In this document: in pieces, positions 1 through 64,000 of the stretch | Position numbering within the stretch: position 1 is the stretch's first letter | Layout of the letters: every line of letters begins with the position of its first letter | From: Candidatus Micrarchaeota archaeon | GTDB taxonomy: Archaea > Micrarchaeota > Micrarchaeia > Anstonellales > Anstonellaceae | Direction of reading: 5' to 3' | DNA length: 64,000 nt | Assembly: GCA_021814005.1 (NCBI GenBank) | Contig: JAKAJC010000003.1 | Location: forward strand, 15,934-79,933 | The notes under the pieces: generated by a model | Database searches by the model: none | The model's input: the letters and a program-made list of their open reading frames with translations, nothing else | What the model was told of the DNA's origin: nothing | Position numbers and translations under genes: made by a program

Positions 1-22
1 GGGAGCCGGGAAAAAGCAGTTG

Positions 23-625
23 TCAGCAATTTGAGTTTACCATAACGTGCGGCGGGTTCGAACTGTTGTATGTCACGTTGATGCGCCATTTGCCAGCAAC
101 CCCCGGCCAGTTGCCGCACAAAGGCGCATGGCTTGTGGATATCACGTCGCCGAGGCCGTTGAGGTAAATGCTCACGACCTTGCGCTGGCTCCAGTTTGCC
201 GAGGCGTTGTCGTTTCCAATAAACGAGTCAGAAGGCGAATAACTGTCGGGCATATCCGCCCAAATCTGCCTCGATGCCCCGTCTCCTGTCAGATAAATTT
301 CATCGGCAGTTGAGGTCAGAAGGTCGACAGTGCTCTGGGCGTTTGATTTCTGGCGCACCATCTCGCCCGACTGGGCCTGGCTTGGCAGGCTCACCGCCAC
401 CGCAACCACCATGAGGGCGACGGCGGCGAAAATGGCGACTGTTTCAATATTTGCCTGAGCGCGGCGGGAGAAAATCAGAGGCATTCTATCTTCTTTCATG
501 CTCTGCCCAAGCCCGCCCCTGTTTTTTAACCATTCGGTCGTTATGGCTCTCATGTCCTCGGTAATAATGGGCGGCACTTTCTCCCTTCTGCACGCGGGCC
601 ATCGCGCCCTTCTCGCAGCGGCCAA
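23..625 (-). CDS. Hypothetical secreted/pilin-like protein. N-terminal region resembles a class III (Flp/type IV pilin-like) signal peptide: RRAQANIETVAIFAAVALMVV. True start is probably an internal Met near 484 or 499.
   Basis: ORF track. A charged stretch is followed by the hydrophobic helix ANIETVAIFAAVALMVVAVAVSL (compare Flp pilin G-ATAIEYGLIAALIAV). The downstream domain is rich in Ser/Asn with N-x-S/T sequons. Gene sits at the window edge. Confidence 0.35.
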   Translation of the reverse strand: MAAARRARWPACRREKVPPIITEDMRAITTEWLKNRGGLGQSMKEDRMPLIFSRRAQANIETVAIFAAVALMVVAVAVSLPSQAQSGEMVRQKSNAQSTVDLLTSTADEIYLTGDGASRQIWADMPDSYSPSDSFIGNDNASANWSQRKVVSIYLNGLGDVISTSHAPLCGNWPGVAGKWRINVTYNSSNPPHVMVNSNC

Positions 626-1556
626 GCCCTATTCCAAAATCTATATCGGCCTCACCACCGACCACTGGGCCAAAATTCACCGCATAAGGCCCGTGGTGCC
701 CGTAGCCAGCCGCCGCGCCGCGCTCCGCCACGCGCTGGCGCAGATGGGGATGTCCGAGCGCACTCTCATCTTTCCCATCTCCGACCGCTACGGCCCGTCT
801 GTTTCAGACCCGAATCTTGACGCCATCATCGTAAGCGAGGAAACCAAAGAGGCCGCAGACGAGATTAACGCCATCAGAAAAAAACGCAGGCTTCGGCCCC
901 TTCGCGTTATTTCCATTCCAATGCAGCTTGCGCAGGACGGCCTGCCCTATTCGGCAACCCGCATACAGTCGGGCGCAATAGGCGCGGACGGCCGCCGCCT
1001 GCACCCGCTGCGCATCGCGGTCGGCTCCGACAACCCATCCAAAATCGACGGAGTTGCGGCGGCTTTCCGCCGCGCTTTCCCCCGCCTGCGCGTGGAAGTG
1101 CGGGGCTTCAAAGTACAGAGCGGAGTCGGCGAACAGCCGCTCGGCTATGCCATGACCTCCAAGGGCGCAAAAAACCGCGCATCGGCCGCCAGAAGCGCAT
1201 GGCCATCGTGCGATTACGCGCTCGGGCTCGAGAGCGGGCTTATTCCGCTCGATTCAAGGTTTTTCGACATACAGTTCTGCTGCATGGAGGGCGGGCATGC
1301 CTGCTCCGTCGGCTGCTCCATGGGCTTCCCGCTGCCGCAAAATGTTGCCGTCAAAATGATAAGGCAAAAATCAGCAGCTTCCCCTCCCCGCGTTTTCCGC
1401 TCTCTGGGCGCTGTGGTGGATTCTCTTGCCGGCCAGAAAGCGGTGGGCCGCCAGAAAGGGGCGATTCATTTCCTCTCGCGTGGTTTGCTTGAGCGAAAAG
1501 AGATGACCGAGCAGGCTGTCTTGTGCGCGCTGGTCGAGAGAAGGAGTCCGGTCTGA
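498..1556 (+). CDS. Fusion protein: N-terminal cytidylyltransferase-like nucleotidyltransferase (archaeal PPAT/CoaD-like; GGTFxxLHxGH and SxTRIxxG motifs) fused to a C-terminal YjjX/Ham1-like inosine/xanthosine triphosphatase.
   Basis: Motifs seen: VIMGGTFSLLHAGHRALL, IGLTTDHWA and YSATRIQSG (nucleotidyltransferase superfamily). The C-terminal half, RIAVGSDNPSKIDGVAAAF...VQSGVGEQPLGYAMTSKGAKNRASAA...DYALGLESGL, matches the YjjX NTPase pattern (NP.K, SGV.EQP.G, E...GA.NRA, EAG). An oligo-T tract follows the stop. Confidence 0.6.
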   Translation: MLCPSPPLFFNHSVVMALMSSVIMGGTFSLLHAGHRALLAAAKPYSKIYIGLTTDHWAKIHRIRPVVPVASRRAALRHALAQMGMSERTLIFPISDRYGPSVSDPNLDAIIVSEETKEAADEINAIRKKRRLRPLRVISIPMQLAQDGLPYSATRIQSGAIGADGRRLHPLRIAVGSDNPSKIDGVAAAFRRAFPRLRVEVRGFKVQSGVGEQPLGYAMTSKGAKNRASAARSAWPSCDYALGLESGLIPLDSRFFDIQFCCMEGGHACSVGCSMGFPLPQNVAVKMIRQKSAASPPRVFRSLGAVVDSLAGQKAVGRQKGAIHFLSRGLLERKEMTEQAVLCALVERRSPV

Positions 1557-1600
1557 TTTTTTTTGCTTAATTTGCTGTTTTTGTTTTTTTTGCAAAGCCC
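1557..1600 (+). terminator. Oligo-T archaeal-type terminator downstream of the 498..1556 gene (ttttttttgcttaatttgctgtttttgttttttttgc).
   Basis: T-rich run immediately after the stop codon. Archaeal termination uses oligo-T tracts. Confidence 0.45.
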
Positions 1601-2436
1601 AGCTTCTTGTCGAAAAATCCGAACAGCTGTGACATCACAACCGGCAGCAGCGCGCCGTAAATCACGGCCAGCGGATATGTAACCACAATCCCGGCAATGG
1701 GGCCGGCCCATTCAACCCAGCCAAACGATGCCGCAGCCTCTTCTATCCCCGTGCTGATGAAACCGATGGCCAGCGGCAGCGGAATAACAAATATTCCTAT
1801 GACAATCAGGGCGAGAAAAATCTCCACCATGCGCCCCCGCGTGCGGTCGAAAGAGGTGCGGATGGAATATGCGGCATTGCCGTCTCCGCGCACAAAAATA
1901 AACGAGGCAAAACAGGTTCGGATGCAATGGATGAAAATCGCCACCAGCCATGCCATAAGTCCGATGCCGGCGATAAGCGCGGCGGCGTCGAACATGCTGT
2001 TCGAATCCTTGAGAACCGCGATGGGCGCAAGAACAAATCCGGCAGCAATAAACGCGAATGCGGGAATCAGCAGCCTTTTGTCATAGAGGCAGAAGAAATT
2101 CACCACAACCATTCGGGCGGTGAAAATCAGCCAGTCCAGCACGCCGGGAGCCGGCTTTTTCACAACAACGCCTGCCAAATTCATGGCAGCATGCAAAATC
2201 TTTGGCCAGAAATACATCTGGCTTATGATGAAAATCGCCATGGCGCCAAGCACGATGAGGCCGGTGGCCGCAGGATGGGTTTCCATCGTTCTGCTTGAAA
2301 TCACCGAGATTATGTCAAACATTGATGAAACAAAAACCGCAAGCACCACTAAGGAGAGCAGCTCCCGATTTCTGAATAGCTGCCAGCCTTTGCGCACGGC
2401 CGACAATGCGTCAAATGAAGCAGAAACAGCCACCAA
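1567..2436 (-). CDS. Polytopic integral membrane protein of unknown function, about 8 TM helices.
   Basis: ORF track. Multiple hydrophobic segments throughout (LSLVVLAVFVSSMFDIISVI, GLIVLGAMAIFIISQMYF, AFAFIAAGFVLAPIAVL and others). Basic C-terminal tail KKTKTAN. Confidence 0.6.
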   Translation of the reverse strand: MVAVSASFDALSAVRKGWQLFRNRELLSLVVLAVFVSSMFDIISVISSRTMETHPAATGLIVLGAMAIFIISQMYFWPKILHAAMNLAGVVVKKPAPGVLDWLIFTARMVVVNFFCLYDKRLLIPAFAFIAAGFVLAPIAVLKDSNSMFDAAALIAGIGLMAWLVAIFIHCIRTCFASFIFVRGDGNAAYSIRTSFDRTRGRMVEIFLALIVIGIFVIPLPLAIGFISTGIEEAAASFGWVEWAGPIAGIVVTYPLAVIYGALLPVVMSQLFGFFDKKLGFAKKTKTAN

Positions 2437-2464
2437 AATGCACGCTCCAACTGCCGATTATGGC

Positions 2465-3598
2465 CTACTCCTCCTGTTTCTCGACTATCTTCTCGGCCTT
2501 TTTCATCATCTTGGCCCTCTTCTCCTGATGCTCTTTCAGCCATTCGAGCGCCTGCGCGAGCATCTGCGTTTTGCACTCCCCGCAGAGAATCTTGCCATGG
2601 GTGCAGTCATCAAATCTTTTCTGCAGCTTTTTCTCGTCATGCTCGAAATGGGTTGCGAAAATGTCGTATGCAACGCAGTTTGAAATGTCTCCGCCGATTT
2701 TCCTCTGCTCATCCGCGGTTGACCTTCCGCCAGTGAGCGCGCGCATGAATTTTTTGCGCACAGATTCCAAATCCTCGGAAAGCCAAATCATGGCGTCCGG
2801 GTCGCGCTTTGACATCTTGGCCTCGCCTTTGAGGTTTTTGATGAACTTGTGATAAGTCGCCGAGGGCAGCACCAGCCGCTCCTTGAAGGCCAAATCACGG
2901 CTGAGGCGTATGTGCGGGTCCTGGTCAAGGCCGACAGGCACAAGAACGTGCTTCGGCCCGCCGAAATCCTCATGCTGCGGCAGCATGATGTCGCCCATCT
3001 GCACCAGCACCGCCATCTGCAGGCTGATGGGCTTGTCGCCGTAAATCGCGGCCAGCATTTTCGGGGTGACGCGCCGCGAGAGCTTGTATGCCATTGTGGT
3101 CACGCGGTGCTCGCGCGACTGGCGGTAGAAATATGTGTTGTCAGCGTCAATGCCGAGCGCCAGCAAATCTGCCACATTGCCGATTGCATTCTGGCGGCAT
3201 TCGTCAAGCGTGAGGCCGTTGTCCACGTGCGCCTCCAAATCGGCTATGCAGTAATACACTTTTGCCTTGAACGCCTTCTGGAAGAAAATTATCTCCTCCG
3301 CAGTCTGCTTGCTGCCCAGATGGAAATCCCCCGACGGCTTGATGCCCGACATTACCGCGACCGGCTTTTTTTCGTCCGCCGCCTTTATCCACGGCAGCAA
3401 ATCGCGGTGCGCAAGCACTATTCTGCGGCGGAAAAGATGGCTGGAGTCGAATCTCTTGCGCAATGAGTCTGAAATTGCCTCAAGCCCGAACTCCTCGAAC
3501 AGTTTTGCCTGGTCTGCCGGCAGCTCGCTGCTCCACGGGTCGATGCGCGGGCCGCTGGCCGCGTGCGGTGCGTGTTCGTGTGCTGGCGGAACATTCAT
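2465..3598 (-). CDS. trpS: Tryptophanyl-tRNA synthetase, archaeal/eukaryotic type.
   Basis: Class I aaRS motifs: SGDFHLGS (HIGH-like), VPVGLDQDPHIRLSRDLA (TrpRS GIDQDPYFR-type motif), KMSKR (KMSKS). C-terminal Cys cluster CTHGKILCGECK. Length 377 aa fits archaeal TrpRS rather than TyrRS. Confidence 0.7.
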   Translation of the reverse strand: MNVPPAHEHAPHAASGPRIDPWSSELPADQAKLFEEFGLEAISDSLRKRFDSSHLFRRRIVLAHRDLLPWIKAADEKKPVAVMSGIKPSGDFHLGSKQTAEEIIFFQKAFKAKVYYCIADLEAHVDNGLTLDECRQNAIGNVADLLALGIDADNTYFYRQSREHRVTTMAYKLSRRVTPKMLAAIYGDKPISLQMAVLVQMGDIMLPQHEDFGGPKHVLVPVGLDQDPHIRLSRDLAFKERLVLPSATYHKFIKNLKGEAKMSKRDPDAMIWLSEDLESVRKKFMRALTGGRSTADEQRKIGGDISNCVAYDIFATHFEHDEKKLQKRFDDCTHGKILCGECKTQMLAQALEWLKEHQEKRAKMMKKAEKIVEKQEE

Positions 3599-3630
3599 GT
3601 CATCATCTCAAAATCGCGCAACTGGACTGC

Positions 3631-5064
3631 TCACTCGTTTTCATCTCTGGGCGGCTTCTTGGCCGGCGCTTTGGGGAGGGGCGGAGCTTTCGGGGGCGCG
3701 CCGAACAGCGGCAGAATAGGCCTGTGCGACACCCTCACGTCCTTGTCATCATCGTCATCAGGCCTCGACTGGCCGTAGTGCGGAATTGTCGGCCTGCTCG
3801 GCAGAATCGGCATGGTTGGAGAAGAAATATGCTGGGACGGGGTTGAGAGAGGCGGCCTGCCGAGCGCGGACGGCGGGCGCGTCGGGGGTGTGAGCGGATG
3901 TCCGGCAACCGCGCTCGTTGTCACACCACTCTTGGGCGTTTCTCCAACAAACGCCCTCTTGCTCAGCGAGAATGCCGGTCCGCCTTTGGCTTCTGGCAAA
4001 TGCACAGAAGATGCGGGCGTCTTGTAAGAGGAAACCGACGGCTTTGAATATGAAGATGCTGCCGGTCTGGAGAGGCCCGAGGGAGTGGAGGTGTGTTTTG
4101 AGTAAATCGAAGGCGTTGAAATGCCGTGCTTTGAGGCAAACGGGGAATCCGCCGTCTGGCCGGCAGATGCAGGCGTCTGTTTTGCTTTCGGAGCAGCCGC
4201 GCCCTGCGAACCCAATCCGGCTGCAGCGTGCGGGCCAACTGCCTTTGCATGCGGAACCCCGCCCGCAGCGCCTGTTTCGGCAATTTCTCTGCCTGCGCTG
4301 AATATGCTGCCAGTGCGCGTGCCTCCCGCCCCGAGCTTCGGCTTTGGTTTCACTTCTTTTTCTGGAATTTCGGCATCAACAAGCCGGTATCCGTTTTCAT
4401 CAATTGTTGTGAGATGGATGAGGTGCGCATGGGCCGAGCCGCGCATTTTCACCACTTCGAGAGTTCTCAGCCTTCTGTTTCCCTCCCGCATCCAGCCAAG
4501 ATGAATAAATCCGTCTGTCATTGCCTCGATGCCTACGCTTGTGCGTGGCAAATCCGGGTCGGGCGGCGTGACATCGCTTGCCGTGATAAGTGTAGTCACG
4601 CCCCATTTGCGGATTACATTGACAAGCTTCTGAATCGAGCGCTGCCTCTCGTCCCCGTCGCTCGAGAGCATGGCAAGCGGGGTGATGGAATCGAAAACAA
4701 CTCGCTCCACTCCGAGCGTGTCCACAAGCTCGAGAAGCGAGCCCTCCTGCTCCATGAAGCTGTTCAGCTCGCTTGAGGGGTATTCGATAAACACGACCTG
4801 CTTGTTTCGCTCCAATTCGGGCAGGTTCCAGTCGAACGCGCTCATGTTGGCGAAAATAGAATATTTGGGCTCGTTGAAAGAAAGATAGATGCCCGGCTCG
4901 CCGTTTTCCCGAAAACCGTTCACCAGAAACTGGGTTGCGAATGTTGTGCGGCCCGAGCCAGTGCTGCCCGAGACGGTGATTACGCTGTTTTTGGTGAATC
5001 CCCCGCCAATCATCTTGTCCAGTCCGGGTATTCCTGACGGCACTTTGGGAAAGAGCAGGTTCAT
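3631..5064 (-). CDS. KaiC/RecA-superfamily ATPase (single KaiC-like domain, ArlH/RadB-like) with a long (about 220 aa) Pro/Ser/Ala/Thr-rich low-complexity C-terminal tail ending in an acidic/basic patch.
   Basis: N-terminus GIPGLDKMIGGGFTKNSVITVSGSTGSGRTTFATQFLVNG (Walker A in KaiC/RadA context), then DSITPLAM and HLIHLTTIDENG. The tail carries repeated SYSKP/SSYKTP/IYSKHTSTP units, a DDDDDKD stretch and PPKAPPLPKAPAKKPP. Confidence 0.65.
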   Translation of the reverse strand: MNLLFPKVPSGIPGLDKMIGGGFTKNSVITVSGSTGSGRTTFATQFLVNGFRENGEPGIYLSFNEPKYSIFANMSAFDWNLPELERNKQVVFIEYPSSELNSFMEQEGSLLELVDTLGVERVVFDSITPLAMLSSDGDERQRSIQKLVNVIRKWGVTTLITASDVTPPDPDLPRTSVGIEAMTDGFIHLGWMREGNRRLRTLEVVKMRGSAHAHLIHLTTIDENGYRLVDAEIPEKEVKPKPKLGAGGTRTGSIFSAGREIAETGAAGGVPHAKAVGPHAAAGLGSQGAAAPKAKQTPASAGQTADSPFASKHGISTPSIYSKHTSTPSGLSRPAASSYSKPSVSSYKTPASSVHLPEAKGGPAFSLSKRAFVGETPKSGVTTSAVAGHPLTPPTRPPSALGRPPLSTPSQHISSPTMPILPSRPTIPHYGQSRPDDDDDKDVRVSHRPILPLFGAPPKAPPLPKAPAKKPPRDENE

Positions 5065-5111
5065 GAAGAGAAAACGAGGGCGGGGCTTTTATGGGTTATG
5101 GATGGGCGGTC

Positions 5112-5672
5112 TTACTTCTTTTTCTCCCCTTTTTCTGCTTCTGCCTTTTTCTCCGCCTCTTCGGTCTTCTTGGCCTCGGCCAGAAGCTTCTGCCCCAAAG
5201 CTATGCGGAATGCCATCTGCTTCTCGAATTTGGCCTTCTCGGCCGGGTCAAACAGCTTTTTCTGGATAATGAACTGCGTCAAATCCTGCGCCATGGCCGA
5301 AATGCCCATCAGCGCCCTCTGCATCTCGCCAATCTCTATCTTGCTCTGGTTGGGCTCTTCAAGGTCGATTCCAACCGGTCCGTAAGCCATGGTGATGCGG
5401 GTGAGCGAGGGCAGGTCGTTAATCAGCATCGACACCTTGGCCGTGGATGAAAAGAGCTTGTCGCGCTCGGTGGGCTCGTCGATTTCGCCCACCGCGAAGC
5501 GCACGCCCTCCTCTTTTGTCAGCCTGCTCACAAACCCTACCATGCTCTCCTTGAGGCTCTGCTCGTCATTTGCGTGCATGTCGAAGTAGAAATGGACGTA
5601 ATATCCGCCGGTGCGGATAACCTGATGCTTGAGCTCCTCGAATTTGTGGTCGTCTGCAGTCATGTCATTCAA
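5112..5672 (-). CDS. Hypothetical protein with a Lys/Glu-rich C-terminal tail. Annotated start is TTG; ATG at 5663 is the likely start.
   Basis: ORF track. Globular-looking composition with a charged tail KKTEEAEKKAEAEKGEKKK. A TATA-like element and direct repeats lie upstream at 5685-5741. Confidence 0.5.
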   Translation of the reverse strand: MNDMTADDHKFEELKHQVIRTGGYYVHFYFDMHANDEQSLKESMVGFVSRLTKEEGVRFAVGEIDEPTERDKLFSSTAKVSMLINDLPSLTRITMAYGPVGIDLEEPNQSKIEIGEMQRALMGISAMAQDLTQFIIQKKLFDPAEKAKFEKQMAFRIALGQKLLAEAKKTEEAEKKAEAEKGEKKK

Positions 5673-5711
5673 CTCGTTTTGTGCAAATCAAGATTTTTGT
5701 ATAAATCAAGA

Positions 5712-5741
5712 TAATTCACTTGCTCGTAATTCACTTGCTCG
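5712..5741. promoter_or_regulatory. Perfect 15-bp tandem direct repeat (taattcacttgctcg x2), with two copies of aaatcaagat (5685-5694, 5703-5712) next to it. Lies in the promoter region of the minus-strand gene 5112..5663.
   Basis: Repeats read directly from the sequence. They lie 40-80 nt upstream of the ATG (minus strand) next to an A/T-rich TATA-like box (ttatacaaaaa on the minus strand). Confidence 0.4.
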
Positions 5742-5795
5742 GCTGGCTGTTAAATACCTTTGGGCAGGCGAAACCGGCAAATTTGGATGAATAGT

Positions 5796-7226
5796 CTATA
5801 GTTTGGGCGGCTTGTGCGCGAACCACATAATCTTGTATTTCCTCAGGCTGTGCCACACCACTATCGCCATGATGAACAAAAATACCAAATTGATGGCCAG
5901 CCACGTGTAGCCGCCCAACGGGGAGAGGGATTTCTCCACCTTCACCGACACTCCTTCGCCAGTGCCGCCGCGCGAGAGTCTGTCAAGGCTTAATGTCAGA
6001 TTTCTGCCAGACATTTCAACCGAGATGTTGTTGAGCATGGCAGTGATTTTTCCTTCCGGAAACTGCATCGCATAAGTGAACTGCACGTCGGCGCCGATGT
6101 CGCCCTGGGATTTGATGCGGGAGAGGTCATTGAACACAATGCCGCGCAGTCGGCCGGGCCCGAATTCCGCAGTGTTTGCCGCAAACTGGCCTGTGCTGTA
6201 TTTGGAGAGGGCGGTCATCAGCGTGCCGTTGTCCTCAACGCTCTGGTGCATCATCAGCAGGGCCCGCTCGCGGCTCGGCATGCGATAAACAAGCAGGTTG
6301 GACGCGTCTGGGCTTACTCCGGCCGGATATGCAACCTCGACAGCCAGCGTCTGGGCGCTTGCATTGCAGGGCATGCGCAGGCCCGCGGCGCCGATTTCAT
6401 CCAGTGTCCTGTTCACGGCATACGCATCACTGAGGTTCACCTGCCCTGTTTTGTAGGCGTCAGCACCAAATTCCGACTCCTGCTTGAAGCTGCACAATGC
6501 GCGCAGAATGCGCGTGCGCGAGAGGTTGATGCCATAATTCGCGCCCGGCGAGAGACGGAGGGTGAGGCCGCCGTCATTTCGTTCCACCCTGCACCCCAGC
6601 GTCTTGTCTCCGACACAGCCGTTTTGAGGCAGCTCGTCCGCGCGCCGGTCAATGTAGCTGTTGAGAAATGCGCGCAGGTCGCCTTTCTCCGCGGCCGTGC
6701 GGTCAGTATCATTCATCTTGCCGTATGCGAAAAAGCTTGGCAGGGGCGCGCGGCGGATTATGTATCTGCGCGTCTCTTTCAGCTCCAGCCAGTCGCGTGT
6801 TGTGTTGAAAATATAGAATCTGCCGTCAGGCTGCATCTGGCCGCTGATTTCAATGCCGCCATCCGCCTGCGCAGCGCATTTGAAAGGCGCCGCCACGCGG
6901 CCGCAGATGTCGCGGGCATATGTCCCTCCCTCGTAATACTCGGCGAGGCCTGATAGCAGAATTTCGCTGGCCTGCGGTCCCGCATCCTCGCTCAGCCTGC
7001 TTTGGGCAAGATAATCCTGCGTCTGGGCGGAGTTGAGGACCAGCCGCTCGCGCACCACTATGTCGGAATCTCCGCTCTCGTGGAAATCCTGCGAAATGTA
7101 AGTATGGTAAGTGACGCAGCCGGAAGAGAGCAGGAAAATGGCCGTCACGGCTGCAAGCATGATCAATGCTGGTCGCATAGGGGGCGTTTTGGGCTCAATC
7201 ATTTTAAGGCCTCGGCTAAGCAGCAT
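5796..7226 (-). CDS. Surface (lipo)protein paralog 1 of a 4-gene tandem family: N-terminal signal peptide with an LSSGC lipobox-like site, C-terminal conserved motif plus TM helix plus basic tail.
   Basis: N-terminus PALIMLAAVTAIFLLSSGCVTY. C-terminus GEGVSVKVEKSLSPLGGYTWLAINLVFLFIMAIVVWHSLRKYK. Many N-x-S/T sequons. The conserved terminal motifs are shared with the next three genes. Confidence 0.7.
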   Translation of the reverse strand: MLLSRGLKMIEPKTPPMRPALIMLAAVTAIFLLSSGCVTYHTYISQDFHESGDSDIVVRERLVLNSAQTQDYLAQSRLSEDAGPQASEILLSGLAEYYEGGTYARDICGRVAAPFKCAAQADGGIEISGQMQPDGRFYIFNTTRDWLELKETRRYIIRRAPLPSFFAYGKMNDTDRTAAEKGDLRAFLNSYIDRRADELPQNGCVGDKTLGCRVERNDGGLTLRLSPGANYGINLSRTRILRALCSFKQESEFGADAYKTGQVNLSDAYAVNRTLDEIGAAGLRMPCNASAQTLAVEVAYPAGVSPDASNLLVYRMPSRERALLMMHQSVEDNGTLMTALSKYSTGQFAANTAEFGPGRLRGIVFNDLSRIKSQGDIGADVQFTYAMQFPEGKITAMLNNISVEMSGRNLTLSLDRLSRGGTGEGVSVKVEKSLSPLGGYTWLAINLVFLFIMAIVVWHSLRKYKIMWFAHKPPKL

Positions 7227-7258
7227 AAAAAAGGAGAAAAAGGAAAAATATATTCAAA

Positions 7259-8461
7259 TCATTTCTTCGCCGTTTTTCTGGCGGCGGGCTTGCGGGCTGG
7301 CCGCTCTTCCGCTTCGGGCGCTTCGGCTGCCGGCTCCTCCCACTGCGGCGCGGGCGTGTCGTACACTCCCGTTGCCGGCTCATTGTACGCCTGCGCCTGC
7401 CTGCTTTTGCGGCCTCTTGAGAGCACCAGCAAAAGGATTACCAGCACGGCGACCAGCACCACCCATGTCCATGCGCCGATGGGCGAGACGGGCTTGGCTA
7501 TCTTCACCACGATTTTGCCGGGCCCGTATTTGTACATGTCGTCAACGTTCAGCACGAGCTTGCCGTCCGTGAGAGTCACGTTCTTTCCGTTGATTGTGAC
7601 GCTGGACGGCGTCTGCGGGAATTCGGCCGTATAAGTGATTGTGTGCTCAAACGGCGGCAGCGCGTCATCCGGGAAGCTGAAAGAGCTCATGCGGTAGTTG
7701 TTCTCATATGTCGTCCCGCCGGCCACGCCGCGGTTGAAGTCAATGACATTGTCGACCGTCTCGAACTTGAAGCGGTCGTAGAACGCCTTGAATTCGGGCG
7801 GCAGGTTCGAGGTGTCGAACATGCTGTCTGTTGTAATCATGCCGAACGCGAGGCCGATTTTGAGCCTCAGGGCCGGGTCTGCGATGTTTTTGTTCGAATA
7901 GCTCTTGAGGTACGAGAACATGCTCTTCATCATTGTTTTGGCGGTGTCTGTTACCGTCTTGTTCTGGCTGTAATAATAGCTGTTGAGCGGCACCTGGCTG
8001 ATTTCATATGTTTTGACAGACTCGAAATTCATCCAGTCCATCCTGTCTGAGTAGGCGTAGAACTGGCCGGGCGCAAGTTTGGCCTTCATCACCGCGTGCC
8101 CGTCCTCGACTACGCAGCTTTCCACACCAGTTGCCTGGTCGCACTGCCATTGCGCGTAGCCGCCGTCGCGGAAGTAGGAGCCCGTGCCGCTTATCATGAC
8201 ATTGATTATTGTCTGCATCTCGGCCGCGCTGGCGGCGTCATAGTCTGCGCCGGTGAGGGCCTGGTTCGCATAATAGCTCTTAATCGCCTTGGCCATCAGG
8301 TCATCCACCTGGCTTGAGTAGGCGGTGTAATCCCGCAGCGTCAAATCGGAGGAGCCGTCAGCGTAGAATTTCTGCCCGGCCTCCTGCGTGATGGTGATGC
8401 AGCCCGAGAGGGCCAGCAGCATGGCGACGGCCATTGCAAACGCGTAATGCGCGAATTTCAT
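7259..8461 (-). CDS. Surface (lipo)protein paralog 2 (signal peptide, LSGC lipobox, C-terminal PxG-TW motif plus TM plus basic tail).
   Basis: N-terminus MKFAHYAFAMAVAMLLALSGCITITQEAGQKFYADGSSDLTLRD. C-terminus GPGKIVVKIAKPVSPIGAWTWVVLVAVLVILLLVLSRGRKSR. Shares the KTYEI motif with paralogs 3 and 4. Confidence 0.75.
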   Translation of the reverse strand: MKFAHYAFAMAVAMLLALSGCITITQEAGQKFYADGSSDLTLRDYTAYSSQVDDLMAKAIKSYYANQALTGADYDAASAAEMQTIINVMISGTGSYFRDGGYAQWQCDQATGVESCVVEDGHAVMKAKLAPGQFYAYSDRMDWMNFESVKTYEISQVPLNSYYYSQNKTVTDTAKTMMKSMFSYLKSYSNKNIADPALRLKIGLAFGMITTDSMFDTSNLPPEFKAFYDRFKFETVDNVIDFNRGVAGGTTYENNYRMSSFSFPDDALPPFEHTITYTAEFPQTPSSVTINGKNVTLTDGKLVLNVDDMYKYGPGKIVVKIAKPVSPIGAWTWVVLVAVLVILLLVLSRGRKSRQAQAYNEPATGVYDTPAPQWEEPAAEAPEAEERPARKPAARKTAKK

Positions 8462-8486
8462 GGTTCATAACCTCCGTTTATTGCGC

Positions 8487-9944
8487 TTAGCCGCTCTCTC
8501 TTTTGCTGCTGCCCATGGCGGCCTTGAGCACAAACCACGCTGCCACCAGAATAATCAGAAGCAGCGGGATTGCCCATGTCATCGCGCCGAAGGGCGAGAG
8601 TTCCTTTTCGGTCTTTACAACAATGCGGCCCTTGCCAAGCGCGGTCATGTCCGCGAGCGTCAGCTTGAAGCCGTTGCCGTCCATCGGCACGTCCTTGCTT
8701 CCGACCTTGGCGCTCACCACGTGGTCGGGGAAGTTCGCCGCATAGGTGAAGCTCACCTTGAAGTTGACCTGGCTGCCAGTGTCAACCAGCTTGCCCAGCG
8801 TTTCGTTGATGTCTGCAAAATCCATCTGGCTGATTTTGCCGTCGCGGAAATTGACAAGATAATACGACAGGTTCGCTCCGTAGCGGTCAATTGCCGACTC
8901 GAAGCTCGAGTCTGTGCTGACCTGCCTGAACGCGTCAGACACGTTCTGCATTATGCTGGCCTTGGACATGAGGGGCGTGACATCCGCGCTTGTCTTGTTC
9001 ACCGCGTGCCGGTTGCTGTAATTCTCGTCGTACTCGTATGTCTCCTCTTCTGTCACCATAACCAAGCTCTTGGAGCTGGCGGTGCATGGCATGTCAAGCA
9101 CAAGACCTTTGGAATCCGGAGTCTTGCCGACCATGGTCTTGGACTGCACATAGGGGCCGAGCTTGCTGGCGTTTATTTCCTTGAGATAATAGAATCCTTC
9201 CGGCAAATCTCCGGCAACTTCGGTGAGCTCCTCCTCACTCTTGTCGCTGCATCCGGCCCACAATATCTTGGCGTCGGATGAGAGGAACGAACTGCCGCTT
9301 GTGATGTTGAAGCGGGCGTTGCCGCCTGAAGTCGAGAGCACCTCGCAGGTGAATGGGTATGCCGAATAGCAGATGAAGTCGGTGGTGATGAAGTTGTCAA
9401 GCTCTGTCTTTAGCGCCGGTGTGAAGCGGTCGGCAAAGCTCTTGAGGAACTTCTGGCCGAACTCGCGGCCGGATTTGCCCTCGGCCGCGAAATAGAACAC
9501 TGTCGGCACCCTTTCTATCTCATATGTCTTGACCTCTTTCAGCGAGGCCCAGTCGGTGCTTGTGGTGACCGTGTAGAAGTCGCTGCCGCTCTTGAGCTGG
9601 GCTGTCAGATGCACGGCGCTTTCGGAATTGACAGTGCATTTGGCCGAGCTCTTGGCCTGGTCGCAGATGGCGTTGGCATAACTGTTGAACGCGAGGTCTG
9701 TGATGCGCACGCCGAGTTTGGCGTATTTGACCGGTATGCCGCCGCTCAAATACCCGCTGTTTGAGAAGAGCGATTCCATCATGCCGATAATCTCCTTGTT
9801 CACGCTGATTTCGTGGTCTATGACAAGTTCGGACGTGCCGTCGGGCCTAAACGTCTGCACCGTGTCATGGGTGAGATTGACGCAGCCGGACGAGAGAAGC
9901 AGTCCGATTGCGGCGAGCGCAAAGAGCAGAATCGAGTTCTTCAT
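8487..9944 (-). CDS. Surface (lipo)protein paralog 3 (signal peptide, LSSGC lipobox, C-terminal motif plus TM plus basic tail).
   Basis: N-terminus LLFALAAIGLLLSSGCVNLTHDTVQTFRPDGTSELVIDHE. C-terminus GKGRIVVKTEKELSPFGAMTWAIPLLLIILVAAWFVLKAAMGSSKRESG. Collinear with paralog 4 (AICDQAKSSAKCTV, KTYEIERVPTVFYFAAEGKSG, ILWAGCS, MVGKTPDSKGLVLDMPC). Confidence 0.8.
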   Translation of the reverse strand: MKNSILLFALAAIGLLLSSGCVNLTHDTVQTFRPDGTSELVIDHEISVNKEIIGMMESLFSNSGYLSGGIPVKYAKLGVRITDLAFNSYANAICDQAKSSAKCTVNSESAVHLTAQLKSGSDFYTVTTSTDWASLKEVKTYEIERVPTVFYFAAEGKSGREFGQKFLKSFADRFTPALKTELDNFITTDFICYSAYPFTCEVLSTSGGNARFNITSGSSFLSSDAKILWAGCSDKSEEELTEVAGDLPEGFYYLKEINASKLGPYVQSKTMVGKTPDSKGLVLDMPCTASSKSLVMVTEEETYEYDENYSNRHAVNKTSADVTPLMSKASIMQNVSDAFRQVSTDSSFESAIDRYGANLSYYLVNFRDGKISQMDFADINETLGKLVDTGSQVNFKVSFTYAANFPDHVVSAKVGSKDVPMDGNGFKLTLADMTALGKGRIVVKTEKELSPFGAMTWAIPLLLIILVAAWFVLKAAMGSSKRESG

Positions 9945-9954
9945 AGATACACCA

Positions 9955-10030
9955 CCATTTTCGCACGATTAAATAAAATGAAAAAACAAAAATGAAATGA
10001 AAAATAAAAACAAAAAACAATTTAAAAAAA
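9955..10030. terminator. A-rich (T-rich on the coding minus strand) low-complexity spacer between paralogs 4 and 3. Likely an oligo-T terminator for paralog 4 plus an AT-rich promoter/TATA region for paralog 3.
   Basis: Sequence aaataaaatgaaaaaacaaaaatgaaatgaaaaataaaaacaaaaaacaatttaaaaaaataaaaaa stands out as AT-only in a 60% GC context. Confidence 0.4.
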
Positions 10031-10050
10031 TAAAAAACGGCCCGCGCGGC

Positions 10051-11610
10051 TCACATCTGCGGCTGCTGCGGGGGCTGCTGGCCGGCGTATGTCGTCGGAG
10101 GCACGGTGTTGAGGTTTGCCGGCTCTTTGGGTTTGCGCCCGAGGAACCAGACCAAAAGTGCCAGCAATACGACAACTACAATCGCTCCTCCGAAGAGGAC
10201 AACGGGGTCGAGGCCGAATATCTTGCCGTTCGACTCGCTGGCCGGAACCGGCAGCGGTTTCTCGGTCTTTACCACGATTTTTCCCTTGCCCATGCGGACG
10301 AGGTCTGCGAGGGTGACCTTGAAGCCGTTGTTGCTGACTGCAATGGCCGTGCCGCTGCCGCCGACAACGCTTGTTACCGTGCCGGGGAAGCTGGCCGCGT
10401 AAGAGAGCTCGACATCAATGGTAATGTTGGCTGTCTCAAGCTGGCTCTGCGTTTTTGTGATGCTGTCCTGCATCTCCTCAAGCGTGGTGGAGTTGCCGAT
10501 AGTGCCTTTCTCGAGGTCTATGTTGAGCGCGTCAAGCTCTATGGGCCCGATTGGCGTGTCGTTGACCGGAATCTGGCTGATGTTTTCCTCCAGCTTGACC
10601 AGGCCGGCAACCAACTCGGCTTTCATGCTCTCCTTGGAGAGCAGGGCGTAGGTGTAAACAGTCGGCGCTATCGTGATGTTGGCTCTGGCCGCGTAGGAGC
10701 TCACCGGCGTTGCCGCCACAACAAGCGTCTTGGTGTCGTTGGACGGGCAGGAAAGCGACAGTTCAAGGCCTGTAACATCCGGTGTCTTGCCGATTGTCAT
10801 CTTGCGGCTCACAACCGCTGCGGCCTCGGTCTCGTTCATGTCCGAAATGTCGCTGACGTTGCGGGCGCTGCAGCCGGCCCACACGAGTTTGGCCGCAGGC
10901 ATGAGCCCGCCGCCCGAGCCGATGAGGCGCACATTGATGTTATTGCCGCTGTTCGACACGACATCGCAGCCGTACGGGCTTATGCCCAAGCAGTAGTAAT
11001 TGGTGGTGATTATCGAGTCAATGTCGCCGGGCAGCGTATTCTTGTAATAGCTTGTGAAGCTCTTTACAACTCCGCTCATAAACTCGGTGCTTGTCTTGCC
11101 CTGCGCTGTGAAATATGTTACTGTAGGGATTTTCCTTATCTCATAAGTGCGGATTTGTTTGGGGGCGGACGCGTTGGTGGTGTCGTTCACCACTGTCATG
11201 GTGTAGAATCCGTTTCCGGCACTGAGGCTGCCGACCACATGAATCTTGTTGTCAGGCCCGACCGTGCATGTGGCGCCCTTCATGTCAGCGCAAATCGCCT
11301 TGGCATATGCCTCGCTGGTGCGCTGAATCAGGCGCTCTATCAGCATGTAGTTTGTTTCCGTAATTGTCGGGAGCATGACATTGACCAGGCTCTTTATCTG
11401 GGTGATGTCGTTCTGCGGAAGCGCGAACTGGTGGTCTATGACGATTTCAGACGTGCCGTCCTCCTTGAAGGTCTGGGTGGATGTGTGCATGATGGTGCAT
11501 CCGGACAAAAAGAGCAGACCTGCAAGAAGAATTACCAAAAGAGCCGAAACTTTCATATCTAACACCACCGCTCCTCCACGAGAGAAGAAGCCACTCGAAT
11601 ATGCTTTCAA
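10051..11610 (-). CDS. Surface (lipo)protein paralog 4 (signal peptide, LSGC lipobox, C-terminal motif plus TM plus basic/Pro-Gln tail).
   Basis: N-terminus MKVSALLVILLAGLLFLSGCTIMHTSTQTFKEDGTSEIVIDHQ. C-terminus GKGKIVVKTEKPLPVPASESNGKIFGLDPVVLFGGAIVVVVLLALLVWFLGRKPKEP. Collinear with paralog 3. An ORF on the + strand here is rejected. Confidence 0.8.
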   Translation of the reverse strand: MKAYSSGFFSRGGAVVLDMKVSALLVILLAGLLFLSGCTIMHTSTQTFKEDGTSEIVIDHQFALPQNDITQIKSLVNVMLPTITETNYMLIERLIQRTSEAYAKAICADMKGATCTVGPDNKIHVVGSLSAGNGFYTMTVVNDTTNASAPKQIRTYEIRKIPTVTYFTAQGKTSTEFMSGVVKSFTSYYKNTLPGDIDSIITTNYYCLGISPYGCDVVSNSGNNINVRLIGSGGGLMPAAKLVWAGCSARNVSDISDMNETEAAAVVSRKMTIGKTPDVTGLELSLSCPSNDTKTLVVAATPVSSYAARANITIAPTVYTYALLSKESMKAELVAGLVKLEENISQIPVNDTPIGPIELDALNIDLEKGTIGNSTTLEEMQDSITKTQSQLETANITIDVELSYAASFPGTVTSVVGGSGTAIAVSNNGFKVTLADLVRMGKGKIVVKTEKPLPVPASESNGKIFGLDPVVLFGGAIVVVVLLALLVWFLGRKPKEPANLNTVPPTTYAGQQPPQQPQM

Positions 11611-11637
11611 CTTTGCGTCTATTTCTTATAAATGTTG

Positions 11638-12801
11638 TTATTTTTGTCTCCCGATAACCAGCAGGTCATTGCCAACATTTTGCGTCAGAACCGTTCGCAT
11701 GGATTTTGAAATTGCGCGCGACAGCCGCAACTCGGAGGGCGAGGGAGGATATTTCTTCCCTCTTCGCTTAGAAGCTACGAACAGCATCAATTCATCCGCC
11801 TGTTTCTGCTCGATAAAAGAGGCGGCCAGAGACGGCCCGCCCTCGCACAGCACGTGGTTTGTGCCGCATTTTCCCAAATGTTTCAGCACGGCCGACAGGT
11901 CAAGCTGACCGTGTTGGGCGGCCGGCCGCTTTTTGATGTCGGGCACAATCCACACTTCTATTTTCTTTTTTCTCTCAAGCGTCTCTTTTCTTTTTTTCGC
12001 CTCTCCCGCCCTTGCCTCTTGCCCGCAAACAACGAGCGCGTTTCTGTCTTTGAGCACTTTGGCGTTCAGCGGGACCCGCAGTTCAGGGTCAATAATCACG
12101 CGCAGCGGGTCATGGCCTTTTTCTTTTCCCGGCAAACGCGTGGTGAGCTGCGGATTATCGGCCAGCACAGTTCCGATGCCGATAACAAGCGCGCCAACCT
12201 GATTTCGCAGCCGGTGCACCATGAGGCGGGCTTGCGGACCCGAAATCCAGCGCGGCTCGTCCGGGCGGGTGATAAATCTTCCGTCAGCCGTCTGCGCCAT
12301 CTTGAGCGTGACAAACGGCATGCCGGTTTTCGCATGCTTGACAAACGCCTTGTTGATTTCGCGGGCTTCTGACCTGAGAACGCCAAAAACGGTCTTCACG
12401 CCCGCCTTTTTCAGCTCTTTTTCTCCGCCCCCCTTTACTTTTGGATTCGGGTCTTTCATTGCAAAAACAACGCGCCCGATGCCCGCCTTCAAAATCGCTT
12501 TTGTGCAGGGCGGCACTCTTCCGAAATGGTTGCAGGGCTCCAAATTGACGTAAAGGGTGGAGTTTGGGAAAAGAAGATGCGCGCGCTTGCGCCCGAGTCG
12601 CCGGCATGCATCATTTATTGCCTCAACTTCGGCATGTGGCTCGCCCGCTTTGCGATGAAATCCTTCGCCGATTATTTTTTTGCTTTTGTCATCCACGATG
12701 ACTGCGCCAACAAACGGATTCGGGGCCGGCCGGCCGCGGGCCGCCAAGTGAAGGCAGCGGGACATGAAATGGCAATCTTCAAGAGAGCCCATACGCGCCA
12801 C
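11638..12801 (-). CDS. ribD: Bifunctional riboflavin biosynthesis protein RibD (diaminohydroxyphosphoribosylaminopyrimidine deaminase / 5-amino-6-(5-phosphoribosylamino)uracil reductase), bacterial type.
   Basis: Deaminase motif NPFVGAVIVDD...GFHRKAGEPHAEVEAI and PCNHFGRVPPC (zinc site). C-terminal reductase domain GKCGTNHVLCEGGPSLAASFI. Confidence 0.8.
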   Translation of the reverse strand: MARMGSLEDCHFMSRCLHLAARGRPAPNPFVGAVIVDDKSKKIIGEGFHRKAGEPHAEVEAINDACRRLGRKRAHLLFPNSTLYVNLEPCNHFGRVPPCTKAILKAGIGRVVFAMKDPNPKVKGGGEKELKKAGVKTVFGVLRSEAREINKAFVKHAKTGMPFVTLKMAQTADGRFITRPDEPRWISGPQARLMVHRLRNQVGALVIGIGTVLADNPQLTTRLPGKEKGHDPLRVIIDPELRVPLNAKVLKDRNALVVCGQEARAGEAKKRKETLERKKKIEVWIVPDIKKRPAAQHGQLDLSAVLKHLGKCGTNHVLCEGGPSLAASFIEQKQADELMLFVASKRRGKKYPPSPSELRLSRAISKSMRTVLTQNVGNDLLVIGRQK

Positions 12802-12802
12802 T

Positions 12803-13480
12803 CTATTTCAGCCAGTGCCCCATCTTCTCTTTTTTTGTTCTGAGGTATTTTTTGTTTGTGCCGTTCGGCTTGGTGAGAAGCGGCAGGTGGCCTTCCACCT
12901 TGATGCCGCATTTCTGCACGCCCGATATCTTGAGCGGGTTGTTTGTAATCAAAAGAACGGATTTCACTCCCAAATCATGCAAAATGCAAGCTGCGGCGGT
13001 ATAATCGCGCTTGTCTTCCAAAAATCCGAGGCGCAGGTTGGCCTCCACCGTGTCCAGCCCCTTGTCCTGCAAAGCATATGCCTTCATTTTGTTTGCAAGC
13101 CCGATTCCGCGCCCTTCCTGGTCAAGATGAATGAGCACGCCCGTGCCTTTCTTCTGAATGTACTTCATGGCTTTCTCCAGCTGCGCGCCGCAGTCGCAGC
13201 GCAAAGAGCCGAGCGCGTCCCCTGTAACGCATTCTGAATGCAGGCGCACTGGCACTCTTTGCGCCCCTTTCAATTTGCCTTTGAAGAGGGCAAGATGAGT
13301 CGGCCCTTCCGGCTCTCCTCCAGCCCCGCATTTTCCTTTCTCCTGATATGCCCAGAGCTTGAACTCGCCGTATTTTGTGGGCAGAACCGTGGTGGCCACG
13401 CGCGTAAGGCCGTTCGGAGTCGGTGCGGAATTTGTCGGGGCCATTTCAACCTGCTCCTGGGCCGCACTTGAGGCCGGCAA
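12803..13480 (-). CDS. ribA: GTP cyclohydrolase II (RibA). Start is probably the ATG at 13446 (overlaps upstream stop as TAATG/TGATG).
   Basis: HSECVTGDALGSLRCDCGAQLEKAMKYIQKKGTGVLIHLDQEGRGIGLANKMKAYALQDKGLDTVEAN is the diagnostic GTP cyclohydrolase II zinc/Cys and catalytic region. Confidence 0.8.
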   Translation of the reverse strand: MPASSAAQEQVEMAPTNSAPTPNGLTRVATTVLPTKYGEFKLWAYQEKGKCGAGGEPEGPTHLALFKGKLKGAQRVPVRLHSECVTGDALGSLRCDCGAQLEKAMKYIQKKGTGVLIHLDQEGRGIGLANKMKAYALQDKGLDTVEANLRLGFLEDKRDYTAAACILHDLGVKSVLLITNNPLKISGVQKCGIKVEGHLPLLTKPNGTNKKYLRTKKEKMGHWLK

Positions 13481-14213
13481 TCAACTTCCGATAAACCTGT
13501 TCATCCTGGCCCATCAGCATCATCGGCCGATTCCCGCACCGGCCGCCCATAATCGCAATTACCGGTTCTCCATACATCCTGCCTTTGATGGCGCAGCCCT
13601 CGACCATGCCGCTGCTTATCCATTCAACGGTCGCGTTCGCAAACCACTCTCTGACTACACCCTGTTTTCTGATGAGGTCTGTATCCGAGACCGGTGTTCC
13701 TGCATACTGCGCATCTGAGGCTTCCAGCATAAGGCCCGGGAGCGAGTCATTGCAACCTGCCTCGTCAATCCAGGCTTTTGAAAAGTCAGACGAGAATGCG
13801 ACGGCTATGGTATCATTCGTCTTCTGGTTCTCTAAAAGCACTTGGCTGATGAGGTCATTGCTGGAAACCACTTTGATTTGCGTGTTAATGGAAGAGTCAT
13901 TGCTCTGGTCAACCATCGAAATCCATCCATCTGGATAATCGAAGGAATACCCTCCTTGCACAGGACTGAAATAATGGTATCCTCCAGAAATCTTGGTGAT
14001 GGTCGGAGGTTTGTATGTGTTTTTCATCTTATCCCAGATGGCGGAATTATTGATGAAGGCCGGAGCGGGCACATCCAAATTTCCTTGCTTTGGTGCCTGA
14101 TTCTCATTGGCTTTCGGAGCAGCCATCCAAAGCACAGCCACTACAACCAGCACGGCCAGTATGACAAATGTCAGATATGTCAAATAGTTTTTTTTCTTCA
14201 AAGAGTCTTCCAT
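13446..14213 (-). CDS. Membrane-anchored (N-terminal TM) extracytoplasmic protein of unknown function, embedded in the riboflavin operon.
   Basis: N-terminal helix LTYLTFVILAVLVVVAVLWMAA. The remainder is Ser/Asn/Asp-rich with sequons (NDSS, NDT, NDS, NAT) and a C-terminal Cys pair. No recognizable Rib enzyme motifs. Confidence 0.55.
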   Translation of the reverse strand: MEDSLKKKNYLTYLTFVILAVLVVVAVLWMAAPKANENQAPKQGNLDVPAPAFINNSAIWDKMKNTYKPPTITKISGGYHYFSPVQGGYSFDYPDGWISMVDQSNDSSINTQIKVVSSNDLISQVLLENQKTNDTIAVAFSSDFSKAWIDEAGCNDSLPGLMLEASDAQYAGTPVSDTDLIRKQGVVREWFANATVEWISSGMVEGCAIKGRMYGEPVIAIMGGRCGNRPMMLMGQDEQVYRKLIAGLKCGPGAG

Positions 14214-14237
14214 TTTTTCATCCTCTTCGGCATCTGC

Positions 14238-14684
14238 TTATTCGCGCGCCTCTTTTTGCGCATCAATCAGCCGCAGCGCGGCCCGCACCGCCCGCCGCGC
14301 GTATTCGTCGGCGCGCGCAGTCGCCTGCGCATGCGTTGCGCCCGGGCCGATGATTCCCAAACTGACCGGCTTTTTATAATGAATGCTGGCGCGCGCCAGA
14401 GCGTGCGCGCAGGCCTGCACCACAGCGTCATCGTGCTGCGTGTCGCCCTTGATGACCGCTCCCAATGTGGCAACTGCCTGCACGTCGCCGCGCTCGAGCA
14501 GTTCGGCAACAACAAGGGGCATGTCAAATGCGCCCGGCACATGGATGACGGCGGCTATTGCGGCGCCAGCCTTGCCAGCTTCATCCTCTGCCTGCGCAAG
14601 CATGCGGCCGGTAATCTCGTCATTGAAATCCGAGACGACAATGGCGATTGATTTTTTGGATGCGGAATTTGAAGTCGGGTTCAT
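14238..14684 (-). CDS. ribH: 6,7-dimethyl-8-ribityllumazine synthase.
   Basis: KKSIAIVVSDFNDEITGRMLAQA...VIHVPGAFDMPLVVAELLERGDVQAVATLGAVIKGDTQHDDAV is the lumazine synthase signature. Confidence 0.85.
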   Translation of the reverse strand: MNPTSNSASKKSIAIVVSDFNDEITGRMLAQAEDEAGKAGAAIAAVIHVPGAFDMPLVVAELLERGDVQAVATLGAVIKGDTQHDDAVVQACAHALARASIHYKKPVSLGIIGPGATHAQATARADEYARRAVRAALRLIDAQKEARE

Positions 14685-14707
14685 GTGGTTCGAGCCTCAA
14701 TCTTTTT

Positions 14708-15253
14708 TTACTTCTTTTTTATCTGGCCGGTGTCTTCCCTTCCCTGTCTCCTTCCCGTGCCTGCCCTCTCAACGAGCTTCTGCGGGTCTGCGACAAGCCA
14801 TACTGCATGGTGCGCGTGCTTGCGCGTGCGGTCCTCGGTCAGCGAGAAAAACGCGGCCTCATCGAGCGTGCCGTCCACCCTCTTTGCCTCGTTCATGTGC
14901 ACGAACACTTCGACTATGTGCTTGTTGGTGTTCAGTTTCGCCCACTGCAAACCCAACGACGCCTCGTGCGCGCACTGGGTGTCTATCGGCGCATTGCCCA
15001 CCATGCCAAGAGCCATCGCAATGTCGCAGCCGTCAATCGTGAGCAGGCGCTGGCACTCGACCGGCAAATCCTTTATGCCCGGCACGGTATGGCGGACGAT
15101 AGTGACGGAAGGATGATTCTTCTTCAGCTCGTCCACAGCCATGGCTCCCATGTCTATGCGCGAGAAAGTGGTGTCCACCACGCCTATTTTGACCTGTGTT
15201 CTGGCCATAAAATCAATCTTATCCTTTTTTCCCGCCCGCCTATAAAAAGACAC
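14708..15253 (-). CDS. ribC: Riboflavin synthase, archaeal type (lumazine-synthase-like fold). Probable start at Met16 (about 15208).
   Basis: MARTQVKIGVVDTTFSRIDMGAMAVDELKK...TVPGIKDLP matches the archaeal riboflavin synthase pattern (compare the M. jannaschii RibC N-terminus KVGIVDTTFARVDM). Confidence 0.75.
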   Translation of the reverse strand: MSFYRRAGKKDKIDFMARTQVKIGVVDTTFSRIDMGAMAVDELKKNHPSVTIVRHTVPGIKDLPVECQRLLTIDGCDIAMALGMVGNAPIDTQCAHEASLGLQWAKLNTNKHIVEVFVHMNEAKRVDGTLDEAAFFSLTEDRTRKHAHHAVWLVADPQKLVERAGTGRRQGREDTGQIKKK

Positions 15254-15370
15254 TCTTACTTTTCGCGCCCCATCGTCATCCTTTTAAATTCTCTTCATTT
15301 TGTTGTCGACAGGCATAAGCGACCAGAAAGCGTGCGAAAAGGCAATGTGCGACCAAGCAGAGGAGATGTC

Positions 15371-15886
15371 ATGAGCGGCCAGAGCACAGGCAATATCGTT
15401 GCAGCCAAGCCCGGAGTTTTCTCCAACTCGGCCCTTGTCACTTCAACCATTCCCAAACTCAACAATCCGCTTCTCTTGAACGAAAATCTCAGCCGCCGCA
15501 TCGACAGCCACAGCCGCCCGCAGCACATCCGCGAAACTTTCGAAACGCAGTTCAACTCTATTGACAAGCTTCTTGACACCCGCATTTCCAAGCTGGAAGA
15601 ATTGTCGGTCCATCCGCCAATAAGCGGGCCGGCCCAGTCTCTTGAATGGGTGAAAGTGCGCGATGAAATACAGTCCTATCTCAACGGCACAAACTCGTTT
15701 ATCCGCGAAACCACGATAGAAATCGACAATCTCGTTCAGGATGTAAAGCAGCAGAAAGACGCATTGTCGGCCAGCGATTATCTTGCCCTCAAAGGTCAGG
15801 CCCACTCATTGGTGCTGAAGAAAAACAAACTGCACGAGCTTTTCACTGAAATAAGCAATGGCTCGGCCTCAGGAACAATTCACTGA
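15371..15886 (+). CDS. Hypothetical protein (about 171 aa, predicted coiled-coil/Ser-Thr-rich), encoded on the opposite strand inside the rib gene run. This is the 3' part of track ORF 14648..15886.
   Basis: ATG at 15371 is preceded by a purine-rich ggagatgtc and TATA-like cctataaaaaga / ccttttaaattc elements. The upstream two-thirds of the long ORF are antisense to ribC and were discarded. Protein-like composition. Confidence 0.4.
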   Translation: MSGQSTGNIVAAKPGVFSNSALVTSTIPKLNNPLLLNENLSRRIDSHSRPQHIRETFETQFNSIDKLLDTRISKLEELSVHPPISGPAQSLEWVKVRDEIQSYLNGTNSFIRETTIEIDNLVQDVKQQKDALSASDYLALKGQAHSLVLKKNKLHELFTEISNGSASGTIH

Positions 15887-15900
15887 ATAATCAAGACTCT

Positions 15901-16587
15901 CTACAATTTCTTTTTTAATTCAGGTCCGTCGGTCGCAAACCAGCCGCGCCGCGCCGCCAGCTCTTTTGCCTCTTTCCAGCCCATGGCTTTGCCGTTGTCT
16001 GCAAGCATTTCGCATACAACCATGGCCGGCGTCAATCCTGCCGCGGCCGCCAGCGCTATTGCCAGCTCGGTGTGCCCGCCCCTCTTCTTCAACGAGCGCG
16101 AGACAAGAAGGGGCACGTGGCCTGGCGCATAAAATGATTTTGTGAATTCGGCCTGCATGTTTTTTGCGTCAGTTTTCACCATTTTCTCAAATTCTGTAAT
16201 GGTAAGGCTGCGGTCATTGTCTGTTATGCCCGTGTAGGTCTTGCGGCTGTTTATCCACACCGAAAAGGCCGGCGAATCCCCATACGGCGTCTTGTCGATT
16301 GCAAGCGCCGAGAGCACTTCGTTCCCGCTGGCATGCAGCAAATCAACTGCAAATCCGACTCCCAGCCTTTCGGCCGTCTCGCCGCTGGTGGCAAGGCAAA
16401 TCAGCCCGCCAGCCTCCTTGCGCATGAGGCCTATGTTCGCTGGCGTGGCGAACTTTGCGTGGAGAACCAAATCAGCCTCGCCCTCGCGCTCCAAATCATC
16501 CAGAATCACAACCGGCCTGCCCTCGCGCAGGGCGGCCAGCAGTGAATCAAACCAGTTGTCCATGAAAAAATCTCCAACAAAAATCAA
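15901..16587 (-). CDS. ribB: 3,4-dihydroxy-2-butanone 4-phosphate synthase (RibB). Probable start at MDNWFDSLL (about 16563).
   Basis: RPVVILDDLEREGEADLVLHA...GLICLATSGETAERLGV..HTELAIALAAAAGLTPAMVVCEML is the DHBP synthase signature. Confidence 0.85.
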   Translation of the reverse strand: MIFVGDFFMDNWFDSLLAALREGRPVVILDDLEREGEADLVLHAKFATPANIGLMRKEAGGLICLATSGETAERLGVGFAVDLLHASGNEVLSALAIDKTPYGDSPAFSVWINSRKTYTGITDNDRSLTITEFEKMVKTDAKNMQAEFTKSFYAPGHVPLLVSRSLKKRGGHTELAIALAAAAGLTPAMVVCEMLADNGKAMGWKEAKELAARRGWFATDGPELKKKL

Positions 16588-16602
16588 ATGCCGCGTCTTA
16601 AT

Positions 16603-17904
16603 CTATTTTCCCGCGGCCTGTTTTATTTTCTTGGCCGCGGCGTCAAGCTTGAGAGATTCCTGCTGCCCGCTTTGCAAATCCTTTAGCGCATACAGGCCTG
16701 TTTCAAGCTCTTTTTTGCCTACAATGATTGCGAATGGTATGGAATTGGCATTTGCATATTCCAGCTGCTTGCGCATGTTTCTCTCGTTCAAATCGGTTTC
16801 AACCGCAATTCCCTCGGCCCTCAGCTTGCGGGCGATTTCCATCACCTGCGCGCGCTGGGCCGGTTCAATTCCGATTTCAACAACAAGCGCCTGCGTGGGC
16901 GAGGCGGGGTTTTTGCTTTCCTTGCTCTCCTCTTCAAGCGCCATCAGGCGCTCTATCCCAAGAGAAATGCCGACAGCCGAATCGGGCTGGCCGTAAATTT
17001 CAAGCAATTTGTCATAGCGCCCGCCGCCGGCAACAGAGCCGATTCCGTCTCCGGCCTTTATCTCGAAAATCGGGCCGGTGTAATATCCAAGCCCGCGCAC
17101 AAGCGACAAATCGACGCGCACAGTGTCCAGTCCGTATTCCTGCTCCAGCATGCCGATAATCTGGCGCAGCTGTTCGGCGCCTTCTTTCGAATACACAGCC
17201 GCCTTCTTCAGCTGCGCCTCGTTGTCTCCGTCTTTCTCACCAGACACAAGCGCGAGAAGTTTTTTTGCGGCCGCGCCATCCACGCCCGCAGCCTCCAATT
17301 CAGCCCGCACCCCGTCCTCTCCGATTTTTTCCAGCTTGTCGAGCGCGCGGAACACTTCTGTCTCGGATTTGCCCAAGCCCAGTTTTTCCACCACTCCGCT
17401 CAATATCATGCGGCTGTTAAGCAAAATCTCGAATTTTGTGATGCCGATGGCCCCGAGCGCCTCGGCGGCCATTGCCAGAAGCTCTGTCTCGGCCCTCATT
17501 GACGGGCAGCCGATTATGTCCGCGTCCGCCTGCAAAAATTCGCGCATCCTCCCCTTTTGCGGCTCCTCGCGCCGCCACACCGGCGCCACGCAATAGCGCT
17601 TGTACGGCTTGGGAAGCGACTGGTTGGCAGCAAAGCGGGCAAGAGGAACAGTCAAATCAAAGCGCAGGGCAAGCCCGCTGTCCTCGATTTTGAACAACTG
17701 CCCCGCTATTTCGGCCGATGAAACCAGTCCGGCAGCACCCGCTTTGGCATTGAGCGTTTCGACCGATTCCATTGCCGGCGTGGAGAGGGCCTGATAACCC
17801 CACCTCCGGTAGACAGATTCAATGGAGCGCAGCATGCGCAGGCGGCGCTCCATGAGCGCGCCCGAATAGTCCCGCATGCCCTTTGGTGTCTGGTATTGAG
17901 TCAT
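16603..17904 (-). CDS. hisS: Histidyl-tRNA synthetase.
   Basis: MTQYQTPKGMRDYSG...RMLRSIESVYRRWGYQALSTPAMESVE (class II motif 1 region), GGRYDKL (motif 3/His-binding), C-terminal anticodon-binding domain. Confidence 0.85.
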   Translation of the reverse strand: MTQYQTPKGMRDYSGALMERRLRMLRSIESVYRRWGYQALSTPAMESVETLNAKAGAAGLVSSAEIAGQLFKIEDSGLALRFDLTVPLARFAANQSLPKPYKRYCVAPVWRREEPQKGRMREFLQADADIIGCPSMRAETELLAMAAEALGAIGITKFEILLNSRMILSGVVEKLGLGKSETEVFRALDKLEKIGEDGVRAELEAAGVDGAAAKKLLALVSGEKDGDNEAQLKKAAVYSKEGAEQLRQIIGMLEQEYGLDTVRVDLSLVRGLGYYTGPIFEIKAGDGIGSVAGGGRYDKLLEIYGQPDSAVGISLGIERLMALEEESKESKNPASPTQALVVEIGIEPAQRAQVMEIARKLRAEGIAVETDLNERNMRKQLEYANANSIPFAIIVGKKELETGLYALKDLQSGQQESLKLDAAAKKIKQAAGK

Positions 17905-17959
17905 AGAGAAGATGGAGGCGGCGGGGCTTTTATTTGCTATCCCTATTCGCTGTCATCCG

Positions 17960-18319
17960 CTACTTCCCCATCGCCTGGTCAATCCAGCCCTTTATCGACG
18001 ACTTGGTGCCCGCGCCCACGCGCTGGTCGACCACTTCGCCGTTATGGAAAACAATGACCGTGGGGATGGAAGACACGCCGAACTGGGTGGCCAGCTCGTC
18101 CTGCTCGTCAACATTCACCTTGCCGATTTTGATGTCTTTCATTTCCTTTGACAGCTCGTCAATGACAGGCCCCAGCATTTTGCAAGGGCCGCACCACGGC
18201 GCCCAGAAGTCGACAAGGGCCCAGCCAGATGAGATGTGAGCTTTGAAGGTCTTAGAGTCCAGTTCAGTTGTCATAAAATTCCCCTCCAAAAATTGCGAAC
18301 ATGTGTCCCGACTGTCCAA
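17960..18319 (-). CDS. trxA: Thioredoxin.
   Basis: WAPWCGPCKMLGPVIDELS active-site motif. 119 aa. Confidence 0.85.
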   Translation of the reverse strand: MDSRDTCSQFLEGNFMTTELDSKTFKAHISSGWALVDFWAPWCGPCKMLGPVIDELSKEMKDIKIGKVNVDEQDELATQFGVSSIPTVIVFHNGEVVDQRVGAGTKSSIKGWIDQAMGK

Positions 18320-18390
18320 CTTCCACCAGATTACTCATAAAGCTTTTGGCTCCTGTCGGTAACAACGCGCCCCAAACAAAAAAAAATAAT

Positions 18391-19263
18391 CTATTCCTGG
18401 AAATACTGCCTGAATTTCGGGGTTGTGGAAAGCGACATTGTCCGGCCGGCCGGCTTGGCCGTTACGAATCCCTTCTCAATCAATTCGGCGGCATCCTCGT
18501 AAATGGTGCTGCCGAGGCGCTTGAACAGCTCGCGCTTGGTTATTCCCTCGTGGCGCGAAACATAAGCCAGCGTGCGGAGCGCATGTTTTGGTATTTCGGC
18601 CTCTCCCGCAAAACGGCGCACTGTGGGGGCGAACGATGCGCGGATGCGCATTGCCCATTTGCCCGGATTTTCCTCGACAACTTCAAGCGCGGAGCCTGAT
18701 GCGTCGTACTGTTTGCTCAGTTCTTCCAGCAGCTGGTTGACATGGCCGACTGCCGCGATGCCGACAAGTTTTCCCAAATCGGCCGACTGCAATGACTGCG
18801 ATGACATGAAAAGCGCGGCTTCAAGCACGCGCAGGGGCTCAAGCGCGCTGGCCTGCATTGCTGGAGAAGAAGGCTGGGAAATTGTTTCGGCCCCGGCGTT
18901 AATTTCAGCGCCGTCCGATTTTATTTCAGGCATCTCGGGCGGAGCATCAGGGCTTGGGAAACCCGGGCCGGCTTGTGCAACCTCTGCTGATTCAGCCTGC
19001 AATCCGGCTGCCTCTTCATCTTTCATGCTCGTGCTCTCGTCATCAACATCTTCGCTGGGTTTTGGATGGCGCGGAGGGCGGACTGTAAGAATGTTTGACA
19101 AAAGCACCTGTTGGCTCTCTTTGGGCGCTTCCGATTTTTTGATTTCAGTTTTTTTCTCCTCGGTTTTTTTCATTTCCACTTTTTTCTCTTCCTGCTTTTT
19201 CTCTTCAGCAGCCGGGCTCTGCTCCCGAGGCCTCACATACACCGACATCTTGGATTTCGCCAT
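18391..19263 (-). CDS. scpB: Segregation and condensation protein B (ScpB) homolog with a Lys/Glu-rich disordered N-terminal extension.
   Basis: C-terminal tandem winged-helix region: PLRVLEAALFMSSQSLQSADLGKLVG...LEELSKQY, then LRTLAYVSRHEGITKRELFKRLG. Directly downstream of ScpA. N-terminus EEKKQEEKKVEMKKTEEKKTEIKK. Confidence 0.7.
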   Translation of the reverse strand: MAKSKMSVYVRPREQSPAAEEKKQEEKKVEMKKTEEKKTEIKKSEAPKESQQVLLSNILTVRPPRHPKPSEDVDDESTSMKDEEAAGLQAESAEVAQAGPGFPSPDAPPEMPEIKSDGAEINAGAETISQPSSPAMQASALEPLRVLEAALFMSSQSLQSADLGKLVGIAAVGHVNQLLEELSKQYDASGSALEVVEENPGKWAMRIRASFAPTVRRFAGEAEIPKHALRTLAYVSRHEGITKRELFKRLGSTIYEDAAELIEKGFVTAKPAGRTMSLSTTPKFRQYFQE

Positions 19264-19267
19264 ACAA

Positions 19268-20101
19268 TCAACCTGATTTAGCGCCGCTTGCTTTTGTATT
19301 TATCCCCGCTTGGTTTTTTCCGCCATTTCCATCCCGGTTTCCGCCCATTTTCTTCTCCGACATAACTCGAATGAATATCTCGCCGAAGAACGGGTCCTGC
19401 GCGAGCGTCACTTCGCCGCGCTGGGCCAGAAACAGCAATGGGAGAAGAGTATATACTACCGCGTGCCGCGTCGGCTCGTCCAAAAGGGCCGAGAATGTCA
19501 CCAGCCCCTCGCCGTCGGCCTGCCGCGTGAGCTTGCCCTGCACCGCGAGCATCTGCTCGTCAAGATTGAATTCGGCCAGTTTGATTTCGATGGCGGGGGG
19601 AATGTTCACCACTGCCGGCGGGGCCTGCCTCTCCTGTTCGCGCGAAAATACCTCTTCCACCGCCGACACGAGCTCGTCCAGAGTGACGCGGCGCTTGGGC
19701 GGTATGCGGCCCCTCAGTTCCAGCACCGGTATGTCATTCATCGGCACATGTTCCGAGAATTCGTCCAAGGTTGTCTGCTCGACCGGCTCGTCAAGCTGAA
19801 GCATGTCGGATTTGAAGCGCAGCAAAATGGCGGCCGCAAGAATAAGGTTTGCCGGAATGCGCAGGTCGTTCATTGTCATCTTCTTGACCTGCTCGATGTA
19901 TTTTTTTGTAATTTCAACAACGTCTATGTCCCACGGGTCGATTTGGTTTGAATGCACCAAATCCATCAGCAGCTCGCGCCACGTCGGCATCTGCACTATT
20001 CTCTCGAGGTTGTTGTCGGCCGGCATGGAGGCGGGGCGGGCTGTCCGCTCCTCATGAAGATTCTCCTGCTCGCCGCTCTCTGGCCTGGCCGCCGCCTTCA
20101 T
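19268..20101 (-). CDS. scpA: Segregation and condensation protein A (ScpA, kleisin).
   Basis: DLVHSNQIDPWDIDVVEITKKYIEQV...IPANLILAAAILLRFKSDMLQL is the ScpA N-terminal signature. C-terminal winged helix VVYTLLPLLFLAQRGEVTL. Confidence 0.75.
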   Translation of the reverse strand: MKAAARPESGEQENLHEERTARPASMPADNNLERIVQMPTWRELLMDLVHSNQIDPWDIDVVEITKKYIEQVKKMTMNDLRIPANLILAAAILLRFKSDMLQLDEPVEQTTLDEFSEHVPMNDIPVLELRGRIPPKRRVTLDELVSAVEEVFSREQERQAPPAVVNIPPAIEIKLAEFNLDEQMLAVQGKLTRQADGEGLVTFSALLDEPTRHAVVYTLLPLLFLAQRGEVTLAQDPFFGEIFIRVMSEKKMGGNRDGNGGKNQAGINTKASGAKSG

Positions 20102-20148
20102 GGGCTAATAACCCCAAAAAAGGATAAAAAGTCGATTATTGGGGGGCT

Positions 20149-21381
20149 TTATTCAGCCGGCAATCCCACTTCGCCATATTGCCCATCGTATCCGGGCCGC
20201 AAATCCAATTTCTCCTGCTGCATGAGCGAAACGGCGTTTGAAATCTTCTTCAAAATTTCTGCCTCGATTTTTCCTGCCAGTTTTTCCTGTATTTTCTGAG
20301 GTTTTGCCTCGAGAACGGCTATCTCGTTTTCAAATGCCGCAATAAGCGCATCATATGCCCTCTCCACCTTCTGCGTCTTGGCCCCCTGCCCCAGCGCCAT
20401 TCCAATCAATGTTCGCAAAGGCACCAGATGGGTGAAGGGCGCGGCTTTGGCCGGCTTGACGCCTTCCGCCCTGTCTGCAAGCAAATCTATGCGCCCCAGC
20501 ACGCCTCTTGTAATCTTTTTGCCGCATTTGGGGCATCTGCCCCCCAGCGCTTTTGTCTTGGCAGCAGTCAGCCTCAAGCCGCATTCCCGATGCCCGTCTG
20601 CAAAATATTTCCCTTCTTGGGGGAAAAATTCAAGCGTGCGCACAAGATGGTTGCGCTCATCCGGGGCGGCGATGGCGCGCCACAAGCAGTCGTAAGTCAT
20701 CTCCTGCATCTCAAATTCGCTGGCCTCTCTTGCCAGATTGTCGGGCGAATGCGCGTCCGAGAAAGACAGGATGCGCACATTGTCCAGCCACGAGCATCTC
20801 CAGTTCATGGGCGGGTCGGAGGAGAGGCCGGTTTCAATAGCGTGAATATTTTTTGCCTGTGAGCCAAACGCCTCATTTAATGACGAAAATCCGCCCTTTG
20901 CCCCAAAACAGCCAAACCACGGCGTCCAGATGTGCGCCGGTATGATGAGAATCTTCGGATTAAGCGCAAGTGCTTCTTCAGTCATTTTCTCAAGGCTCAT
21001 GCGCACCCACGGCCGCCCGTCAGTGCCGAGCTTGGAAAAAGGGGCAATCAAATCCGAGAAGCGTTTCGCAATATCAAGGCTGGGCAGCACCACCAAGGTG
21101 TGCACCCTTCTTTTTTTGCCTGCAGGCAGCTCGAAAATATTGTTTACCTCGACTGTGGGAACGAAAAAAATCGAGTCACGAAGCAGGAAGCCGCCCGAAT
21201 TATTCCCCTCTTCAGTCTCTTTTTTTATTTCCTCAAAATATTTCGGATGCGTGGCGTCTCCGGTGCCCACCAGTTGCAGGCCCTTCACTTTTGCCGAGGC
21301 AGCCATGTGCGCAATATCCATCTTCGGCGAGCAGCCGCGCGCGTATTTTGAATGGATGTGCAAATCAACCAGAACTTTCAT
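20149..21381 (-). CDS. PHP-domain nuclease with C-terminal zinc ribbon, endonuclease Q (EndoQ)-like.
   Basis: MKVLVDLHIHSKYARGCSP...LQLVGTGDATHP (PHP metal-binding His/Asp). Zn ribbon CPKCGKKITRG. Size about 410 aa, as for archaeal EndoQ. Confidence 0.55.
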   Translation of the reverse strand: MKVLVDLHIHSKYARGCSPKMDIAHMAASAKVKGLQLVGTGDATHPKYFEEIKKETEEGNNSGGFLLRDSIFFVPTVEVNNIFELPAGKKRRVHTLVVLPSLDIAKRFSDLIAPFSKLGTDGRPWVRMSLEKMTEEALALNPKILIIPAHIWTPWFGCFGAKGGFSSLNEAFGSQAKNIHAIETGLSSDPPMNWRCSWLDNVRILSFSDAHSPDNLAREASEFEMQEMTYDCLWRAIAAPDERNHLVRTLEFFPQEGKYFADGHRECGLRLTAAKTKALGGRCPKCGKKITRGVLGRIDLLADRAEGVKPAKAAPFTHLVPLRTLIGMALGQGAKTQKVERAYDALIAAFENEIAVLEAKPQKIQEKLAGKIEAEILKKISNAVSLMQQEKLDLRPGYDGQYGEVGLPAE

Positions 21382-21427
21382 GGGCTACCTTCCCTCACTG
21401 ACTGCTTCCCGCTCTTTTTGCCCTTTT

Positions 21428-21634
21428 CTACTTCTTGCCCTTTTTGCCCCCGTCGTTTCCCTGAGAAACAGACCAGGCCATGCCGACGCCGGTGAGGACG
21501 GCCCCGCCGCCCAACAAAACAGAGTCAAGGGCGCCTTCGGTCTGGGCGTTGCCTGTGCGCGGGCGGGCCATGCCCCACCCTATCATAATCGCTCCGCCCG
21601 ACATGGCTGCAGGACCGGCAATACCCATATTCAT
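21428..21634 (-). CDS. Possible small Gly-rich membrane protein (68 aa) with a KKGKK tail.
   Basis: Two short hydrophobic Gly-zipper-like segments (GGAIMIGWGMA, GGGAVLTGVGMAW). Competes with an overlapping + strand ORF. Low confidence. Confidence 0.25.
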   Translation of the reverse strand: MNMGIAGPAAMSGGAIMIGWGMARPRTGNAQTEGALDSVLLGGGAVLTGVGMAWSVSQGNDGGKKGKK

Positions 21635-21694
21635 CCCCTCGTTTCACCCTAGCGTGGCGATGATTTTAAAGCATCTGCCCACCAATTTCCACTC

Positions 21695-23191
21695 ATGACG
21701 CTCTCGATGGGCACCAACGGCGTGCGCGGTCTTTTCGATGAACTGGGCCCGTCGCAGGCAATGGACCTTGGTTTCGGCTTTGCCCATTTCGTCAAGCAGC
21801 ACTCCAAAAAAGCAAAAGCCGGCAAAACAAAAAAAAGCAAAGTTTCTTTCCCCCTCGTAGCCCTTGCGCGTGACATGCGCCTCACCTCGCCCTGCATTTT
21901 CGAGGCTACTGCGGCCGGCCTGATGGAAGGCGGCGCGCAGGTGGCCGATTTGGGCATCCTTACCGCCCCGGCATCGGAATGGACTGCCGCCAGCCTCGGC
22001 GCAGGCGGCCTTGTCATTGTCACGGCAAGCCACAACCCCCCCGAGTGGAACGCGCTCAAATTCGTTGACGCAAACGGAGTTGCGGTTTCACGCGAGCGCG
22101 GAGCATCCATCGCACATTTCATCGGCAAGCCCCATCATCCAATTCCGGCATGGCCGCAGATGGGCAAAATTGAAGCAGTGCCGGACGTAATCGGGGAATA
22201 CCAGAGGGCGGTTTTGCGCTTTGTCAACCGGCGGCGCATAAGCGGGGCGCACCGGCCCCTGCGCGTTGTCGCAGACCCTGGCAACGGCACGTCCACCCTT
22301 GTCGCTCCCGCCATTTTCAAGGCGCTTGGCGTCCGCTCCAGTTTCATAAACGAAAAGCTCGACGGCCGTTTCCCAAACCGCCCCTCCGAGCCGGCCAAGG
22401 CAAATATCGAAACGCTTATCGAAAAAGTCACAGACAGCGGCGCCGACATGGGAGTTGCATGGGACGGCGATGCCGACCGCGTCACTTTTGTTGACGAGAA
22501 GGGCGGCTGGATTTCTGGCGACATGGGCGTCGCCCTCTCCGCAAAATGGGCGCTCTATCTGCTCGAGCAGGAATCGAAAAACAAAAATAAAAACAAAAGG
22601 CGCAAAAGAAATTCTTCCTCTCTTCCGCCCCTTGTCGTCACCACCGTGGCAACCAGCCGCGTTGTCGAGGATGCGGCGGCGGTTCATGGCGCCAAGACCG
22701 AATACACCGACGTCGGCGCGCCCTATCTTTCCGAGCGCGTGCATTCATTGGGCGAGCGCGTTGTGATGGCGGGCGAGGAAGTCGGCGGCATTGTGTGGCC
22801 ACAATTCTCTCTTGCAAAAGACGGCGTGCTGGCCGCGGGCAAGCTCTTGGAGATGGCAGCCTACGCCCCGTTAAGCGAATGGGTCAAAACCCTGCCCAAA
22901 TTCTATAATTCAAAACTCAAAATCGCCTGCCCGCCCGGCGTCAATCTTCGTCTGGCCGCAATGCTGCAAAAAGAACTGCAGTCAGACCTGCCCACCCACG
23001 CCATTCTGCGCCCGCTCAAAGGGGGTTTCCGCATCGATTTCGAGTCCGCATGGGTGCTGGTGCGCGCCTCAGGCACCGAGAATTATGTCCGTGTTTTCTC
23101 CGAGGCGCGCGAACAGGAGGAAGCGGACTCGCTCTCGCGCCAGTACCAGCTCATGGTCTCCAACCGTTTGCGCGAAATCGACATGGTGTAG
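21695..23191 (+). CDS. Phosphohexomutase (phosphoglucosamine mutase / phosphomannomutase family, archaeal GlmM-like) with two Lys-rich low-complexity insertions.
   Basis: GTNGVRG near the N-terminus, active-site TASHNPPEWNALKF (phosphoserine loop), Mg site DGDADR. Insertions KKAKAGKTKKSKVS and ESKNKNKNKRRKRNSSS. Confidence 0.75.
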   Translation: MTLSMGTNGVRGLFDELGPSQAMDLGFGFAHFVKQHSKKAKAGKTKKSKVSFPLVALARDMRLTSPCIFEATAAGLMEGGAQVADLGILTAPASEWTAASLGAGGLVIVTASHNPPEWNALKFVDANGVAVSRERGASIAHFIGKPHHPIPAWPQMGKIEAVPDVIGEYQRAVLRFVNRRRISGAHRPLRVVADPGNGTSTLVAPAIFKALGVRSSFINEKLDGRFPNRPSEPAKANIETLIEKVTDSGADMGVAWDGDADRVTFVDEKGGWISGDMGVALSAKWALYLLEQESKNKNKNKRRKRNSSSLPPLVVTTVATSRVVEDAAAVHGAKTEYTDVGAPYLSERVHSLGERVVMAGEEVGGIVWPQFSLAKDGVLAAGKLLEMAAYAPLSEWVKTLPKFYNSKLKIACPPGVNLRLAAMLQKELQSDLPTHAILRPLKGGFRIDFESAWVLVRASGTENYVRVFSEAREQEEADSLSRQYQLMVSNRLREIDMV

Positions 23192-23257
23192 GCCCCGCGC
23201 GGCGGACAGGTTTAAAATGTAACCGTCATTTGACCAATCAACGAACAACATATCCTG

Positions 23258-23977
23258 GTGATTTGGATGAAAGCGATTGTATGCTGCGGCGGGCAGGGCA
23301 CGCGCCTGCGCCCCTATACATATTCGATTCCCAAGCCAATGCTCCCTCTGGGCCGCAAGCCCATTCTGGAATACGTGCTGCGCCATCTCAAGGCCAACGG
23401 CGTGAACGAAGTCACCCTCACCGTCGGCTATCTCAAAGAGCAAATCATTTCCCATTTCGGCAACGGCAGCAAGGTGGGCATGAAGCTCTCCTATTCCGAA
23501 GAGGAGGGCGAGCTCGGCACGGCCGGCTCCATTCTTGCCTCGGCAGGCAAATTCAGCAAGGAGCCCTTTATCGTGCAGATGGGCGACCATCTCTCGCGCC
23601 TTGACATCAAGGCCATGGTGGAGGCGCACCGCAAGTCCGGCTGCATCGCGTCCGTTGCCCTCAAGCGCACGGGCGTTCCTCTGGAATACGGAATCGCGGA
23701 GGTAAACGAAAAGAACCGCATCACCGCATTCAAGGAAAAGCCGATTGTGCGAAATTTAGTCAACACCGGCGTCTATGTCTTCAACCCCGGCATCTTTGAC
23801 TACATCAAGCCCAAGGAGGATTTCGCCAAAAACGTTTTCCCCCGCCTTTTGGCGCAAAAGCAGCACATCAATGCCTACATTTTCGACGACTACTGGCTCG
23901 ACATCGGCAGGCCGGCTGACTATGAGAAAGTGAATGAAATGGTCACGCTGATGGAAATGGTGGGGGAGAAAGAGTAG
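23258..23977 (+). CDS. Sugar-1-phosphate nucleotidyltransferase (GlmU N-terminal / RmlA-like).
   Basis: MKAIVCCGGQGTRLRPYTYSIPKPMLPLGRKPILEYVL is the G-x-G-T-R-L nucleotidyltransferase signature. Adjacent to the phosphohexomutase. Confidence 0.75.
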   Translation: MIWMKAIVCCGGQGTRLRPYTYSIPKPMLPLGRKPILEYVLRHLKANGVNEVTLTVGYLKEQIISHFGNGSKVGMKLSYSEEEGELGTAGSILASAGKFSKEPFIVQMGDHLSRLDIKAMVEAHRKSGCIASVALKRTGVPLEYGIAEVNEKNRITAFKEKPIVRNLVNTGVYVFNPGIFDYIKPKEDFAKNVFPRLLAQKQHINAYIFDDYWLDIGRPADYEKVNEMVTLMEMVGEKE

Positions 23978-23998
23978 GGCGCGCATCAAATCGGGCAA

Positions 23999-24505
23999 CT
24001 ACCGCTTGGATCGCATAACTCCCAATATGGCTCCAGCCGCAGCGCCGAAAATAGCGCCTGCAAGTGCGAAAGCGTCTACGCAGACGAGAAGACCAAAGAG
24101 TTCGGTTTTCTGCCCATTCAATGCTACCAACAAGCTGTACATCAACCAAATGCCCGCAAGCACTGCCGCCCCTACAACCGCTCCAGTAAAAGCGTAAGAG
24201 GATGTTTTTTTAGGGGGGAAAAGTTTATTGCGTTTGGTGAAAACATGTCTAATTGCGAGAATAAGAATCAGGAACATTAGAACGCTCAGAACCGGAACCC
24301 AGGTCGGACTCGTCCATAATGCGATATATCCGACCGTTAAGACTGCGCTCACAACATTTTTCAAAAATCCAGCCACAATTCCCCCAAAATCCGGTGCGAA
24401 CTGGCCTTTCTTTGTATTGGGCCGAATGCCTGCTTTGCGGGGATTCATGCTTGACACCGTTTCGGGCAATTTATATAATTCCAACACTTTCGGCGCAAGG
24501 CTCAT
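23999..24505 (-). CDS. Hypothetical membrane protein (4 predicted TM).
   Basis: ORF track. Hydrophobic helices with a basic N-terminal segment. No motif recognized. Confidence 0.5.
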   Translation of the reverse strand: MSLAPKVLELYKLPETVSSMNPRKAGIRPNTKKGQFAPDFGGIVAGFLKNVVSAVLTVGYIALWTSPTWVPVLSVLMFLILILAIRHVFTKRNKLFPPKKTSSYAFTGAVVGAAVLAGIWLMYSLLVALNGQKTELFGLLVCVDAFALAGAIFGAAAGAILGVMRSKR

Positions 24506-25461
24506 TTCACATACAGCGCCAGCACTATGAGTGCAAACACCGCCTCAATGGCCAGCAGCCTCATCACAAGCGCCTTTTCGCTCAGGCCGTCCGCGACAAG
24601 CAGCACCAAATCGGCCAGTCCGCGGACCTTGCCTTTCGGCGCATACAGCCTGTTGTTCGGGCCGATTTCTGCAAAGCTTTTGGGGAATCTGTTGGCCGCC
24701 TTGAGGAAGAAGTCAACCACAAACGGAATAACCAATATCGCGCCGGCGGATTTCAAATCGGAAATGATGACCGAGGCCGCGAGCGCGGCTCCGATTGAAA
24801 ACGTGCCAACATCTCCGATAAACACTTTTGCCGGAAACCAGTTGAATGGCAAAAATCCCAAGAGCGCGCCCAGCATGGCAAGAGAGAGTATTGTCATCTC
24901 AGCCTGCCCGTGCACAAGCGCCACCACAGACAAAGTGGCGAACATGATTGCGCCCATGCCGGCCTCGAGGCCGTTGTAGCCGGCCAGCATGTTGGTCAAA
25001 TTCGAGCAAACGGCCACTGCAAGCGGAATGAGCAGCAATGGATAGGCAATGCCGAAGTCGATGGCGCCGATGAACGGAATTGAGATTGAATTCTGCCCGG
25101 CCGCAAGCGCGACCACAACAAGCGGCACAGAAGCCGCAAGAGGCAGAAGTGTTTTGGTCAGCTGCCTCATGTCAAACATGTCGTCAAGTATTCCGATGAT
25201 GGCAACTATGCAGACTGTGAGAAGTGCGGCAATCATTTCCATAACGCCGAGCTGGAGATGAAGCACGGTGTTTAGAACAAGGCCCAAAAGCACGGCGCCG
25301 ATAAAGCCGGCCGCGATGGCGATGCCGCCCATCTCCGGTACATCGGGCTTGTCGGCCTTGTGCATGTCCTGGCCCGTCATTCCGGCGGCGCGCGCCTTCG
25401 CCATGACCTTGCGTGTCATGAACGCGCTGGCCAAGAGTGCGGAAATGCCGACCAGTGCCAA
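24502..25461 (-). CDS. UDP-GlcNAc:polyprenyl-phosphate GlcNAc-1-phosphate transferase (MraY/WecA family; archaeal AglH-like).
   Basis: Polytopic protein with IIGILDDMFDMRQL (DDxxD Mg site of polyprenyl-P HexNAc-1-P transferases), NMLAGYNGLEAGMG, FIGDVGTFSIG. Confidence 0.75.
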   Translation of the reverse strand: MALVGISALLASAFMTRKVMAKARAAGMTGQDMHKADKPDVPEMGGIAIAAGFIGAVLLGLVLNTVLHLQLGVMEMIAALLTVCIVAIIGILDDMFDMRQLTKTLLPLAASVPLVVVALAAGQNSISIPFIGAIDFGIAYPLLLIPLAVAVCSNLTNMLAGYNGLEAGMGAIMFATLSVVALVHGQAEMTILSLAMLGALLGFLPFNWFPAKVFIGDVGTFSIGAALAASVIISDLKSAGAILVIPFVVDFFLKAANRFPKSFAEIGPNNRLYAPKGKVRGLADLVLLVADGLSEKALVMRLLAIEAVFALIVLALYVK

Positions 25462-25498
25462 TGCGTAGGCTTCTATCCAATCACCCTTGTTTCAGCCA

Positions 25499-27355
25499 TC
25501 AATTCACCCGAAGCACGCGGACATTTTGCGTTTCATACACAACGCTGTATCCGGCCAATTTGTCCTCGAAAATGCCGAGCACGCGGCTGTTCAGCTCGTC
25601 ATTCGGCCAAATCAGCAGATTGCCGTCATCACTGATATTTTCGCTCGGATGCAGCAACTGCACGTCTCCGATGGTGAGTGTTTTGGCATACGCCTGCCCG
25701 GGCATTGTGAACAGGTAAGAGCGCTCGGCCGCCAGATTTCCGTAGCCGTCCAGCGGATGGAGGATGCGCAGATTCTGATTCGAGTCGAACACGGCCAGCG
25801 GCGGGCTGTCGGCAGTTTTGCCGACAAAGCGGAAGGCGTTCAGCGTCCAGTTGTGGCCGATGTCGTTTTCGCGCGCAGGCATCAAATCGAAAACAGATAC
25901 GGGCACCACTATCAGCGTGCCGGGGGCAAGGCTTGAGCTGCTGTTGCGGCTTGCGCCCAGCCATGCCAGCATCTCTTTGTCCGACATGGCCGAATTTCCG
26001 TGCGCCAGAAGCTGAACGGCTTCCGGCGTTGCCAGAGACGCAACCTGCGTGCCCGCAAGCTGGCTTGAATTTCCTATCCATATCAGCGCCGCCTGCGAAT
26101 CCGCGTCGAGCGGCGAGTAGGCATACATCACGTTGCCGCCGATTGCGGCGATTGAAACCGCCAAAGACATCATTGCCGCCGCGAGCAGAAATACCGAAGC
26201 ACCGGCCCGCACCATTCCAGAGGACCAGCCCCAAAGGTGGACCATTGCCACCACTCCTGCCGCGACAAGCACAGACGAGCCCGCGGCCTGCATCCAGCCC
26301 TGCGCGCCAGACATGAGCCCGAACAGCGGAATGCCGACCAGCAGTGTCACCATCGCAACGCGCATCACGAGCGTGTCATTCTCCCAGTCCCTGAGAGCGT
26401 GCAGGCCGTATGCGGCTGGCATCATCCATGCCAGCATCGCGGCCGCGGGAGACACGCCGCCCATCAGCAGCCCCGCAGCAGTCAGCACAGCATACATGAC
26501 TGCCTGCGGGTGCCTCTGCGTTTTCTGCAATGCCACGAAAGAAACAAACGCCAGCCCGCCGAGCATCCATCCGTGCTGCAAAACAAACAAAATGCTTGAG
26601 AAAGAAACAACAAATGCCTGCATCTGGACAATTGAAAGAACTCCAAGAGGCAGAACAAGGGCAACGAGCCGCATCCATGCGGTTTTGCCCATTTTGCTCA
26701 AATCATGCAAATGCTCTTTTGCCTCCAGCAGGCTGCCGACAAGCAGCGCCGCAAGAATAAGCGAGGCCCACGGGTAAATCCAAATCGCGCCCGCAAATCC
26801 GGCGATGCCTAAGAGAAGGCCGAGGAAAGCAGTAGGGGAAATATCATCGGTTTTCTCTTTTTTCTCACTGGCAACCAGCGCGATTCCCAAAAGGCCGAGC
26901 AAAATCATCGGTATTGCCAGCATTTCTGCCGCCAAAAGGCCGGGGAAAAATGCCAAGCCGACGGCCGGCGCCAGCATTGCGAGCCCCGAGGCCAGCACGC
27001 TTTCCATGCGGCTGAAATTAAGGAAGCGCAGGGTGCCGTATGCAAGCATGGCGCTCAGGGCGCCCAAGAAAAGCGGGAGATTTTTGAAAAACGCCAGTTG
27101 TCCGTTTATGCCGCTTCCCCCAAGCACGCTGCCCAGCATGCTGTAGGCGCCGCGCATCAGGATTTCAGCAGGGCTGGCGGGCTGGTTTTGCACAACATGC
27201 AGCACGTGCGCATATGCGCCATTGCCCAGAGTCGCCGGGCTGGTCGCTGCCAGCAGTCCGCCCACCAGCACGCCAAGACAGAGGGCCAGAAGCCAGTCAT
27301 TCGAATCTCTTGGTTCGTCTTTCTGTTGTTCGCTTTTTTGTGCCATCAAAATCAA
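25499..27355 (-). CDS. Large polytopic membrane protein (about 13 TM) with a C-terminal extracytoplasmic domain. Possible GT-C-fold glycosyltransferase / oligosaccharyltransferase-like protein. No WWDYG motif.
   Basis: 618 aa. Dense TM region followed by a soluble roughly 200-aa C-terminal domain with sequons. Placed next to the AglH-like gene. Function is inferred from architecture only. Confidence 0.55.
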   Translation of the reverse strand: MILMAQKSEQQKDEPRDSNDWLLALCLGVLVGGLLAATSPATLGNGAYAHVLHVVQNQPASPAEILMRGAYSMLGSVLGGSGINGQLAFFKNLPLFLGALSAMLAYGTLRFLNFSRMESVLASGLAMLAPAVGLAFFPGLLAAEMLAIPMILLGLLGIALVASEKKEKTDDISPTAFLGLLLGIAGFAGAIWIYPWASLILAALLVGSLLEAKEHLHDLSKMGKTAWMRLVALVLPLGVLSIVQMQAFVVSFSSILFVLQHGWMLGGLAFVSFVALQKTQRHPQAVMYAVLTAAGLLMGGVSPAAAMLAWMMPAAYGLHALRDWENDTLVMRVAMVTLLVGIPLFGLMSGAQGWMQAAGSSVLVAAGVVAMVHLWGWSSGMVRAGASVFLLAAAMMSLAVSIAAIGGNVMYAYSPLDADSQAALIWIGNSSQLAGTQVASLATPEAVQLLAHGNSAMSDKEMLAWLGASRNSSSSLAPGTLIVVPVSVFDLMPARENDIGHNWTLNAFRFVGKTADSPPLAVFDSNQNLRILHPLDGYGNLAAERSYLFTMPGQAYAKTLTIGDVQLLHPSENISDDGNLLIWPNDELNSRVLGIFEDKLAGYSVVYETQNVRVLRVN

Positions 27356-27375
27356 CCATAAACAAAATGAATGTG

Positions 27376-28710
27376 CTAATTTTTGCCCTTCGCTTTGCGC
27401 ATTTCGTCCAGCGCTTTTTTCGCGCCCGCCTCGTTGATTGCGTTGCCCGCAGTCATGCGTTTGACAACCTCGTCAACTTCCACTTCGCTCGCGCCCGCAG
27501 ACATTGCGATATGGCGCGCATGAAGGCGCATGTGCCCTTTCTGGATTCCTTCGGACGCCATGGCGCGCAGGGCCGCGAAATTCTGCGCCAGCCCCACGGC
27601 AGCCATCACCTGCGCCAATTCGCCAGATGTTTTTGCCCCCAGAATTCTCTGGCACATCGCGGCCGCGGGATTTGCTTTCATCGAGCCGCCCACCGTGCCG
27701 ACCGCAAGAGGAAGAAGAATTTTTCCCTCAATATTTCCATCAGCATCAAGCTTGTAGGTTGTCAGGGCCGCGCCCTTGAGTGCGGCATAGGAGTGCGCGC
27801 CGGCTTCCACCGCGCGCCAGTCGTTTCCAAGCGCAACCGCAACAGCATCTATTCCGTTCATCACGCCCTTGTTGTGGGTGGAGCGGCGGTAAGGGTCTGC
27901 CATTGCCATTGTCCATGCATCAAGAATTCCCTCTGCCACGTCCGCCCCGCCGATATCTTCGGCCTTCCACACGGCCGTTGCGCTCGCCATGCGCTGTGTC
28001 GCCAGATTTGACAAAATCTTGAGCCTGCTTTTTCCGCCCGTCATTTCCTCAAGCGTTGGAGCCATTCTTTCCAAAGTGGTGTTCACCATGTTTGCGCCCA
28101 TGGCGTCAACCACATTGACCAGAAATTCCACAATAAGCATCTGTCCGCGGTCTGTGAGAATAACGCGCCACTGTAAAGCCGTCACTCCGCCGCCGTAAGC
28201 CGTGAGATATTTCGCGTCGCTGTTGGCCTGCTCGATTATTTTGGATTTGTTTTTTTCCAGCTTCTTCTTCGCCTCTTCCATATCTTTTACTTGCACAAGC
28301 TGGACCTGTCCAATCATTATCGAACCTGTATAAGCTGCCTTGAATCCGCCCGATGCCTTTGCAAGTTTGGCTGCATTGGAGGCGGCCGCCACCACAGATG
28401 GCTCCTCAATGGCCATGGGCACAACATACTCCTTGCCGTTGACAACAAAATTGAGCGCAACCGAAAGAGGCAGGCCAAAAGTTCCAATCACATTTTCACT
28501 CATCTGGTCTGCCGCCGCAAGAGGAAGCGGACCGTCCTTGTTGAGCAGCGCGAGGTCGGCAGCATCGAGGTTGCGGGCCTGCGCCAATATTTTCTGCCTC
28601 TCGGCCAGGCTCTTTTTGTAAAAGCCCGACCAGTCGGCTGAAGATGAGGAGGCGGTTTGAGAAGTCCCTGACGTAAAGATACACCTTTTTGTCGTCAGTC
28701 GTTTGGGCAA
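27376..28710 (-). CDS. hmgA: 3-hydroxy-3-methylglutaryl-CoA reductase, class II.
   Basis: ENVIGTFGLPLSVALNFVVNGKEYVVPMAIEEPSVVAAASNAAKLA, DAMGANMVNT, THNKGVMNGIDAVAVALGNDWRAVEAGAHSYA, GIQKGHMRLHARHIA align closely with the Pseudomonas mevalonii class II HMGR pattern. Confidence 0.85.
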   Translation of the reverse strand: MPKRLTTKRCIFTSGTSQTASSSSADWSGFYKKSLAERQKILAQARNLDAADLALLNKDGPLPLAAADQMSENVIGTFGLPLSVALNFVVNGKEYVVPMAIEEPSVVAAASNAAKLAKASGGFKAAYTGSIMIGQVQLVQVKDMEEAKKKLEKNKSKIIEQANSDAKYLTAYGGGVTALQWRVILTDRGQMLIVEFLVNVVDAMGANMVNTTLERMAPTLEEMTGGKSRLKILSNLATQRMASATAVWKAEDIGGADVAEGILDAWTMAMADPYRRSTHNKGVMNGIDAVAVALGNDWRAVEAGAHSYAALKGAALTTYKLDADGNIEGKILLPLAVGTVGGSMKANPAAAMCQRILGAKTSGELAQVMAAVGLAQNFAALRAMASEGIQKGHMRLHARHIAMSAGASEVEVDEVVKRMTAGNAINEAGAKKALDEMRKAKGKN

Positions 28711-28771
28711 AACAGCTTTTTATAGACATGGGTGCGTCGCAAGACGAAAAATATGGAGAAGGAAAACCGGT

Positions 28772-30058
28772 CTATCTTTTCCCCATCTCTGCCAGCACGT
28801 CTTCCAGCCCCGCATCGGTGCGAATGGCAACTGAAGAGAAGTGGGTGCGCGCGGCAAAAAAGCCCGCCTCGCGAAGTTTGCCCACCACATCCTCGGCGCG
28901 GGGAATCACGCGCTTGTGGCGCGAGGACAGCTCGTGCAAATCATAATAGAGGGCCGGCCCCTCGCACTCGTCCAGAATCGTCTTGAGAACTGTGCCTGTT
29001 TCCCCCACTTCAATATATGGCCGCTGCGAAAGCAGGCGAATCATGCGTTCAATGCTTTTGGGCTCGGCCCATTTCCCGCCCCACACCGGCCCGCCCCATT
29101 CCATTCTCTTGCCGCATTCGGGGCACTCTGTTCTCAGGTCTGCCGCAGACGCGTGCATCTCGTGGTAAAGGCAGTGCTTGCATTGCACAAGATAAGACAT
29201 GGCGGTTTTCGCGGTCTCCACCGCGCCGTCGGCTCCCTTGCGCAGGCGCGCCAGCACCTTGAAGTAGTGCCGGTGCGAAATGCAGAGCTGCGGCTCGAGA
29301 GCCCAGTCCTCGCTCGCGGCCGCGCGGGCCATGTTGGCCAGCAATATGCGCAGGCCCGCCTCATGGCACACCTCGGAATGCAGGGGCCTTGCGGCATATA
29401 CCTTGTAGCAGGCGGCAGCGTGCGCGCCGCACAGCACGGCCGTGTCGGTTGCGGTGACAGAAACATATCTCTCGTCCATGCCCGAACCGCATCTCATCAA
29501 TGCCGCCAGATAAGGCACCGGCGTGCCGAACGGGTCTATTTCGATGAGGTCGAATCTCTCTCCGGTGCCGAGCAGCCTGTTGAGGTCAGCCCTCATTGTG
29601 CGGAACTGCTTTTCCGGAATATTGTTGAGCCGCGCGTTTGACTCGGCCAACTGGATTGCCTCGGGCTGGGCGTCAAGAAATGTCACATGGTCGACATTGG
29701 AATTTTCCAGCTTGTAGCGAAGCCCTCTTGCGCCCGACGCGCAAAATCCGTCCAGCACGCTCGGAAGCGGGGGCAGGGTGCCCACCCACAGGCTCGACAA
29801 ATCACGGCAGAAGCGCATGTGCGGATTGAAGAAAACGTTTTTGCGCCTCTGGATTTTCGCAAGCCCTTCCTGCACATCTGACAGTGGCTCGTCCGCCTTC
29901 TGCTCGGGAGACTCGGCCTCCTCCTGTACGGGCAGAGCGGATTTTATCTCATTCTTTTTTATCTCATTATTTTTTTTGCTGCCGCTCTCTATATTGTCTT
30001 TCACCCACGGCGGCCCGCGCGCGGCAAGTTGGCTGGGTTTGGCTGAAGCCATATGCAA
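28772..30058 (-). CDS. trm1: tRNA (guanine26-N2)-dimethyltransferase Trm1. The true start is probably downstream of the annotated Met (long N-terminal extension).
   Basis: FFNPHMRFCRDLS, VLDGFCASGARGLRY (SAM-binding), C-terminal Zn ribbon CKHCLYHE...CPECGKRM. Confidence 0.75.
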   Translation of the reverse strand: MHMASAKPSQLAARGPPWVKDNIESGSKKNNEIKKNEIKSALPVQEEAESPEQKADEPLSDVQEGLAKIQRRKNVFFNPHMRFCRDLSSLWVGTLPPLPSVLDGFCASGARGLRYKLENSNVDHVTFLDAQPEAIQLAESNARLNNIPEKQFRTMRADLNRLLGTGERFDLIEIDPFGTPVPYLAALMRCGSGMDERYVSVTATDTAVLCGAHAAACYKVYAARPLHSEVCHEAGLRILLANMARAAASEDWALEPQLCISHRHYFKVLARLRKGADGAVETAKTAMSYLVQCKHCLYHEMHASAADLRTECPECGKRMEWGGPVWGGKWAEPKSIERMIRLLSQRPYIEVGETGTVLKTILDECEGPALYYDLHELSSRHKRVIPRAEDVVGKLREAGFFAARTHFSSVAIRTDAGLEDVLAEMGKR

Positions 30059-31380
30059 TGTTGAACAAGAGAATGCATTTTAAGCCCGCAGATGATGGGA
30101 TGGACATGGTCTCGTGCGTGCTGCGTCCATGCCGTTTGAGCGGAACCGCCAGGCCGGCGCCTTCCCTTCCTCTGGCCAAGCGCATGCTCTGGGCCGCCTG
30201 CCTGGGCGAGGGCGGCGTGATAGGCAACTGTCCTGACAATGCGGACGTGCGTGCCATCCTCGATTTGGGCTCGCAGATGGGCGCGGATGCGGTGATGGAA
30301 AATAACACTGCCGACATTTTCGGCCCCGAAACTCCGATGCCACCCAACGAGATTGACGTCAAAAACAACACCTGCGCCTCGCGCCTTGCGGTTTCAATGT
30401 CGCTTTTGTGCGACCTTCCCCAGTCAGTCTCGCGCCCCCTTCTTCCGGCCGGTGCTTTCAAATGGCTGGACTGGACCGCAATGGCCATGGGCCTGCGCCT
30501 TGTCAGCACGCCCGACAAGCTATCAATCAGCGGGCCGTCTGCGGCGCAGGCGCTTGATTTGGACGACCGCGCAGGCGCTTTCTGGGCTCCCGGCCTTTTC
30601 ATGGCCGCACCAGTTTCGGGAGTTGAAACAATTTTCACGCTCGACGATTTTGTGGCCTGGCAGCCATCAACCTCGCTCACTCTTTCCGTGCTTGAGGGGC
30701 TCGACATCCGCTTCACGCTCGAGGAGGAAGAGCGCACCCTCACAATCAACGGCGGGCAGTCCTATGTTGCGGTGCAGGCCGACGTGGAAAACGACTGGCG
30801 CACCGGCTCCTATCTTTTGGGCGCTCTGCTTCTGGCCGGCAAAGGCGCCGTCTCCCTGCCCCGCAATTCGCTGCAGCCAGAGCGCGGCTTCTGGAACATG
30901 TTTGAATCAGCCGGACTGGTTTCATGGAACGAGGACGGAAACGAGGCGCGGGTTGAAGGCCGCCGCGCGCTGCATCTTCCCGAAATCATCGACGCCCGCG
31001 CTTACCCGGCCCTTCTGCCGCTTGCCCTTGTGCTGGCCACCCAGTCCGACTCTCCGGTAAGCATCCAGCCCCTCTACCCACTCTCGCCCCGCTCGCAGGT
31101 GCGCCTTTCATTTACCATCGAGCAGCTCACCGCCCTCGGAGCCGACATCAGCCGCACCGACGACACCGTGGATGTCAAGCCCTCGAAACTAAAGGGGGCT
31201 TCTGTTGATTCTGGCGGAGACAGCCGCGTTGCCATGGCTCTTGCCCTGGCCGGCCTTGTCGCAAACGGGGAAGTGAAAATGGAAGGGTCGGAGGCTGTCT
31301 CTATTGCTCATGCCGGCTTCTGGGATGAAATGAGAAAACTCGGCGCAGACGTGAGAATGGCCAGCCCGCCGGTGCAATAA
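30058..31380 (+). CDS. Enolpyruvyl transferase family protein, 3-phosphoshikimate 1-carboxyvinyltransferase (AroA)-like, divergent.
   Basis: N-terminal PSLPLAKRMLWAACLGEGGVIGNCPDNADVRAILDLGSQMGADAV (compare EPSPS PGSKS..RALLLAALA..T.I.NLL.S.DT) and C-terminal GGDSRVAMALALAGLVANGEV (compare DHRIAMSFAVAGL). Start taken at the in-frame ATG 30058; upstream track ORF sequence overlaps trm1. Confidence 0.5.
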   Translation: MLNKRMHFKPADDGMDMVSCVLRPCRLSGTARPAPSLPLAKRMLWAACLGEGGVIGNCPDNADVRAILDLGSQMGADAVMENNTADIFGPETPMPPNEIDVKNNTCASRLAVSMSLLCDLPQSVSRPLLPAGAFKWLDWTAMAMGLRLVSTPDKLSISGPSAAQALDLDDRAGAFWAPGLFMAAPVSGVETIFTLDDFVAWQPSTSLTLSVLEGLDIRFTLEEEERTLTINGGQSYVAVQADVENDWRTGSYLLGALLLAGKGAVSLPRNSLQPERGFWNMFESAGLVSWNEDGNEARVEGRRALHLPEIIDARAYPALLPLALVLATQSDSPVSIQPLYPLSPRSQVRLSFTIEQLTALGADISRTDDTVDVKPSKLKGASVDSGGDSRVAMALALAGLVANGEVKMEGSEAVSIAHAGFWDEMRKLGADVRMASPPVQ

Positions 31381-31412
31381 CGCAGTCCAGCCGGCGCCAC
31401 AAACACTACTAC

Positions 31413-31745
31413 TCACTCTTTTTTCGGCTTCATCAGCCGCAGCGCATCCAGCAAACCGTGCGCATAATTAATCGCGCCGAACGCCGTCACATAGTCCTTT
31501 TTTTCCAAAAAGTACTTGGTATCTTCACAATAGCGCGAAGCCAAATCAAGCACATATGCATTTTGAGGCGTGCGCTCCACATCCTTGATGTTGGCATAAA
31601 ACTGCTCGATGTCGGAGAGGCAGCGCGCGGCGTCTTTGTCAATATTAGCGGCCTTTTGGCCAGCCTGTCCTGTTTTTCCCTCGGCCATGCCTATCCCGTA
31701 CCCTTTTAAATTTATATAGAGTATGATGGAACAGCAACAGTTCAA
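31413..31745 (-). CDS. Small hypothetical protein (likely starts at MAEGKT, about 91 aa).
   Basis: ORF track. Helical, charged. No motif recognized. Confidence 0.45.
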
Positions 31746-31802
31746 TTTTCTCTAGGTGAATTCTTGGGATCTCGACCTCGCAAATGGAAGAAAAAGGGGC
31801 GC

Positions 31803-31877
31803 ATGCGCTGGAAATGGCTGAAGAAGCGCCGCAAACGCCTCAAGCGCAAGCTGAAACGCAGAGTGGGCGAGCTCTAA
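31803..31877 (+). CDS. rpl41e: Ribosomal protein L41e (24 aa, extremely basic). Absent from the ORF track because of its size.
   Basis: atg cgc tgg aaa tgg ctg aag aag cgc cgc aaa cgc ctc aag cgc aag ctg aaa cgc aga gtg ggc gag ctc taa encodes [24 protein letters not shown]. It matches the eL41 pattern (MRxKWxKKRMRRLKRKRRK). Located in an intergenic gap. Confidence 0.55.
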
Positions 31878-31941
31878 GGCGTTAGCCTTCGAGCCGTTCG
31901 TTCATTTTGCGCCTGCCCGCGTCTCGTTTTCCTTTTTAATC

Positions 31942-32403
31942 TTGTCTTCTTTAGCCGTGCTCATGGAGAAATGGCTCATGTTCGGCCTTCTGGCCGCCCT
32001 GGCTTACGGCACTTCATCCTTCTTTGTCAAGCTGTCCACTTCTGACAAGCATTTCGGGGTAAGCCAGCCGGTTTTCATGCTTCTCATGCTGATTGGCATT
32101 GCTATTGTTTTCGTGGCCAACACGATGACAAGCAACGGGCTTGCCCTTCCATCAGATCCATTCGCCATCGGCGCATGCATCGCGGCCGGCATTTTGTGGG
32201 GGCTTGGAATGGTCTTTGTGGTGCTGGCCCTCTCCGGCGGGGCAGACCTGTCCCGCCTCGTGCCGATTTTCAACACAAACACCCTTGTTGCCGTCATATT
32301 GGGCATTCTTGTATTGGGCGAGCTGCCGTCCTCACCCGACAAGCTGCACGTTATCGCCGGCGCTCTGATGATTATCACCGGCTCTGTTCTGGTGTCAAGC
32401 TGA
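31942..32403 (+). CDS. EamA/DMT-superfamily small membrane transporter.
   Basis: 153 aa, 4-5 TM. N-terminal FGLLAALAYGTSSFFVKLS is typical of the EamA domain. Confidence 0.55.
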   Translation: MSSLAVLMEKWLMFGLLAALAYGTSSFFVKLSTSDKHFGVSQPVFMLLMLIGIAIVFVANTMTSNGLALPSDPFAIGACIAAGILWGLGMVFVVLALSGGADLSRLVPIFNTNTLVAVILGILVLGELPSSPDKLHVIAGALMIITGSVLVSS

Positions 32404-33093
32404 TTGGCTATGGTTTCCCCAAAAGCCATCCATGCCGTTGTTTTCGACCTCGACGGCACGCTTTTGCGCACCGAGCATCTGCAGTGGAAGGGCTGGAACA
32501 TTGCGCTGAAAGCTTCGGGCTCGCGCCATCACATCACAAAAAAACAATACCAGAAATTTTGCGGCCGCTCGGGCCATGAAATAGAAAAAGAAATTATTTC
32601 CAGCTTCAATCTTCGGCTCCGCCCCGGCGCACTGCTTTCAAAAAAAGAGCATTTTCTCCATTCCCATTTTTCGCGCGAACCCCTTCACTGGGCAAGAGGC
32701 GCAAGGGCTGCCCTGTCGTTTTTCAAGCGCCGCGGCCTTCCCATCGCTCTCGCCACTGGCGGCAAAAGAAAAGAAATGATGAAAAAATTGCGCAAGCTCA
32801 ACGCCCATCTTCATTTTGACGCGCTTGTCTGCCTAAGCGATGTGAAAAAAGGAAAGCCGCATCCTGACATATACACAGAAGCATGCCGCCGTCTTCACGT
32901 CTCTCCCTCCGCCGCCCTTGCTTTCGAAGACACTTCAAGCGGCGTGCAATCAGCCTCGCGCGCAGGCCTCAAGGTGGTCGCGATTCCGACCATCTACTCC
33001 TCCAGCCAGGATTTCTCGCGGGCGTGGGCGGTGTGCAAGAGTTTTAAGCAGGCAAGTGCGAGGATAAAGCACCTGAAACTAATGAGGCGTTAA
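32404..33093 (+). CDS. HAD-superfamily hydrolase (beta-phosphoglucomutase-like subfamily IA).
   Basis: Motif I AVVFDLDGTLL, motif II/III, and a C-terminal FEDTSSGVQSASRAGLKVVAI (D-x-x-x-G). Confidence 0.7.
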   Translation: MAMVSPKAIHAVVFDLDGTLLRTEHLQWKGWNIALKASGSRHHITKKQYQKFCGRSGHEIEKEIISSFNLRLRPGALLSKKEHFLHSHFSREPLHWARGARAALSFFKRRGLPIALATGGKRKEMMKKLRKLNAHLHFDALVCLSDVKKGKPHPDIYTEACRRLHVSPSAALAFEDTSSGVQSASRAGLKVVAIPTIYSSSQDFSRAWAVCKSFKQASARIKHLKLMRR

Positions 33094-33096
33094 ACC

Positions 33097-33693
33097 ATGG
33101 CAATAAAATCCAAATTATCAGAACAGCAGAACCGCGTTGGCGAATTTTTCAAATGGCTTCCTCTTCATCCAAACGACATCACGCTCCTGTCGGTCATTTT
33201 CGCGGCCGCGGGCGCATGGTATACATGGCAGTTGAGCCTCTGGGGGCCGATTCTTTTCCTTCTCTCTTTTCTTGTGGACGGCCTTGACGGAGCCGTGGCG
33301 CGCGCAAAAAATCTTTCATCAGCGTTCGGAGCTTATTTGGACGGCACTGCAGACAGAATAGTTGAATTTTTCGCCCTGCTCCCCCTTCTCCTCTCCCCGC
33401 TTGCCGGCCTTCTCATCCCCTCTCTCATCACTCTCTTCTTCGGCTCCTGCATGACCGCCTTCACCAAGGCATATGCAGACCACCGTGAAGCCGTGGACCA
33501 CAAAATTGCGGCCAAGCTTCCCACGCTCATGCCTCGAACAGAAAGAGTAATCGGCCTCTGGGTCGCGCTTATTCTGTTTGTCTCGGGCCGCCACGACATC
33601 CTCGTCCCTCTCATGTGGCTTCTGGCCGCCGGCTCAATCCTTTCCTTCCTCTGGCTTCAATTTGCGGTGTGGCGGGCTGGAAAAAAGAATTAG
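33097..33693 (+). CDS. CDP-alcohol phosphatidyltransferase (archaetidyl head-group synthase-like).
   Basis: DGLDGAVARAKNLSSAFGAYLDGTADRIVE matches the D-G-x2-A-R-x8-G-x3-D-x3-D signature. Multi-TM. Confidence 0.75.
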   Translation: MAIKSKLSEQQNRVGEFFKWLPLHPNDITLLSVIFAAAGAWYTWQLSLWGPILFLLSFLVDGLDGAVARAKNLSSAFGAYLDGTADRIVEFFALLPLLLSPLAGLLIPSLITLFFGSCMTAFTKAYADHREAVDHKIAAKLPTLMPRTERVIGLWVALILFVSGRHDILVPLMWLLAAGSILSFLWLQFAVWRAGKKN

Positions 33694-33710
33694 ACAATCA
33701 GATTTCACTT

Positions 33711-34343
33711 TCAGCCCGCGCCTCTGTCAACATAGCGCGCCCGCTGCTCGACTTCTTTCATGGCAGTGAGCACCCGCCCGTCCCCGTCTGCCGCATATCC
33801 GTCCAAAAAGGCTTTTTGGGCCTTCTTGTCTTTGAGCGCCTTCTTCATTGTAAGCACGTCAACCGCATGGTCTTCGACGTCTTTTGAAACCGAGCCAAGC
33901 CCGAAATCAATAACAAAAAGCGAGGAAGCGCCTTTTTCTGCATCCATCATCAGATTCGCCGGAGTATAATCTCCGTGCACTATGCCCGCCTTGTGCAGGC
34001 GCGCCAGATATGCTCCCGCCAATTTCCAAATTGCAAGAGGAATTTTTGCCGCCTCGTATCTGTTCAGCGTTTTTCCGTCCAGTTTGCTTATTCTTATGTC
34101 ATAAGGCCCGACAGCCAGCACGAAAGGAGCCGGCACTCCCGCCTCCTTCGCTTTGACCAGCAGCCTTGCCTCAACGCGCGTGCGCGAAGAGCGTATTTTC
34201 TCGTCCAGCACATTCGGCCTGTAAGGTTTGCTTCTGCGCTCTTTTGACAAAACCGAAACTCCGGCCATTTCCATGGGAGTCAGCACCGCTTCCGCACCCT
34301 CAAGTCGCGAAGATTTGATTTTTTCTTTTATTTTTGCTGCCAT
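33711..34343 (-). CDS. bud32: Kae1-associated Ser/Thr kinase Bud32 (KEOPS subunit).
   Basis: RTRVEARLLVKAKEAGVPAP, IVHGDYTPANLMM, VIDFGLGSVS (HGD and DFG kinase motifs in a 210-aa mini-kinase). Confidence 0.7.
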   Translation of the reverse strand: MAAKIKEKIKSSRLEGAEAVLTPMEMAGVSVLSKERRSKPYRPNVLDEKIRSSRTRVEARLLVKAKEAGVPAPFVLAVGPYDIRISKLDGKTLNRYEAAKIPLAIWKLAGAYLARLHKAGIVHGDYTPANLMMDAEKGASSLFVIDFGLGSVSKDVEDHAVDVLTMKKALKDKKAQKAFLDGYAADGDGRVLTAMKEVEQRARYVDRGAG

Positions 34344-34358
34344 TTTTTCCCTCTACAG

Positions 34359-35030
34359 CTAAACTCCCATCAAACTGGTGCCAAAGAACGCGACTGCGAA
34401 AAGCATGAGCCAGATGCGCCAGTCCCACAGCATCACCTTGAATCCGTCAAGCGGGAAGATGGGCAGCAGGTTGAACATCGCAAGCACAAGATTCACCTGC
34501 ACGCCCATTACCAGCACAAGGTTGAGCGCCGCATTGGGCGAGTCGGCCATGTCCAGAATCGGCCCGCCGACAAATATTGTGGCCAGCACAAAGAAAACTC
34601 CGGCCAGCAGAAGATTCATCACAGGGCCTGCAACCGAAATAAGGCCGTTTGCGCGCGGATTGATTCCGCGCGCCGAATATATCATCACCGCGCCGGGCGC
34701 AAGAAAGATTGGCAAACGTATGCCCCACACAATCTGGGGAATGATGGCAAGCCCCAGCATGAGCACAAGGCCGGCCAGCCACACTTCATAGCGCGCGCGG
34801 CATCCGAAGCGCACTGCAACATATTTGTGGGCCAGCTCGTGCAGAAGAAATCCTGAGCCCACCGTGATGGCGAAAATAATCATGAAAAACACGAACGGGC
34901 CGGCCTCAACATTTATGCCGCCGTTCTGGAAAGTGAGCGTGAGGCAGATGGCAAGAATGGAAGTGAGGATGTGGGTCCATTCCTCCCAGTCGATAAAGAA
35001 GCGCCCCTGCGCTCCCGAATAATTTTCCAT
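34359..35030 (-). CDS. Site-2 protease family (M50) intramembrane metalloprotease.
   Basis: HELAHKY (HExxH in a TM helix) and NLLPIFPLDGFKV (LDG motif). Polytopic. Confidence 0.75.
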   Translation of the reverse strand: MENYSGAQGRFFIDWEEWTHILTSILAICLTLTFQNGGINVEAGPFVFFMIIFAITVGSGFLLHELAHKYVAVRFGCRARYEVWLAGLVLMLGLAIIPQIVWGIRLPIFLAPGAVMIYSARGINPRANGLISVAGPVMNLLLAGVFFVLATIFVGGPILDMADSPNAALNLVLVMGVQVNLVLAMFNLLPIFPLDGFKVMLWDWRIWLMLFAVAFFGTSLMGV

Positions 35031-35096
35031 AAACCCGCCGCTCCCAAAATTTTCTCAGATTCCCGCCAATTTACGCCAAGCTCTGCCGCTTCTCGC

Positions 35097-35495
35097 TTAT
35101 ATCACGCGGAGGGCATTCTCCACTTTGACGCTCACGCGCGCTGGCGTGAGAATGCCGGGGTAGGATTCGACCGTAGCCAGCGCCTCAAGCCCGCCGTCCA
35201 TCGCAATCTTGATGTTTTCGTGCAGCTTGCCGCTCTGCAGCGCAACCACAAGGCGCACTGTGACCGCGTTTGTCACCGGGTCGTTGGTAATCAAAAGCAC
35301 GCGCTCGCCCTTGCGCACTCCGAAAAGATTTGGCAGGGCAATGGCGGCAACAATTGCGCCCGCCAAAGCCAATGCCTCGTACTGGAGAAATGCGGCAACC
35401 ATGCTGGTGAGCCCGCGGTTCGGGGTGAGAAACACCCCCACCATCGCGGGGACGGTGAGGACGGCCAGCGCCTTGGAAAAAGTGAGGAGCCGCAT
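35097..35495 (-). CDS. Hypothetical membrane-anchored protein (possibly an NfeD-like OB-fold C-terminus).
   Basis: N-terminal TM helices followed by a beta-rich segment GERVLLITNDPVTNAVTVRLVV. Weak resemblance only. Confidence 0.4.
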   Translation of the reverse strand: MRLLTFSKALAVLTVPAMVGVFLTPNRGLTSMVAAFLQYEALALAGAIVAAIALPNLFGVRKGERVLLITNDPVTNAVTVRLVVALQSGKLHENIKIAMDGGLEALATVESYPGILTPARVSVKVENALRVI

Positions 35496-35506
35496 CGATA
35501 TCCCCT

Positions 35507-37744
35507 TTAGCGATACATCGTGTCGCCGTGGTCTGAAGCGAATTTCTTGATGCGCTCCACATCAGACTTGCCGAATGACGGCTTGATGCGCTTGGCTGCG
35601 GATTCGAAGTCAGGCCCGCCGACTTTGGCTTCATCATCGCCCATGGCCTTGCTCCAGTCTCCGCTGTCTGCAGACGCTTTGGGCGTGAGGCGCCGAATTG
35701 CCTCCATGCCAGCCTCGCGGCACAGATTCTCGATGTCAGCGCCGGTGTAGCCGTCTGTTTTGTGCGACAAATCCTTGAGGTCAACGTTCTTGGCCAGAGG
35801 CATTTTGCGCGTGTGAACCTTCAATATTTCAAGGCGCGTTGCCTCGTCAGGCACCGGAATCTCGACCACTCTGTCGAAACGGCCGGCCCTCATAAGCGCA
35901 GGGTCAAGTATGTCAGGTCTGTTCGTCGCCCCTATCACCAGCACATTTTTGAGCGACTGCAGGCCGTCCATTTCGGTGAGCATGGTGTCCACCACCCGCT
36001 CGCCAACTCTGCTTCCGGTGTCTTCTCCGCCGCCGCGGTGCATGGCAATGGCGTCCAATTCATCTATGAAAATAATGCAGGGCGCAGCCAAGCGTGCCTT
36101 GCGGAACATTTCGCGCACTGTCTTCTCACTCTCGCCAACCCATTTGGAAAGCACTTCAGGCCCCTTGATGGAAATAAAGTTGGTTTCTGTTTCGCAGGCA
36201 ACCGCTTTTGCAAACATGGTTTTGCCTGTTCCGGGCAGTCCGACAAGCAAAATTCCCTTGACAGGTCTGATGCCGAATTTGCCAAACACTTCCGGATGTC
36301 GCAAAGGCAGCTCCACCGCCTCGCGCAGCTCGCGCTTCACTTCATTGAGCCCGCCGATGTCTGTCCAGTGGATGTTGGGCCTTTCCACAAACACCTCACG
36401 CAGGGCGGAAGGATGGATTTCGCGCAATGCGTCAAAGAAGTCCTCGCGCGTCACGCGCAGGGAATCCAGCACTTCGGCCGAAATGTAATCTTCATCCAGA
36501 TTGATGGACGGCAGAATGCGCCTCAGGGTTTTCATGGCCGCCTCTTTTGCCAATGACTGGATGTCGGCGCCTGTGTAGCCGTGGGTGATGTTGGCCAGCT
36601 CCTCAATGAGCTTGCCGTCCTTGTTGTCTTTTTCGTCAATAGGCATGTTGCGCGCGTGGATTTGCAATATTTCAAACCTTGACTTGCGGTCAGGCACGCC
36701 AAGCTCGATTTCGCGGTCAAACCTTCCCGGGCGGCGCAGGGCCTGGTCGATTGAATTTGGCCTGTTTGTTGCCCCGATTACAATGACTTTTCCTCTTGCC
36801 TTCAACCCGTCAAGCAGAGTGAGCAATTGGCTGACCATTCTCCTCTCCACTTCGCCTGTCGCCTCTTCGCGCTTGGGCGTGATGGCGTCCAGCTCGTCCA
36901 TGAAAATAATGGAGGGCGCGTTTTCCTCTGCATCTTTGAAAATCTGGCGCAGGCGCTCTTCGCTCTCCCCGACGAATTTACTCACCAGTTCGGGGCCTGC
37001 AATGTGAATGAAATTTGCCTCTGATTCAGATGCCACGGCCTTGGCCAGCAATGTTTTGCCTGTGCCGGGCGGGCCGTAAATCAGCACTCCTTTGGGCGCC
37101 TCAATTCCAAGGCGTTCGAAAAGTTCGGGATGCCTGATTGGCAATTCAACCATTTCGCGGATGCGCTGCACCTCTTCCTTGAGGCCTCCAATATCTTCGT
37201 AAGTAATGGAACTTGCCGCGCCGCCCATCTCCTTGACAGGCTCCTCTTTGAGCACCACTTCGGTGTTCTCGTCCACCAGCACAATTCCTGCAGGCTGCAC
37301 AATGGCCGCCTTGAGCGGGAAAGAGGTGCCGAACACGCCGATAAATATCGTGTCTCCGCGCGTGAGCGCCCTGCCCACCAGCTTCTTTTTGACAAACTGG
37401 TCAAAGCCGGGCGAATATTTCATGGGCTGCGTTGGGGCAAGCATCACTTTCTTGGCCTGTTTCAATTCGGCCTTTTTCACAATAACCTTGTCGCCGAGCG
37501 CAACTCCCGTATTCTGGCGCAGATAGCCATCCATGCGGATAATCGACATGCCCTCGTCCTGCGGGTGCGCCTGCCACACAAGGGCGGCAGTAGTCCGTTT
37601 GCCCCGCAGTTCCACTATGTCTCCTGTAGAAACATCCAGTTCCTTGCGCGCGCGGCTGTCGATGCGCACAAGCCCGCGGCCGACGTCATTCTGCAGCGCT
37701 TCGGCCACTTTCAGCTCAAATGATTTGCCAGGCATGGAGAACAC
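35507..37744 (-). CDS. cdc48: CDC48/VCP-like AAA+ ATPase (two AAA domains).
   Basis: N-terminal CDC48 domain (GRGLVRIDSRARKELDVSTGDIVELRG). Two Walker A sites (GPPGTGKTLLAKAVA and GLPGTGKTMFAKAVA). SRH motifs. Conserved tail. Confidence 0.9.
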   Translation of the reverse strand: MFSMPGKSFELKVAEALQNDVGRGLVRIDSRARKELDVSTGDIVELRGKRTTAALVWQAHPQDEGMSIIRMDGYLRQNTGVALGDKVIVKKAELKQAKKVMLAPTQPMKYSPGFDQFVKKKLVGRALTRGDTIFIGVFGTSFPLKAAIVQPAGIVLVDENTEVVLKEEPVKEMGGAASSITYEDIGGLKEEVQRIREMVELPIRHPELFERLGIEAPKGVLIYGPPGTGKTLLAKAVASESEANFIHIAGPELVSKFVGESEERLRQIFKDAEENAPSIIFMDELDAITPKREEATGEVERRMVSQLLTLLDGLKARGKVIVIGATNRPNSIDQALRRPGRFDREIELGVPDRKSRFEILQIHARNMPIDEKDNKDGKLIEELANITHGYTGADIQSLAKEAAMKTLRRILPSINLDEDYISAEVLDSLRVTREDFFDALREIHPSALREVFVERPNIHWTDIGGLNEVKRELREAVELPLRHPEVFGKFGIRPVKGILLVGLPGTGKTMFAKAVACETETNFISIKGPEVLSKWVGESEKTVREMFRKARLAAPCIIFIDELDAIAMHRGGGEDTGSRVGERVVDTMLTEMDGLQSLKNVLVIGATNRPDILDPALMRAGRFDRVVEIPVPDEATRLEILKVHTRKMPLAKNVDLKDLSHKTDGYTGADIENLCREAGMEAIRRLTPKASADSGDWSKAMGDDEAKVGGPDFESAAKRIKPSFGKSDVERIKKFASDHGDTMYR

Positions 37745-37818
37745 CCTGATATCTGTAGATTATTCTGCCTCCCCTCGAACATTTATAAACGAACCCGCAG
37801 AGGGGGCGGAAGTGGGGC

Positions 37819-38361
37819 ATGTGTTACCTGCCAGTCCGCATGCTTTTTATAAGATGGCGAAAGAAGGCCAAAACAGGTGTAAATTTGGCTTCCAAACCAA
37901 AACAAAAGAAGGCGGTTCCCCGCAAATCCCATTCCGCACAGCCGGCCAAGCCGCATCAGGCCCGCAAGTTCGCTTTTCCCAAAGCATATTACACGCCGTC
38001 CTCTCCGCCGCCCCTGCCAAAACTGCTTATGCCCTATCCCAACGACCCGTTCCCCACGCCTCTTGTCTCTTCCTCTGCGACAAAAGGGGCCATCATCCTC
38101 ACCCTGCTCGTGCCGGGCTTGGGCCACTGGCTCATTCTTCAGAGCCGGCACACCCTCGGCTATCTGCTTTTGGCTTTTCTTGCGTGGTTTATCGCCATCT
38201 CGGCCATGACCGCGTGCTGGTTCGAGTGTTCCAACATCGGCGTTGTCCCGATTCAGGCGGTTTTCCTCCTTCCCATCGCCATGCACGTGATTGCGGCCTA
38301 TGACGTGAAAATGGAGTGCGGCGGCCGGCCTCAGAACAGAATAATGGGCCACGTTTTCTGA
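37819..38361 (+). CDS. Hypothetical membrane protein. Start uncertain; Pro-rich N-terminus then 3 TM.
   Basis: ORF track. Hydrophobic core GAIILTLLVPGLGHWLIL...LLAFLAWFIAISAM. Confidence 0.4.
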   Translation: MCYLPVRMLFIRWRKKAKTGVNLASKPKQKKAVPRKSHSAQPAKPHQARKFAFPKAYYTPSSPPPLPKLLMPYPNDPFPTPLVSSSATKGAIILTLLVPGLGHWLILQSRHTLGYLLLAFLAWFIAISAMTACWFECSNIGVVPIQAVFLLPIAMHVIAAYDVKMECGGRPQNRIMGHVF

Positions 38362-38396
38362 TTTTTGGGCCGCGTTTTGATTTTTCGGCTTTCGAA

Positions 38397-39107
38397 TTAT
38401 ACCTGTGCCGCCATGTCTTCAAGAAGTTTTTTCGGGTCCCGCGCTTTCACATAAGCCGAAGCCAGAAGCACGCCGTCCACGCCAAGCGCGAACGCCTTTT
38501 TCACATCTGCAGCCGTGCTAACTCCAGCACCGCAGATAATACCCACATCGGGCGCGCTCTTTCGAATAAGTTTGACTGTGTCCGTGACAATCTCCGGTTT
38601 GGCTGTCGAAACGCTTATGCCGCTTCCAATAAGTTCGGGCGGCTCCACCGCAACAAAGGTGGGCTTCATTCGCGCCAGCGCGGCCGATTCGGCAGCATCC
38701 TGCGCGCACACCATGCTCTCAAGCTTGTTTGCGCCAAGCTGCGCAATTGTTGTCTCGATGTCGTTGGGCGAAATGCGGTGCTCGGAATGATTGACCAGAC
38801 TGCCCTTCACTCCCGCTTCTGCCAACTGCGCCGGAGTGGTCCAGCCCGTGCGCGCTCCCGCCTCGAACGGCGAAACTTCCTGCGCAAACACTTCGCCTCC
38901 AATCCTAACCGCCTCTCTAAGCAGCGTAGCATCGGGGCAGACAACAATTCTCACTCCTGACACCATGGACACCATGGCGGCGGTTTCGCACAATTTGAGG
39001 CCCTTCTCTCCAGAAGATTCAGAATAAGCCTTGAGATTGAGGGCAATCAGGGGTTTGAATTTGGATGACATAACACAAAGTCTGCCTCTAATATTAAAAA
39101 CTCCCAC
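38397..39107 (-). CDS. tpiA: Triosephosphate isomerase, archaeal type.
   Basis: KPLIALNLKAYSES, VNHSEHRI (catalytic His/Glu region), AVEPPELIGSG, GAGVSTAADV. 236 aa. Confidence 0.8.
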   Translation of the reverse strand: MGVFNIRGRLCVMSSKFKPLIALNLKAYSESSGEKGLKLCETAAMVSMVSGVRIVVCPDATLLREAVRIGGEVFAQEVSPFEAGARTGWTTPAQLAEAGVKGSLVNHSEHRISPNDIETTIAQLGANKLESMVCAQDAAESAALARMKPTFVAVEPPELIGSGISVSTAKPEIVTDTVKLIRKSAPDVGIICGAGVSTAADVKKAFALGVDGVLLASAYVKARDPKKLLEDMAAQV

Positions 39108-39121
39108 ATACTGATATTATT

Positions 39122-40339
39122 ATGTTCGTCCTCCAATTAACACAATCAATCAAACCCGCCAAACTCACCAAAGACGACCTCAAGTCCATCCCCCGCACCC
39201 AAAAAGGCGTCTATTCCGATTTCGAACACCGGCTTTTATCGACATATTCGCCCTACCGCTACAGCGGCGTGCCAGTCGATGCCGCCAACCGCTACGCCCT
39301 CATCGAGGCCAACCAGCTGCTGTTTGACCTTCTTGTCAAAATAGATTATTCTGCAGCAGCCCGTGTCAATGAAAAGCATCCTGCAATCAGCGACTATGAC
39401 CGGGTGCTGGAAAACGAGAACAACGGCCTTGTGGCCGAGAAGATGAAACTTCTGGGCCCGCTTCTTTCCCAACTGGGCCTGCCCCCCAATGTTCCAAACT
39501 CCGATTCGCTTGACATCATCTGGAAGCTGAAACGCACGGGCTCTCTCGCGCTCAAAAGCGTTATCCGTCTTCTCGGCCTTGATTCCATCCCCGACATTTT
39601 CCGTGCTCCTGATTCCAAAAAAATAAAGACCGACGCTTATTCGGTGGAAGCCCTGCACAATGCCAGCTACATGCTGACCACCCATTTCAAGCACTATTAC
39701 GAAGACTGCAAACTGTTTCTGGTCGGCTCGTTCGCCCATAATCATCAGCAGCAAATCCTGCCGTCCGCCATCGACTTCCGCGTTCTGATTCCAATCTTGC
39801 CGCGTGAAAATTACATAACCCACATGGAGTTCGCGCACGGGCTTCTGGACTCCCCGATTTCCATCTACTACGACGGACGCAAGACTTCGGTTCCAATTAC
39901 CTTCATGCTGGTCGAGCGCGACTATTTCAAATCATTCGCCCTGTCCGACCCGGCCAACCTCTTTGCCCCCGGCAACTCGCTTTTGATGAGCTGGGGCTGC
40001 GCTCTTCCCGAACTGCCCACAGGTGTGCGCGACGAGCTCAAACTTGCCGGCATGTTCAGCAGCGTGGTGTCGCTGCGCGAATCTCTGACTGACGTTCGAG
40101 CCTATCAAAATCCGGCCCGCCTCAAAGCCAAGCGCAACGCGCCCTATTACGCACACCTCTCGCTTGGGCACATCTTCGGCCCCGTCGATTCTCTTGGCGG
40201 CATCAAAAAATTCAATGCCCAGCATTTTGATTTGCCGGGCGTGATGGGGGCGCTGATTGAGGCCAACTTGCAGATGCAGGACGTTCTGCTGGCCTATAGT
40301 GAACCTCTTGAAAAGAATATCGCCGGTGGCAGGATTTGA
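39122..40339 (+). CDS. Hypothetical protein, possibly a divergent nucleotidyltransferase-fold protein (GSFAHN...IDFRV). 3' end overlaps tRNA-Ser by about 19 nt.
   Basis: ORF track. LFLVGSFAHNHQQQILPSAIDFRVLI loosely resembles the pol-beta-type NTase G-S-x(9-13)-D-h-D motif. No other match. Confidence 0.45.
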   Translation: MFVLQLTQSIKPAKLTKDDLKSIPRTQKGVYSDFEHRLLSTYSPYRYSGVPVDAANRYALIEANQLLFDLLVKIDYSAAARVNEKHPAISDYDRVLENENNGLVAEKMKLLGPLLSQLGLPPNVPNSDSLDIIWKLKRTGSLALKSVIRLLGLDSIPDIFRAPDSKKIKTDAYSVEALHNASYMLTTHFKHYYEDCKLFLVGSFAHNHQQQILPSAIDFRVLIPILPRENYITHMEFAHGLLDSPISIYYDGRKTSVPITFMLVERDYFKSFALSDPANLFAPGNSLLMSWGCALPELPTGVRDELKLAGMFSSVVSLRESLTDVRAYQNPARLKAKRNAPYYAHLSLGHIFGPVDSLGGIKKFNAQHFDLPGVMGALIEANLQMQDVLLAYSEPLEKNIAGGRI

Positions 40340-40477
40340 ACCTACAATCCCGTAAGGGACCAGTTATCTCGATTCGGAAAAGCGCAAACGCGAAGGTTGG
40401 CGGTTTTCCGAGGTTTTTCGCCCGTGAGGCGAAAAAGCTCTTCGAGACTGGCGCACTACCGAGTTATGCGACACCGG
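40321..40477 (-). tRNA. tRNA-Ser (anticodon CGA) containing an intron of about 70 nt at the canonical 37/38 position. Type II tRNA with a long variable arm.
   Basis: Reverse complement reads GCCGGTG...CCAGT-CTCGAA[intron]A-ACTGG-TCCCTTACGGGAT-GTAGGTTCAAATCCTGC-CACCGGC-G. It has an acceptor stem, T-arm GTTCAAATC, a long variable stem-loop, and discriminator G as in tRNA-Ser. Confidence 0.6.
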
Positions 40478-40480
40478 CTT

Positions 40481-40552
40481 TAGCCCCCGACGAGGATTGA
40501 ACTCGTGACCTCCTGTTTACGAGACAGGCGCTCTACCGCTGAGCTACAGGGG
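40481..40552 (-). tRNA. tRNA-Thr (anticodon CGU).
   Basis: Reverse complement GCCCCTG-TA-GCTC-AGCGGTA-GAGC-G-CCTGT-CTCGTAA-ACAGG-AGGTC-ACGAG-TTCAATC-CTCGT-CGGGGGC-T folds into a canonical cloverleaf with U33 and anticodon CGT. Confidence 0.8.
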
Positions 40553-40781
40553 CACGAAAAACGCAGAGGGGGAACACTCGAATTATCGCTGTCCCCCTCT
40601 TCATTTTCCACGTTCCTTTCTGATTCTCCCCCTGTATGTGAGGGCGAGTGGATTTATCTCCTCCGACGAAGATTAAAAAGGTTGGGATTTGTTTTTTCTT
40701 TACGGCTTGTGTCGAATGTCAATCTGACATATTTTTAAGCACTTTGAATAATTAAGCAGTCAGCAACATCGGTGATTCATA

Positions 40782-41063
40782 ATGTACGTTCTGCGCATGT
40801 ATGGAGCCCAGCCCTATGGCGAAAGCGGGAAGATGTATCCCTCCTGCTTCTACACCTCGTTCAAATCTTCGGGCAACGACGCCGCCATTCTGAACATGGC
40901 TATTGGAAAATCGATGCAAATCCGCGATATGGGCGCGAGCGCAATCTCCAAGGCCGGCGAAAAGGCGCAAATGAAAAAAGAAAATGCCGAGCCTGCAAAA
41001 ATATTTTTCCTCAAGCCTCTGCAGGAAGAGAAGCAGACAAACTCAATCAGAAAGGTCGCCTAA
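40782..41063 (+). CDS. Small hypothetical protein (93 aa) downstream of the tRNA pair.
   Basis: ORF track. AT-rich TATA-like promoter (acatatttttaagc / aataattaag) 20-60 nt upstream. C-terminus overlaps the next gene's 3' end. Confidence 0.35.
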   Translation: MYVLRMYGAQPYGESGKMYPSCFYTSFKSSGNDAAILNMAIGKSMQIRDMGASAISKAGEKAQMKKENAEPAKIFFLKPLQEEKQTNSIRKVA

Positions 41064-42314
41064 GTCTATTTCTCCGCCGCTCAAATTCCACAGCCGCTGT
41101 GTCCATACCGATTCCGGCACTATGAAGTCACTGCCGCGCGCATGACGATGAATTTCGTTCATGGTGGACACAACCCCGTTCCACTGTTTTTTGTGCGCAT
41201 GCGGCGAACCGCGTCCAAGCGAAACATCAAAATCGAGATGGTCGATCTCCATCTCGAGCTTCTCGTTGCCTGCAAACACGGGCTCCATGCGCCTCGCGTC
41301 GCGAAGCAGCCGGACGGCGGTGTTGTCAACCTTGCGCTTGTCGAGTGAATTGAAAACGCTGTTGAGGTAGCTGGCCTGAATCAGTATCGGCTCATAATTT
41401 GCATAATCCCAGTCCTCCCCCATAATATATGCGTTGAGAAAGAGGCGGAAAGAGCCTGTCGGCGCCTGCAGCGCGATGGCCTGAACACAAACCCGCAAAT
41501 GCTCGCTCCTGTCAAATACTTCGGAACTGGCGCCCTCAATGTCCATCGAACTCGGGGGCGCGACAAAGCTCTCGTTGTATGCGGGGTGGCCGTGGAAATC
41601 GAAAAAGCCAACATGCCTGTATGTCATATTCGGCGTGTAAACAAAGGTCGGGCCGGCCAGCCCCTCGCTGGCAAGCTTGTGGATAAGAAATTTGGCGTTC
41701 TCGGTGCTGCATTCTGTGCCTGACTTCCATCTCACGCGCCCGCCCCACGACAGCTGCGCCGGCACGCCGCTTCCGTTCACGAACTTCTGTTCAATCATTT
41801 CGAGAACATGCGCAAAATACTCGAGCTTCTTCTCGCCTTTGTACAGCCTGATGTCCTGAACCTTGTCAATGAAATCCCACCTGTCTTCGTTGAATGTGGC
41901 ATATGCGTCCGCCTTGAACAGAACCGGACTGGGCGTCGGAATGTCCCCCCGCTCGAACACCATGTAATACGTGCGGTGGTTGCCATCGGTCTCGAACGTC
42001 ATGCTGTTGGTATGCGCATAAATCGGAAATTCGCATCCCTCGCGCGTCATCAATTTTGTGACATGCTGCAGTTCCATCTCAACGCACGGGTTGATGGCCA
42101 CGAAGATGTCAACATCCCGCGTTTCAAGGCCGAAAGTGTCGCGCACCTGTTTGCAATACTTCACGTCCCGTTTTATGTGAAAAACGCGGCTCTCATCGCA
42201 GGCGCCCATCTTCTCGAGATTGGCTTTGACACGCATGCGTGTTTCTGGCGAGAAGCGGCCGGCCGGAATTTTTTTGTAAGCAAGGCTGGCCTCCGGTTTT
42301 TTGTGAACTGTCAT
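41043..42314 (-). CDS. Hypothetical protein (423 aa), no recognizable family.
   Basis: ORF track. Globular composition, no TM. No motif could be assigned by eye. Confidence 0.55.
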   Translation of the reverse strand: MTVHKKPEASLAYKKIPAGRFSPETRMRVKANLEKMGACDESRVFHIKRDVKYCKQVRDTFGLETRDVDIFVAINPCVEMELQHVTKLMTREGCEFPIYAHTNSMTFETDGNHRTYYMVFERGDIPTPSPVLFKADAYATFNEDRWDFIDKVQDIRLYKGEKKLEYFAHVLEMIEQKFVNGSGVPAQLSWGGRVRWKSGTECSTENAKFLIHKLASEGLAGPTFVYTPNMTYRHVGFFDFHGHPAYNESFVAPPSSMDIEGASSEVFDRSEHLRVCVQAIALQAPTGSFRLFLNAYIMGEDWDYANYEPILIQASYLNSVFNSLDKRKVDNTAVRLLRDARRMEPVFAGNEKLEMEIDHLDFDVSLGRGSPHAHKKQWNGVVSTMNEIHRHARGSDFIVPESVWTQRLWNLSGGEIDLGDLSD

Positions 42315-42419
42315 ATGTTATTGTTTATGCGCATTAGCGGTTAAAAGCCTTTTCAAAGAGCGGGGCCTTTGCACTGGCAACAAGCGAACTCATTTAAGTC
42401 TTGATAATCTCTTCAATTC

Positions 42420-43064
42420 GTGGTTTTTATGAACGCAAAACTTCTGATGCTGCCGGTTCTGATGGCTGCCGTCCTTCTTCTGGCCGGCTGCACTTCATCG
42501 CCGCTCGGCCCGTCCTGCCCGTCATCGTGCGACGACAATAATACCTGCACTCAGGATTATTGCAATGCCTCAACAAACGGCACGTGCGCGCACACGTCTT
42601 TCGACGGCTTCAGCTGCAACAATGCTTCAGGCATTTGCAAGGCCGGCGTTTGCGTGAACAAGGTTGTTGTTACAAGCACAGGCAGTTCCGACAACCGGTA
42701 CGAATTCCGCAAGTCGGATTCAGATTCCTACTGGAGAAGCGCGCGGCCATGGCAGGTGTTGGAGCATGCCCAGCCGGCAAACGGCGACCTGACGCTTGTT
42801 ATTCTGAACGTCGACTCCGCGCAGCTCAAACTGACCAATCTCTCGGTCGAAGGCAACGGCTTTGCAGGCTCATATACCACGCCCGCCTATCTCTCAAGTG
42901 GCGACTCAAAGGCCATCACTGTCCACTGGAACACAAAAGGCGTCTGCAATGCCGGCGACACTTACGAATATCATCTCGAGTTCAGCTATGACTCGACCGG
43001 TGCTTCTCCAATCATTAACCAGAAGCAGTACGGCGCCAAAAACATCGTCGGCAAGTGCAGCTGA
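42420..43064 (+). CDS. Secreted Cys-rich lipoprotein (signal peptide plus LLAGC lipobox), heavily sequon-decorated.
   Basis: MNAKLLMLPVLMAAVLLLAGCTSS, then a Cys-rich module (CPSSCDDNNTCTQDYCNASTNGTCAHTSFDGFSCNNASGICKAGVC) and a C-terminal beta-rich domain. Confidence 0.65.
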   Translation: MVFMNAKLLMLPVLMAAVLLLAGCTSSPLGPSCPSSCDDNNTCTQDYCNASTNGTCAHTSFDGFSCNNASGICKAGVCVNKVVVTSTGSSDNRYEFRKSDSDSYWRSARPWQVLEHAQPANGDLTLVILNVDSAQLKLTNLSVEGNGFAGSYTTPAYLSSGDSKAITVHWNTKGVCNAGDTYEYHLEFSYDSTGASPIINQKQYGAKNIVGKCS

Positions 43065-43087
43065 GAAAAATTGTTTTCTTTTTCTAT

Positions 43088-44284
43088 TTATTTTTTCTTC
43101 TTTGATTTCTTTGCCGCCTTCTTTTTGGCTGGCTTTGCTTTCTTGGCCGGCTTTTTGGCTGCTTTCTTTTTGGCCGGAGCCTTTGCTTTCTTTGCTGCCG
43201 GCTTGGGCCCTTTCCTTGCCGTTTTTTTCGAGGGCTTTTCTTTCTCAGCCATTTTCCCCTCGCCCTTTGCCTCTTTGTTGTTCACCAGATTAACCGGTTT
43301 GCCGCGCAAATACGCCTCAATATTGTCCAAACTGGTATCCAAAATCCTTTTCAGCGCCTCCTGGCTGTTGAATGCGTTGTGCGGCGTGATAATGACGTTG
43401 GGCTTGTTGAACAAAATCTGGTTTGCCACAACAGTGCGCAAATCAAAAGCTCCGGAAAATTCTGGAGAAACAAGCTGTCTTTCCTCCTTGATTGCCTTTT
43501 CCTCTTCAAGCACGTCCAAAGCCGCGCCGCCGACATGGCCGGACAAAACGGCGTCAACAAGCGCCTTGTTGTCCACCAGCCCTCCGCGCGCCGTGTTCAC
43601 AATCAGCACGCCCTTCTTCATCTTGGCAATGCTTTCGGCGTTGATAACATATTTTGTCTGCGGGGTGAGCGGGGTGTGCAGACTGATTATGTCGGAGTGG
43701 GCCAGCAATTCATCAAGGCCGACCAGCTTGCAGTTGAGAAGCTCCACGAGGTTGGGGTCTGCGTAGGGGTCATAGATGCGCACGTGCATGCCCAGCGCCT
43801 TGGCCGTCTTGGCGACGTGCGAGCCGATTTTGCCGAAGCCGATGAGGCCCAGCGTGCGGTCATACAAATCAATGGTGCGAAGCCCCTCTATAGAGAAATT
43901 GCCCTGCTTTGTGCGCTCGGCCGAAAGCACGATTTTTTTTGCCAGCGCCAGCATGAGGGCGACCGTGTGCTCGGCAACTGTTTGTGAGCCGTAGGCGGGC
44001 ACATTGCTGACCAGAATGTTGCGCGAATTGCAGGCGGCCATGTCGATGTGGTCGAAGCCTGTCGAGAAAGTGGAAATCATTTTGAGGTGCTGCATCTGGC
44101 CCAGCTGCTTGGGGCCGAGCTTTGAATAGATGAAAATGCCCAGCACCTCGGCGCGCGCCGCCTCGGCGATGTTTTTGTCATCCAGAACTCCGTTGATGAA
44201 CACGACGTCATGGCCCAAAAGGCGGTTTCTGATATGGGCTTTTTCCCAACCCTCCAACTCGAAAAACGCGATGACGGCCATCAA
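43088..44284 (-). CDS. D-isomer-specific 2-hydroxyacid dehydrogenase (PGDH/LDH-D family) fused to a roughly 65-aa Lys/Ala/Pro-rich histone-H1-like C-terminal tail.
   Basis: NAD-binding GLIGFGKIGSHVAKTAKALGMHVRIYDP, catalytic region ARGGLVD...HVGGAALDV, then KPSKKTARKGPKPAAKKAKAPAKKKAAKKPAKKAKPAKKKAAKKSKKKK. Confidence 0.75.
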   Translation of the reverse strand: MMAVIAFFELEGWEKAHIRNRLLGHDVVFINGVLDDKNIAEAARAEVLGIFIYSKLGPKQLGQMQHLKMISTFSTGFDHIDMAACNSRNILVSNVPAYGSQTVAEHTVALMLALAKKIVLSAERTKQGNFSIEGLRTIDLYDRTLGLIGFGKIGSHVAKTAKALGMHVRIYDPYADPNLVELLNCKLVGLDELLAHSDIISLHTPLTPQTKYVINAESIAKMKKGVLIVNTARGGLVDNKALVDAVLSGHVGGAALDVLEEEKAIKEERQLVSPEFSGAFDLRTVVANQILFNKPNVIITPHNAFNSQEALKRILDTSLDNIEAYLRGKPVNLVNNKEAKGEGKMAEKEKPSKKTARKGPKPAAKKAKAPAKKKAAKKPAKKAKPAKKKAAKKSKKKK

Positions 44285-44387
44285 GCCACCTCGTTTTTGG
44301 CTCGAAGGCAGGTATTTTAAGGGCTTGGCGGAAGGGGCCGGAGGCCTTAAATAGGCAAAAATAGTGGTAAAAAAAATAATTAAGCGG

Positions 44388-44423
44388 CAAAATCAGATTT
44401 TTTGCGTCAAAATCAGATTTTTT
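44388..44423. repeat. 16-bp perfect direct repeat caaaatcagatttttt x2 separated by 4 nt. It overlaps the 3' end of the histidine-phosphatase gene and lies upstream of the dehydrogenase gene.
   Basis: Read directly: caaaatcagattttttgcgtcaaaatcagatttttt. Confidence 0.5.
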
Positions 44424-45015
44424 CGCAAATCACGTGCGCATTTCTTACCCGTAAATCCCAAAGCTGGGGAGGTTTGCGGCCTGTCAATATGCTCACGCAC
44501 GCAAGAATAAACACGCCGTGCGAGACAAGGACAACTTCTTTTCCTCCGTATTCGCGCCGCATGCGGGCAAGGAATTTGCGCGCTCTTTTCACAATGTCCT
44601 CCCAAGTTTCGCCGCCCGGCACGCGGTGCACGTAGTGGCTTAAGCTGCCGTCGCTTTTGCGGAAGAAATAGTCTGGATGGGTTTTCGTCATCTTGGCCGC
44701 AGACAATCCTGTCCAGCGGCCCAAGTCATGCTCAAATGTTTCGGGCGCAATTTCAATCTGCATGCCGAATTTACGCGATAAATAATGCGCAGTGCTTCTG
44801 GCTCTTTTCATCGGGCTTGACAAAATAACGTCTGGCTTCACTTTCCAATTCTTGGCCAATTCGCGCGCCTGCCGCCGGCCAAGCGCGGTAAGCGGCACGT
44901 CGCGTCGGCAGCCGTTGAAAATGTGCGCCTTGTTGCCGGCCGCCCTGCCGTGGCGCACCAGGCACAAAATGACGCCGCTGCCGTTCGCGCGGCCCGAGGC
45001 TGCCTTTCCCCCCAT
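44413..45015 (-). CDS. Histidine phosphatase (phosphoglycerate mutase family) protein, paralog A.
   Basis: ILCLVRHGRAAGN (RHG catalytic motif). About 200 aa. Similar to the next gene. Confidence 0.7.
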   Translation of the reverse strand: MGGKAASGRANGSGVILCLVRHGRAAGNKAHIFNGCRRDVPLTALGRRQARELAKNWKVKPDVILSSPMKRARSTAHYLSRKFGMQIEIAPETFEHDLGRWTGLSAAKMTKTHPDYFFRKSDGSLSHYVHRVPGGETWEDIVKRARKFLARMRREYGGKEVVLVSHGVFILACVSILTGRKPPQLWDLRVRNAHVICEKI

Positions 45016-45016
45016 C

Positions 45017-45676
45017 TTACAACCTCACTGCCTTGCAATTCGGCACATCCTGTCTCCTGAAAATCTCCTCATCCTCAAGCCCGTAGCGCACGCCGTATGC
45101 CACGTTGATGAAGTCTGAATGCGACACAACCGCAATTCGCATGCCAGCATATTTTGTGTCAGCCCATTTGAAGAATTTTGCAGCCCGTTTTTTTACATCA
45201 TCCCAGGATTCGCCGCCGGGAGTGCGAAGGGTGTAAATCTGCCCGCTGGCCTCGTCGCGGTGGAACCAGGCCCGCAGCGCCGGGTCAGCCATCACTTCGT
45301 CCAGACTCTTGCCGCTGAACTCGCCGTAATCCTGCTCCTGCACAAGCTTGCAGAAGTCAAGTTTCATCTTGAATCTGTCTGCCAGCGCCCATGCGGTCGC
45401 GGTAGCGCGCGTGAGCGGGCTTGTCACAATCGCGTCAGGCTTCCATGGCCAGCGCTTTGCCATTGCCCGCGCCTGCGCCCTGCCTTTCTCTGTAAGCGGC
45501 GCGTCTATCCTGTTTCCATTGAGCATGTGAAGATTGTTTCCTTCAGCCTGTCCGTGCCGAATCATCCAGATAAAAGCGCGTTTTGGATTGGCCATGCTCT
45601 TTTCCATCGCATGATAAATTTTAAACCGCGCCGACTGCGGCCGAACCGAAATACGGCCGGCTGTCTCTCCTCCCAA
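45017..45676 (-). CDS. Histidine phosphatase (phosphoglycerate mutase family) protein, paralog B.
   Basis: FIWMIRHGQAEGNNLHMLNG...PLTEKGRAQARAM. Tandem duplicate of the preceding gene. Confidence 0.7.
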   Translation of the reverse strand: MGGETAGRISVRPQSARFKIYHAMEKSMANPKRAFIWMIRHGQAEGNNLHMLNGNRIDAPLTEKGRAQARAMAKRWPWKPDAIVTSPLTRATATAWALADRFKMKLDFCKLVQEQDYGEFSGKSLDEVMADPALRAWFHRDEASGQIYTLRTPGGESWDDVKKRAAKFFKWADTKYAGMRIAVVSHSDFINVAYGVRYGLEDEEIFRRQDVPNCKAVRL

Positions 45677-45798
45677 AGCCGGCGTTTCTTTCCCTCGCCC
45701 CTTCCGGCAAACCTATTTAAATTTCTCGGCGAATGGATTAACCATCTTCTGCTTAGTGAGCAGGATATCCTCCAATCGAGGTCTTAGAGGTTTTACTC

Positions 45799-47988
45799 AT
45801 GGTCCGCAAGGAATACGTCGTCGAAGAAGTTCAGAAAATGATGAGCAATCTGGTGAACGTAAGAAACGTCGCCATCTGCGCCCACGTCGACCACGGCAAA
45901 ACCACCATGACAGACTCATTGGTGGCAAGAGCAGGTCTCATTTCCAAGGAATCTGCCGGCGACCAGCGTGTCATGGACTTCGACGCGCAGGAGCAGGCAA
46001 GAGGAATCACAATCAAGGCCGCCAACATCTCACTCGCTTTTCAGATGAATGACAAGGACTGGCTGGTCAACCTCATCGACACACCCGGCCACGTCGACTT
46101 CGGCGGCCACGTTACGAGGGCCATGCGCGCTGTTGACGGAGTGGTTCTGGTCGTCGACTCAGTCGAAGGCGTCATGCCGCAAACCGAAACAGTGCTGCGC
46201 CAAGCCCTCAAGGAAAAGGCAAAACCAGTCGTTTTCATCAACAAAATCGACCGCCTGATTAACGAATTGCAGCTCAACGACGAGCAGATGCAGGCGCGTC
46301 TTCTCAAAATCATCACAGGCATCAACAAGCTCATCGAGCAGTACGGCCCTCCAGAATTCAAGGACGAGTGGCACATCGACGTCAAGAAAGGCAACATCGC
46401 CTTCGGTTCGGCCTACCACAAATGGGCCGTGTCAATCAAGGCCATGCAGAAATTCAACATCAAATTCTCCGACATCTTCGCCCACTGCCGCAAGGCCGAG
46501 CACAAAATCCTCCAGGAAAAGGCCCCGCTCGACGAGGTTCTTTTGGGCATGATTCTCGAACACCTGCCCAACCCCCTCTATGCGCAGAAATACCGCATTC
46601 CCCAGATTTGGAAAGGCGAGCCCGACTCTGACGACGGCAAGGCGCTCATCGCATGCTCGTCCGAAGGCAAGACAATCGGCGTGTGCATCGGCGTGGTGAA
46701 CGACCCGCATGCAGGCGAGGTCGCAATCGTGCGCCTCTTCTCCGGCCGCGTAAGAAAAGGCGACATGCTTTACATGGCCGCAAGAATGGCTGAAGAAAAA
46801 GTCCAGCAGGTGGCCATTTACATGGGCCCCGACCGCGTCATGGTGGACAATGTCATTGCCGGCAACATCGTCGGCATTGTCGGCTTGCGCGACGTTTTCG
46901 TGGGCGAGACGGTCTCCACCGGAGAGGTGGTGCCCTTCGAGTCCATCAAGCACTACTCTGAGCCTGTCATCACCAAATCCATCGAGGCCAAGGATTCCAA
47001 AGACCTCACAAAACTGATTATGGTGCTGCGCGCTCTCGGCAAAGAGGACCCCACCCTCAAGGTGGAGCTCAATCAGGAAACCGGCGAACACCTTATCTCG
47101 GGCATGGGAGAGCTGCATCTGGAAATCATCACCTACAAAATCGAGAAGGAGAAGGGCGTGCCAATCACGACCTCCCCGCCGATTGTGGTCTATCGTGAAA
47201 TCGTTACCGGCAAGTGCGAGCTTGTGGAAGGCAAATCGCCCAACAAGCACACCAAGATAAAATTCTCGGTCGAGCCTGTCGAGGAAACGGTGATGGCCGC
47301 CATGCTGGAGGGCAAGATTCCCGAAGGCAAGCCCAAGGGCAAGCAGATTGTCGAGGCGCTGGTGGAAGCCGGCCTGCCCCGCGTAGAGGCAAAGGCAGTG
47401 TTGCACATCCACAACCGCTCGCTCCTCATCAACGACACCCGCGGTGTCCAATACCTCAACGAAATCATGGAGCTCATCATTCAGGGCTTTGAAGAGGCAT
47501 TGGACAAAGGCCCGCTGTGCAAAGAGCGCGTGTTCGGCGTCAAGGTCAAGATTCTGGATGCCACAATCCACGAGGACCCGGTGCACCGCGGCCCTGCCCA
47601 GATTATTCCGGCCACCAAGAGGCCTCTCTATGCCGGCATGCTCATAGCGGGCGTGCAGCTGCAGGAGCCCAAGCAGAAGATAACCATTCTGGTGCCGGCC
47701 GACTACATGAGCGCCGTCATCACAATGATTAACGGGCGCCGCGGCCAGATGCAGGACATCCAGCAGGAAGGCGAGGCGGCCACGCTCTTGGCGAAAGTGG
47801 CAGTTGCGGAAATGTTCGGCTTTGCCAACGATTTGCGCAGCGCCACGCAGGGCCGCGCCATCTGGTATCAGGAATATGCCGGCTACGAGCCGCTGCCCAG
47901 AGAGCTGCTGCTCAAGACTGTGAAGAGCATCCGCGAGCGCAAGGGCGACAAGCCCGACCCGCCCACGCCGAATGACTTCCTGGACTAA
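45799..47988 (+). CDS. fusA: Translation elongation factor 2 (aEF-2).
   Basis: VRNVAICAHVDHGKTTMTDSLVARAGLIS (G1), DTPGHVDFGG (G3), NKIDRL (G4). 729 aa. A conserved aEF-2 C-terminal region with the diphthamide-loop His is expected but not inspected in detail. Confidence 0.9.
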   Translation: MVRKEYVVEEVQKMMSNLVNVRNVAICAHVDHGKTTMTDSLVARAGLISKESAGDQRVMDFDAQEQARGITIKAANISLAFQMNDKDWLVNLIDTPGHVDFGGHVTRAMRAVDGVVLVVDSVEGVMPQTETVLRQALKEKAKPVVFINKIDRLINELQLNDEQMQARLLKIITGINKLIEQYGPPEFKDEWHIDVKKGNIAFGSAYHKWAVSIKAMQKFNIKFSDIFAHCRKAEHKILQEKAPLDEVLLGMILEHLPNPLYAQKYRIPQIWKGEPDSDDGKALIACSSEGKTIGVCIGVVNDPHAGEVAIVRLFSGRVRKGDMLYMAARMAEEKVQQVAIYMGPDRVMVDNVIAGNIVGIVGLRDVFVGETVSTGEVVPFESIKHYSEPVITKSIEAKDSKDLTKLIMVLRALGKEDPTLKVELNQETGEHLISGMGELHLEIITYKIEKEKGVPITTSPPIVVYREIVTGKCELVEGKSPNKHTKIKFSVEPVEETVMAAMLEGKIPEGKPKGKQIVEALVEAGLPRVEAKAVLHIHNRSLLINDTRGVQYLNEIMELIIQGFEEALDKGPLCKERVFGVKVKILDATIHEDPVHRGPAQIIPATKRPLYAGMLIAGVQLQEPKQKITILVPADYMSAVITMINGRRGQMQDIQQEGEAATLLAKVAVAEMFGFANDLRSATQGRAIWYQEYAGYEPLPRELLLKTVKSIRERKGDKPDPPTPNDFLD

Positions 47989-47999
47989 GTCAAACGCGA

Positions 48000-48060
48000 A
48001 TTTTTCTTTTATTTTTCAATTTTATCTTTCTTTTTCAATTTTCATTTTTTCATTTTTCCG
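48000..48060 (+). terminator. Oligo-T terminator after aEF-2 (tttttcttttatttttcaattttatctttctttttcaattttcatttttcattttt).
   Basis: Long T-rich tract immediately 3' of the stop codon. Confidence 0.5.
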
Positions 48061-48226
48061 CCTTAACCATAGCTTTAAATTGGATGACGCCAAATTCATT
48101 GTTCAATCCTAACAGAGGGGGTGAAGACATGGGTCCTGGAAAGAAGCCTTGCTGCGGTTGCTAAACAAAATCAATCATGCTTTTCTTTTTAGTTTTCTCT
48201 TTTCTATCATCTTGTTGTTGATTTTC

Positions 48227-49075
48227 ATGCCTCTCGGTTCACTTGTCCGCATTGCGCTGGTGCAATTCACGCCCCAGCCGGCCCAAGTGAGTCAGAATCT
48301 TCTCATTGCCTCGGCCCTGTGCGGGCAGAAGAAGGCCGATGTCTGGCTTTTCCCCCATCTTTTCAGCATAGGGGCGGATGCGGCAGGGGTGGAGAGCTTT
48401 GGCCGCATGGCTGAAGAAGAAAATGGACCTACGCCTTCGTTCCTGCGCAAGCTTGCAATGGAAAAGAAGGCCTATGCAATCGGTTCGTATTTGGCTCTAA
48501 ACCCGGCAGCCCCCAAACTTCCATTCGTTCGCTCTGTTGCCTACAACTCGGACGGCATTCGTGTCGCCTCCTATGACCAAATTCATCTCTCTTCCATCAC
48601 GGGTGAATCCACCCATCTCTCCGCAGGCGAGCGCCTTCCATTCTTCGACTGCCTCACTTTTCGCTCGGCCATGTTCAGCTCCTATGATTTGCGCTTTCCC
48701 GAATTGGCCAGAGAATTCGGCCTTTCTTGGGGTTTCTTCCTTTTTGTGCAGGGCGCATTCCGACAAGACGAAATCCACCAGTGGGATGCGCTTCTGCAGG
48801 CCAGAGCTGCTGAAAACCAGATGTTTGTCATAGGATGCAATTTCTCGCATTCTCCAGATTCAGCCGAAGAAAATCCTTTCGGAGGGCATTCTGCCGTTTA
48901 TGATCCTGCGGGCAAAAAGCAGCATCAGGCCGGAACCAACGACCAAGTGCTTATTCTTGACATTGACCCGTTCCAGGTGGAATGGAACCGCAACAGGCAT
49001 CAGCATCTTACTGATTCCAAAATGAAACTGGCACATCGTTTTGTATTTGAAAGCGAAGAAGACCCCGACAAATAG
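48227..49075 (+). CDS. Carbon-nitrogen hydrolase (nitrilase superfamily). Start placed at ATG 48227 (track ORF begins at 48149 with an implausible AT-rich leader).
   Basis: VRIALVQFTPQ at the N-terminus. CN-hydrolase Glu-Lys-Cys triad context (DQIHLSS..., FDCLTFRSAMFSSYDLRFPE, MFVIGCNFS). Confidence 0.7.
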   Translation: MPLGSLVRIALVQFTPQPAQVSQNLLIASALCGQKKADVWLFPHLFSIGADAAGVESFGRMAEEENGPTPSFLRKLAMEKKAYAIGSYLALNPAAPKLPFVRSVAYNSDGIRVASYDQIHLSSITGESTHLSAGERLPFFDCLTFRSAMFSSYDLRFPELAREFGLSWGFFLFVQGAFRQDEIHQWDALLQARAAENQMFVIGCNFSHSPDSAEENPFGGHSAVYDPAGKKQHQAGTNDQVLILDIDPFQVEWNRNRHQHLTDSKMKLAHRFVFESEEDPDK

Positions 49076-49084
49076 CTGCTGAGC

Positions 49085-49780
49085 CTACTTTAGCCTCGCC
49101 AATACCTTCTCGTCTGTCAATTCCCTTATCGCGTCTGCGGCAATCCAGCGGGCCGCGGCAGAGTCTGGATTGTTTTTCGCAATCCTCCGCGCGCACGCAA
49201 CCGCCCTTATATTCAGGGCCATATTCCGTTTGCCAATGCCGCGCAAGGCCCAATTGACTGCCTTTTTCACAAAATTTCTCTCGTCGCGCGCAGCACTTTC
49301 GATGATGGGCAGAAGCGCAGCAAACTTCTCGTCCCCCGCCTTTTTGTCATGGCTGGCCAGAGTTGCCATCATTGCAAATCCCGCACGCTTGACAAATTCC
49401 TCTTCGCGTGCGCTCCACTCCTCAACCTTGCTCCACGCAAACGGCGTTTTGTCAAACAAATTCCCGCAGCACTGGTCGCACACGTCCCATGAATTGAACC
49501 CGCGCACCCATTCCTCCATCTGCTCCTCATCCACTTCTGCCGGATTATCCACAATAGAGGCAAGTATGCGCGCCTCATGAATATTGCTTTTCCACAGCGC
49601 GAGCGCGAGCCGGTGATTTGGGTGGAGCTTTCTCTTGCTGGCCATCTCACGCAAATAAGTGACAGACACTCCAAGAGCCGTTTTGGTGTCTATTCCAAAC
49701 CGCGCCATTCCTTCGCGGTTTTTCGCGCTGGCGCGGGTGCGCATCTGTTTGATTATTTCCTCAGCACTAACCGAATCCAT
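49085..49780 (-). CDS. DNA alkylation repair protein (AlkC/AlkD-like HEAT-repeat glycosylase family).
   Basis: Helical-repeat protein with NREGMARFGIDTKTALGVSVTYLREMA and WDVCDQCCGNLF, characteristic of the DNA_alkylation family. Confidence 0.6.
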   Translation of the reverse strand: MDSVSAEEIIKQMRTRASAKNREGMARFGIDTKTALGVSVTYLREMASKRKLHPNHRLALALWKSNIHEARILASIVDNPAEVDEEQMEEWVRGFNSWDVCDQCCGNLFDKTPFAWSKVEEWSAREEEFVKRAGFAMMATLASHDKKAGDEKFAALLPIIESAARDERNFVKKAVNWALRGIGKRNMALNIRAVACARRIAKNNPDSAAARWIAADAIRELTDEKVLARLK

Positions 49781-49830
49781 AACATTTCAACGTCGCTGGG
49801 AATTATAAACTGCGCCTGAGCGATTTTCCT

Positions 49831-50118
49831 ATGGCTGAATCACAAACCCCCTCATCCAAGCGCGAGGTGCGCATCCACCTCACCAATGCGGCCGCCAAAA
49901 TAGTGTCTGCCGAAGAGGCGCCCATGCTGGTCAAGCTCGCATGGAAAGAGATGGAACAGAAAAAGGAGTTCAACCTCTTCCGTTTTGTGAAACTCGGTGT
50001 CTGCCTGATTCGCGACGGCGACGATTTGACCATTATGACCGAGAAAGAAAAGGCAAAAGCGCTTGGCGAGAAGATGAAAGAAACCGAAGTCGTGCCCGAG
50101 AAGGGAATTGCGGGGTAA
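49831..50118 (+). CDS. Small hypothetical protein (95 aa).
   Basis: ORF track. Charged, no motif. Confidence 0.4.
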   Translation: MAESQTPSSKREVRIHLTNAAAKIVSAEEAPMLVKLAWKEMEQKKEFNLFRFVKLGVCLIRDGDDLTIMTEKEKAKALGEKMKETEVVPEKGIAG

Positions 50119-50607
50119 ATGCGGGAGTTCCGGTTGAAGGCGTTTTTTATGTCATTTATTCATCCAAAAAGCGATGTTGACAAAAAAGTCAAGCTCTCAC
50201 CCAACACCTATATCGCCGCATTTGCCGCAATACGCGCCGACGAGGGCGAAATCCGCATCGGCAAATGCGTCAGCATTCAGGAAAGCTGCGTGGTGCACGG
50301 GCCCGGCGTTGAAATCGGTGACAACGTGACGATAGGGCATGGCGCAATTGTGCACGGGTGCAAGGTTGGCAGTAATGTGCTTGTCGGCATGCACGCCACT
50401 CTTCTTACTGGCTGCGAAATAGGCGAATGGAGCATTATTGCCGCAGGCGCGCTGGTGCCCGAAGGCATGAAAATTCCGCCAAGAAGCGTTGTGATGGGTC
50501 TGCCGGCCAAGGTGGTGCGCCAATGTACCGATGCCGACATAGAGCGCATCAAATTCTCAAGCCAGAGCTATCTGAACAAGCTGGAAAAAATGAACAAAAA
50601 AGATTAG
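50119..50607 (+). CDS. Gamma-carbonic-anhydrase-like / hexapeptide-repeat (left-handed beta-helix) protein.
   Basis: Repeating [LIV]G-x-x-x-x hexapeptides: IGKCVSIQESCVVHGPGVEIGDNVTIGHGAIVHGCKVGSNVLVGMHATL. His residues are positioned as in gamma-CA/PaaY. Confidence 0.7.
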   Translation: MREFRLKAFFMSFIHPKSDVDKKVKLSPNTYIAAFAAIRADEGEIRIGKCVSIQESCVVHGPGVEIGDNVTIGHGAIVHGCKVGSNVLVGMHATLLTGCEIGEWSIIAAGALVPEGMKIPPRSVVMGLPAKVVRQCTDADIERIKFSSQSYLNKLEKMNKKD

Positions 50608-50622
50608 CGTTTTCTTTTGCTT

Positions 50623-51591
50623 CTAGCCCAAAATCAGGTTAAACAAATATCCCGTTAGCGTGAATGCCACAAACAGCACCAGTGCGAAAACGGCCAGCAG
50701 TTTGGGCTTTAGCACACGCCGCAAGATGACCATCTCGGGCAAAGACAGGCCGATAACAGCCATCATGAATGCAAGCGCTGTGCCTGCCGCCATTCCTTTT
50801 GACATCAGCACGCCGACAATGGGCACCATCCCCGCCGCGTTGGAATAAAGCGGAATGCCAATCAGCACTGCAAGGGGAACGGCCAGCGGGTTGTCTTTGC
50901 CTGCAAACGAGAGCAAAAAGTCGGCCGGAGCATAGCCGTGAATAAGCGCGCCAATTCCTATGCCGACCAGCAGGTAAGGCAGCACGGTCCAGGTGATGCG
51001 AACAGATTCTGATTTGGCAAATTGCAGGCGCGAAGCCCAGTTCATTTTTTTCTCTTTTGCGGTGTTTTTATTGGCACGGGCTGATGTTTTTGTTTTATCT
51101 CTCACGATGTCCTCCAGCTCGTTTTCCAATTTCAATCTTCCAATAACAATGCCGGCCAGCACCGCGATGACAAAGCCTGAGCCGATGTAAAGGACCGCGA
51201 TTTGCCAGCCGAACATGGCAAACAGCATGGCTGCCGCCACCTCGTTAATCAGGGGCGAGGCAATGAGAAATGAAAATGTGACTCCAAGAGGCACGCCCGC
51301 CTCCACAAGGCCCAGAAACATGGGCACTGCCGAGCATGAGCAGAATGGGGTGGGAATGCCCAGAAGGGCGGCCAAAACATTTCCTACGCCCTCCCGCCGC
51401 CCGCCCAAAAGCCGCTTGATTCGCGCAGGCGTGACAAAAGTGCGGACTATGGCCACAACAAAGACAACAAGAGCCAGAAGAATTGTTACCTTGAGCGAAT
51501 CCTCTACAAAAAAGAGAGCGCTCTCGGCCATGGGGCCGGGAGCCATCTTAAGAAAAGAAAAAACAAACCAATTGGCCAGTATGTCGAGCAT
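50623..51591 (-). CDS. ArsP-family (DUF318) permease.
   Basis: GIPTPFCSCSAVPMF is the TPFCSCS motif typical of ArsP organoarsenical permeases. Two-repeat polytopic topology. Confidence 0.6.
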   Translation of the reverse strand: MLDILANWFVFSFLKMAPGPMAESALFFVEDSLKVTILLALVVFVVAIVRTFVTPARIKRLLGGRREGVGNVLAALLGIPTPFCSCSAVPMFLGLVEAGVPLGVTFSFLIASPLINEVAAAMLFAMFGWQIAVLYIGSGFVIAVLAGIVIGRLKLENELEDIVRDKTKTSARANKNTAKEKKMNWASRLQFAKSESVRITWTVLPYLLVGIGIGALIHGYAPADFLLSFAGKDNPLAVPLAVLIGIPLYSNAAGMVPIVGVLMSKGMAAGTALAFMMAVIGLSLPEMVILRRVLKPKLLAVFALVLFVAFTLTGYLFNLILG

Positions 51592-51616
51592 AACCTAATT
51601 CAACCGCTTTCTTTCT

Positions 51617-52252
51617 TTAACCCTTGCGGTTTTTGCGGAACTGCTCGAGCTTGAAGCGCGCAATCACGTCATTGCTTTCTTCCCATTTGATGTTTTTCAT
51701 GTACGCCTCAATGTAGCTCTTGCGGTTTGTGGCATAGTCAATGAAGTAGGCGTGCTCATACACGTCAAGCACCAGCACCGGAACCGCGCCCCAGATGCCT
51801 CCCTGATTGTGCAAATCGCACACAAAGTTGTGCAGGCGGCCCTCTTCCAAATCCATGGCCAGCACCACCCAGCCTCTTGACGCAATTCCTTCCGCCTTGA
51901 ACTCTTCCGCCCATGCGGCAAAAGAGCCGAAATCCTCTGCAATCCATTTCGCAATGGTGCCGTCCGGCTCGGGCGCTTTGCCGCCAAGGCCGTCAAAGTA
52001 GAATTCGTGCAGGCGCACGCCGTTGAGGGCAAATGTTTCCTCCACCTTCAATTCACGCAATTGCGAGAAGGTGGCGTTGGTTGTCGACTTGTCAACTGTT
52101 TCAAGCGCCTTTCTAATCTCGTTGGTTTTCTTCACATAGCCCGCATAAAGCACGTCATGGTGCTGGCTGATTTGCTTTTCAGACAACCCCTCAAGTGAAG
52201 TGTATTTTGTCGGCTTGACAACTTTTTCTGGAATAGACACCATACCGCTCAC
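51617..52252 (-). CDS. sod: Superoxide dismutase, Fe/Mn family.
   Basis: N-terminal ISQHHDVLYAGYV (metal His pair) and C-terminal LVLDVYEHAYFIDY (D-x-W/Y-E-H-A-Y-Y). Confidence 0.85.
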   Translation of the reverse strand: MSGMVSIPEKVVKPTKYTSLEGLSEKQISQHHDVLYAGYVKKTNEIRKALETVDKSTTNATFSQLRELKVEETFALNGVRLHEFYFDGLGGKAPEPDGTIAKWIAEDFGSFAAWAEEFKAEGIASRGWVVLAMDLEEGRLHNFVCDLHNQGGIWGAVPVLVLDVYEHAYFIDYATNRKSYIEAYMKNIKWEESNDVIARFKLEQFRKNRKG

Positions 52253-52297
52253 CTCGAATCTGATTTCACACCTTATTGAGGCACTAACTGCCGCAGG

Positions 52298-52330
52298 CTA
52301 TAAAATAAGTTTGGTTACGGGGAGGTAACC
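52298..52330. promoter_or_regulatory. TATA box (ctataaaata) plus an adjacent perfect palindrome GGTTAC-N6-GTAACC, upstream of sod and downstream of the PCNA gene.
   Basis: Read directly. On the sod coding strand the palindrome lies just upstream of the TATA box. The PCNA terminator oligo-T tract follows. Confidence 0.45.
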
Positions 52331-52375
52331 TAAAAAAACGGAAAAGAAAAAATCGAAAAAGACTATTTCACTTTT

Positions 52376-53152
52376 CTAGTCGCTCTCAATTCTGGGCGCC
52401 AAATAATAATTCAATTTAGCCCCTTCCACTTCATATTCAATTTTCACCGGCGCGTTTGTTTTCAAATTCAGGGTAAGCGGCGCGGCGTCGGGGCATGCTT
52501 TTGTGATGTCTTCCAGATACTGGAGCGGGAAAGTCGATTTGGAGGGAGCGGTTGCCTTCAATTCAATGATTGTGGAAGAGTCTTTCTCCTGCTCAACCAG
52601 CAAATCCGAAGAATCTCCGTGGCATTCAAGCTTGAAGCCGTCCTCTGTTGCCTGCAATGACAGGTGCGTGGAAACCAGCGCCGCATCGCGCAGCTGGTCC
52701 TTGAATGTACCGCCCAGCATCTTGACCACCACGTCGGCGGCCACATTGGGCTCCCGTCCGGCGCCAAGAGGCATCTCAAGCACCGGAATCTTGAAAGATT
52801 TCTTGTGCTTGCCGGCAAAGAAGCGGATGGCCACCTTGTTTTCCTCTTGTGCCACTTCCAGCTTCTCGCCGCCCTGCGCGCGCGAAAGTATTTTGGACAA
52901 ATTGTCGAAATTCAGGCCAACGCGCACGGATTCATTCACATCATATTCAACAAACGCGTTTTTGGGCATGGTGAAGCTCACCATGGCGATTTGCGAGGGG
53001 TCCATGGCCTTGAGCGTGAGTCCGGACGGGGTGACGTCGAGCGCGCCCTCGTCAATAAGATTTACAATGGAGTCAATGGCGTTCTTGAACTTTCTGGCAT
53101 CTTCGACGACAAAGCGGAACATAGTAAAACACCTGCAAATATGACTTTGCAC
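52376..53152 (-). CDS. pcn: DNA polymerase sliding clamp PCNA. Likely start at MFRFVV (about 53122).
   Basis: MFRFVVEDARKFKNAIDSIVNLIDEGALDVTPSGLTLKAMDPSQIAMVSF is the canonical archaeal PCNA N-terminus. About 250 aa. Confidence 0.85.
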   Translation of the reverse strand: MQSHICRCFTMFRFVVEDARKFKNAIDSIVNLIDEGALDVTPSGLTLKAMDPSQIAMVSFTMPKNAFVEYDVNESVRVGLNFDNLSKILSRAQGGEKLEVAQEENKVAIRFFAGKHKKSFKIPVLEMPLGAGREPNVAADVVVKMLGGTFKDQLRDAALVSTHLSLQATEDGFKLECHGDSSDLLVEQEKDSSTIIELKATAPSKSTFPLQYLEDITKACPDAAPLTLNLKTNAPVKIEYEVEGAKLNYYLAPRIESD

Positions 53153-53209
53153 TCCCAGTCCGCAATTCTTCTATGAACCTTTTAATTCTTCCACATCCCC
53201 ATTACCGCC

Positions 53210-53932
53210 ATGACTTCAACCAGCCTGCTCTTTCAAAACGACAGCTATCTCAAAACATTTGAGGCAAAGGTGCTCGCTGTGCGCCCCGATGGCGGCCTGA
53301 TTCTTGACCAGACCTGCTTTTACTACAATTCGGGCGGCCAGCCGTCCGACAAAGGCAAGCTGGTGCGCGTTTCCGACGGAGTAGAAGCCGAAGTGAAGGA
53401 AGTACGGAAAATGGACGGCGAAGTGGTCCATATTCCGGCCTCACCATCGCATTTTGCGGTTGATGATGTTGTCAAGGGAGAAATCGACTGGCAGCGCCGC
53501 CACCAGCTCATGCGCATGCACACTGCCGGCCACGCGCTCTCGGCAGTTTTCTTCAAGAGCGGAGTGCTCATCACAGGCAACCAGCTGGACACTGACAAGT
53601 CGCGCTTTGATTTCAGCCTCGAGGAATTCGACCGCGCGCTCATCGACTCAATCATAGCCGAAACAAATGCCGAATGCGCCAAGGGCTTGGCAGTGCGTGT
53701 TTATTCCCTGCCCCGCGAGGAAGCCCTCAAACTGCCGGGCATGGTGAAACTGGCCGGAACTCTTCCGCCCTCGCTCACCACTTTGCGCATTGTGGAAATA
53801 GTCGGCCTTGACGTGCAGGCCGACGGCGGCACGCACGTGAAAAACACCTCCGAAATAGGCAAAATAGAGCTGGTGAAGCTGGAAAACAAAGGCGCTAAAA
53901 ATAGGAGAATCTACTTTACGCTAAAACCCTGA
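53210..53932 (+). CDS. alaX: Alanyl-tRNA editing protein AlaX (AlaRS editing-domain homolog, AlaX-M type).
   Basis: RRHQLMRMHTAGHALS (H-x-x-x-H zinc motif) and a C-terminal region with a conserved Cys/His site. 240 aa. Confidence 0.65.
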   Translation: MTSTSLLFQNDSYLKTFEAKVLAVRPDGGLILDQTCFYYNSGGQPSDKGKLVRVSDGVEAEVKEVRKMDGEVVHIPASPSHFAVDDVVKGEIDWQRRHQLMRMHTAGHALSAVFFKSGVLITGNQLDTDKSRFDFSLEEFDRALIDSIIAETNAECAKGLAVRVYSLPREEALKLPGMVKLAGTLPPSLTTLRIVEIVGLDVQADGGTHVKNTSEIGKIELVKLENKGAKNRRIYFTLKP

Positions 53933-53947
53933 GCACAAAACTCGTGT

Positions 53948-55012
53948 TTATCGGTATCCGTCAGCAAAATTAGTGTCGCAGCCGCTCTGCGATGCCGGAT
54001 CTGTCAAAATCTGCGGCGTGATAAAGAGCTTGAGATTTCCCACAAACGGCAGGCGTGCAAACACATGCCCGCGGATTTGGTCGAATTTCACGGGCATGTT
54101 GCCTTGTGAAGTCGAATAATCATAGGCCTGCAAATCAAAGATGGGGTTGTTGTCCCCCTTGGTGAGGTAAATGGTTGTGCCATCCGCCCCTTTCACAGCC
54201 AGCCGAACGCGGTGCACAATGTCTCCCACGCGCGCATAAAGCTCGCCGCTCTTTGGCCCGTAAACAATGAGCTCATAGGACGGGTCATATGCAATCGGTT
54301 TTCCTTCAAACGAGGTGCCGACCACGCAAATTGTCTGGACCGGCGTGCCGCTGCCGTCCGCCTTCACGCGCGGGCAGGCGCCGTAAGTGAATTTAATCGG
54401 GCCGTGAGTCTCGCTAAACGCGCCCGGCTGCTGCAAAAACACCTGGCAGCGGCCGTCTTTTCCGCCAATAGAGCGGTCATATGAGCAGTAGGCCAGAAGC
54501 GAGCCGTTAATTTCGAATGTGCCGTCAGCGGATGTGATTATGGCGCTCGAATTTATGTCCGACACCGGACCGGCGTAATTTACCTGCAGTGTTTTGATGT
54601 CCCCGCCTTTGAGAAAAACCATATCTCCTCTTTCATAAGCCGGCCGCATGGAGCATGACACAATGGCGTTGATTGGCGTGGGCGTCTGCAGCACCCAGCC
54701 TGAGCCGAACCACACAATGAGCGCAACCAGTATGGCAATAGCCGTATTCTTCAGCTCGTTTTTCAGCCCGCCCTCTTTTGCTCCGGCGTAAAATTCCCAC
54801 ACCACAATAAAGACCATGAGCAGGCCGGCAGTCAGGCCGAAGAGAATGTTTTTGGACAGGATGTAGAACACGAAGAGAAGGAGAAGAACGAAATAATACA
54901 TCGGCACTTCGCCGACAACCGGCAAATTCACCGGGGACGTCAAAGCCAGCACAAGCGGGTGCTCGGCCCAACCCGAACGGGGGGCTGATGGCTTTTTTGC
55001 CGGTTCGCTCAC
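53948..55012 (-). CDS. Signal peptidase I (S26 family, Sec11-like) with an extended C-terminal domain.
   Basis: N-terminal TM helices, then IVSCSMRPAYERGDMVFLKGGD (catalytic Ser box SxSMxP...GD). A long beta-rich extracytoplasmic region follows. Confidence 0.6.
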   Translation of the reverse strand: MSEPAKKPSAPRSGWAEHPLVLALTSPVNLPVVGEVPMYYFVLLLLFVFYILSKNILFGLTAGLLMVFIVVWEFYAGAKEGGLKNELKNTAIAILVALIVWFGSGWVLQTPTPINAIVSCSMRPAYERGDMVFLKGGDIKTLQVNYAGPVSDINSSAIITSADGTFEINGSLLAYCSYDRSIGGKDGRCQVFLQQPGAFSETHGPIKFTYGACPRVKADGSGTPVQTICVVGTSFEGKPIAYDPSYELIVYGPKSGELYARVGDIVHRVRLAVKGADGTTIYLTKGDNNPIFDLQAYDYSTSQGNMPVKFDQIRGHVFARLPFVGNLKLFITPQILTDPASQSGCDTNFADGYR

Positions 55013-55054
55013 ACGAAAACCCCGACAGATAATTTGCCCGCTAAAAGATATTCA

Positions 55055-55342
55055 CTACTTGCTCTTGGGCTTTTTGGCCGATTTCAATCCGTTCTTGAAA
55101 TCCTTGACATTGCTCTTGAGCTCCTTGAGCGCATCCTCGAGCGCGTCAACAACGTTGCCGCTCTTGGTGCGCAGAATCAGCACCGGGCTGCCCACCTGCG
55201 GGTGGTCGCTGCGCACGGCCGCGAACTCGACGTCTTTTTCTGAAATAAGAATTTCGCGCAGGGCGTGGGGGAAGGCGACGTCCTCGTCCTCGAATTCCAG
55301 CTCAAGATAATGGGGCTCGATTGTCTTGACGTTGAGTTTCAT
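55055..55342 (-). CDS. rpoL: DNA-directed RNA polymerase subunit L (Rpo11).
   Basis: MKLNVKTIEPHYLELEFEDEDVAFPHALREILISEKDVEFAAVRSDHP is the Rpb11/RpoL fold signature. 95 aa with a basic tail. Adjacent to csl4. Confidence 0.75.
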   Translation of the reverse strand: MKLNVKTIEPHYLELEFEDEDVAFPHALREILISEKDVEFAAVRSDHPQVGSPVLILRTKSGNVVDALEDALKELKSNVKDFKNGLKSAKKPKSK

Positions 55343-55376
55343 GATTCCACCTCGATAAGCGTTTGTTTTTCTTTTT

Positions 55377-56012
55377 TTAGGAACCGATCAGTCTATAATC
55401 ATCTGCCAGATGGCGGTTTTCGCGCCGGCCGCAGGCCGGGCACTGCAGGAGAGTTTCGCGCTTCTCCAGAGGCGTGCGGCACTCGCTGCAGAACGCCATT
55501 ATGCATCCGCAGTGCGGGTCGTCAGTGGAAATGTGGAATTCTCCGAACTTCTCCTCAACCACTTTGCCGCGGATGATGTCGCCGATGCGGTATTCGTCCC
55601 GCACTTTTTTCACATACCCGCGCTTGATGAACGAGGCGTGAAGCACAACATATCCGCTGGATTTGGGGTAGCGGACAGACGCATGGGCGGCGCCGGGGCC
55701 CTGATTTTTGGCAACCGCGCCTTTTTCCTCGTCTTCCCCCTCCATTACAGCAAGCGCAACGGGTTCGGAAATGTTTTCGATTCTGCCCACAACAAGGGTG
55801 CCGGGCTTGAAGCGCCTGAGCGAGGGCGCGGCCGTAACGCTCAAGGTGTGGTTTTCATCCGTAAGCCTGCCCGCAACCGTCGCGAATATGCGCGCCTCTT
55901 CAACATAGGTGCCTGCGCCGGCCACGAATTCCTCTTCAGTGCCGATTTCCTCGCCGGGAAGCACAAACCGCTGTTCGCTCATTCCAACATCTCCTCTAAG
56001 CAGCAAATACAT
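55377..56012 (-). CDS. csl4: Exosome complex RNA-binding subunit Csl4. Probable start at MSEQRF (about 55982).
   Basis: N-terminal domain, then S1 domain (PGTLVVGRIENI...), then C-terminal Zn ribbon (CGCIMAFCSECRTPL...CPACGRR). Confidence 0.7.
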   Translation of the reverse strand: MYLLLRGDVGMSEQRFVLPGEEIGTEEEFVAGAGTYVEEARIFATVAGRLTDENHTLSVTAAPSLRRFKPGTLVVGRIENISEPVALAVMEGEDEEKGAVAKNQGPGAAHASVRYPKSSGYVVLHASFIKRGYVKKVRDEYRIGDIIRGKVVEEKFGEFHISTDDPHCGCIMAFCSECRTPLEKRETLLQCPACGRRENRHLADDYRLIGS

Positions 56013-56081
56013 TCTATAGTATTACCATCGCATGTTGAATATTTAAATAGGTATAGTCGAAGACCATTTAGGCGAACTCCT

Positions 56082-57317
56082 ATGCAAGCAAAGCCAAAAC
56101 TCGTGCTCTGCGTCGACCGCGACAATGACCTCTACGAGAAGGCAGGCATCTCCGGCCCCATCATCGGCCGCGACGCCAATCTGGACGCCGCCATCAAGCT
56201 CGGCCTTGCCGACCCCGGCGAGACAGACACCAACGCCATTCTCAAGGCCATTTCCCTTCACGACCAGCTGTCCAAGACGCATTCGGTCCAGATTGCAACC
56301 CTCACAGGCTCGGCCAAGCTGGGCTATGCGGCCGACGAGGCAATTTCGCAGCAGCTGGACCGCCTGCTCGAGCAGTTCCCCACAGATTCCTGCGTTTTTG
56401 TTTCCGACGGCGCGTCTGATGAAACCCTGTTGCCGATTATCCAGTCCCGCCTCAAAATCGACGCCGTGGAAGTAGTCACAATGAAGCAGGCCAAAGAGCT
56501 TGAGAAAACCTATTTCGTGATTTTGGAAAAGCTGCGCGAGCCCTATTACGCGCGCCTGATATTCGGAATTCCGGCCATTTTGGGAATTCTTTTCGTGGTG
56601 AGCGCGGTTCTGCACTGGGCATGGTATGTGCCAGTGGCCATCATCTCGGCCTATCTCCTGCTCAAGGCGTTCGGCATAGAGGAGGCCATCAGCCGCGCAC
56701 TTTCCTCGTTCAATTTCTCTGTTGAGAAAATTTCGCTTGTTGTCTATCTCTCGGCCGTGCCCCTTATCGCCATCGCGTTCTGGTCAGGCTATGTTGTTCT
56801 TCTCTCGGCTTCGGAAACATTCACCAGCCCAGCCAAAATCGCGGCCGCGGCCGCGCGCAGCGTGATGGGGCTTCTGCTCTGGCCTATCCTGCTGCTTCTC
56901 ACAGGCCGCGTGATGGACCTTGTGGCTGAGAAGCGCAAAGTTGAAATTTTCAGATATGGCCTTTACGCCGTTTCCACAGTTCTCTTCTGGCTTGTCTTCT
57001 GGACCGGCGCGGTGTGGATTGTCAACGACACGCCGCCCTATGTCTCGTTCGGGGATTTTGCGGTGGTAATCATCGCGGCCGTCATCATGGGCTATGTCTC
57101 CATCACCAGCCTGCGCCAAATCAAGCGCAACGTGCTTCTGGGCCTCAAGCTTGAGAGCAAGGAAGTGCTTGGCGCGGCCGGCAACTATGTCGGCAAGGTG
57201 ATGGGCGTGGACGTCAAAGAGGGCGCGCTGGCGGTGAAAAGCCCGCTGGGGCAGAAGATGATGATTTCAATGCAGGATGTCGAGCGCGTGGGCGAGAAAA
57301 TCGTGCTGTCGGTATAG
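56082..57317 (+). CDS. Archaeal membrane protein, DUF373-like (N-terminal soluble domain plus about 7 TM). Start set at ATG 56082; the upstream part of the track ORF is antisense to csl4.
   Basis: KLVLCVDRDNDLYEKAGISGPIIGRDANLDAAIKLGLADPGETDTNAILKAI, followed by multiple TM helices. The family call comes from pattern memory only. Confidence 0.55.
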   Translation: MQAKPKLVLCVDRDNDLYEKAGISGPIIGRDANLDAAIKLGLADPGETDTNAILKAISLHDQLSKTHSVQIATLTGSAKLGYAADEAISQQLDRLLEQFPTDSCVFVSDGASDETLLPIIQSRLKIDAVEVVTMKQAKELEKTYFVILEKLREPYYARLIFGIPAILGILFVVSAVLHWAWYVPVAIISAYLLLKAFGIEEAISRALSSFNFSVEKISLVVYLSAVPLIAIAFWSGYVVLLSASETFTSPAKIAAAAARSVMGLLLWPILLLLTGRVMDLVAEKRKVEIFRYGLYAVSTVLFWLVFWTGAVWIVNDTPPYVSFGDFAVVIIAAVIMGYVSITSLRQIKRNVLLGLKLESKEVLGAAGNYVGKVMGVDVKEGALAVKSPLGQKMMISMQDVERVGEKIVLSV

Positions 57318-57356
57318 AAAATCAAAAGAAGAAATAAAGAAAAATAATATTCGGGC

Positions 57357-59546
57357 TTACTTCTTTCCGCGCTTCTTCGCCTTCTTTCCCTCGTCGCGCT
57401 GCGCCCTCTTGTACCCGTCCTCTATTTCGCGGATAAGCACCCTCTTTCTCGGCCCGTCGGACAGGGCATGGCGCAGCACATCCACGATGTTGCCGACAGG
57501 CGTAATCTTGATTTTGTCGCGCTCGCCCTTGGGCAGGTAGATGTCCTCAACATTCTTGCGGGGCATCAGCACCTCTTTCACGCCAGACTCGATTGCAGCC
57601 TCTGTCTTGGCGGTTGCGCCGCCGATGGGCAGCACGTCGCCGCGCACAGACAGCGAGCCTGTCATGGCCAAATCCTGGCGTATAGGGATGTTTTCCATGG
57701 CCGAGAGCACGGCCAGCGCAATAGAAATGGAGGCCGAATCTCCCTCAACTCCCTCATATGTTTGAAGGAACTGCACGTGAATATCAAACGAACTCACGTC
57801 GCGGCCCATGTGTTTTTTGATAATCGCCGAAACGTTTTCCACCGCTTCGCGGGCAATCGAGCCGAGCTTGCCTGTTGCAATAATCTTGCCCTCGTTCTTG
57901 CTGGCTGCGGGCGTAACCTCGGCAACAATAGGCATCACAAGGCCTGAACTGCCGTCGCCCAGCACTGCAAGTCCGTTCACCTTGCCTACATTCAATCCCG
58001 AAGTCGAAAACACTTCGTAATCTTTTTTGTATTCTATGTAGTGCGAGCTCATCTGCTGCTCCATTGTGCGCGCAATAACGCGTCCGCGGCGCACGTGGTC
58101 TGCATCAACAAGCGCCGCGCCCTCTTCGCGCGCCAAATCTCCGGCGGCGCGCACAAGGCCTCCCAGCTCGCGCAAATTCAGCGTGAGGCGCTTCTTGCGC
58201 CCCGATTTCTTGCGCGCATCATTGATTATTTCCACGACCGCGTCGTGGTTGAAGTGCGGGATTTTGCCGTCTTTGACAACCTCCTGCGCCACGAACTGCA
58301 CGAGTTTGTCCTCGTTCTCGGTCGTGTCCGGCATGGAGTCCTCCATATACACTTCGTAGCCCGCGCCGCGGATGCGGCTGCGCAAAGCCGGATGGACTCC
58401 TTTGACATCAATCATGTTGCCAGCGGCCACAAGCACGAAATCGCATGGAACAGCCTCGGTTTTCACCATGGCGCCGGACGACAGCTCGGACTGGCCTGTA
58501 ATTGCGTATTTCTTTTCCTGCATTGCGGTGAGAAGCTCCTGCTGCCATCTGTATTTCAGCGAGGCCATCTCGTCGATAAACAGCACGCCCTTGTTGGCGC
58601 GGTGAATGGCGCCGGCCTCAACCCGCAAATGCGCAGGCGTGCCCAATCCGCCCGACTGCAGCGGGTCGTGTTTGACATCGCCCAAAAGCGCGCCCGCCTT
58701 GTTGCCGGTCGCATCGATAAAGGGCGCGTTGTGGCGGCCCGAATTGTCGATAATGAGTTTCGGCACAACATTGTCTGTGTTCATCATGCCCATGCGCGCG
58801 CCCACATTGTTGGTGAAGCGCCACAAGAGAAAGAGTATGCCCACGCCCAAAAGCGTTGCCAGCACAAACCATTTGTTTTCGCTGCTCAGCTGCCCTGTTG
58901 CGTAGAGAAATACGATAACAATCATGAGGCCGAGCAGGAAAAGCACTCCGCCCGACGGCCCGCGTGTTCCGGGGAGCGTCGGCCTCCCGCGCATGCCCTG
59001 CACAAGCAGCCGGCCTGCGCCCACTGCGTTGGGGCCCTTGTCTTTTTCATCGGCAGCAAACTGGCCGGTCGCTTCATTGGGTTCAAATCCTGCGGCCTGA
59101 TTTTGCGCGCTCATCATGTCATATGGGTTTGCCGCCGGCTTTGTTGAATGGACGGCGCCCTTTGCGTGCGCTGCGTGTGTTCTTTCTTTTTCCATCATTT
59201 TTCTGGCCGCATGCAGCGCCTCAAGGCGGGGAAGAAGCGGCGCGAGAATGGAATTCTTTTTTGCCTCGGTAATTGTCGGGTAAGTCGGAACCACGATGAC
59301 CTGCGGGTGGCTCTCCTCGTTGGGATTGGGGCGCACCAAAACATCTTCGAGCGCGGCCGCCGGCATCAGCTCGGCCATGGCCTGTGCCAGCATGGATTTT
59401 CCCGTGCCGGGCGTGCCGACCATGAGCACGTGGCGGCGCTGTTTTGCCGCCTTCTTGATAATGCGCACGGCGTTGTCCTGCCCGATGACCTGGTCTACGA
59501 GAGATTTGGGCACCGGTATCTCGGCTGTGGATTTGAAAGAGCGCAT
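57357..59546 (-). CDS. lonB: Archaeal membrane-bound Lon protease (LonB).
   Basis: AAA+ Walker [13 protein letters not shown]. Two TM helices inserted in the ATPase domain ([29 protein letters not shown]). C-terminal protease domain with the Ser-Lys dyad ([19 protein letters not shown]). Confidence 0.9.
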
Positions 59547-59609
59547 AAGGTTCTCCCTCCCGAGAGAAAATATGATGGATGAAAAACGGCGGGGGGATTA
59601 ATAAAGATA

Positions 59610-59656
59610 GGCAGATGGGACGGAAACAAGGCAGATTGGACGGCAGAGAGGACGGA
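59610..59656. promoter_or_regulatory. Three imperfect direct repeats GGCAGAtGGGACGG / GGCAGATTGGACGG / GCAGAGAGGACGG in the divergent promoter region between lonB and the small ORF 59673.
   Basis: Read directly. Spacing about 20 and 14 bp. A TATA-like ataaagata lies just upstream (59601-59609). Confidence 0.45.
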
Positions 59657-59672
59657 AAACGGGGTTGAGCAT

Positions 59673-59945
59673 ATGACAACCAACGGCGAAATAATGAAAT
59701 TGTGGGGCAGTTTGCCAAAAAGCATAACTCAGGACGAGGCCATTGTCCAATTCTACCGCGCGGCAGAGGCCGCCGGCAGGCAGCAGGCAATCTCCGCAGT
59801 CGAGGCAGAACTTCTGTCAGACTCAACAATCGAAACCGCCCTCTCGTCTTTTGGTTTGGGGCGAAAAAAGAAAGCCAGCACCATAACAACAAGGGCCGTA
59901 ATGAGAGAGGCGTTGCGTATTGCGAAGGAAAAGGCGGAAAAGTAA
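59673..59945 (+). CDS. Small hypothetical protein (90 aa).
   Basis: ORF track. ATG preceded by the repeat-bearing promoter region. Two strong hairpins follow. Confidence 0.45.
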   Translation: MTTNGEIMKLWGSLPKSITQDEAIVQFYRAAEAAGRQQAISAVEAELLSDSTIETALSSFGLGRKKKASTITTRAVMREALRIAKEKAEK

Positions 59946-60401
59946 CTCAGAAAACGGCAAAATAATTCATAGGGGGAGGGTCAGGAAGACCCTCAAACTG
60001 GGGAGGGGGACGAAAATCGTTCTGGTGTTCCCCCTCCGCGGTTCGGTGTGTGGGAGGATGGGCCTCATCGCTGTTCGCTCTGCCCTATTCTAGTATTATA
60101 TGTCAGCAGCCGCCTCTTCCCAAACTACGCGCTGCTCGTCCGGCACTGCGCACAAAAATGTGTGCCCGCCGACCGTTGTCAGATAGGCGCCCAGCCTCGC
60201 CGTCGAGAGCATGCGCGTCACCGTGCTGACCTGTTCAAGCGTCATATCCGCAATCTCCATGTACATAACAAATCACCCGTGCTAGAACTGACGTGGGGGA
60301 GAACTATACTCGCTTCGGGAGGGTAACTTTCCGCTGGTTTTTGTCATTGCGCCATGCAATTTACACAATCCATTTTATACTCCAATTAACAATATTTTCA
60401 C

Positions 60402-60875
60402 ATGGCGCTGTCCCGCTCTTCATTCTTATCCGCCTTGCCCCGTCCAAAAAATCCACTGCTGGGTTTTACCGAGCATGACGGCGTGCGCTATGCAGTAGTG
60501 CGGAGTTTCAAACAGGAGAGGACCGGAACCATCACCCATCTCGAGGTCATTGCCAGAATAATTCGGGGTGGCAAGCCGCAGGCCCGAACGCCCAAGAGCG
60601 AGAGAGCGGACCCGCTGGCCGGCGAAAAAGTGCTTATTCATTTTCCGGTCGAGCGCGGGAACGCAGTCTCGGCCTGGTATATACTCGAGCCGCATGGGGC
60701 AAACCAGTTTCTCCCCGCCTATATCTATTACGCTGTCGAGATTCTCAAGCCCGAGGAGGCGGCGCAGGTGGCGCAGGCCATCATCTCATCCCAGCCTTTC
60801 TATCGGCACGACAAGGTTCTGCCATTCCGTGCTTTCCCAAACAAAGATGTTCAGACAGAGCAGGCTTCCCTCTAA
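60402..60875 (+). CDS. Hypothetical protein (157 aa).
   Basis: ORF track. TATA-like ccattttatactcc about 40 nt upstream. No motif recognized. Confidence 0.5.
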   Translation: MALSRSSFLSALPRPKNPLLGFTEHDGVRYAVVRSFKQERTGTITHLEVIARIIRGGKPQARTPKSERADPLAGEKVLIHFPVERGNAVSAWYILEPHGANQFLPAYIYYAVEILKPEEAAQVAQAIISSQPFYRHDKVLPFRAFPNKDVQTEQASL

Positions 60876-60984
60876 ATGTCAGAGCAGGCTTCCCTCTGAG
60901 CGGGGCGGGCTTCTCCCGTAAGCGGGCCTCTCCAAGGCTGGTTTGGAGCCTTTTCGGCCCCCCGCCCACGCAGCTTTTTAAATT

Positions 60985-61010
60985 CTTGTATTTACTTAAA
61001 TAGCCTACAG
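60985..61010 (+). promoter_or_regulatory. Archaeal promoter (BRE/TATA tttacttaaata) for the rpoH-rpoB operon.
   Basis: aaattcttgtatTTACTTAAATAgcc lies about 40-50 nt upstream of the rpoH TTG start. Confidence 0.45.
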
Positions 61011-61042
61011 AAAGCCCTACCCTTAGGACTAGCGGTGTTGTT

Positions 61043-61294
61043 TTGGCCAAAAAGAAAGAGATTTCAACCGAGAAAATAACCCACGAGTTGGTCCCCCAGC
61101 ACATTTTGCTCAGCGGTGAGCAGAAGGCGGCGGTGCTCAAGAAATTCGGAGTGGGCGACAACCAGCTGCCCCGCATTCTCGACTCCGACCCGGCGTTGCG
61201 CGGACTTGATGCCAAGGCCGGCGACCTCGTGCAAATCAAGCGCAAAGACCTCTCCGGCGAGTACAACCACTACCGGATGGTCGTCGAAGATTAG
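61043..61294 (+). CDS. rpoH: DNA-directed RNA polymerase subunit H (Rpo5). TTG start.
   Basis: HELVPQHILLSGEQKAAVLKKFGVGDNQLPRILDSDPALRGLDAKAGDLVQIKRKDLSGEYNHYRMVV is the canonical RpoH/Rpb5 C-terminal-domain sequence. Followed by rpoB. Confidence 0.85.
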   Translation: MAKKKEISTEKITHELVPQHILLSGEQKAAVLKKFGVGDNQLPRILDSDPALRGLDAKAGDLVQIKRKDLSGEYNHYRMVVED

Positions 61295-61420
61295 ATTTCG
61301 AACGCATACTCAACTGCACAGGGAGGGGAAGCCCTCGCCTCCCGTTCAGAAAAAAAATAATTGGGCCGCCCGAATGGGAAATTCAAAGCCGGTTGCATCC
61401 GGCTTCTATGTGGTGAATCC

Positions 61421-62887
61421 ATGACAAAAGAACTCCTTCCGGCGTATTTCAAAGAAAACAGCCTGGTGAAACAGCACCTTGACTCCTACAACAAATTCGT
61501 GGACTTCGGCATGCAGCGCATCGTCGACCGCGTGGGCATCATCCGCCCGTCCATCGAGGGGTTCGAGCTTCATTTGGGCCGCGTGCGCCTTGACAAACCC
61601 AAAGTTATCGAGGCCGACGGTTCCGAGCGCACCATTCTTCCATCAGAGGCGCGCAGCCGCAATCTCACATATGCCTCCCCCGTCTTCTTGGAAATCATTC
61701 CCGTCTACAACGGCGTGGAAAAGAAAATGTTTTCTGAAGTTTATATCGGCGAAATGCCGGTCATGATAAAATCCAAGCTCTGCCACCTCGACAACATGAG
61801 CGAGGAGGAGCTGATTGCCGCCGGCGAGGATTCTGCCGACCCGGGCGGTTATTTCATCATCAACGGTTCCGAGCGCGCGCTCGTCTCGATTGAGGACCTT
61901 GCGCCCAACCGCCTGATGTGTACATTCGAAAAAGACAACAAGCTTGTCACATGCAAAGTTTTCTCCACACGCTTCGGCTTCAGGGCCCGCTCGGTGGTGG
62001 AACGCACCAACGAGGGCATGCTGCACTGCGTCTTCCCGGCCGCGCCCAAAGACCTTTCGCTCATTTCAGTTGTGCGCGCCCTCGGCCTCGAAAAAACCGA
62101 GGAAATAATGGCCGCATTCTCCAACGACGTCAACATCATCAACGATTTGCTGCTCAACTTCGAGGTGGATGTCACCAAGAAGCAGGCCGACGCCCTCGAC
62201 TTCGTGGGCAAGAAGGCCGCGCCGGGCCAGACCGAGGAATACCGCGTCAAGCGCGCCGAGGTTCTGCTCGACACCTACCTCCTGCCCCACATCGGCACCG
62301 AGGCAGCCGACCGCCGCTCCAAGGCCCTCTACCTCTGCAAAATGGCCGAGCGCGCGATTCTTGTTGCATACAAGCGCATTCCGGCCGACGACAAGGACCA
62401 CTATGCCAACAAGCGCATCAAACTCGCCGGAGATTTGATGGATGAATTGTTCCGCTATGCATTCCAGTTCCTTGTCAAGGACGTTGCATATCAGGCCAGC
62501 CGCGCTGACGCAAGAGGAAGACGCCTCGCCGCACAAACACTCGTGCGCCCGGACGCATTGTCCGACCGCATCCGCTATTCGATGGCAACAGGCAACTGGA
62601 TTGCCGGCCAGACTGGTGTAAGCCAGTTGCTGGACAGGACGAGCTATCTCTCCTCAATGTCACATTTGCGCCGCGTGATTTCTCCGCTTTCGCGCAAGCA
62701 CCCGCACTTCAAGGCGCGCGACTTGCACGGCACGCACTGGGGCAAACTCTGCCCCAACGAGTCGCCCGAAGGGCCGTCATGCGCCCTTGTGAAAAACCTC
62801 GCGCTTTTCTGCGAGGTTTCAGTCGGCGACAACGAGGAAGAGATGGAACAGGTGCTGCTCAAGATGGGCATGCGCCCGACTCAATAG
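61421..62887 (+). CDS. rpoB2: DNA-directed RNA polymerase subunit B'' (Rpo2 N-terminal portion of the split rpoB). Start placed at MTKELLPAYF.
   Basis: LVKQHLDSYNKFVDFGMQRIVD, ARSRNLTYASPVFLEI, ELIAAGEDSADPGGYFIINGSERALVS are conserved Rpo2 N-terminal blocks. Ends with a stop 24 nt before rpoB'. Confidence 0.9.
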   Translation: MTKELLPAYFKENSLVKQHLDSYNKFVDFGMQRIVDRVGIIRPSIEGFELHLGRVRLDKPKVIEADGSERTILPSEARSRNLTYASPVFLEIIPVYNGVEKKMFSEVYIGEMPVMIKSKLCHLDNMSEEELIAAGEDSADPGGYFIINGSERALVSIEDLAPNRLMCTFEKDNKLVTCKVFSTRFGFRARSVVERTNEGMLHCVFPAAPKDLSLISVVRALGLEKTEEIMAAFSNDVNIINDLLLNFEVDVTKKQADALDFVGKKAAPGQTEEYRVKRAEVLLDTYLLPHIGTEAADRRSKALYLCKMAERAILVAYKRIPADDKDHYANKRIKLAGDLMDELFRYAFQFLVKDVAYQASRADARGRRLAAQTLVRPDALSDRIRYSMATGNWIAGQTGVSQLLDRTSYLSSMSHLRRVISPLSRKHPHFKARDLHGTHWGKLCPNESPEGPSCALVKNLALFCEVSVGDNEEEMEQVLLKMGMRPTQ

Positions 62888-62911
62888 ATTACATTGCTTT
62901 AGGGGATGACT

Positions 62912-64000
62912 ATGGCCAAGAAAAACAAAAAGCGCCGCCTGCCGAAATTGCCGGCCGACCGCAAGATTCAGGTGCTGCTCAACGGACGCCTTGTCGGCAC
63001 TGTTGACAACGCCGAGGAATTTGTAAACAAGCTGCGCGCAGACCGCCGCGCGGGCCTTCTGCCCGTCGGCCTCAACTTTTTCCACAACCGCCGCGCCAAG
63101 GACGTTCTCATCAACTGCGACTCGGGCCGCGCAAGACGCCCCTACGTAATTGTCGAGGGCGGCAAGAGCAAGCTCACCCCCGCGCTTATTGACCAGCTCA
63201 AGAACGGCCAGATGAGTTGGGGCAAGCTCGTCTCCATCGGCGTTATCGAATACATGGATGCCGAGGAAGAGGAGGCCTCGCTCATTGCGCTCAAAGAGGA
63301 CGACCTCACCCCGCAGCACACTCATTTGGAAATCGACCCTGTCACCATCTTCGGTGTCACCGTGTCGGTTTTGCCCTACCCCGAATACAATTCATCGCCC
63401 CGTATCACCATGGCCTGCGCCATGGCCAAGCAGTCTCTGGGCACATACACCACCAACTTCAACATGCGCAACGATTCGCGCGCGCACGTGATGTTCTACC
63501 CCCAGCAGCCGCTGATGCAGACAAGGCCTTACAAAGTGCTCAAATTCGCCGAGCACGCGGCCGGCCAGAACTTCGTCGTTGCAATCACATCGATGATGGG
63601 CTACAACGCGTCCGACGCTCTTGTCATGAGCCGCTCTGCGGTTGACCGCGGATTGGGCCGCTCAATTTTCTACAAAACACATGAGACAGAGGAGCGCAGA
63701 TACCCCGGCGGCCAGCGCGACAAATTCGAAATTCCTGCAGTCACCACACAGGGTTACCGCGAAGAGAAGGCCTACCGCCACCTCGGCGAGGACGGCATTG
63801 CATTCCCCGAGGCTCAGGTCGGCCCCAAAGACGTTCTTGTTGGTAAAACTTCACCCCCCCGTTTCCTTGAGGAAATCTCGGTCTTCGGCATGGTGGAGGA
63901 AAAGAAGCGCGAGAACTCGCTCTCTGTAAAGGGAGGCGAGGAGGGCACAGTGGATTCAGTGCTCGTAACTGATTCTCTTGCCGGACACCGCATGGTGAAA
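62912..64000 (+). CDS. rpoB1: DNA-directed RNA polymerase subunit B' (Rpo2 C-terminal portion), 3'-truncated by the window end.
   Basis: Open frame from ATG 62912 to the window end. PYPEYNSSPRITMACAMAKQSLGTYTTNF, ITSMMGYNASDALVMSRSAVDRGLGRSIFYKT are Rpo2 C-terminal blocks. Confidence 0.85.
   Translation, partial: MAKKNKKRRLPKLPADRKIQVLLNGRLVGTVDNAEEFVNKLRADRRAGLLPVGLNFFHNRRAKDVLINCDSGRARRPYVIVEGGKSKLTPALIDQLKNGQMSWGKLVSIGVIEYMDAEEEEASLIALKEDDLTPQHTHLEIDPVTIFGVTVSVLPYPEYNSSPRITMACAMAKQSLGTYTTNFNMRNDSRAHVMFYPQQPLMQTRPYKVLKFAEHAAGQNFVVAITSMMGYNASDALVMSRSAVDRGLGRSIFYKTHETEERRYPGGQRDKFEIPAVTTQGYREEKAYRHLGEDGIAFPEAQVGPKDVLVGKTSPPRFLEEISVFGMVEEKKRENSLSVKGGEEGTVDSVLVTDSLAGHRMVK

Follow-up and report, generated by a model that had tools for sequence, protein, structure and literature searches.

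Four paralogous open reading frames, here called P1 to P4, lie in tandem on the minus strand of the window (the whole 64,000-nucleotide stretch of Micrarchaeota DNA that was analysed). They belong to a real protein family that is restricted to the Micrarchaeota and has no prior characterisation, and whose function can be inferred only. We propose that P1 to P4 are envelope glycoproteins apposed to the membrane, which are lipidated, anchored at both ends and built around an LppM-like core. We consider the chances of this proposal to be about even.

Along the window the genes follow the order P1, P2, P3, P4. P1, a long form, occupies positions 5796-7202 on the minus strand, encoding 468 aa from an ATG at 7202 in a frame that stays open to 7226 (5796-7226, 476 aa). 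The ATG at 7202 (MIEPK...) is likely the true start, as it matches orthologues and gene calls of 468 aa; the P1 orthologues P0014 and P0036 begin with MIEPKT. P2 (7259-8461, minus strand, 400 aa) is a core-only form. P3 (8487-9944, minus strand, 485 aa) is again a long form and served as the reference for the full-length structure model. P4 (10051-11556, minus strand), also long, encodes about 501 aa from an ATG at 11556, with a frame open to a TTG at 11610 (519 aa). Here, the ATG at 11556 (MKVSALL...) is the likely start. A Shine-Dalgarno-like GGTGGTG lies upstream of it and recurs upstream of P3, and the P4 orthologue P0010 begins with MKWSFIF.

The spacers between the genes had been described as AT-rich. 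This holds for three of them, at 19-39% GC, but not for the 25 nt between P3 and P2 (8462-8486, minus strand; 48% GC), which carry a ribosome-binding-like GGAGGT motif. Judged from the sequence, P3 and P2 are probably co-transcribed. The spacer between P4 and P3 (9945-10050, minus strand; 28% GC) reads as a GC-rich hairpin and a T-run 3' of the P4 stop codon, a TATA-like TTTATTTAA and then GGTGGTG ahead of the P3 ATG; transcription may stop and start anew between these two genes. The P2-P1 spacer (7203-7258, minus strand) is T-rich, with 19% GC in 7227-7258 and a GAGG ahead of the ATG at 7202. The placement of the array between a KaiC-like ATPase and the rib operon needs one amendment, in that an MJ0538-family gene (5112-5672) separates P1 from the ATPase. 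A search across the window returned no family members beyond P1 to P4.

The earlier note had described a minus-strand array of four paralogues, and BLASTP bears this out: the open reading frames are as described and the pairwise E-values range from 2e-9 to 4e-63. P3 and P4 share 31% identity over 456 aa (E 4e-63), P1 and P3 26% over 491 aa (E 3e-34), and P1 matches P4 with an E of 7e-18. P2 aligns with the other paralogues in its first and last thirds only (E 2e-9 to 2e-18). Overall, identity between paralogues is only 23-31%. The conserved motif blocks quoted in that note are all present in P3 and P4, and in weaker form in P1 and P2. However, P1 and P2 are not simply more diverged copies, as it had suggested, but constitute a separate old subfamily, so that the array comprises two such subfamilies, (P3, P4) and (P1, P2). 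In the family tree, P1 clusters with the single-copy syntenic proteins P0027 and P0028 at 99% bootstrap. We conclude that the paralogues are old and that each has been maintained as a stable orthologue, rather than being recently diversified copies. P2 is missing from L013, and an 84-aa remnant is probably all that is left of it in the P0007 lineage.

When 1.84 billion representative proteins were searched by profile, only 51 clusters of the family were retrieved, and all named sources of these matches are Micrarchaeota or Bilamarchaeaceae. Short forms of about 240 aa are homologous to the long forms (hhalign probability 99.4%, E 2e-21). A protein identical to P3 (P0001) is encoded in GCA_027332495.1 and GCA_027332525.1. 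The other members that were detected are mostly present in one copy; one of these, in L007, occupies the equivalent site in the order RibD, family gene, MJ0538, KaiC. Tandem amplification is also seen in at least one further lineage (L019/L020). Gene neighbourhoods vary among lineages and no conserved partner genes were found; compared by sequence, the L010-type neighbourhood shares no neighbours with the others. In agreement with the earlier observation that S-layer, adhesin and binding-protein families show no homology to the array, the paralogues have no sequence match in Pfam, NCBIfam or PDB, and a Pfam search with 36 family members at E <= 10 gave zero matches. Clear homology to a well-characterised family, which would have spoken against a new family, was thus not detected, and the closest approach to one is a weak resemblance to the fold of LppM.

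Signal peptides and membrane helices were called by hydropathy and pattern analysis, and these agree with the suggestion that the proteins are doubly anchored: all four have a lipobox-like signal peptide and a single C-terminal membrane helix. The N-terminal hydrophobic segment ends in SSGC or LSGC and fits a PROSITE-type lipobox pattern. The archaeal lipobox, with which a Sec or Tat signal peptide ends, is defined as [L/V/I]-3 [A/S/T/V/I]-2 [G/A/S]-1 C+1 (PMC12462473). P2 and P4 match this definition strictly with L-S-G-C (FLSGC in P4). P1 and P3, in which the sequence reads S-S-G-C, have Leu at -4 and Ser rather than Leu/Val/Ile at -3, and match the relaxed PROSITE-type pattern only. In P3 the signal peptide (9882-9944, minus strand) ends in a lipobox-like L-S-S-G-C with the cysteine at position 21, and has equivalents in P1, P2 and P4. 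G20 and C21 are kept in 90% or more of the 30 family members that were aligned, and 42 of the 47 members of at least 200 aa possess an x-G-C lipobox. The C-terminal helix is found in 44 of these 47 and both anchors in 39. In line with one free lipobox cysteine plus one or three disulfide pairs, the cysteine count is odd (3 or 7) in 39 of the 42 lipobox-bearing members. A further lipobox open reading frame lies elsewhere in the window, at 42420-43064.

At the other end of P3, the membrane helix (8514-8582, minus strand; approximately residues 455-477) lies between the motif L-S-P-[LFI]-G-x-x-T-W, on its N-terminal side, and a short basic tail; each of the four proteins likewise has a hydrophobic helix and then basic residues. 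The tails past the helix comprise 14, 47, 5 and 25 residues in P1 to P4, respectively, and up to 82 in relatives. The cytoplasmic tail of P2 (about 47 aa) is rich in Pro, Glu and Ala, and that of P4 measures about 25 aa. The substrates of archaeosortases (PGF-CTERM and others) come to mind here, given the L-S-P-L-G-x-x-T-W motif, the C-terminal helix, the basic residues and the many members that end 0-5 residues past the helix. The tails of 14-82 residues in P1, P2, P4 and several relatives nevertheless do not fit a cleaved CTERM sorting signal. PGF, PEF and other CTERM models of NCBIfam gave no match to any paralogue at E <= 1, nor did exosortase and archaeosortase models match the multi-helix membrane open reading frames of the window. 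Two of these frames, at 1567-2436 and 25499-27355, have zero family matches.

AlphaFold2 models were obtained for P3 (pLDDT 79.8, pTM 0.72) and for the ectodomain of P2 (pLDDT 90.4, pTM 0.88). They predict a compact ectodomain, in which a curved antiparallel beta-sheet packs against long helices. The first modelled strand begins one residue past the lipobox cysteine, and the last one stops about 4-9 residues ahead of the C-terminal helix. Since hardly any linker is left on either side, the proteins would lie on the membrane and have no outward reach. The long forms P1, P3 and P4 carry an additional beta-rich middle domain of about 140 residues that P2 lacks. In P3 it spans approximately residues 190-326 (8967-9377, minus strand) and contains two of the three conserved cysteine pairs (C192/C200 and C232/C287) as well as four of the eight sequons. 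In all three long forms this beta-sandwich insert is rich in sequons and has four conserved cysteines, which are missing in P2, and Ig/FnIII-like structural matches were obtained for the insert-bearing P3 only. The dense N-x-S/T sequons attributed to all four proteins are a property of P1, P3 and P4, with 9, 8 and 10 sequons compared to 2.4, 3.8 and 4.6 in shuffled sequences; P2, with 2 compared to 2.2, shows no such enrichment.

The resemblance of the core to LppM of M. tuberculosis (Rv2171; PDB 2nc8) poses the question of how far the two systems are alike. In LppM, a lipobox (22ATGC25) is followed by a soluble domain (residues 26-185) and then by a C-terminal membrane helix, and the protein binds phosphatidylinositol mannosides (PMC5217060; PMC6151718). 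Both LppM and the present family thus combine a signal peptide, a lipobox cysteine, a compact beta-rich domain and a C-terminal helix, and the size of the short forms is compatible with an LppM-type architecture. The fold of LppM is an 11-stranded pseudo-beta-barrel closed by a helix, to which the family bears a weak resemblance that scores below the level at which homology is established; identity in the structural alignment is 7%. Neither the long nor the short forms retrieved 2nc8 when PDB was searched by profile at E <= 10. Unlike LppM, the family is archaeal and has extra long helices and conserved cysteines that would form disulfides; its long forms also carry the beta-sandwich insert, which is probably glycosylated.

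In the model that we favour, the lipobox cysteine would be lipidated after export by an AliA-type thioether-archaeol route and the signal peptide removed. This is suggested by analogy with Haloferax volcanii, where lipobox proteins are lipidated by AliA along such a route (PMC12462473). The mature protein would then sit on the outside of the cell membrane, held by the lipid at its N-terminus and by the helix at its C-terminus, while the other conserved cysteines would pair into one or three disulfides. The glycosylated insert may face outward, and the paralogues could be subfunctionalised variants of the core module, both of which are speculative. Most speculatively, the core might act as an LppM-like module at the membrane surface that binds or presents a lipid, a glycolipid or another hydrophobic envelope component. 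On the opposing side, genes for HMG-CoA reductase and a CDP-alcohol phosphatidyltransferase are present in the window, so that the organism has no obvious dependence on imported lipids.

Alternatively, the proteins could be structural components that tether or space the S-layer, or organise the quasi-periplasmic space, and bind no ligand. The S-layer of Micrarchaeota consists of a 101-kDa PF05123-type protein, and a second, membrane-anchored stalk protein has been proposed (bioRxiv 10.1101/2021.04.28.441871). The C-terminal helix, the predicted disulfides, the Ig-like insert and the many sequons found in the present lineage would suit such a component, and purifying selection together with mostly single-copy retention would suit a housekeeping role. 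However, the models contain no coiled coil or stalk and the modelled domain hugs the membrane, and no S-layer gene is linked to the family at any locus examined. Moreover, its approximately 50 clusters compare to hundreds of clusters of Micrarchaeota-type HisRS, which means that the family is not a universal partner of the S-layer, unless it has diverged past detection elsewhere. [quoted passage not shown] Overall, we regard a purely structural role as unlikely, though worth keeping in mind.

The earlier note had viewed P1 to P4 as an old, diversifying family and as possible determinants of host interaction, which in an episymbiotic archaeon would mean adhesins that vary to track host surfaces. 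Judged by its HisRS relatives and the family matches, the organism is indeed a DPANN archaeon of the Micrarchaeota, tandem amplification has occurred here and in L019/L020, the content of the array is variable, with P2 lost or decayed in relatives, the paralogues are highly divergent, and the sequon-rich insert would be placed outward. However, selection tells another story. From orthologues in two related strains, L011 and L013, we obtained dN/dS ratios of 0.17-0.35 across all paralogues and regions tested, compared to 0.14-0.22 for flanking housekeeping genes, which indicates purifying selection and gives no signal of an arms race. The ratios are 0.30 and 0.27 for the P4 orthologues (88% identity in L011 and 65% in L013), 0.21 and 0.23 for those of P3, 0.17 for P2 against L011, and 0.35 for P1 against its L013 orthologue (62% identity). 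Amino-acid identity of the orthologues, at 87-90%, is close to that of neighbouring genes (87-94%). The reading of a diversifying family thus finds no support. The stable orthologues in the tree, the mostly single-copy relatives, the membrane-hugging models, which have neither linker nor stalk by which a partner cell could be reached, and the lack of repeats or cassettes pointing to programmed variation all speak against adhesins that follow a host, and we consider this role improbable.

A stricter version of the comparison with LppM would make the family its archaeal analogue or very remote homologue, a lipid- or glycolipid-handling module clamped flat on the membrane between its two anchors. 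Micrarchaeota would employ it for capturing, presenting or exchanging membrane lipids or glycans on their surface, perhaps where they meet a host, and the four paralogues would differ in ligand or partner specificity. We hold so specific an equivalence to be doubtful.

It is similarly doubtful that the proteins are not lipoproteins at all, and that their Sec signal is cleaved by signal peptidase I or retained as an uncleaved anchor, in which case they would be type-I or hairpin membrane proteins and the conserved cysteine would have some other role. In favour of this, the window contains a gene for an archaeal signal peptidase I (53948-55012), family matches identified none of its genes as AliA-like or Lgt-like, and P1 and P3 depart from the strict lipobox at -3. 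The AliA family (arCOG02177) is present in DPANN, with some gaps (PMC12462473). On the other hand, the G-C pair is kept in members whose identity to P3 is otherwise as low as about 17-30%, the odd cysteine count leaves the lipobox cysteine unpaired, and the modelled fold begins directly past G-C. The AliA/AliB lipoproteins of Haloferax volcanii likewise have signal peptides that end in a lipobox with an invariant cysteine (PMC12462473). Those characterised so far are singly anchored and mostly substrate-binding or redox proteins, whereas the present family adds the C-terminal helix. Many predicted Haloferax lipoproteins are of the substrate-binding kind (context in PMC12462473), but for P1 to P4 a role as the solute- or substrate-binding component of a transporter is effectively refuted by fold and gene context and has a negligible chance of being correct: there is no family or fold match, of the six types of neighbourhood that were examined, five have no permease or ABC ATPase gene next to the family gene, and the ABC ATPase/permease pair of L016 is found some 3 kb upstream, on the opposite strand and beyond four intervening genes.

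DPANN archaea depend in their lifestyle on surface contact and on the exchange of material with their hosts. To our knowledge, almost nothing is known about their envelopes beyond a few S-layer proteins. Taken alone, the family would be one of the "hypothetical surface proteins" that are common in DPANN genomes. What we describe is a well-defined family of a single lineage, with confident models, two-point attachment to the membrane and a suggestive LppM-like core. As such it offers a concrete target for the study of lipoprotein maturation beyond the haloarchaea, for envelope proteomics and cryo-ET, and for lipid-binding assays.

The array comprises four consecutive minus-strand genes, P1 (5796-7226), P2 (7259-8461), P3 (8487-9944) and P4 (10051-11610), which are all homologous by pairwise BLASTP, as the earlier note had stated. 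P3 and P4 are 31% identical over 456 residues (E 4e-63), P1 and P3 are 26% identical over 491 residues (E 3e-34), and P1 matches P4 at E 7e-18. P2 lacks the middle of the protein; its matches to the other three (E 2e-9 to 2e-18) are confined to the N-terminal ~190 and the C-terminal ~90 residues. Judged by these alignments, the homology is well above chance. The motif blocks listed in the note were likewise recovered, every one of them in P3 and P4, and more weakly in P1 and P2. Orthologue N-termini, public gene calls and upstream GAGG or GGTGGTG motifs indicate that the true starts are likely ATG 7202 for P1 and ATG 11556 for P4. Long antisense ORFs over the array were rejected as spurious (GC3 ~0.5 versus 0.71-0.79 in the family frames), and tblastn did not reveal a fifth copy within the window.

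Neither P1-P4 nor 36 family members matched Pfam or NCBIfam, even at E ≤ 10. Sequence-profile searches of the PDB, run with long as well as short forms, yielded membrane-helix noise only, in line with the note's remark that the family has no recognizable homology to known S-layer, adhesin or binding-protein families. Our literature search found no published description of the family. Among 1.84 billion representative proteins, a profile search retrieved only 51 clusters at E ≤ 1e-3, 22 of them at E ≤ 1e-30, and all named family members and matched genomes are Micrarchaeota. The weaker matches are short forms of 220-390 aa, which have a plan in common with the long forms: lipobox, D-G-S-S hairpin, C...C, F-Y-x-F, T-Y-x-V-E-M-P-G and C-terminal helix. 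Their homology to the long forms is supported by an independent profile-profile comparison (hhalign probability 99.4%, E 2e-21). As the profile is biased to long forms, short forms are probably undersampled. The locus search was confined to the narrow motif [TV]EKELSP[LFV]G and found 2 genome loci and 5 metagenome loci, so that it undersamples copy number and taxonomic spread. The locus itself is identical in the MAGs GCA_027332495.1 and GCA_027332525.1. Among named relatives of the HisRS in the window, the majority carry the labels Candidatus Micrarchaeota, Micrarchaeia or Bilamarchaeum; the nearest named entries, at 65-67% identity, comprise two from an 'uncultured archaeon' and a single 'Candidatus Marsarchaeota archaeon'.

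P1-P4 belong to a real family, confined to Micrarchaeota, whose members are exported and membrane-apposed and share a C-terminal helix and a conserved lipobox-like Cys. In all four, the N-terminal hydrophobic segment terminates in L-S-G-C or S-S-G-C, and a single C-terminal hydrophobic helix is followed by basic residues. Among 47 family members of at least 200 aa, the x-G-C end is present in 42, the C-terminal helix in 44 and both in 39, so the notion of doubly anchored proteins extends from the array to the family. The mature part carries an odd number of Cys in 39 of the 42 lipobox-bearing members (3 in core-only and 7 in long forms), as expected for one lipid-modified Cys plus one or three putative disulfide pairs. 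N-x-S/T sequons exceed the numbers in shuffled sequences in P1 (9 vs 2.4), P3 (8 vs 3.8) and P4 (10 vs 4.6), where they lie mainly within and after the middle domain, whereas P2 is at chance level (2 vs 2.2). The high sequon density ascribed to all four proteins therefore holds for three, and the excess is specific to this lineage, not family-wide.

In AF2 models of P3 (pLDDT 79.8, pTM 0.72) and the P2 ectodomain (pLDDT 90.4, pTM 0.88), the core consists of an N-terminal hairpin, long helices and additional strands. The first ß-strand starts one residue past the lipobox Cys and the last stops ~4-9 residues ahead of the membrane helix, leaving the ectodomain essentially linker-free at either end. 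In P3, a ß-rich domain is inserted at residues ~190-326, which by subtraction is an Ig/FnIII-like sandwich. Foldseek against the PDB gave no meaningful match for the full-length P3 model (TM-score ≤ 0.16). Of all PDB families, the best structural match is LppM (Rv2171, PDB 2nc8), a lipoprotein of M. tuberculosis. LppM was reported to adopt a new fold in which a helix closes an 11-stranded pseudo-barrel; besides its lipobox it possesses a C-terminal membrane helix, and it binds phosphatidylinositol mannosides (PMC5217060, PMC6151718). That this best match should share the unusual two-ended membrane topology of the P1-P4 family is worthy of note. Still, neither the low structural score nor the sequences, which show no similarity, warrant a claim of homology. 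By analogy with LppM, the core would bind or present a lipid or glycolipid at the membrane surface, a role that is speculative. Alternatively, the proteins may be purely structural or tether the S-layer. We consider this unlikely, although the manner in which the known Micrarchaeota S-layer protein is anchored is unsolved in the literature. Readings of P1-P4 as S-layer proteins themselves, or as archaeosortase substrates, were rejected.

The array differs between strains. A closely related strain, L011 (flanking genes 87-94% identical), keeps the order P4-P3-P2, and the more distant L013 has P4-P3-P1 without P2. Another lineage has an 84-aa ORF at the expected P2 site, and a P2-like 83-aa fragment is present in the database. 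In L007, an 'uncultured archaeon' MAG, this site (RibD / gene / MJ0538 / (CxxCxxCC) / KaiC / TrpRS) is occupied by only one family member, which lacks the insert. In a neighbour-joining tree, P3 and P4 cluster (97% bootstrap), P1 groups with the syntenic single-copy gene of L007 (99%), and P2 enters the latter clade (83%); neither group is the closest relative of the other. The array therefore unites two old subfamilies, each duplicated, and some lineages can dispense with P2. Single copies prevail in other lineages, but a tandem pair of long forms in L019 (28-2450) and L020 (2-1926), and two short forms lying 7 kb from each other in L014 (6301-7038 and 13999-14706), show that expansion is recurrent in Micrarchaeota.

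Since synonymous sites are saturated between P3 and P4 at 31% identity, we dropped the paralogue dN/dS comparison proposed earlier and used orthologue pairs (Nei-Gojobori). Against L011, dN/dS was 0.30 for P4, 0.21 for P3 and 0.17 for P2, compared with 0.22 for RibD, 0.16 for GTP cyclohydrolase II and 0.19 for DMRL synthase in the flanks. Against L013, it was 0.27 for P4, 0.23 for P3 and 0.35 for P1, compared with 0.16 for MJ0538 and 0.14 for KaiC. No region exceeded 0.5. P1-P4 are functional genes under purifying selection that is only mildly relaxed, with no signal of gene-wide diversifying selection in the orthologue pairs. The note's picture of an old, diversifying family therefore stands for age and not for diversification. 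Its suggestion that the paralogues are host-interaction determinants is weakened by dN/dS values of 0.17-0.35 and the linker-free models, and we regard it as improbable.

Analysis of the neighbourhoods in the window and six related loci (L005, L007, L008, L010, L014 and L016) did not reveal a conserved partner gene. The family gene lies beside the rib operon, MJ0538 and KaiC in the window and L007, arginase with CxxCxxCC or a glycosyltransferase in L005 and L008, HMG-CoA synthase in L014, Sec61-beta in L016, and an unrelated neighbourhood in L010; context was therefore rejected as a clue to function. A CxxCxxCC protein (PF03692) is encoded shortly downstream of the family member in L005 (11347-11928) and L007 (7425-8237, a faint Pfam match), within otherwise differing neighbourhoods, and this recurrence may be coincidence. 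L008, a related Micrarchaeota contig, also encodes a 1670-aa SMC with an intein (11999-17011, minus strand; Intein_splicing and LAGLIDADG).

The window also holds archaeal-type riboflavin genes, a KaiC-like ATPase and FEN1. A 255-aa ORF (13446-14213, minus strand), which separates the GTP cyclohydrolase II and DMRL synthase genes of the riboflavin operon, has an N-terminal membrane helix, several N-x-S/T sequons and no Pfam/NCBIfam family. It is missing from L011 and the P0007 lineage, and could be an envelope gene that varies between strains or was inserted recently. The KaiC-like ATPase (3631-5064, minus strand; PF06745, residues 8-227) has a Pro/Ser/Ala-rich, low-complexity C-terminal extension of ~250 aa; its orthologues are far shorter (368 aa in L007, 384 aa in the P0007 lineage). 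The window carries an intron-containing tRNA: a 158-nt Rfam match (40321-40478, minus strand; 39 bits), for which ARAGORN gave none, implies a long intron and lies 3 nt from tRNA-Thr(CGT) (40482-40553, minus strand).

The multi-helix membrane ORFs of the window include no recognisable archaeosortase-, Lgt- or AglB-like family, and two of them have no family assignment. One, of 289 aa (1567-2436, minus strand; ~7 predicted helices, no Pfam/NCBIfam match even at E ≤ 10), is conserved beside TrpRS in both L001 and L007 (26% identity in the latter), and could be an unrecognised membrane enzyme. The other, of 618 aa (25499-27355, minus strand; ~12 helices), adjoins a GT4/AglH-like glycosyltransferase (24502-25461, minus strand), a pair possibly serving N-glycosylation or envelope biosynthesis. 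HMG-CoA reductase (27376-28710, minus strand; TIGR00532, E 3e-125) and a CDP-alcohol phosphatidyltransferase (33097-33693, plus strand) indicate that this Micrarchaeon encodes at least part of isoprenoid/lipid synthesis.

We propose that the proteins would be exported by Sec and lipidated at the lipobox Cys via a route of the AliA type (arCOG02177), while the remaining Cys would pair into disulfides and the insert would be N-glycosylated. AliA is present in DPANN, albeit with some gaps; in Haloferax, the anchor is a thioether archaeol (PMC12462473). There is a slim chance that the N-terminus is not that of a lipoprotein, against the recurrent x-G-C end and odd Cys counts. The window also encodes an archaeal-type signal peptidase I (53948-55012, minus strand) and a family-less 214-aa ORF (42420-43064, plus strand) with a lipobox-type signal peptide (…LLLAGC, Cys24), which suggests wider use of lipobox proteins in this genome. 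That P1-P4 are substrate-binding proteins is highly improbable, and this reading was rejected, there being no Pfam, NCBIfam or fold match to that class of protein.

The family is best called predicted archaeal lipobox surface proteins with LppM-like two-point anchoring and an Ig-like insert. It makes a solid, well-delimited target, if not a startling one to specialists, and its function is a proposed one; such anchoring would be the first case noted in archaea.

Follow-up and report, generated by a model that had tools for sequence, protein, structure and literature searches.

The four paralogous genes

The window analyzed here, the whole stretch of 64,000 nt from Candidatus Micrarchaeota archaeon, a tiny symbiont (GCA_021814005.1, contig JAKAJC010000003.1, 15,934-79,933, forward strand), contains on its minus strand four co-directional ORFs, which are neighboring genes for related surface proteins and are designated paralogs 1–4:

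5796-7226, minus strand: paralog 1, 476 aa
7259-8461, minus strand: paralog 2, 400 aa, without the middle insert
8487-9944, minus strand: paralog 3, 485 aa, the gene containing the flagged region
10051-11610, minus strand: paralog 4, 519 aa as the listed ORF and 504 aa by database gene calls

The region flagged in a first-pass annotation (8490-8640) is the C terminus of paralog 3, namely its last 49 codons (8490-8636). Paralog 3 is identical to the database protein P0001. Paralogs 2–4 align with paralog 1 from end to end at 23-25 % identity, and each of the four proteins has exactly two hydrophobic segments, an N-terminal signal and a C-terminal helix (Kyte-Doolittle peaks of 2.6-3.2). Paralog 3, for which an AF2 model was available (pLDDT 79.8, pTM 0.73), is predicted to be a secreted protein with an N-terminal lipobox and a C-terminal transmembrane anchor.

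In all four paralogs, as in most relatives, the hydrophobic N-terminal signal ends in a lipobox Cys:

9882..9896, minus strand: lipobox LSSGC of paralog 3, with Cys21
7116-7130, minus strand: lipobox LSSGC of paralog 1
8399-8413, minus strand: lipobox ALSGC of paralog 2
11497-11511, minus strand: lipobox FLSGC of paralog 4

In alignment A2 every sequence has Cys21, and in the 27-sequence family alignment 93 % do. The sequences ALSGC and FLSGC fit the lipobox pattern [LVI][ASTVI][GAS]C exactly, and LSSGC has a Ser at position -3. By analogy with archaeal lipoproteins, the lipobox cysteine is probably lipidated. It is very unlikely that the N terminus instead works as a standard signal peptide, or as a signal anchor that stays uncleaved, which would make the product a plain type I membrane protein or one held by two helices, with Cys21 serving only in a disulfide and the C-terminal motif still acting as a helix cap. 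The Ser in place of Leu, Val, or Ile at position -3 in paralogs 1 and 3 and the several conserved cysteine pairs of the ectodomain are consistent with such a protein, but almost every relative, even among the distant ones of 250 aa, has [LFI]-x-[AGS]-G-C directly behind a hydrophobic stretch, and in the AF2 model a β-strand begins right after the Cys. A β-strand immediately after the Cys is typical of lipoproteins. The reported occurrence in DPANN of AliA, a protein needed to lipidate lipoproteins, makes lipidation in this lineage plausible; some DPANN genomes lack AliA, which favors the non-lipidated alternative (PMC12462473).

Architecture of the C-terminal module

In paralog 3, the 49 codons at 8490-8636 (minus strand) read GKGRIVVKTEKELSPFGAMTW AIPLLLIILVAAWFVL KAAMGSSKRESG. 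The features of this module and of its counterparts in the other paralogs are as follows:

8601..8624, minus strand: last ectodomain β-strand of paralog 3, IVVKTEKE, aa 441-448 (DSSP strand 441-448)
8574..8597, minus strand: motif SPFGAMTW of paralog 3, aa 450-457, the predicted N-cap and first two helix turns
8526..8594, minus strand: hydrophobic span or transmembrane helix of paralog 3, aa 451-473, PFGAMTWAIPLLLIILVAAWFVL, motif residues included, 23 aa from the Pro to the first charge
8490..8525, minus strand: predicted cytoplasmic basic tail of paralog 3, KAAMGSSKRESG
7463-7486, minus strand: motif SPIGAWTW of paralog 2, in a C-terminal module at 7262-7525
5901-5924, minus strand: motif SPLGGYTW of paralog 1, in a C-terminal module at 5799-5960
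10054-10290, minus strand: strand GKGKIVVKTEK, helix, and basic tail of paralog 4, with SP..TW replaced by PLPVPASESNGKIFGLDP

The layout recognized in the first-pass annotation, a motif followed by a transmembrane helix and a basic tail in a protein with an N-terminal lipobox, is correct, as are the peptide strings that it quoted for paralogs 1 and 2. Its assignment of the tripartite module to all four paralogs holds for paralogs 1–3; paralog 4 lacks SP..TW, as the annotation itself had stated, and ends in GKGKIVVKTEKPLP, an insertion, and then FGLDP, a variant also found in P0010 and P0023. A six-frame regular-expression search confines the motif in the window to these genes; the three that bear it are tandem paralogs. 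Gene conversion as the source of the shared motif is ruled out, since synonymous sites differ: nucleotide identity among the paralogs is only 48-65 %, and identical motif residues are often encoded by different codons.

In the AF2 model of paralog 3, strand 441-448 ends two residues before the motif without a linker, and helix 451-481 follows, starting at P451, with the Kyte-Doolittle peak at 457-473. A 10-residue block over the strand has a mean pLDDT of 89, and IVVKTEKE is a conserved block of the family alignment (2.64 bits per column). Over residues 451-460 the pLDDT is only 57, a value that counts against an anchor. From the Pro to the first charged residue, the span has a family median of 23 residues (range 19-34) and would be 12-18 if the motif were removed; motif residues are therefore needed to complete the hydrophobic helix. 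The helix sequence of paralog 1, LAINLVFLFIMAIVVW, is conserved in relatives.

Directly after the helix, nearly all carriers of the motif have KK, RK, RR, or RKK, with Lys about as common as Arg. The median tail is 7 residues long, and KK or RK forms the very end of many proteins; such very short tails with KK or RK ends are as in cleaved signals and speak against an anchor. What was annotated as a "short basic cluster" is in paralog 2 (W2) a tail of 52 residues that includes GVYDTPAPQWEEPAAEAPEAEER. Tails of 28-59 residues occur in 3 of 27 carriers, that of P0033 being the longest at 59.

In about half of the carriers, a Pro (as IP) stands at position +3 from the Trp. The Ser-Pro, the Gly, and this frequent Pro at Trp+3 are helix-perturbing and stand at the exact place of PGF, GlyGly, and Cys-type signals, a further observation against an anchor. 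The same helix-destabilizing residues in the outer third of the helix could mark a shedding site, that is, a true anchor that a general intramembrane or juxtamembrane protease of the rhomboid, site-2 protease, or CPBP type cuts conditionally, so that the ectodomain is set free or remodeled. The window encodes, at 34359-35030, an M50 site-2 protease homologue, and an Rce1-like gene lies ~10 kb from the family gene in another family locus, L006. Such proteases are, however, common housekeeping genes that are unlinked to the family, and cleavage would not set the ectodomain free, since it would remain held by the N-terminal lipid. We regard shedding as improbable.

Distribution and conservation of the family

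Of 1.84 billion representatives searched exhaustively with a profile, only 51 matched. About 30 of these 51 cluster representatives have the motif, and wherever a source of this small family is named, it is Micrarchaeota or an uncultured archaeon. Among carriers, the S, P, G, T, and W of the motif are nearly invariant, and the motif survives in relatives with only 27-28 % overall identity. No other 8-residue window of the family alignment is conserved as well as the motif (3.06 bits per column), with core ectodomain blocks close behind (TYEIxxVP at 2.99 and FxxDGTS at 2.83 bits per column). The conservation of the motif is thus ordinary for the family and only marginally above that of other core blocks.

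Homology among the carriers spans the whole protein and does not begin at the motif. Each sequence with [SF]P.G..TW either has the other blocks of the family or is a fragment of the family, to which all five confirmed matches from metagenomes also belong. A scan of 185,579 species genomes, for which a 6-sequence alignment was used, gave 9 stretches with the strict motif LSPLG[VI][FY]TW, compared with ~13 expected by chance from a rough residue-frequency estimate; two of the nine are real, and both are family members. A Tectomicrobia match (L010) was rejected as a carrier, being a chance match antisense to a 1136-aa gene. Homology searches that used either the family alignment or only the C-terminal module found almost nothing and also missed known positives, which makes this a weak negative; the confinement to one family is judged from the exhaustive profile search and the pattern scans. 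A full-length profile scores a diverged module alone at only 23-36 bits; carriers outside the family with diverged modules may consequently have been missed.

The helix and basic tail are also retained by relatives without the motif, which comprise the clade of paralog 4 (W4), P0010, and P0023; the pair P0035 and P0037; and P0042-P0058, which are proteins of roughly 250 aa. In P0047, P0054, and P0056 the helix is followed by tails of ~40-90 residues, taken as cytoplasmic domains in some, and the tails of P0047 and P0054 align as a small, apparently helical domain. In two subclades the C-terminal end is better conserved than the ectodomain: paralog 1 (W1) and P0014 are 74 % identical in the helix and 64 % in the ectodomain, and P0027 and P0028 are 58 % identical in the helix, 50 % in the tail, and 35 % in the ectodomain. 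Sequence constraint thus acts on helix and tail in both subclades; the C-terminal helix, kept also where the motif is missing, is ancestral and retained.

Two relatives have different C termini. In P0024 the motif is replaced by a Gly/Ser/Thr linker that is followed by Cys-Val-Pro, a helix, and RRK, and in P0044 the C terminus contains CIPGF. Neither matches a sorting model, and both may carry other sorting signals.

Sorting signal or permanent anchor

The module was proposed in the first-pass annotation to be a sortase-type sorting signal, and this proposal was examined with the attributes published by Haft for tripartite sorting signals (bioRxiv 10.1101/2023.06.07.544157). The module has the strongly hydrophobic transmembrane segment of attribute 4, carriers end in the two to five basic residues of attribute 5, and all four paralogs have the N-terminal signal peptide of attribute 6. 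Of the several signal-bearing genes that are expected, the 64 kb seen here contain three, all of them tandem paralogs. Five residues of the motif are nearly invariant, but the motif departs from the description in that homology continues upstream through the whole protein. Attribute 7, many pairs of carriers that are otherwise dissimilar, fails because all carriers found belong to one family. With respect to attribute 8, complete relatives without the motif are not shorter and retain the helix and basic tail; the apparently different signal of P0024, an observation against an anchor, corresponds to this same attribute. Dedicated systems are expected to have the enzyme adjacent to or near the target, and none is found so placed in the window or in the loci L006 and L009. 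With both attribute 7 and enzyme adjacency failing, a sortase-type signal is not supported.

Whole proteins and isolated C termini were scanned against the named CTERM sorting domains of NCBIfam and Pfam at E <= 10, and none exceeded its cut-off; the sole match to a sorting model was PEF-CTERM on the relative P0009 (E = 0.13, 12.6 bits compared with a cut-off of 23). The statement that the motif is not a named one is thus borne out. Models of archaeosortase, exosortase, and rhombosortase matched none of the 24 ORFs scanned in the 64-kb window. A comparison of gene neighborhoods among the window, L006, and L009 revealed no shared neighbor besides the family gene; it covered flanks of <=10 kb, which is also the extent covered in the genomes GCA_027332495.1, GCA_027332525.1, and GCA_018812715.1. 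A 289-aa membrane protein with ~7 hydrophobic segments (1567-2436) was considered as a hidden sortase but is unsupported in this role, as it matches no model at E <= 10 and is not a conserved neighbor. Archaeosortases have been placed in a subset of Euryarchaeota (PMC6098224), and a literature search found no report of them in Micrarchaeota or DPANN.

These results bear on the possibility that an intramembrane protease or transpeptidase of Micrarchaeota recognizes SPxGxxTW together with the helix and the basic tail, and either removes the helix, leaving the N-terminal lipid to hold the protein, or adds a second lipid at the C terminus. The tripartite layout, the five nearly invariant residues at the point where the helix begins, the signal peptide, the several copies per genome, the short median tail, and the existence of P0024 with its apparently different C-terminal signal would all suit such a signal, which would be new since no named model is matched. 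Long tails are compatible with cleavage as well, given an ArtA substrate whose PGF-type tripartite structure is not at the C terminus and from which a long C-terminal fragment is produced (PMC6098224). The full-length homology of the carriers, the direct passage from strand to motif in the AF2 model with no low-complexity linker ahead of the motif, the lack of an adjacent enzyme gene or conserved neighbor at independent loci and of a sortase-type match in the window, the conservation of helix and tail above the ectodomain level in two subclades, and the assignment of archaeosortases to a subset of Euryarchaeota all argue against it, and we consider a dedicated signal unlikely. Quite unlikely too is its specific form as a C-terminal processing system dedicated to Micrarchaeota (DPANN), in which an enzyme non-homologous to known archaeosortases, or too diverged to be detected, would leave only the lipid to hold a precursor that had been tethered at both ends, and P0024-type relatives would use a Cys-based signal to the same end.

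The flagged sequence looks like the membrane-entry end of a permanent C-terminal anchor rather than a new general protein-sorting signal. We favor, as the probable reading, a family of lipoproteins that are permanently anchored and probably tethered at both ends, and whose motif is a helix cap and interface element specific to them. The signal peptide would direct export, the lipobox cysteine would probably be lipidated, by analogy with archaeal lipoproteins, and the disulfide-rich ectodomain would fold extracellularly. The last β-strand, IVVKTEKE, would pass without a linker into Ser-Pro, which would cap the helix. Gly, Thr, Trp, and often the Pro at +3 from the Trp would lie on the same side of the helix over its first three turns, within the outer leaflet, and this side may fix the register and orientation of the ectodomain with respect to the membrane or pack on a helix of the same protein or of a partner. 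The basic tail would act as a stop-transfer sequence and stay in the cytoplasm. With a lipid at the N terminus and a retained helix at the C terminus, the mature protein would be tethered at both ends; an N-terminal lipid would also make the C-terminal helix dispensable, a consideration against an anchor. Of the two outcomes named in the first-pass annotation, the doubly tethered one is preferred to the cleaved and lipid-anchored one. In the favored reading the motif is probably a structural and interaction element of one family and not a portable address label. A motif confined to the family, no partner enzyme seen, and a helix kept in motif-less relatives are largely the findings that the annotation had named as contradicting its proposal.

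Similar to PGF-CTERM/archaeosortase A and PEF-CTERM, the family has a Pro/Gly-rich motif at the entry to the C-terminal helix, basic residues, and a signal peptide, and belongs to archaeal surface proteins. Unlike in the PGF-CTERM/archaeosortase systems, the motif is confined to one homologous family and continuous with a folded domain, it has no preceding Thr/Ser-rich linker, some tails are long or conserved, and no archaeosortase was found in the 64-kb window or in an adjoining gene at the other loci. CGP-CTERM and MYXO-CTERM, which are cleaved by CPBP/Rce1-type myxosortases, share the tripartite C-terminal design, and CGP-CTERM is archaeal; the end of P0024, with its linker, Cys-Val-Pro, helix, and RRK, resembles them, whereas the motif in the window has no cysteine, no model match, and no linked CPBP gene. 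Ordinary type I anchors with a Pro N-cap and an interfacial Trp also have a stop-transfer helix of ~23 residues, an aromatic residue at the interface, positive charges inside, and a variable tail. The main difference is that the five-residue signature of the family is unusually well kept at only ~25 % identity, which suggests specific packing or a partner contact rather than generic anchoring.

A precedent for the overall architecture is LppM (Rv2171) of M. tuberculosis, which has a lipobox signal peptide, an extracytoplasmic domain, and a C-terminal transmembrane domain (PMC5217060). The paralogs share this combination of a lipobox and a C-terminal transmembrane helix, although LppM is bacterial. 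Homology to LppM (PF21946) is not demonstrable, as one of 13 distant relatives matches at E = 0.03, below the cut-off, and a profile search of PDB sequences gave chance-level matches only (best E = 0.32) and no LppM entry. To our knowledge, LppM does not have the SPxGxxTW motif.

Only if the motif were cleaved would it point to a new sorting pathway, the first to be described in this phylum. If the favored reading is true, the paralogs would show in an archaeon the combination of lipobox and helix for which mycobacterial LppM is known, and the family, although useful for annotation, would introduce no new principle. They would define an uncharacterized family of surface proteins without a Pfam or NCBIfam model that is disulfide-rich, tandem-duplicated, and probably tethered at both ends. 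Such surface proteins would be plausible candidates for the contact of small DPANN cells with their hosts.

The paralog array and its family

Four related surface proteins, W1–W4, are encoded by co-directional ORFs on the minus strand that are spaced 25–106 bases apart.

Paralogous ORFs of the window
5796-7226, minus strand: W1, 476 aa ORF
7259-8461, minus strand: W2, 400 aa ORF
8487-9944, minus strand: W3, 485 aa ORF
10051-11610, minus strand: W4, 519 aa ORF (504 aa in database gene calls)

All four proteins align end to end, and W2, W3, and W4 are 23–25% identical to W1. Each contains exactly two hydrophobic segments, an N-terminal signal that terminates in LSSGC, ALSGC, or FLSGC and a C-terminal helix. 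The flagged region, 8490-8640, corresponds to the last 49 codons of W3 (8490-8636), and the C-terminal stretch of this paralog, GKGRIVVKTEKEL-SPFGAMTW-AIPLLLIILVAAWFVL-KAAMGSSKRESG, comprises the last ectodomain β-strand, the SPxGxxTW motif, the hydrophobic helix, and a basic tail. W1 and W2 contain the same module, the observation of which in the first-pass annotation is confirmed and extends across the whole family beyond the window. The first-pass annotation described the module in all four paralogs and already gave a divergent sequence for W4, which retains the strand, helix, and basic tail with PLPVPASESNGKIFGLDP in place of LSP.G..TW. The basic cluster after the helix had been described as short; tails in the family are mostly short (median of 7 residues), but the W2 tail is 52 residues long. 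In a six-frame scan of the 64-kb window, the motif is confined to genes of this array. Nucleotide identity of the module among paralogs is 48–65% and synonymous sites differ, ruling out gene conversion as the source of the similarity, which is therefore maintained at the protein level. Antisense to W4, an Arg/Gly/Cys/His-rich ORF of 521 aa (9997-11562, plus strand) covers nearly all of the gene and looks like a shadow ORF rather than a gene.

None of W1–W4 matches a Pfam or NCBIfam family. Archaeal housekeeping genes are present in the window, a protein of identical sequence to W3 is encoded on contigs from assemblies GCA_027332495.1 and GCA_027332525.1, and the closest named relatives of the paralogs belong to Candidatus Micrarchaeota. 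An exhaustive HMMER search of 1.84 billion representatives with a family profile built from 12 sequences returned only 51 matches (22 below 1e-30), and the known range of the family so far comprises Micrarchaeota and archaeal contigs only. Two metagenome contigs each carry two family genes in tandem (L012, 52-2450; L013, 2-1926); local duplication of the family thus recurs in other organisms. In ~30 of the 51 matches, [SF]-P-[LFIVA]-[GE]-x-x-[TV]-W immediately precedes the C-terminal helix, and the carriers include proteins just 27–28% identical to W3, which argues that the motif is a real, selected feature of this small family. It is the best-conserved 8-residue window of the family alignment (3.06 bits per column), nearly matched by the ectodomain blocks TYEIxxVP (2.99 bits per column) and FxxDGTS (2.83 bits per column).

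Directly downstream of the array, a small MJ0538-family gene (5112-5672) adjoins a gene (3631-5064, minus strand) for a single-domain KaiC-like ATPase (residues 8-227) with a Pro/Ser/Ala-rich low-complexity tail of ~250 residues. Four genes downstream of the array lies a gene (1567-2436, minus strand) for a membrane protein of 289 aa and approximately seven hydrophobic segments; Pfam and NCBIfam scans of the protein return nothing even at E <= 10, and the gene does not recur next to family genes in other loci. The window also encodes two general membrane proteases, neither of them linked to the paralogs: a homologue of archaeal-type signal peptidase I (53948-55012, minus strand), whose 48.2 bits fall just short of the 51.85 cut-off, and one of the M50 site-2 protease (34359-35030, minus strand).

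Anatomy of the C-terminal module

In the AF2 model of W3 (pLDDT 79.8, pTM 0.73), residues 441-448 (IVVKTEKE) form a confident β-strand, and the C-terminal helix begins at Pro451 and extends to residue 481. The model contains no low-complexity linker between the folded domain and the motif, in contrast to PGF-, PEP-, and LPXTG-type substrates, in which such a linker is typical. The hydrophobic span, counted from the Pro to the first charged residue, has a median length of 23 residues (range 19–34) and includes the motif. Without the motif residues only 12–18 remain, so the motif forms the outer portion of the membrane-spanning helix. Ser-Pro is a common helix N-cap. If helical, the Gly, Thr, and Trp residues and a frequent Pro three residues past the Trp would lie, by geometric inference from sequence, on an arc of ~100 degrees, a single conserved face that suggests helix packing or interfacial positioning.

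Comparison with C-terminal sorting signals

The first-pass annotation read the module as a candidate novel exosortase/archaeosortase-type sorting signal whose motif is not a named one. The latter point holds: in an NCBIfam scan at E <= 10 of full proteins and isolated C-termini, with PGF-, PEF-, PEP-, GlyGly-, MYXO-, and CGP-CTERM models among those included, no named sorting domain scores above cut-off, and the sole sorting-domain match is to PEF-CTERM on one relative (12.6 bits versus a cut-off of 23). That the module is a sorting signal at all appears unlikely. The motif is Pro/Gly-rich and occupies the position of known signals, many family members terminate 2–7 residues past the helix, and several attributes from the list of Haft (bioRxiv 10.1101/2023.06.07.544157) are present, namely several genome copies, a hydrophobic helix, a basic cluster, and a signal peptide. 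The discriminating attributes, however, do not seem to apply. According to this list, signal carriers are otherwise unrelated, the invariant residues open the homology domain, and a dedicated system has its enzyme encoded nearby (bioRxiv 10.1101/2023.06.07.544157). Each motif carrier found here is a family member or family fragment: the exhaustive search turned up no carrier outside the family, a search with the module alone retrieved a single sequence, itself a fragment of a family protein, and the five confirmed matches in metagenomes all belong to the family. The strict pattern LSPLG[VI][FY]TW occurs in 9 stretches in 185,579 species genomes, with ~13 expected by chance from a rough residue-frequency estimate, and only two are real, both Micrarchaeota family genes. 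Modules of members not included in the query alignment reach only 23–36 bits against the full-length profile, so the exhaustive search may have missed a diverged module attached to an unrelated protein. Homology extends upstream of the motif through the entire protein rather than starting at the motif. As for a partner sortase, the 24 window ORFs scanned contain no match to exosortase, archaeosortase, rhombosortase, or sortase models, and the window and two independent loci, L006 and L009, share no conserved neighbor other than a family gene. Archaeosortases have been placed in a subset of Euryarchaeota (PMC6098224), and no report of one in Micrarchaeota was found in the literature; processing by an enzyme of a new class is conceivable. 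The proposed signal is thus unsupported by these tests, though not refuted.

One full-length family member, P0024 (Candidatus Micrarchaeota MFH1306604.1), has an apparently different signal in place of SPxGxxTW: a Gly/Ser/Thr-rich linker followed by Cys-Val-Pro, a helix, and RRK (...GGSTGGGDDGGTLCVPAATFAMLAGFVIFNRRK). This replacement counts in favor of the sorting-signal reading. A second relative, P0044, ends ...EEKPFCIPGFILLFIGLGALSTK.... Both C-termini resemble Cys-type or PGF-type signals, and neither matches an NCBIfam model.

Helix retention and probable anchoring at both ends

Relatives that lack the motif, including the W4/P0010/P0023 clade, P0035 and P0037, and the distant 230–390-aa proteins P0042–P0058, retain the helix and basic tail. 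In P0047, P0054, and P0056 (286–334 aa), tails of ~40–90 residues follow the helix and would be cytoplasmic, behind a transmembrane segment; in P0047 and P0054 the aligned tails make up a small domain that looks helical (e.g. ...ELVKYAKENLKAGHAPGRIRKSLVDAGWPKDDVDNALDAAQ). One ArtA substrate has a PGF-type tripartite structure away from the C terminus and yields a long C-terminal fragment (PMC6098224), so a long tail is compatible with cleavage. Helix and tail would not be expected to show sequence constraint beyond hydrophobicity if they were removed by cleavage and lost. Between W1 and the relative P0014, the helix is 74% and the ectodomain 64% identical, and the helix of the W1 clade is more conserved than its ectodomain. 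Between P0027 and P0028, identity is 58% in the helix, 50% in the tail, and 35% in the ectodomain, and P0021 and P0059 share the tail motif MDRPDS..P..GER..RK. A polar Asn is conserved in the helices of W1 (aa 443-461 of the 5796-7226 minus-strand ORF), P0014, P0021, and P0059 (LAINL[VI]FL.IM) and hints at a specific intramembrane contact.

The first-pass annotation had also raised a doubly tethered protein, and this alternative is the better-supported one. Export would proceed via the N-terminal signal peptide, and the cysteine of the lipobox would be lipidated. Conservation of the lipobox extends from the paralogs to their relatives, distant ones included, and AliA, a protein that archaea need to lipidate lipoproteins, has been reported in DPANN (PMC12462473). 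An N-terminal lipid would render the C-terminal helix dispensable, which favors the sorting-signal reading; under double tethering, the helix would instead serve as a permanent anchor, with SP..G..TW as its cap and an interfacial or packing face. Conserved Cys pairs suggest that the ectodomain held between the two anchors is disulfide-bonded. The same two-anchor architecture is described for LppM of M. tuberculosis (PMC5217060), to which no homology of the paralogs was found. The paralogs belong to a new, uncharacterized family, whose mode of anchoring would be a variation on a known type.

Follow-up and report, generated by a model that had tools for sequence, protein, structure and literature searches.

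The window analysed here is a stretch of 64,000 nucleotides from a Candidatus Micrarchaeota archaeon (contig JAKAJC010000003.1). The locus in question lies between two housekeeping genes on the minus strand that act as backbone anchors: triosephosphate isomerase (TIM; 38397-39071; Pfam TIM, 7.5e-37) and a D-2-hydroxyacid dehydrogenase with a Lys/Ala-rich C-terminal tail (43088-44284; Pfam 2-Hacid_dh_C, 3.3e-56). Divergent from TIM is the gene for p405, a 405-aa protein with a divergent pol-beta nucleotidyltransferase (NTase) fold (39122-40339, plus strand). It is followed by two tRNA genes and by p93, a small protein gene of 93 aa that is found in three genomes only (40782-41063, plus strand). 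Further along are p423, an ORFan of 423 aa with three known sequences that are 57-61% identical (41043-42314, minus strand), and a Cys-rich predicted lipoprotein of 214 aa with an LLAGC lipobox (42420-43064, plus strand). The sequence-only reading had listed the 93-aa and 423-aa frames and a Cys-rich, sequon-laden lipoprotein as genes without recognizable function. All of them are indeed present, and none, nor p405, has a Pfam or NCBIfam match above threshold.

The two tRNA genes are tRNA-Thr(CGU) (40482-40553) and tRNA-Ser(CGA) (40321-40478). ARAGORN detected tRNA-Thr(cgt) alone, which Rfam also finds (70.2 bits) and which is intron-less here; tRNA-Ser was found by Rfam (39.4 bits). The Rfam alignment of 40321-40478 places an insertion of ~78 nt in the anticodon loop of this second tRNA, which is identified as tRNA-Ser(CGA) because direct reading of the sequence shows a long variable arm and CU-CGA-A as the anticodon loop. 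A 75-nt intron (40366-40440) at the canonical 37/38 position separates the exons 40441-40478 and 40321-40365, and the gene encodes no CCA. Both tRNAs, including the intron of the serine gene, are as previously read, and they are adjacent; they are not back to back, however, but in tandem on the minus strand, with Thr upstream of Ser and a spacer of 3 nt. Presumably, the pair forms one tandem transcription unit, and the 75-nt intron would be removed at the canonical anticodon-loop junction.

The tRNA-Ser intron resembles the archaeal bulge-helix-bulge (BHB) introns in lying between positions 37 and 38, with its borders read from the sequence, and in the pairing of the anticodon with the intron 3' end (CUCGA/UCGAG). 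It folds into a CCAG/CUGG helix, a 3-nt bulge and a UCUCGA/UCGAGA helix, with a 5' bulge that is non-canonical in the minimum-free-energy fold, and the computed precursor is a cloverleaf with an extended anticodon/intron helix (z = -5.7). It differs from BHB introns in its length of 75 nt and in a two-hairpin design, the base sequence of which, GCUUUUUC...GAAAAACCYYGGAAAA, is kept all the way from the window to L043. The intron is shared by the orthologues in L007, L010, L011 and L043. The two-hairpin design recurs in the tRNA-Thr introns of relatives; in both L007 and L008, the tRNA-Thr orthologue has an intron ~76-78 nt long. Just upstream of tRNA-Thr, the repeat scan also revealed a GC-rich hairpin that has arms of 16 nt and leads into a T-rich run of the plus strand (40558-40607); its L007 counterpart lies directly after the p405 homologue. 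Several assemblies are interrupted within the tRNA pair, a hint of strain-level variation.

On its other side, tRNA-Ser is met by the converging p405 frame, and the reported overlap of 19 nt was confirmed (40321-40339). The final six codons of p405 lie in the flank and the 3' end of tRNA-Ser. This had been interpreted as att-site reconstruction, but a local loss of the stop codon explains it instead, as the relatives of p405 end 3 aa earlier with a stop codon of their own, and in L007 the homologue ends in the order stop codon, 20 nt, tRNA-flank repeat. A deletion of ~27 nt would have taken the native stop codon and the spacer and so caused the overlap, and translation would now continue as far as a TGA in the T-arm sequence of the tRNA.

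Three parts make up the p405 protein: a stretch of ~170 aa at the N-terminus that is helical, the NTase core (about aa 175-280, nt 39644-39961) and a helical domain at the C-terminus. It is part of an unnamed family with 39 remote homologues (about 39 cluster representatives). Its AF2 model has a mean pLDDT of 55, while the core reaches 70-84 with a helix-strand-strand-helix-strand topology. This alpha/beta core is detectable by both sequence and structure comparison, the match being weak but consistent. The family profile, when compared with the PDB, aligns with ANT(4')-IIb (4ebj; E = 5e-4) across the GS...DxD segment ('GS...sDIDf.V'). With the p405 model, Foldseek returned AAD(9), AadA and KNTase as the best matches, and 11 of the first 12 were of the ANT/AadA/KNTase kind, at a probability of at most 0.85, E about 0.06 and TM about 0.3. 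Pfam matches to Polbeta, NTP_transf_2 and DUF6932, all below the gathering threshold, occur at a shared position in 5-6 of 27 family members. The nearest known systems are ANT(4')-IIb (4ebj), KNTase (1kny), AadA (5g4a) and AAD(9) (6xz0). Like these enzymes, p405 has a helix, a strand ending in GS and then a strand with the acidic motif, followed by an all-helical C-terminal domain. Unlike them, it has an extra conserved N-terminal helical region of ~170 aa, has no resistance-gene context and comes from an archaeal (DPANN) host. All statistics in this comparison are marginal and no Pfam model reaches threshold; on these sequence and model comparisons, p405 does belong to the pol-beta nucleotidyltransferase superfamily and appears closest to the ANT/KNTase type.

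The NTase signature proposed earlier, GS...x13...DFR, was correct in its first half only. G202-S203, at the end of the first core strand (hG[GS]), is the conserved GS, in a column conserved to at least 90% among 27 family members, though lost in P0002. The acidic motif is not DFR; the family's [DE]-x-D aligns with A216-I217-D218, in which D218 is kept and the first catalytic Asp has become A216. The metal-binding carboxylate pair [DE]h[DE]h, placed 9-13 residues after GS, is hence absent from p405 (A216-I-D218). GS...[DE]xD is kept in 20 of the 22 remote homologues, while the first acidic position is A, G or S in all five TIM-linked members, so that this clade has A/G/S-x-D where the ANT/KNTase enzymes have D-x-[DE]. 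The conserved S275-D276 ('LSD') is a candidate for the third carboxylate, which in this superfamily sits on a neighbouring strand, the model being too poor to place the residue. Since the first metal-binding Asp is gone in the TIM-linked clade, the most likely role of p405 is that of a nucleotide- or RNA-binding protein whose catalysis is impaired, and not that of an active transferase. There is a slim chance that this pseudo-NTase clade arose from an active enzyme family by recruitment as an RNA-binding factor. p405 would be a divergent protein within an unnamed archaeal branch of the superfamily, in which an ANT/KNTase-like core is probably joined to a helical C-domain and an extra N-terminal helical region.

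Of the remaining genes, p423 always adjoins the lipoprotein and p93 genes and is absent from L007. Its dN/dS of 0.34 indicates purifying selection, and its AF2 model is unusable (pLDDT 37.6). The lipoprotein has several N-x-S/T sequons, a weak Pfam match to Dicty_CTDC, 61-65% identity in L007 and L008 and a dN/dS of 0.22-0.26. Both p423 and p93 are taken to be real proteins, and the protein of 214 aa to be a predicted surface lipoprotein. The N-terminal 46 aa of p93 are almost invariant, and its Lys-rich C-terminal half is variable with in-frame indels.

Usable DNA is limited to four relatives. L043 is a distant Micrarchaeota genome, the TIM of which is 53% identical to that of the window. On the same strands, it has the dehydrogenase, adjoining tRNA-Thr(cgt), then ~5 kb, tRNA-Ser with its intron, ~2.7 kb, TIM and CDC48; the genes between the anchors are wholly different. 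The p405 homologues (31-60% identical) all lie divergently beside TIM, in every relative having p405. In L012, where TIM is 78% identical, a homologue of 31-33% identity occupies the same place, and p405 should for this reason predate the clade. The order of p423, p93 and the lipoprotein gene is unchanged in L008. Gene order is thus conserved among the relatives, but p423 is missing in L007, and L010 and L011 lack p405 at this place, with only 36 nt separating their tRNA-Ser from TIM. The TIM tree resolves too poorly to count losses.

Archaeal integrative elements that target tRNA genes include the SSV-type and pNOB8-type integrase elements, and the sequence-only reading had seen the genes of the window as the cargo of one. 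The tRNA-Ser 3' end is indeed an insertion site, in the relative L007. Here, a 1.2-kb cassette with an NYN gene lies between direct repeats of 41-42 nt that hold the tRNA-Ser 3' end, and this end with its flank (core AAAAGAAGAATTTCGCCGGTGG) is repeated three times around the cassette. This cassette and its flanking repeats mark the tRNA-Ser 3' end as a hotspot of insertion within the clade. In L007, the inserted cassette is placed between the p405 homologue and the tRNA, which puts the homologue on the chromosomal side of the att site. In the window, the site is empty. The window shares with such elements only the position of unknown-function genes directly beside a tRNA 3' end. The predicted direct repeat of the tRNA-Ser 3' segment is absent: neither tRNA 3' end has a second copy within the 64 kb when up to 3 mismatches are allowed over 29-30 nt, a 15-mer match at 59080 is coding sequence and not tRNA, and the repeat scan of 38.3-44.4 kb gave no att-like repeat. 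No integrase was found among the called genes from ~34 to 50 kb, nor in the Pfam matches for the called genes of L001 and L002, and no integrase fragment accompanies the locus. PHROGs gave no match for p405, p93, p423 or the lipoprotein, and no viral, defence or phage matches were obtained. The expected deviation in composition also failed to appear, as GC, GC3 and codon usage stay within 1.1 SD of the window mean (|z| below 1.1). The dS values of p405 (0.88) and p423 (0.79) compare with 0.93-1.33 in neighbouring genes. No patchiness was seen among strains of the species, and the flanking genes are syntenic with the housekeeping anchors. A mobile islet is, therefore, not supported here. An older version of the idea, in which the slot of p405 and/or that of p93, p423 and the lipoprotein are decayed integrations at the tRNAs with eroded att repeats and integrase, is unlikely. 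The absences of p405 in L010 and L011 and of p423 in L007, the nested att-like repeats at the same tRNA-Ser 3' end in L007 and the different gene content of L043 are in its favour; nevertheless, repeat, integrase and compositional signal are all lacking in the window and dS is that of the neighbours, the L012 homologue keeps its place, remote p405 family members elsewhere sit among housekeeping genes, and the L007 insertion is on the tRNA side of p409. With the same absences as a caveat, p405 or p423 may formally still have been gained by insertion.

It had also been suggested that p405 belongs to a nucleotide-signalling defence module or a minimal nucleotidyltransferase (MNT) toxin-antitoxin pair. 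With CD-NTases/CBASS and MNT-HEPN systems, p405 shares the superfamily fold alone; this fold and the fast evolution of p405 (dN/dS 0.33) are what speak for a CBASS-like signalling enzyme or a HEPN antitoxin, which is extremely improbable. PADLOC gave no match for p405 or for two remote homologues with intact DxD. No match to CD-NTase models with an adjacent effector was found, the neighbours being TIM and tRNA-Ser, and Pfam detects no HEPN domain in the genes neighbouring p405. MNTs are roughly 100-150 aa and encoded next to a HEPN gene, a size that p405 far exceeds. Moreover, the catalytic motif is degenerate (the first Asp missing, and GS too in P0002), the closest structures are ANT/KNTase and not cGAS/DncV, and the place beside a housekeeping gene is stable. 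A different question arises at p93, where a block of ~300 nt on the plus strand (40627-40925) is 80-97% identical across three genomes. Within it are TATA-like boxes, a Shine-Dalgarno sequence (GGTGAT) and the opening 48 codons of p93; it can be described as a leader or promoter region plus the start of the gene. That this region is mainly a non-coding RNA or cis-regulatory element, and not (or not only) a protein gene, seems improbable, even though 155 nt upstream are as conserved as the 48 codons while neighbouring genes have a dS of about 1, the dS of p93 is 0.36-0.41, and the third codon positions of its conserved residues show 86% invariance, compared with 61% for the 2-hydroxyacid dehydrogenase gene (Fisher p = 8e-4). 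The frame, on the other hand, is open in all three genomes with its stop at the same place, indels of 21 and 15 nt preserve the frame, the ATG has a TATA-like box and GGTGAT in front of it, and the variable sites show an enrichment at third positions (7 of 13). The block has no Rfam match at E <= 10, and its fold z-scores of +0.86 and -0.84 show no unusual stability on either strand. There is a slim chance that it is an undescribed dual-function Micrarchaeota element with frozen synonymous sites, acting as a cis-regulatory RNA or as an RNA that overlaps the small protein gene, and tied to the divergent tRNA-Thr/tRNA-Ser unit.

The region is probably native Micrarchaeota chromosome with fast-evolving, lineage-specific and vertically inherited genes, and neither a mobile element nor a defence module. 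The vertical inheritance is indicated by the native GC, GC3 and codon usage and by a dS like that of the neighbouring genes. An old backbone, all on one strand, would consist of CDC48, TIM, tRNA-Ser(CGA), tRNA-Thr(CGU) and the 2-hydroxyacid dehydrogenase, and the gaps in it would be filled by such genes. Thus, a false lead, that of a mobile island or defence locus, is removed. An unnamed archaeal protein family receives its first fold assignment, as a pol-beta NTase of ANT/KNTase-like type, and within it a clade-specific loss of a catalytic residue is shown. The tRNA-Ser(CGA) 3' end is documented as a hotspot in this Micrarchaeota group, of which the window represents the empty site. These results do not overturn the current understanding; their use lies in the annotation of DPANN genomes.

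The locus is flanked by genes for CDC48, a small membrane protein, triosephosphate isomerase (TIM), a 2-hydroxyacid dehydrogenase, two histidine phosphatases and EF-2. In the distant Micrarchaeota genome L043, whose TIM is 53% identical, the dehydrogenase, tRNA-Thr(cgt), intron-bearing tRNA-Ser, TIM and CDC48 follow one another in the order and on the strands seen in the window, while the gaps between these anchor genes hold entirely different genes. The two tRNAs thus belong, with the housekeeping genes next to them, to an old backbone whose gaps turn over. Such turnover is also seen inside the clade. In the loci L010 and L011, tRNA-Ser lies 36 nt from TIM, the 405-aa protein p405 is absent and other genes are found past the tRNA; similarly, the 423-aa protein p423 is absent from L007 (GCA_964364595.1), a relative that carries homologues of other window genes.

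The sequence-only reading had looked to presence and absence among relatives as a check on a mobile islet. Every p405 homologue (60, 52, 47 and 31-33% identical) adjoins TIM divergently. The exact p405 protein and the 93-aa p93 occur on 14-15 contigs of independent assemblies, with identical gene order throughout, and in the relative L008, p423 (61% identical) has the lipoprotein gene on one side and p93 on the other, just as in the window. Because a divergent copy occupies the same site in the locus L012, p405 is older than the clade. Its absence from other relatives is explained more simply by loss; the resolution of a TIM neighbour-joining tree was too poor to choose between loss and gain. 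L007 also has, at 7206-10094 between its dehydrogenase and histidine phosphatase genes, an extra 522-aa gene and an AAA_14/DUF4143 ATPase gene, both of which are missing at window positions 44285-44412. The dehydrogenase itself (43088-44284, minus strand) ends in a Lys/Ala-rich tail of ~60 aa (43088-43270; KKAKAPAKKKAAKK...), whose coding sequence is made of short, imperfect repeats; relatives conserve this tail poorly.

Both tRNAs noted from the sequence are present; they are, however, arranged in tandem on the minus strand, with tRNA-Thr first and a 3-nt spacer, and not divergently. ARAGORN called only tRNA-Thr(cgt) (40482-40553, minus strand; 70.2 bits with Rfam) and missed the second gene (40321-40478, minus strand; 39.4 bits with Rfam, the anticodon loop being interrupted). 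The latter was identified by direct reading as tRNA-Ser(CGA) because of its anticodon CGA and long variable arm. Its exons lie at 40441-40478 and 40321-40365, separated by a 75-nt intron (40366-40440) at position 37/38. Folding of the precursor gives a cloverleaf that includes a helix between anticodon and intron (z = -5.7).

The tRNA-Ser intron is designed as two hairpins with the base sequence GCUUUUUC...GAAAAACCYYGGAAAA; this sequence is kept out to a genome whose TIM is only 53% identical, and the stems show compensatory changes. Examples of this design are found at 40366-40440 in the window, L007 4335-4408, L010 4181-4339, L011 9806-9965, L043 7071-7228 and L013 1-167; in L007, the first hairpin is duplicated in tandem. 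The design is also seen in tRNA-Thr introns. The tRNA-Thr(CGU) gene is intron-less in the window and carries an intron of ~76-78 nt in L007 (4450-4599) and L008 (4305-4451), so that this intron is a presence/absence polymorphism among close relatives. Searching the literature for tRNA introns in Micrarchaeota yielded nothing relevant to the tRNA-Ser/tRNA-Thr locus.

Just upstream of tRNA-Thr, a GC-rich hairpin (40558-40607) is present in the window and in L008. Its L007 counterpart (3021-3069) is directly preceded by the first att-like repeat and the p405 homologue's stop, and this differing position implies rearrangement. At least eight contigs of independent assemblies, from at least six samples (L002-L006, L051-L053), start or stop within the tRNA pair, at about 40365-40580 of the window, and two contigs of one sample share an overlap of about one k-mer there. 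The source samples include ERZ27237587 and SRR13240876. The breaks suggest that the pair holds a repeat or varies structurally between strains.

The four proteins around the tRNAs are present as noted, and none of them has a significant Pfam or NCBIfam match, in keeping with their description as genes without recognizable function. For p405 (39122-40339, plus strand), a word-indexed search found four sequences only, and 39 cluster representatives (330-380 aa) came up when the search was exhaustive and profile-based. Residues G202, S203 and D218 are at least 90% conserved in a 27-sequence alignment. The family profile matched the aminoglycoside nucleotidyltransferase 4ebj (E = 5e-4), a 'nucleotidyltransferase domain' chain, KNTase and AF0614, and the Polbeta, NTP_transf_2 and DUF6932 matches of remote members were co-located but below threshold. 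The AF2 model, made before the deeper 27-sequence alignment, is poor (mean pLDDT 55) with a core at residues 170-280 (pLDDT 70-84); its best Foldseek matches were AAD(9), AadA and KNTase, with probability up to 0.85 and E about 0.06. With moderate confidence, p405 is predicted to have an ANT/KNTase-like nucleotidyltransferase fold, extended at the N-terminus by a helical region.

The nucleotidyltransferase guess therefore holds at the level of the fold, but its motif register was wrong and activity is improbable. A [DE]-x-D motif is present in 20 of the 22 remote members, where the window protein has A216-I-D218; the first acidic residue is absent in all five TIM-linked members, and the homologue P0002 has also lost the GS motif. 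One homologue with an intact DxD is P0009. We infer that catalysis is impaired in the TIM-linked clade. The neighbours of remote family members are housekeeping genes (DUF359 and NAD synthase; DUF1385; an FMN-dependent dehydrogenase). The suggestion of a defence module found no support in the window, as PADLOC, PHROGs, viral contigs and viral structures returned nothing for p405.

Only three p423 sequences (41043-42314, minus strand, in the window) are known, even with profile search. Profile searches found no relatives in PDB or Pfam, profile-profile comparison showed no relationship to the p405 family, and the AF2 model is unusable (mean pLDDT 37.6). Its many invariant motifs and a dN/dS of 0.34 (about 0.33 for p405 and p423) mark p423 as a real protein. 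The 214-aa Cys-rich lipobox protein (42420-43064, plus strand) is 61-65% identical in relatives.

The p93 ORF (40782-41063, plus strand) has a TATA-like box and GGTGAT ahead of its ATG. Its frame is open in three genomes with a common stop and in-frame indels, and it appears to be a real gene. A block at 40627-40925, made up of 155 nt upstream and the first 48 codons, is 80-97% identical among the three genomes. There, p93 has a dS of 0.36-0.41 and the neighbouring genes about 1, and third positions at conserved residues are invariant in 86% of cases vs 61% in the dehydrogenase gene (p = 8e-4). An Rfam scan of the 93-aa region (E <= 10) gave only noise, folding of both strands showed no exceptional stability, and two metagenome scans (exact 24-mer; back-translated peptides) found no more copies. 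The block is abnormally conserved, with frozen synonymous sites, which neither an Rfam family nor fold stability explains.

It had been suggested that the locus is an integrated element. The end of p405, whose last 19 nt lie within the convergent tRNA-Ser gene as described, had been taken for att-site reconstruction. Its relatives are three residues shorter at the C-terminus and have stops of their own, and in L007 this stop is followed by ~20 nt and then the tRNA-Ser flank sequence. The window lacks ~27 nt at this place; because of this, translation runs on over flank and acceptor/T-arm sequence (NIAGGRI) until it meets a TGA. A local deletion made the overlap, and att-site reconstruction was rejected. 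Further, the expected direct repeat was not found, as neither the tRNA-Thr nor the tRNA-Ser 3' part has a second copy in the 64-kb window. The sole match of the att search, a T-arm-like 15-mer (CGCAGGATTTGAACC, 59080-59094), lies inside coding sequence with no tRNA signal and was rejected as a chance match. The genes called from ~34 to 50 kb encode no integrase domain, and scans of viral contigs with p405, p423 and the tRNA-Ser att core gave no match. The proposed composition check also spoke against foreign origin: p405, p423 and the lipoprotein gene depart from the mean of 54 window ORFs by no more than 1.1 SD in GC, GC3 and codon usage. Measured against the nearest relatives, p405 has a dS of 0.88 and p423 one of 0.79, where TIM and the lipoprotein gene give 0.93-1.33; thus, p405 and p423 diverged along with the chromosome. 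With no att repeat in the 64 kb, no integrase among the genes called from ~34 to 50 kb, native composition, neighbour-like dS and synteny, an integrated element in the window finds no support.

An apparent insertion is seen in L007. There, a 41-nt sequence, whose exact core AAAAGAAGAATTTCGCCGGTGG is the flank and last bases of tRNA-Ser, occurs three times (2980-3020, 4124-4164 and 4223-4263, the last being part of the intact tRNA), and a 42-nt repeat starting with the tRNA 3' end occurs twice. These repeats flank an NYN-domain gene in a cassette of ~1.2 kb (2980-4263), positioned between the p405 homologue and tRNA-Ser. The arrangement looks like serial, nested, att-like site-specific insertion into the 3' end of tRNA-Ser; no integrase remains. 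Because the p405 homologue and the tRNA lie on either side of the insertion, p405 is on the chromosomal side of the insertion site, and the window shows this site unoccupied. As a whole, the locus is a normal piece of DPANN chromosome that is specific to its lineage.
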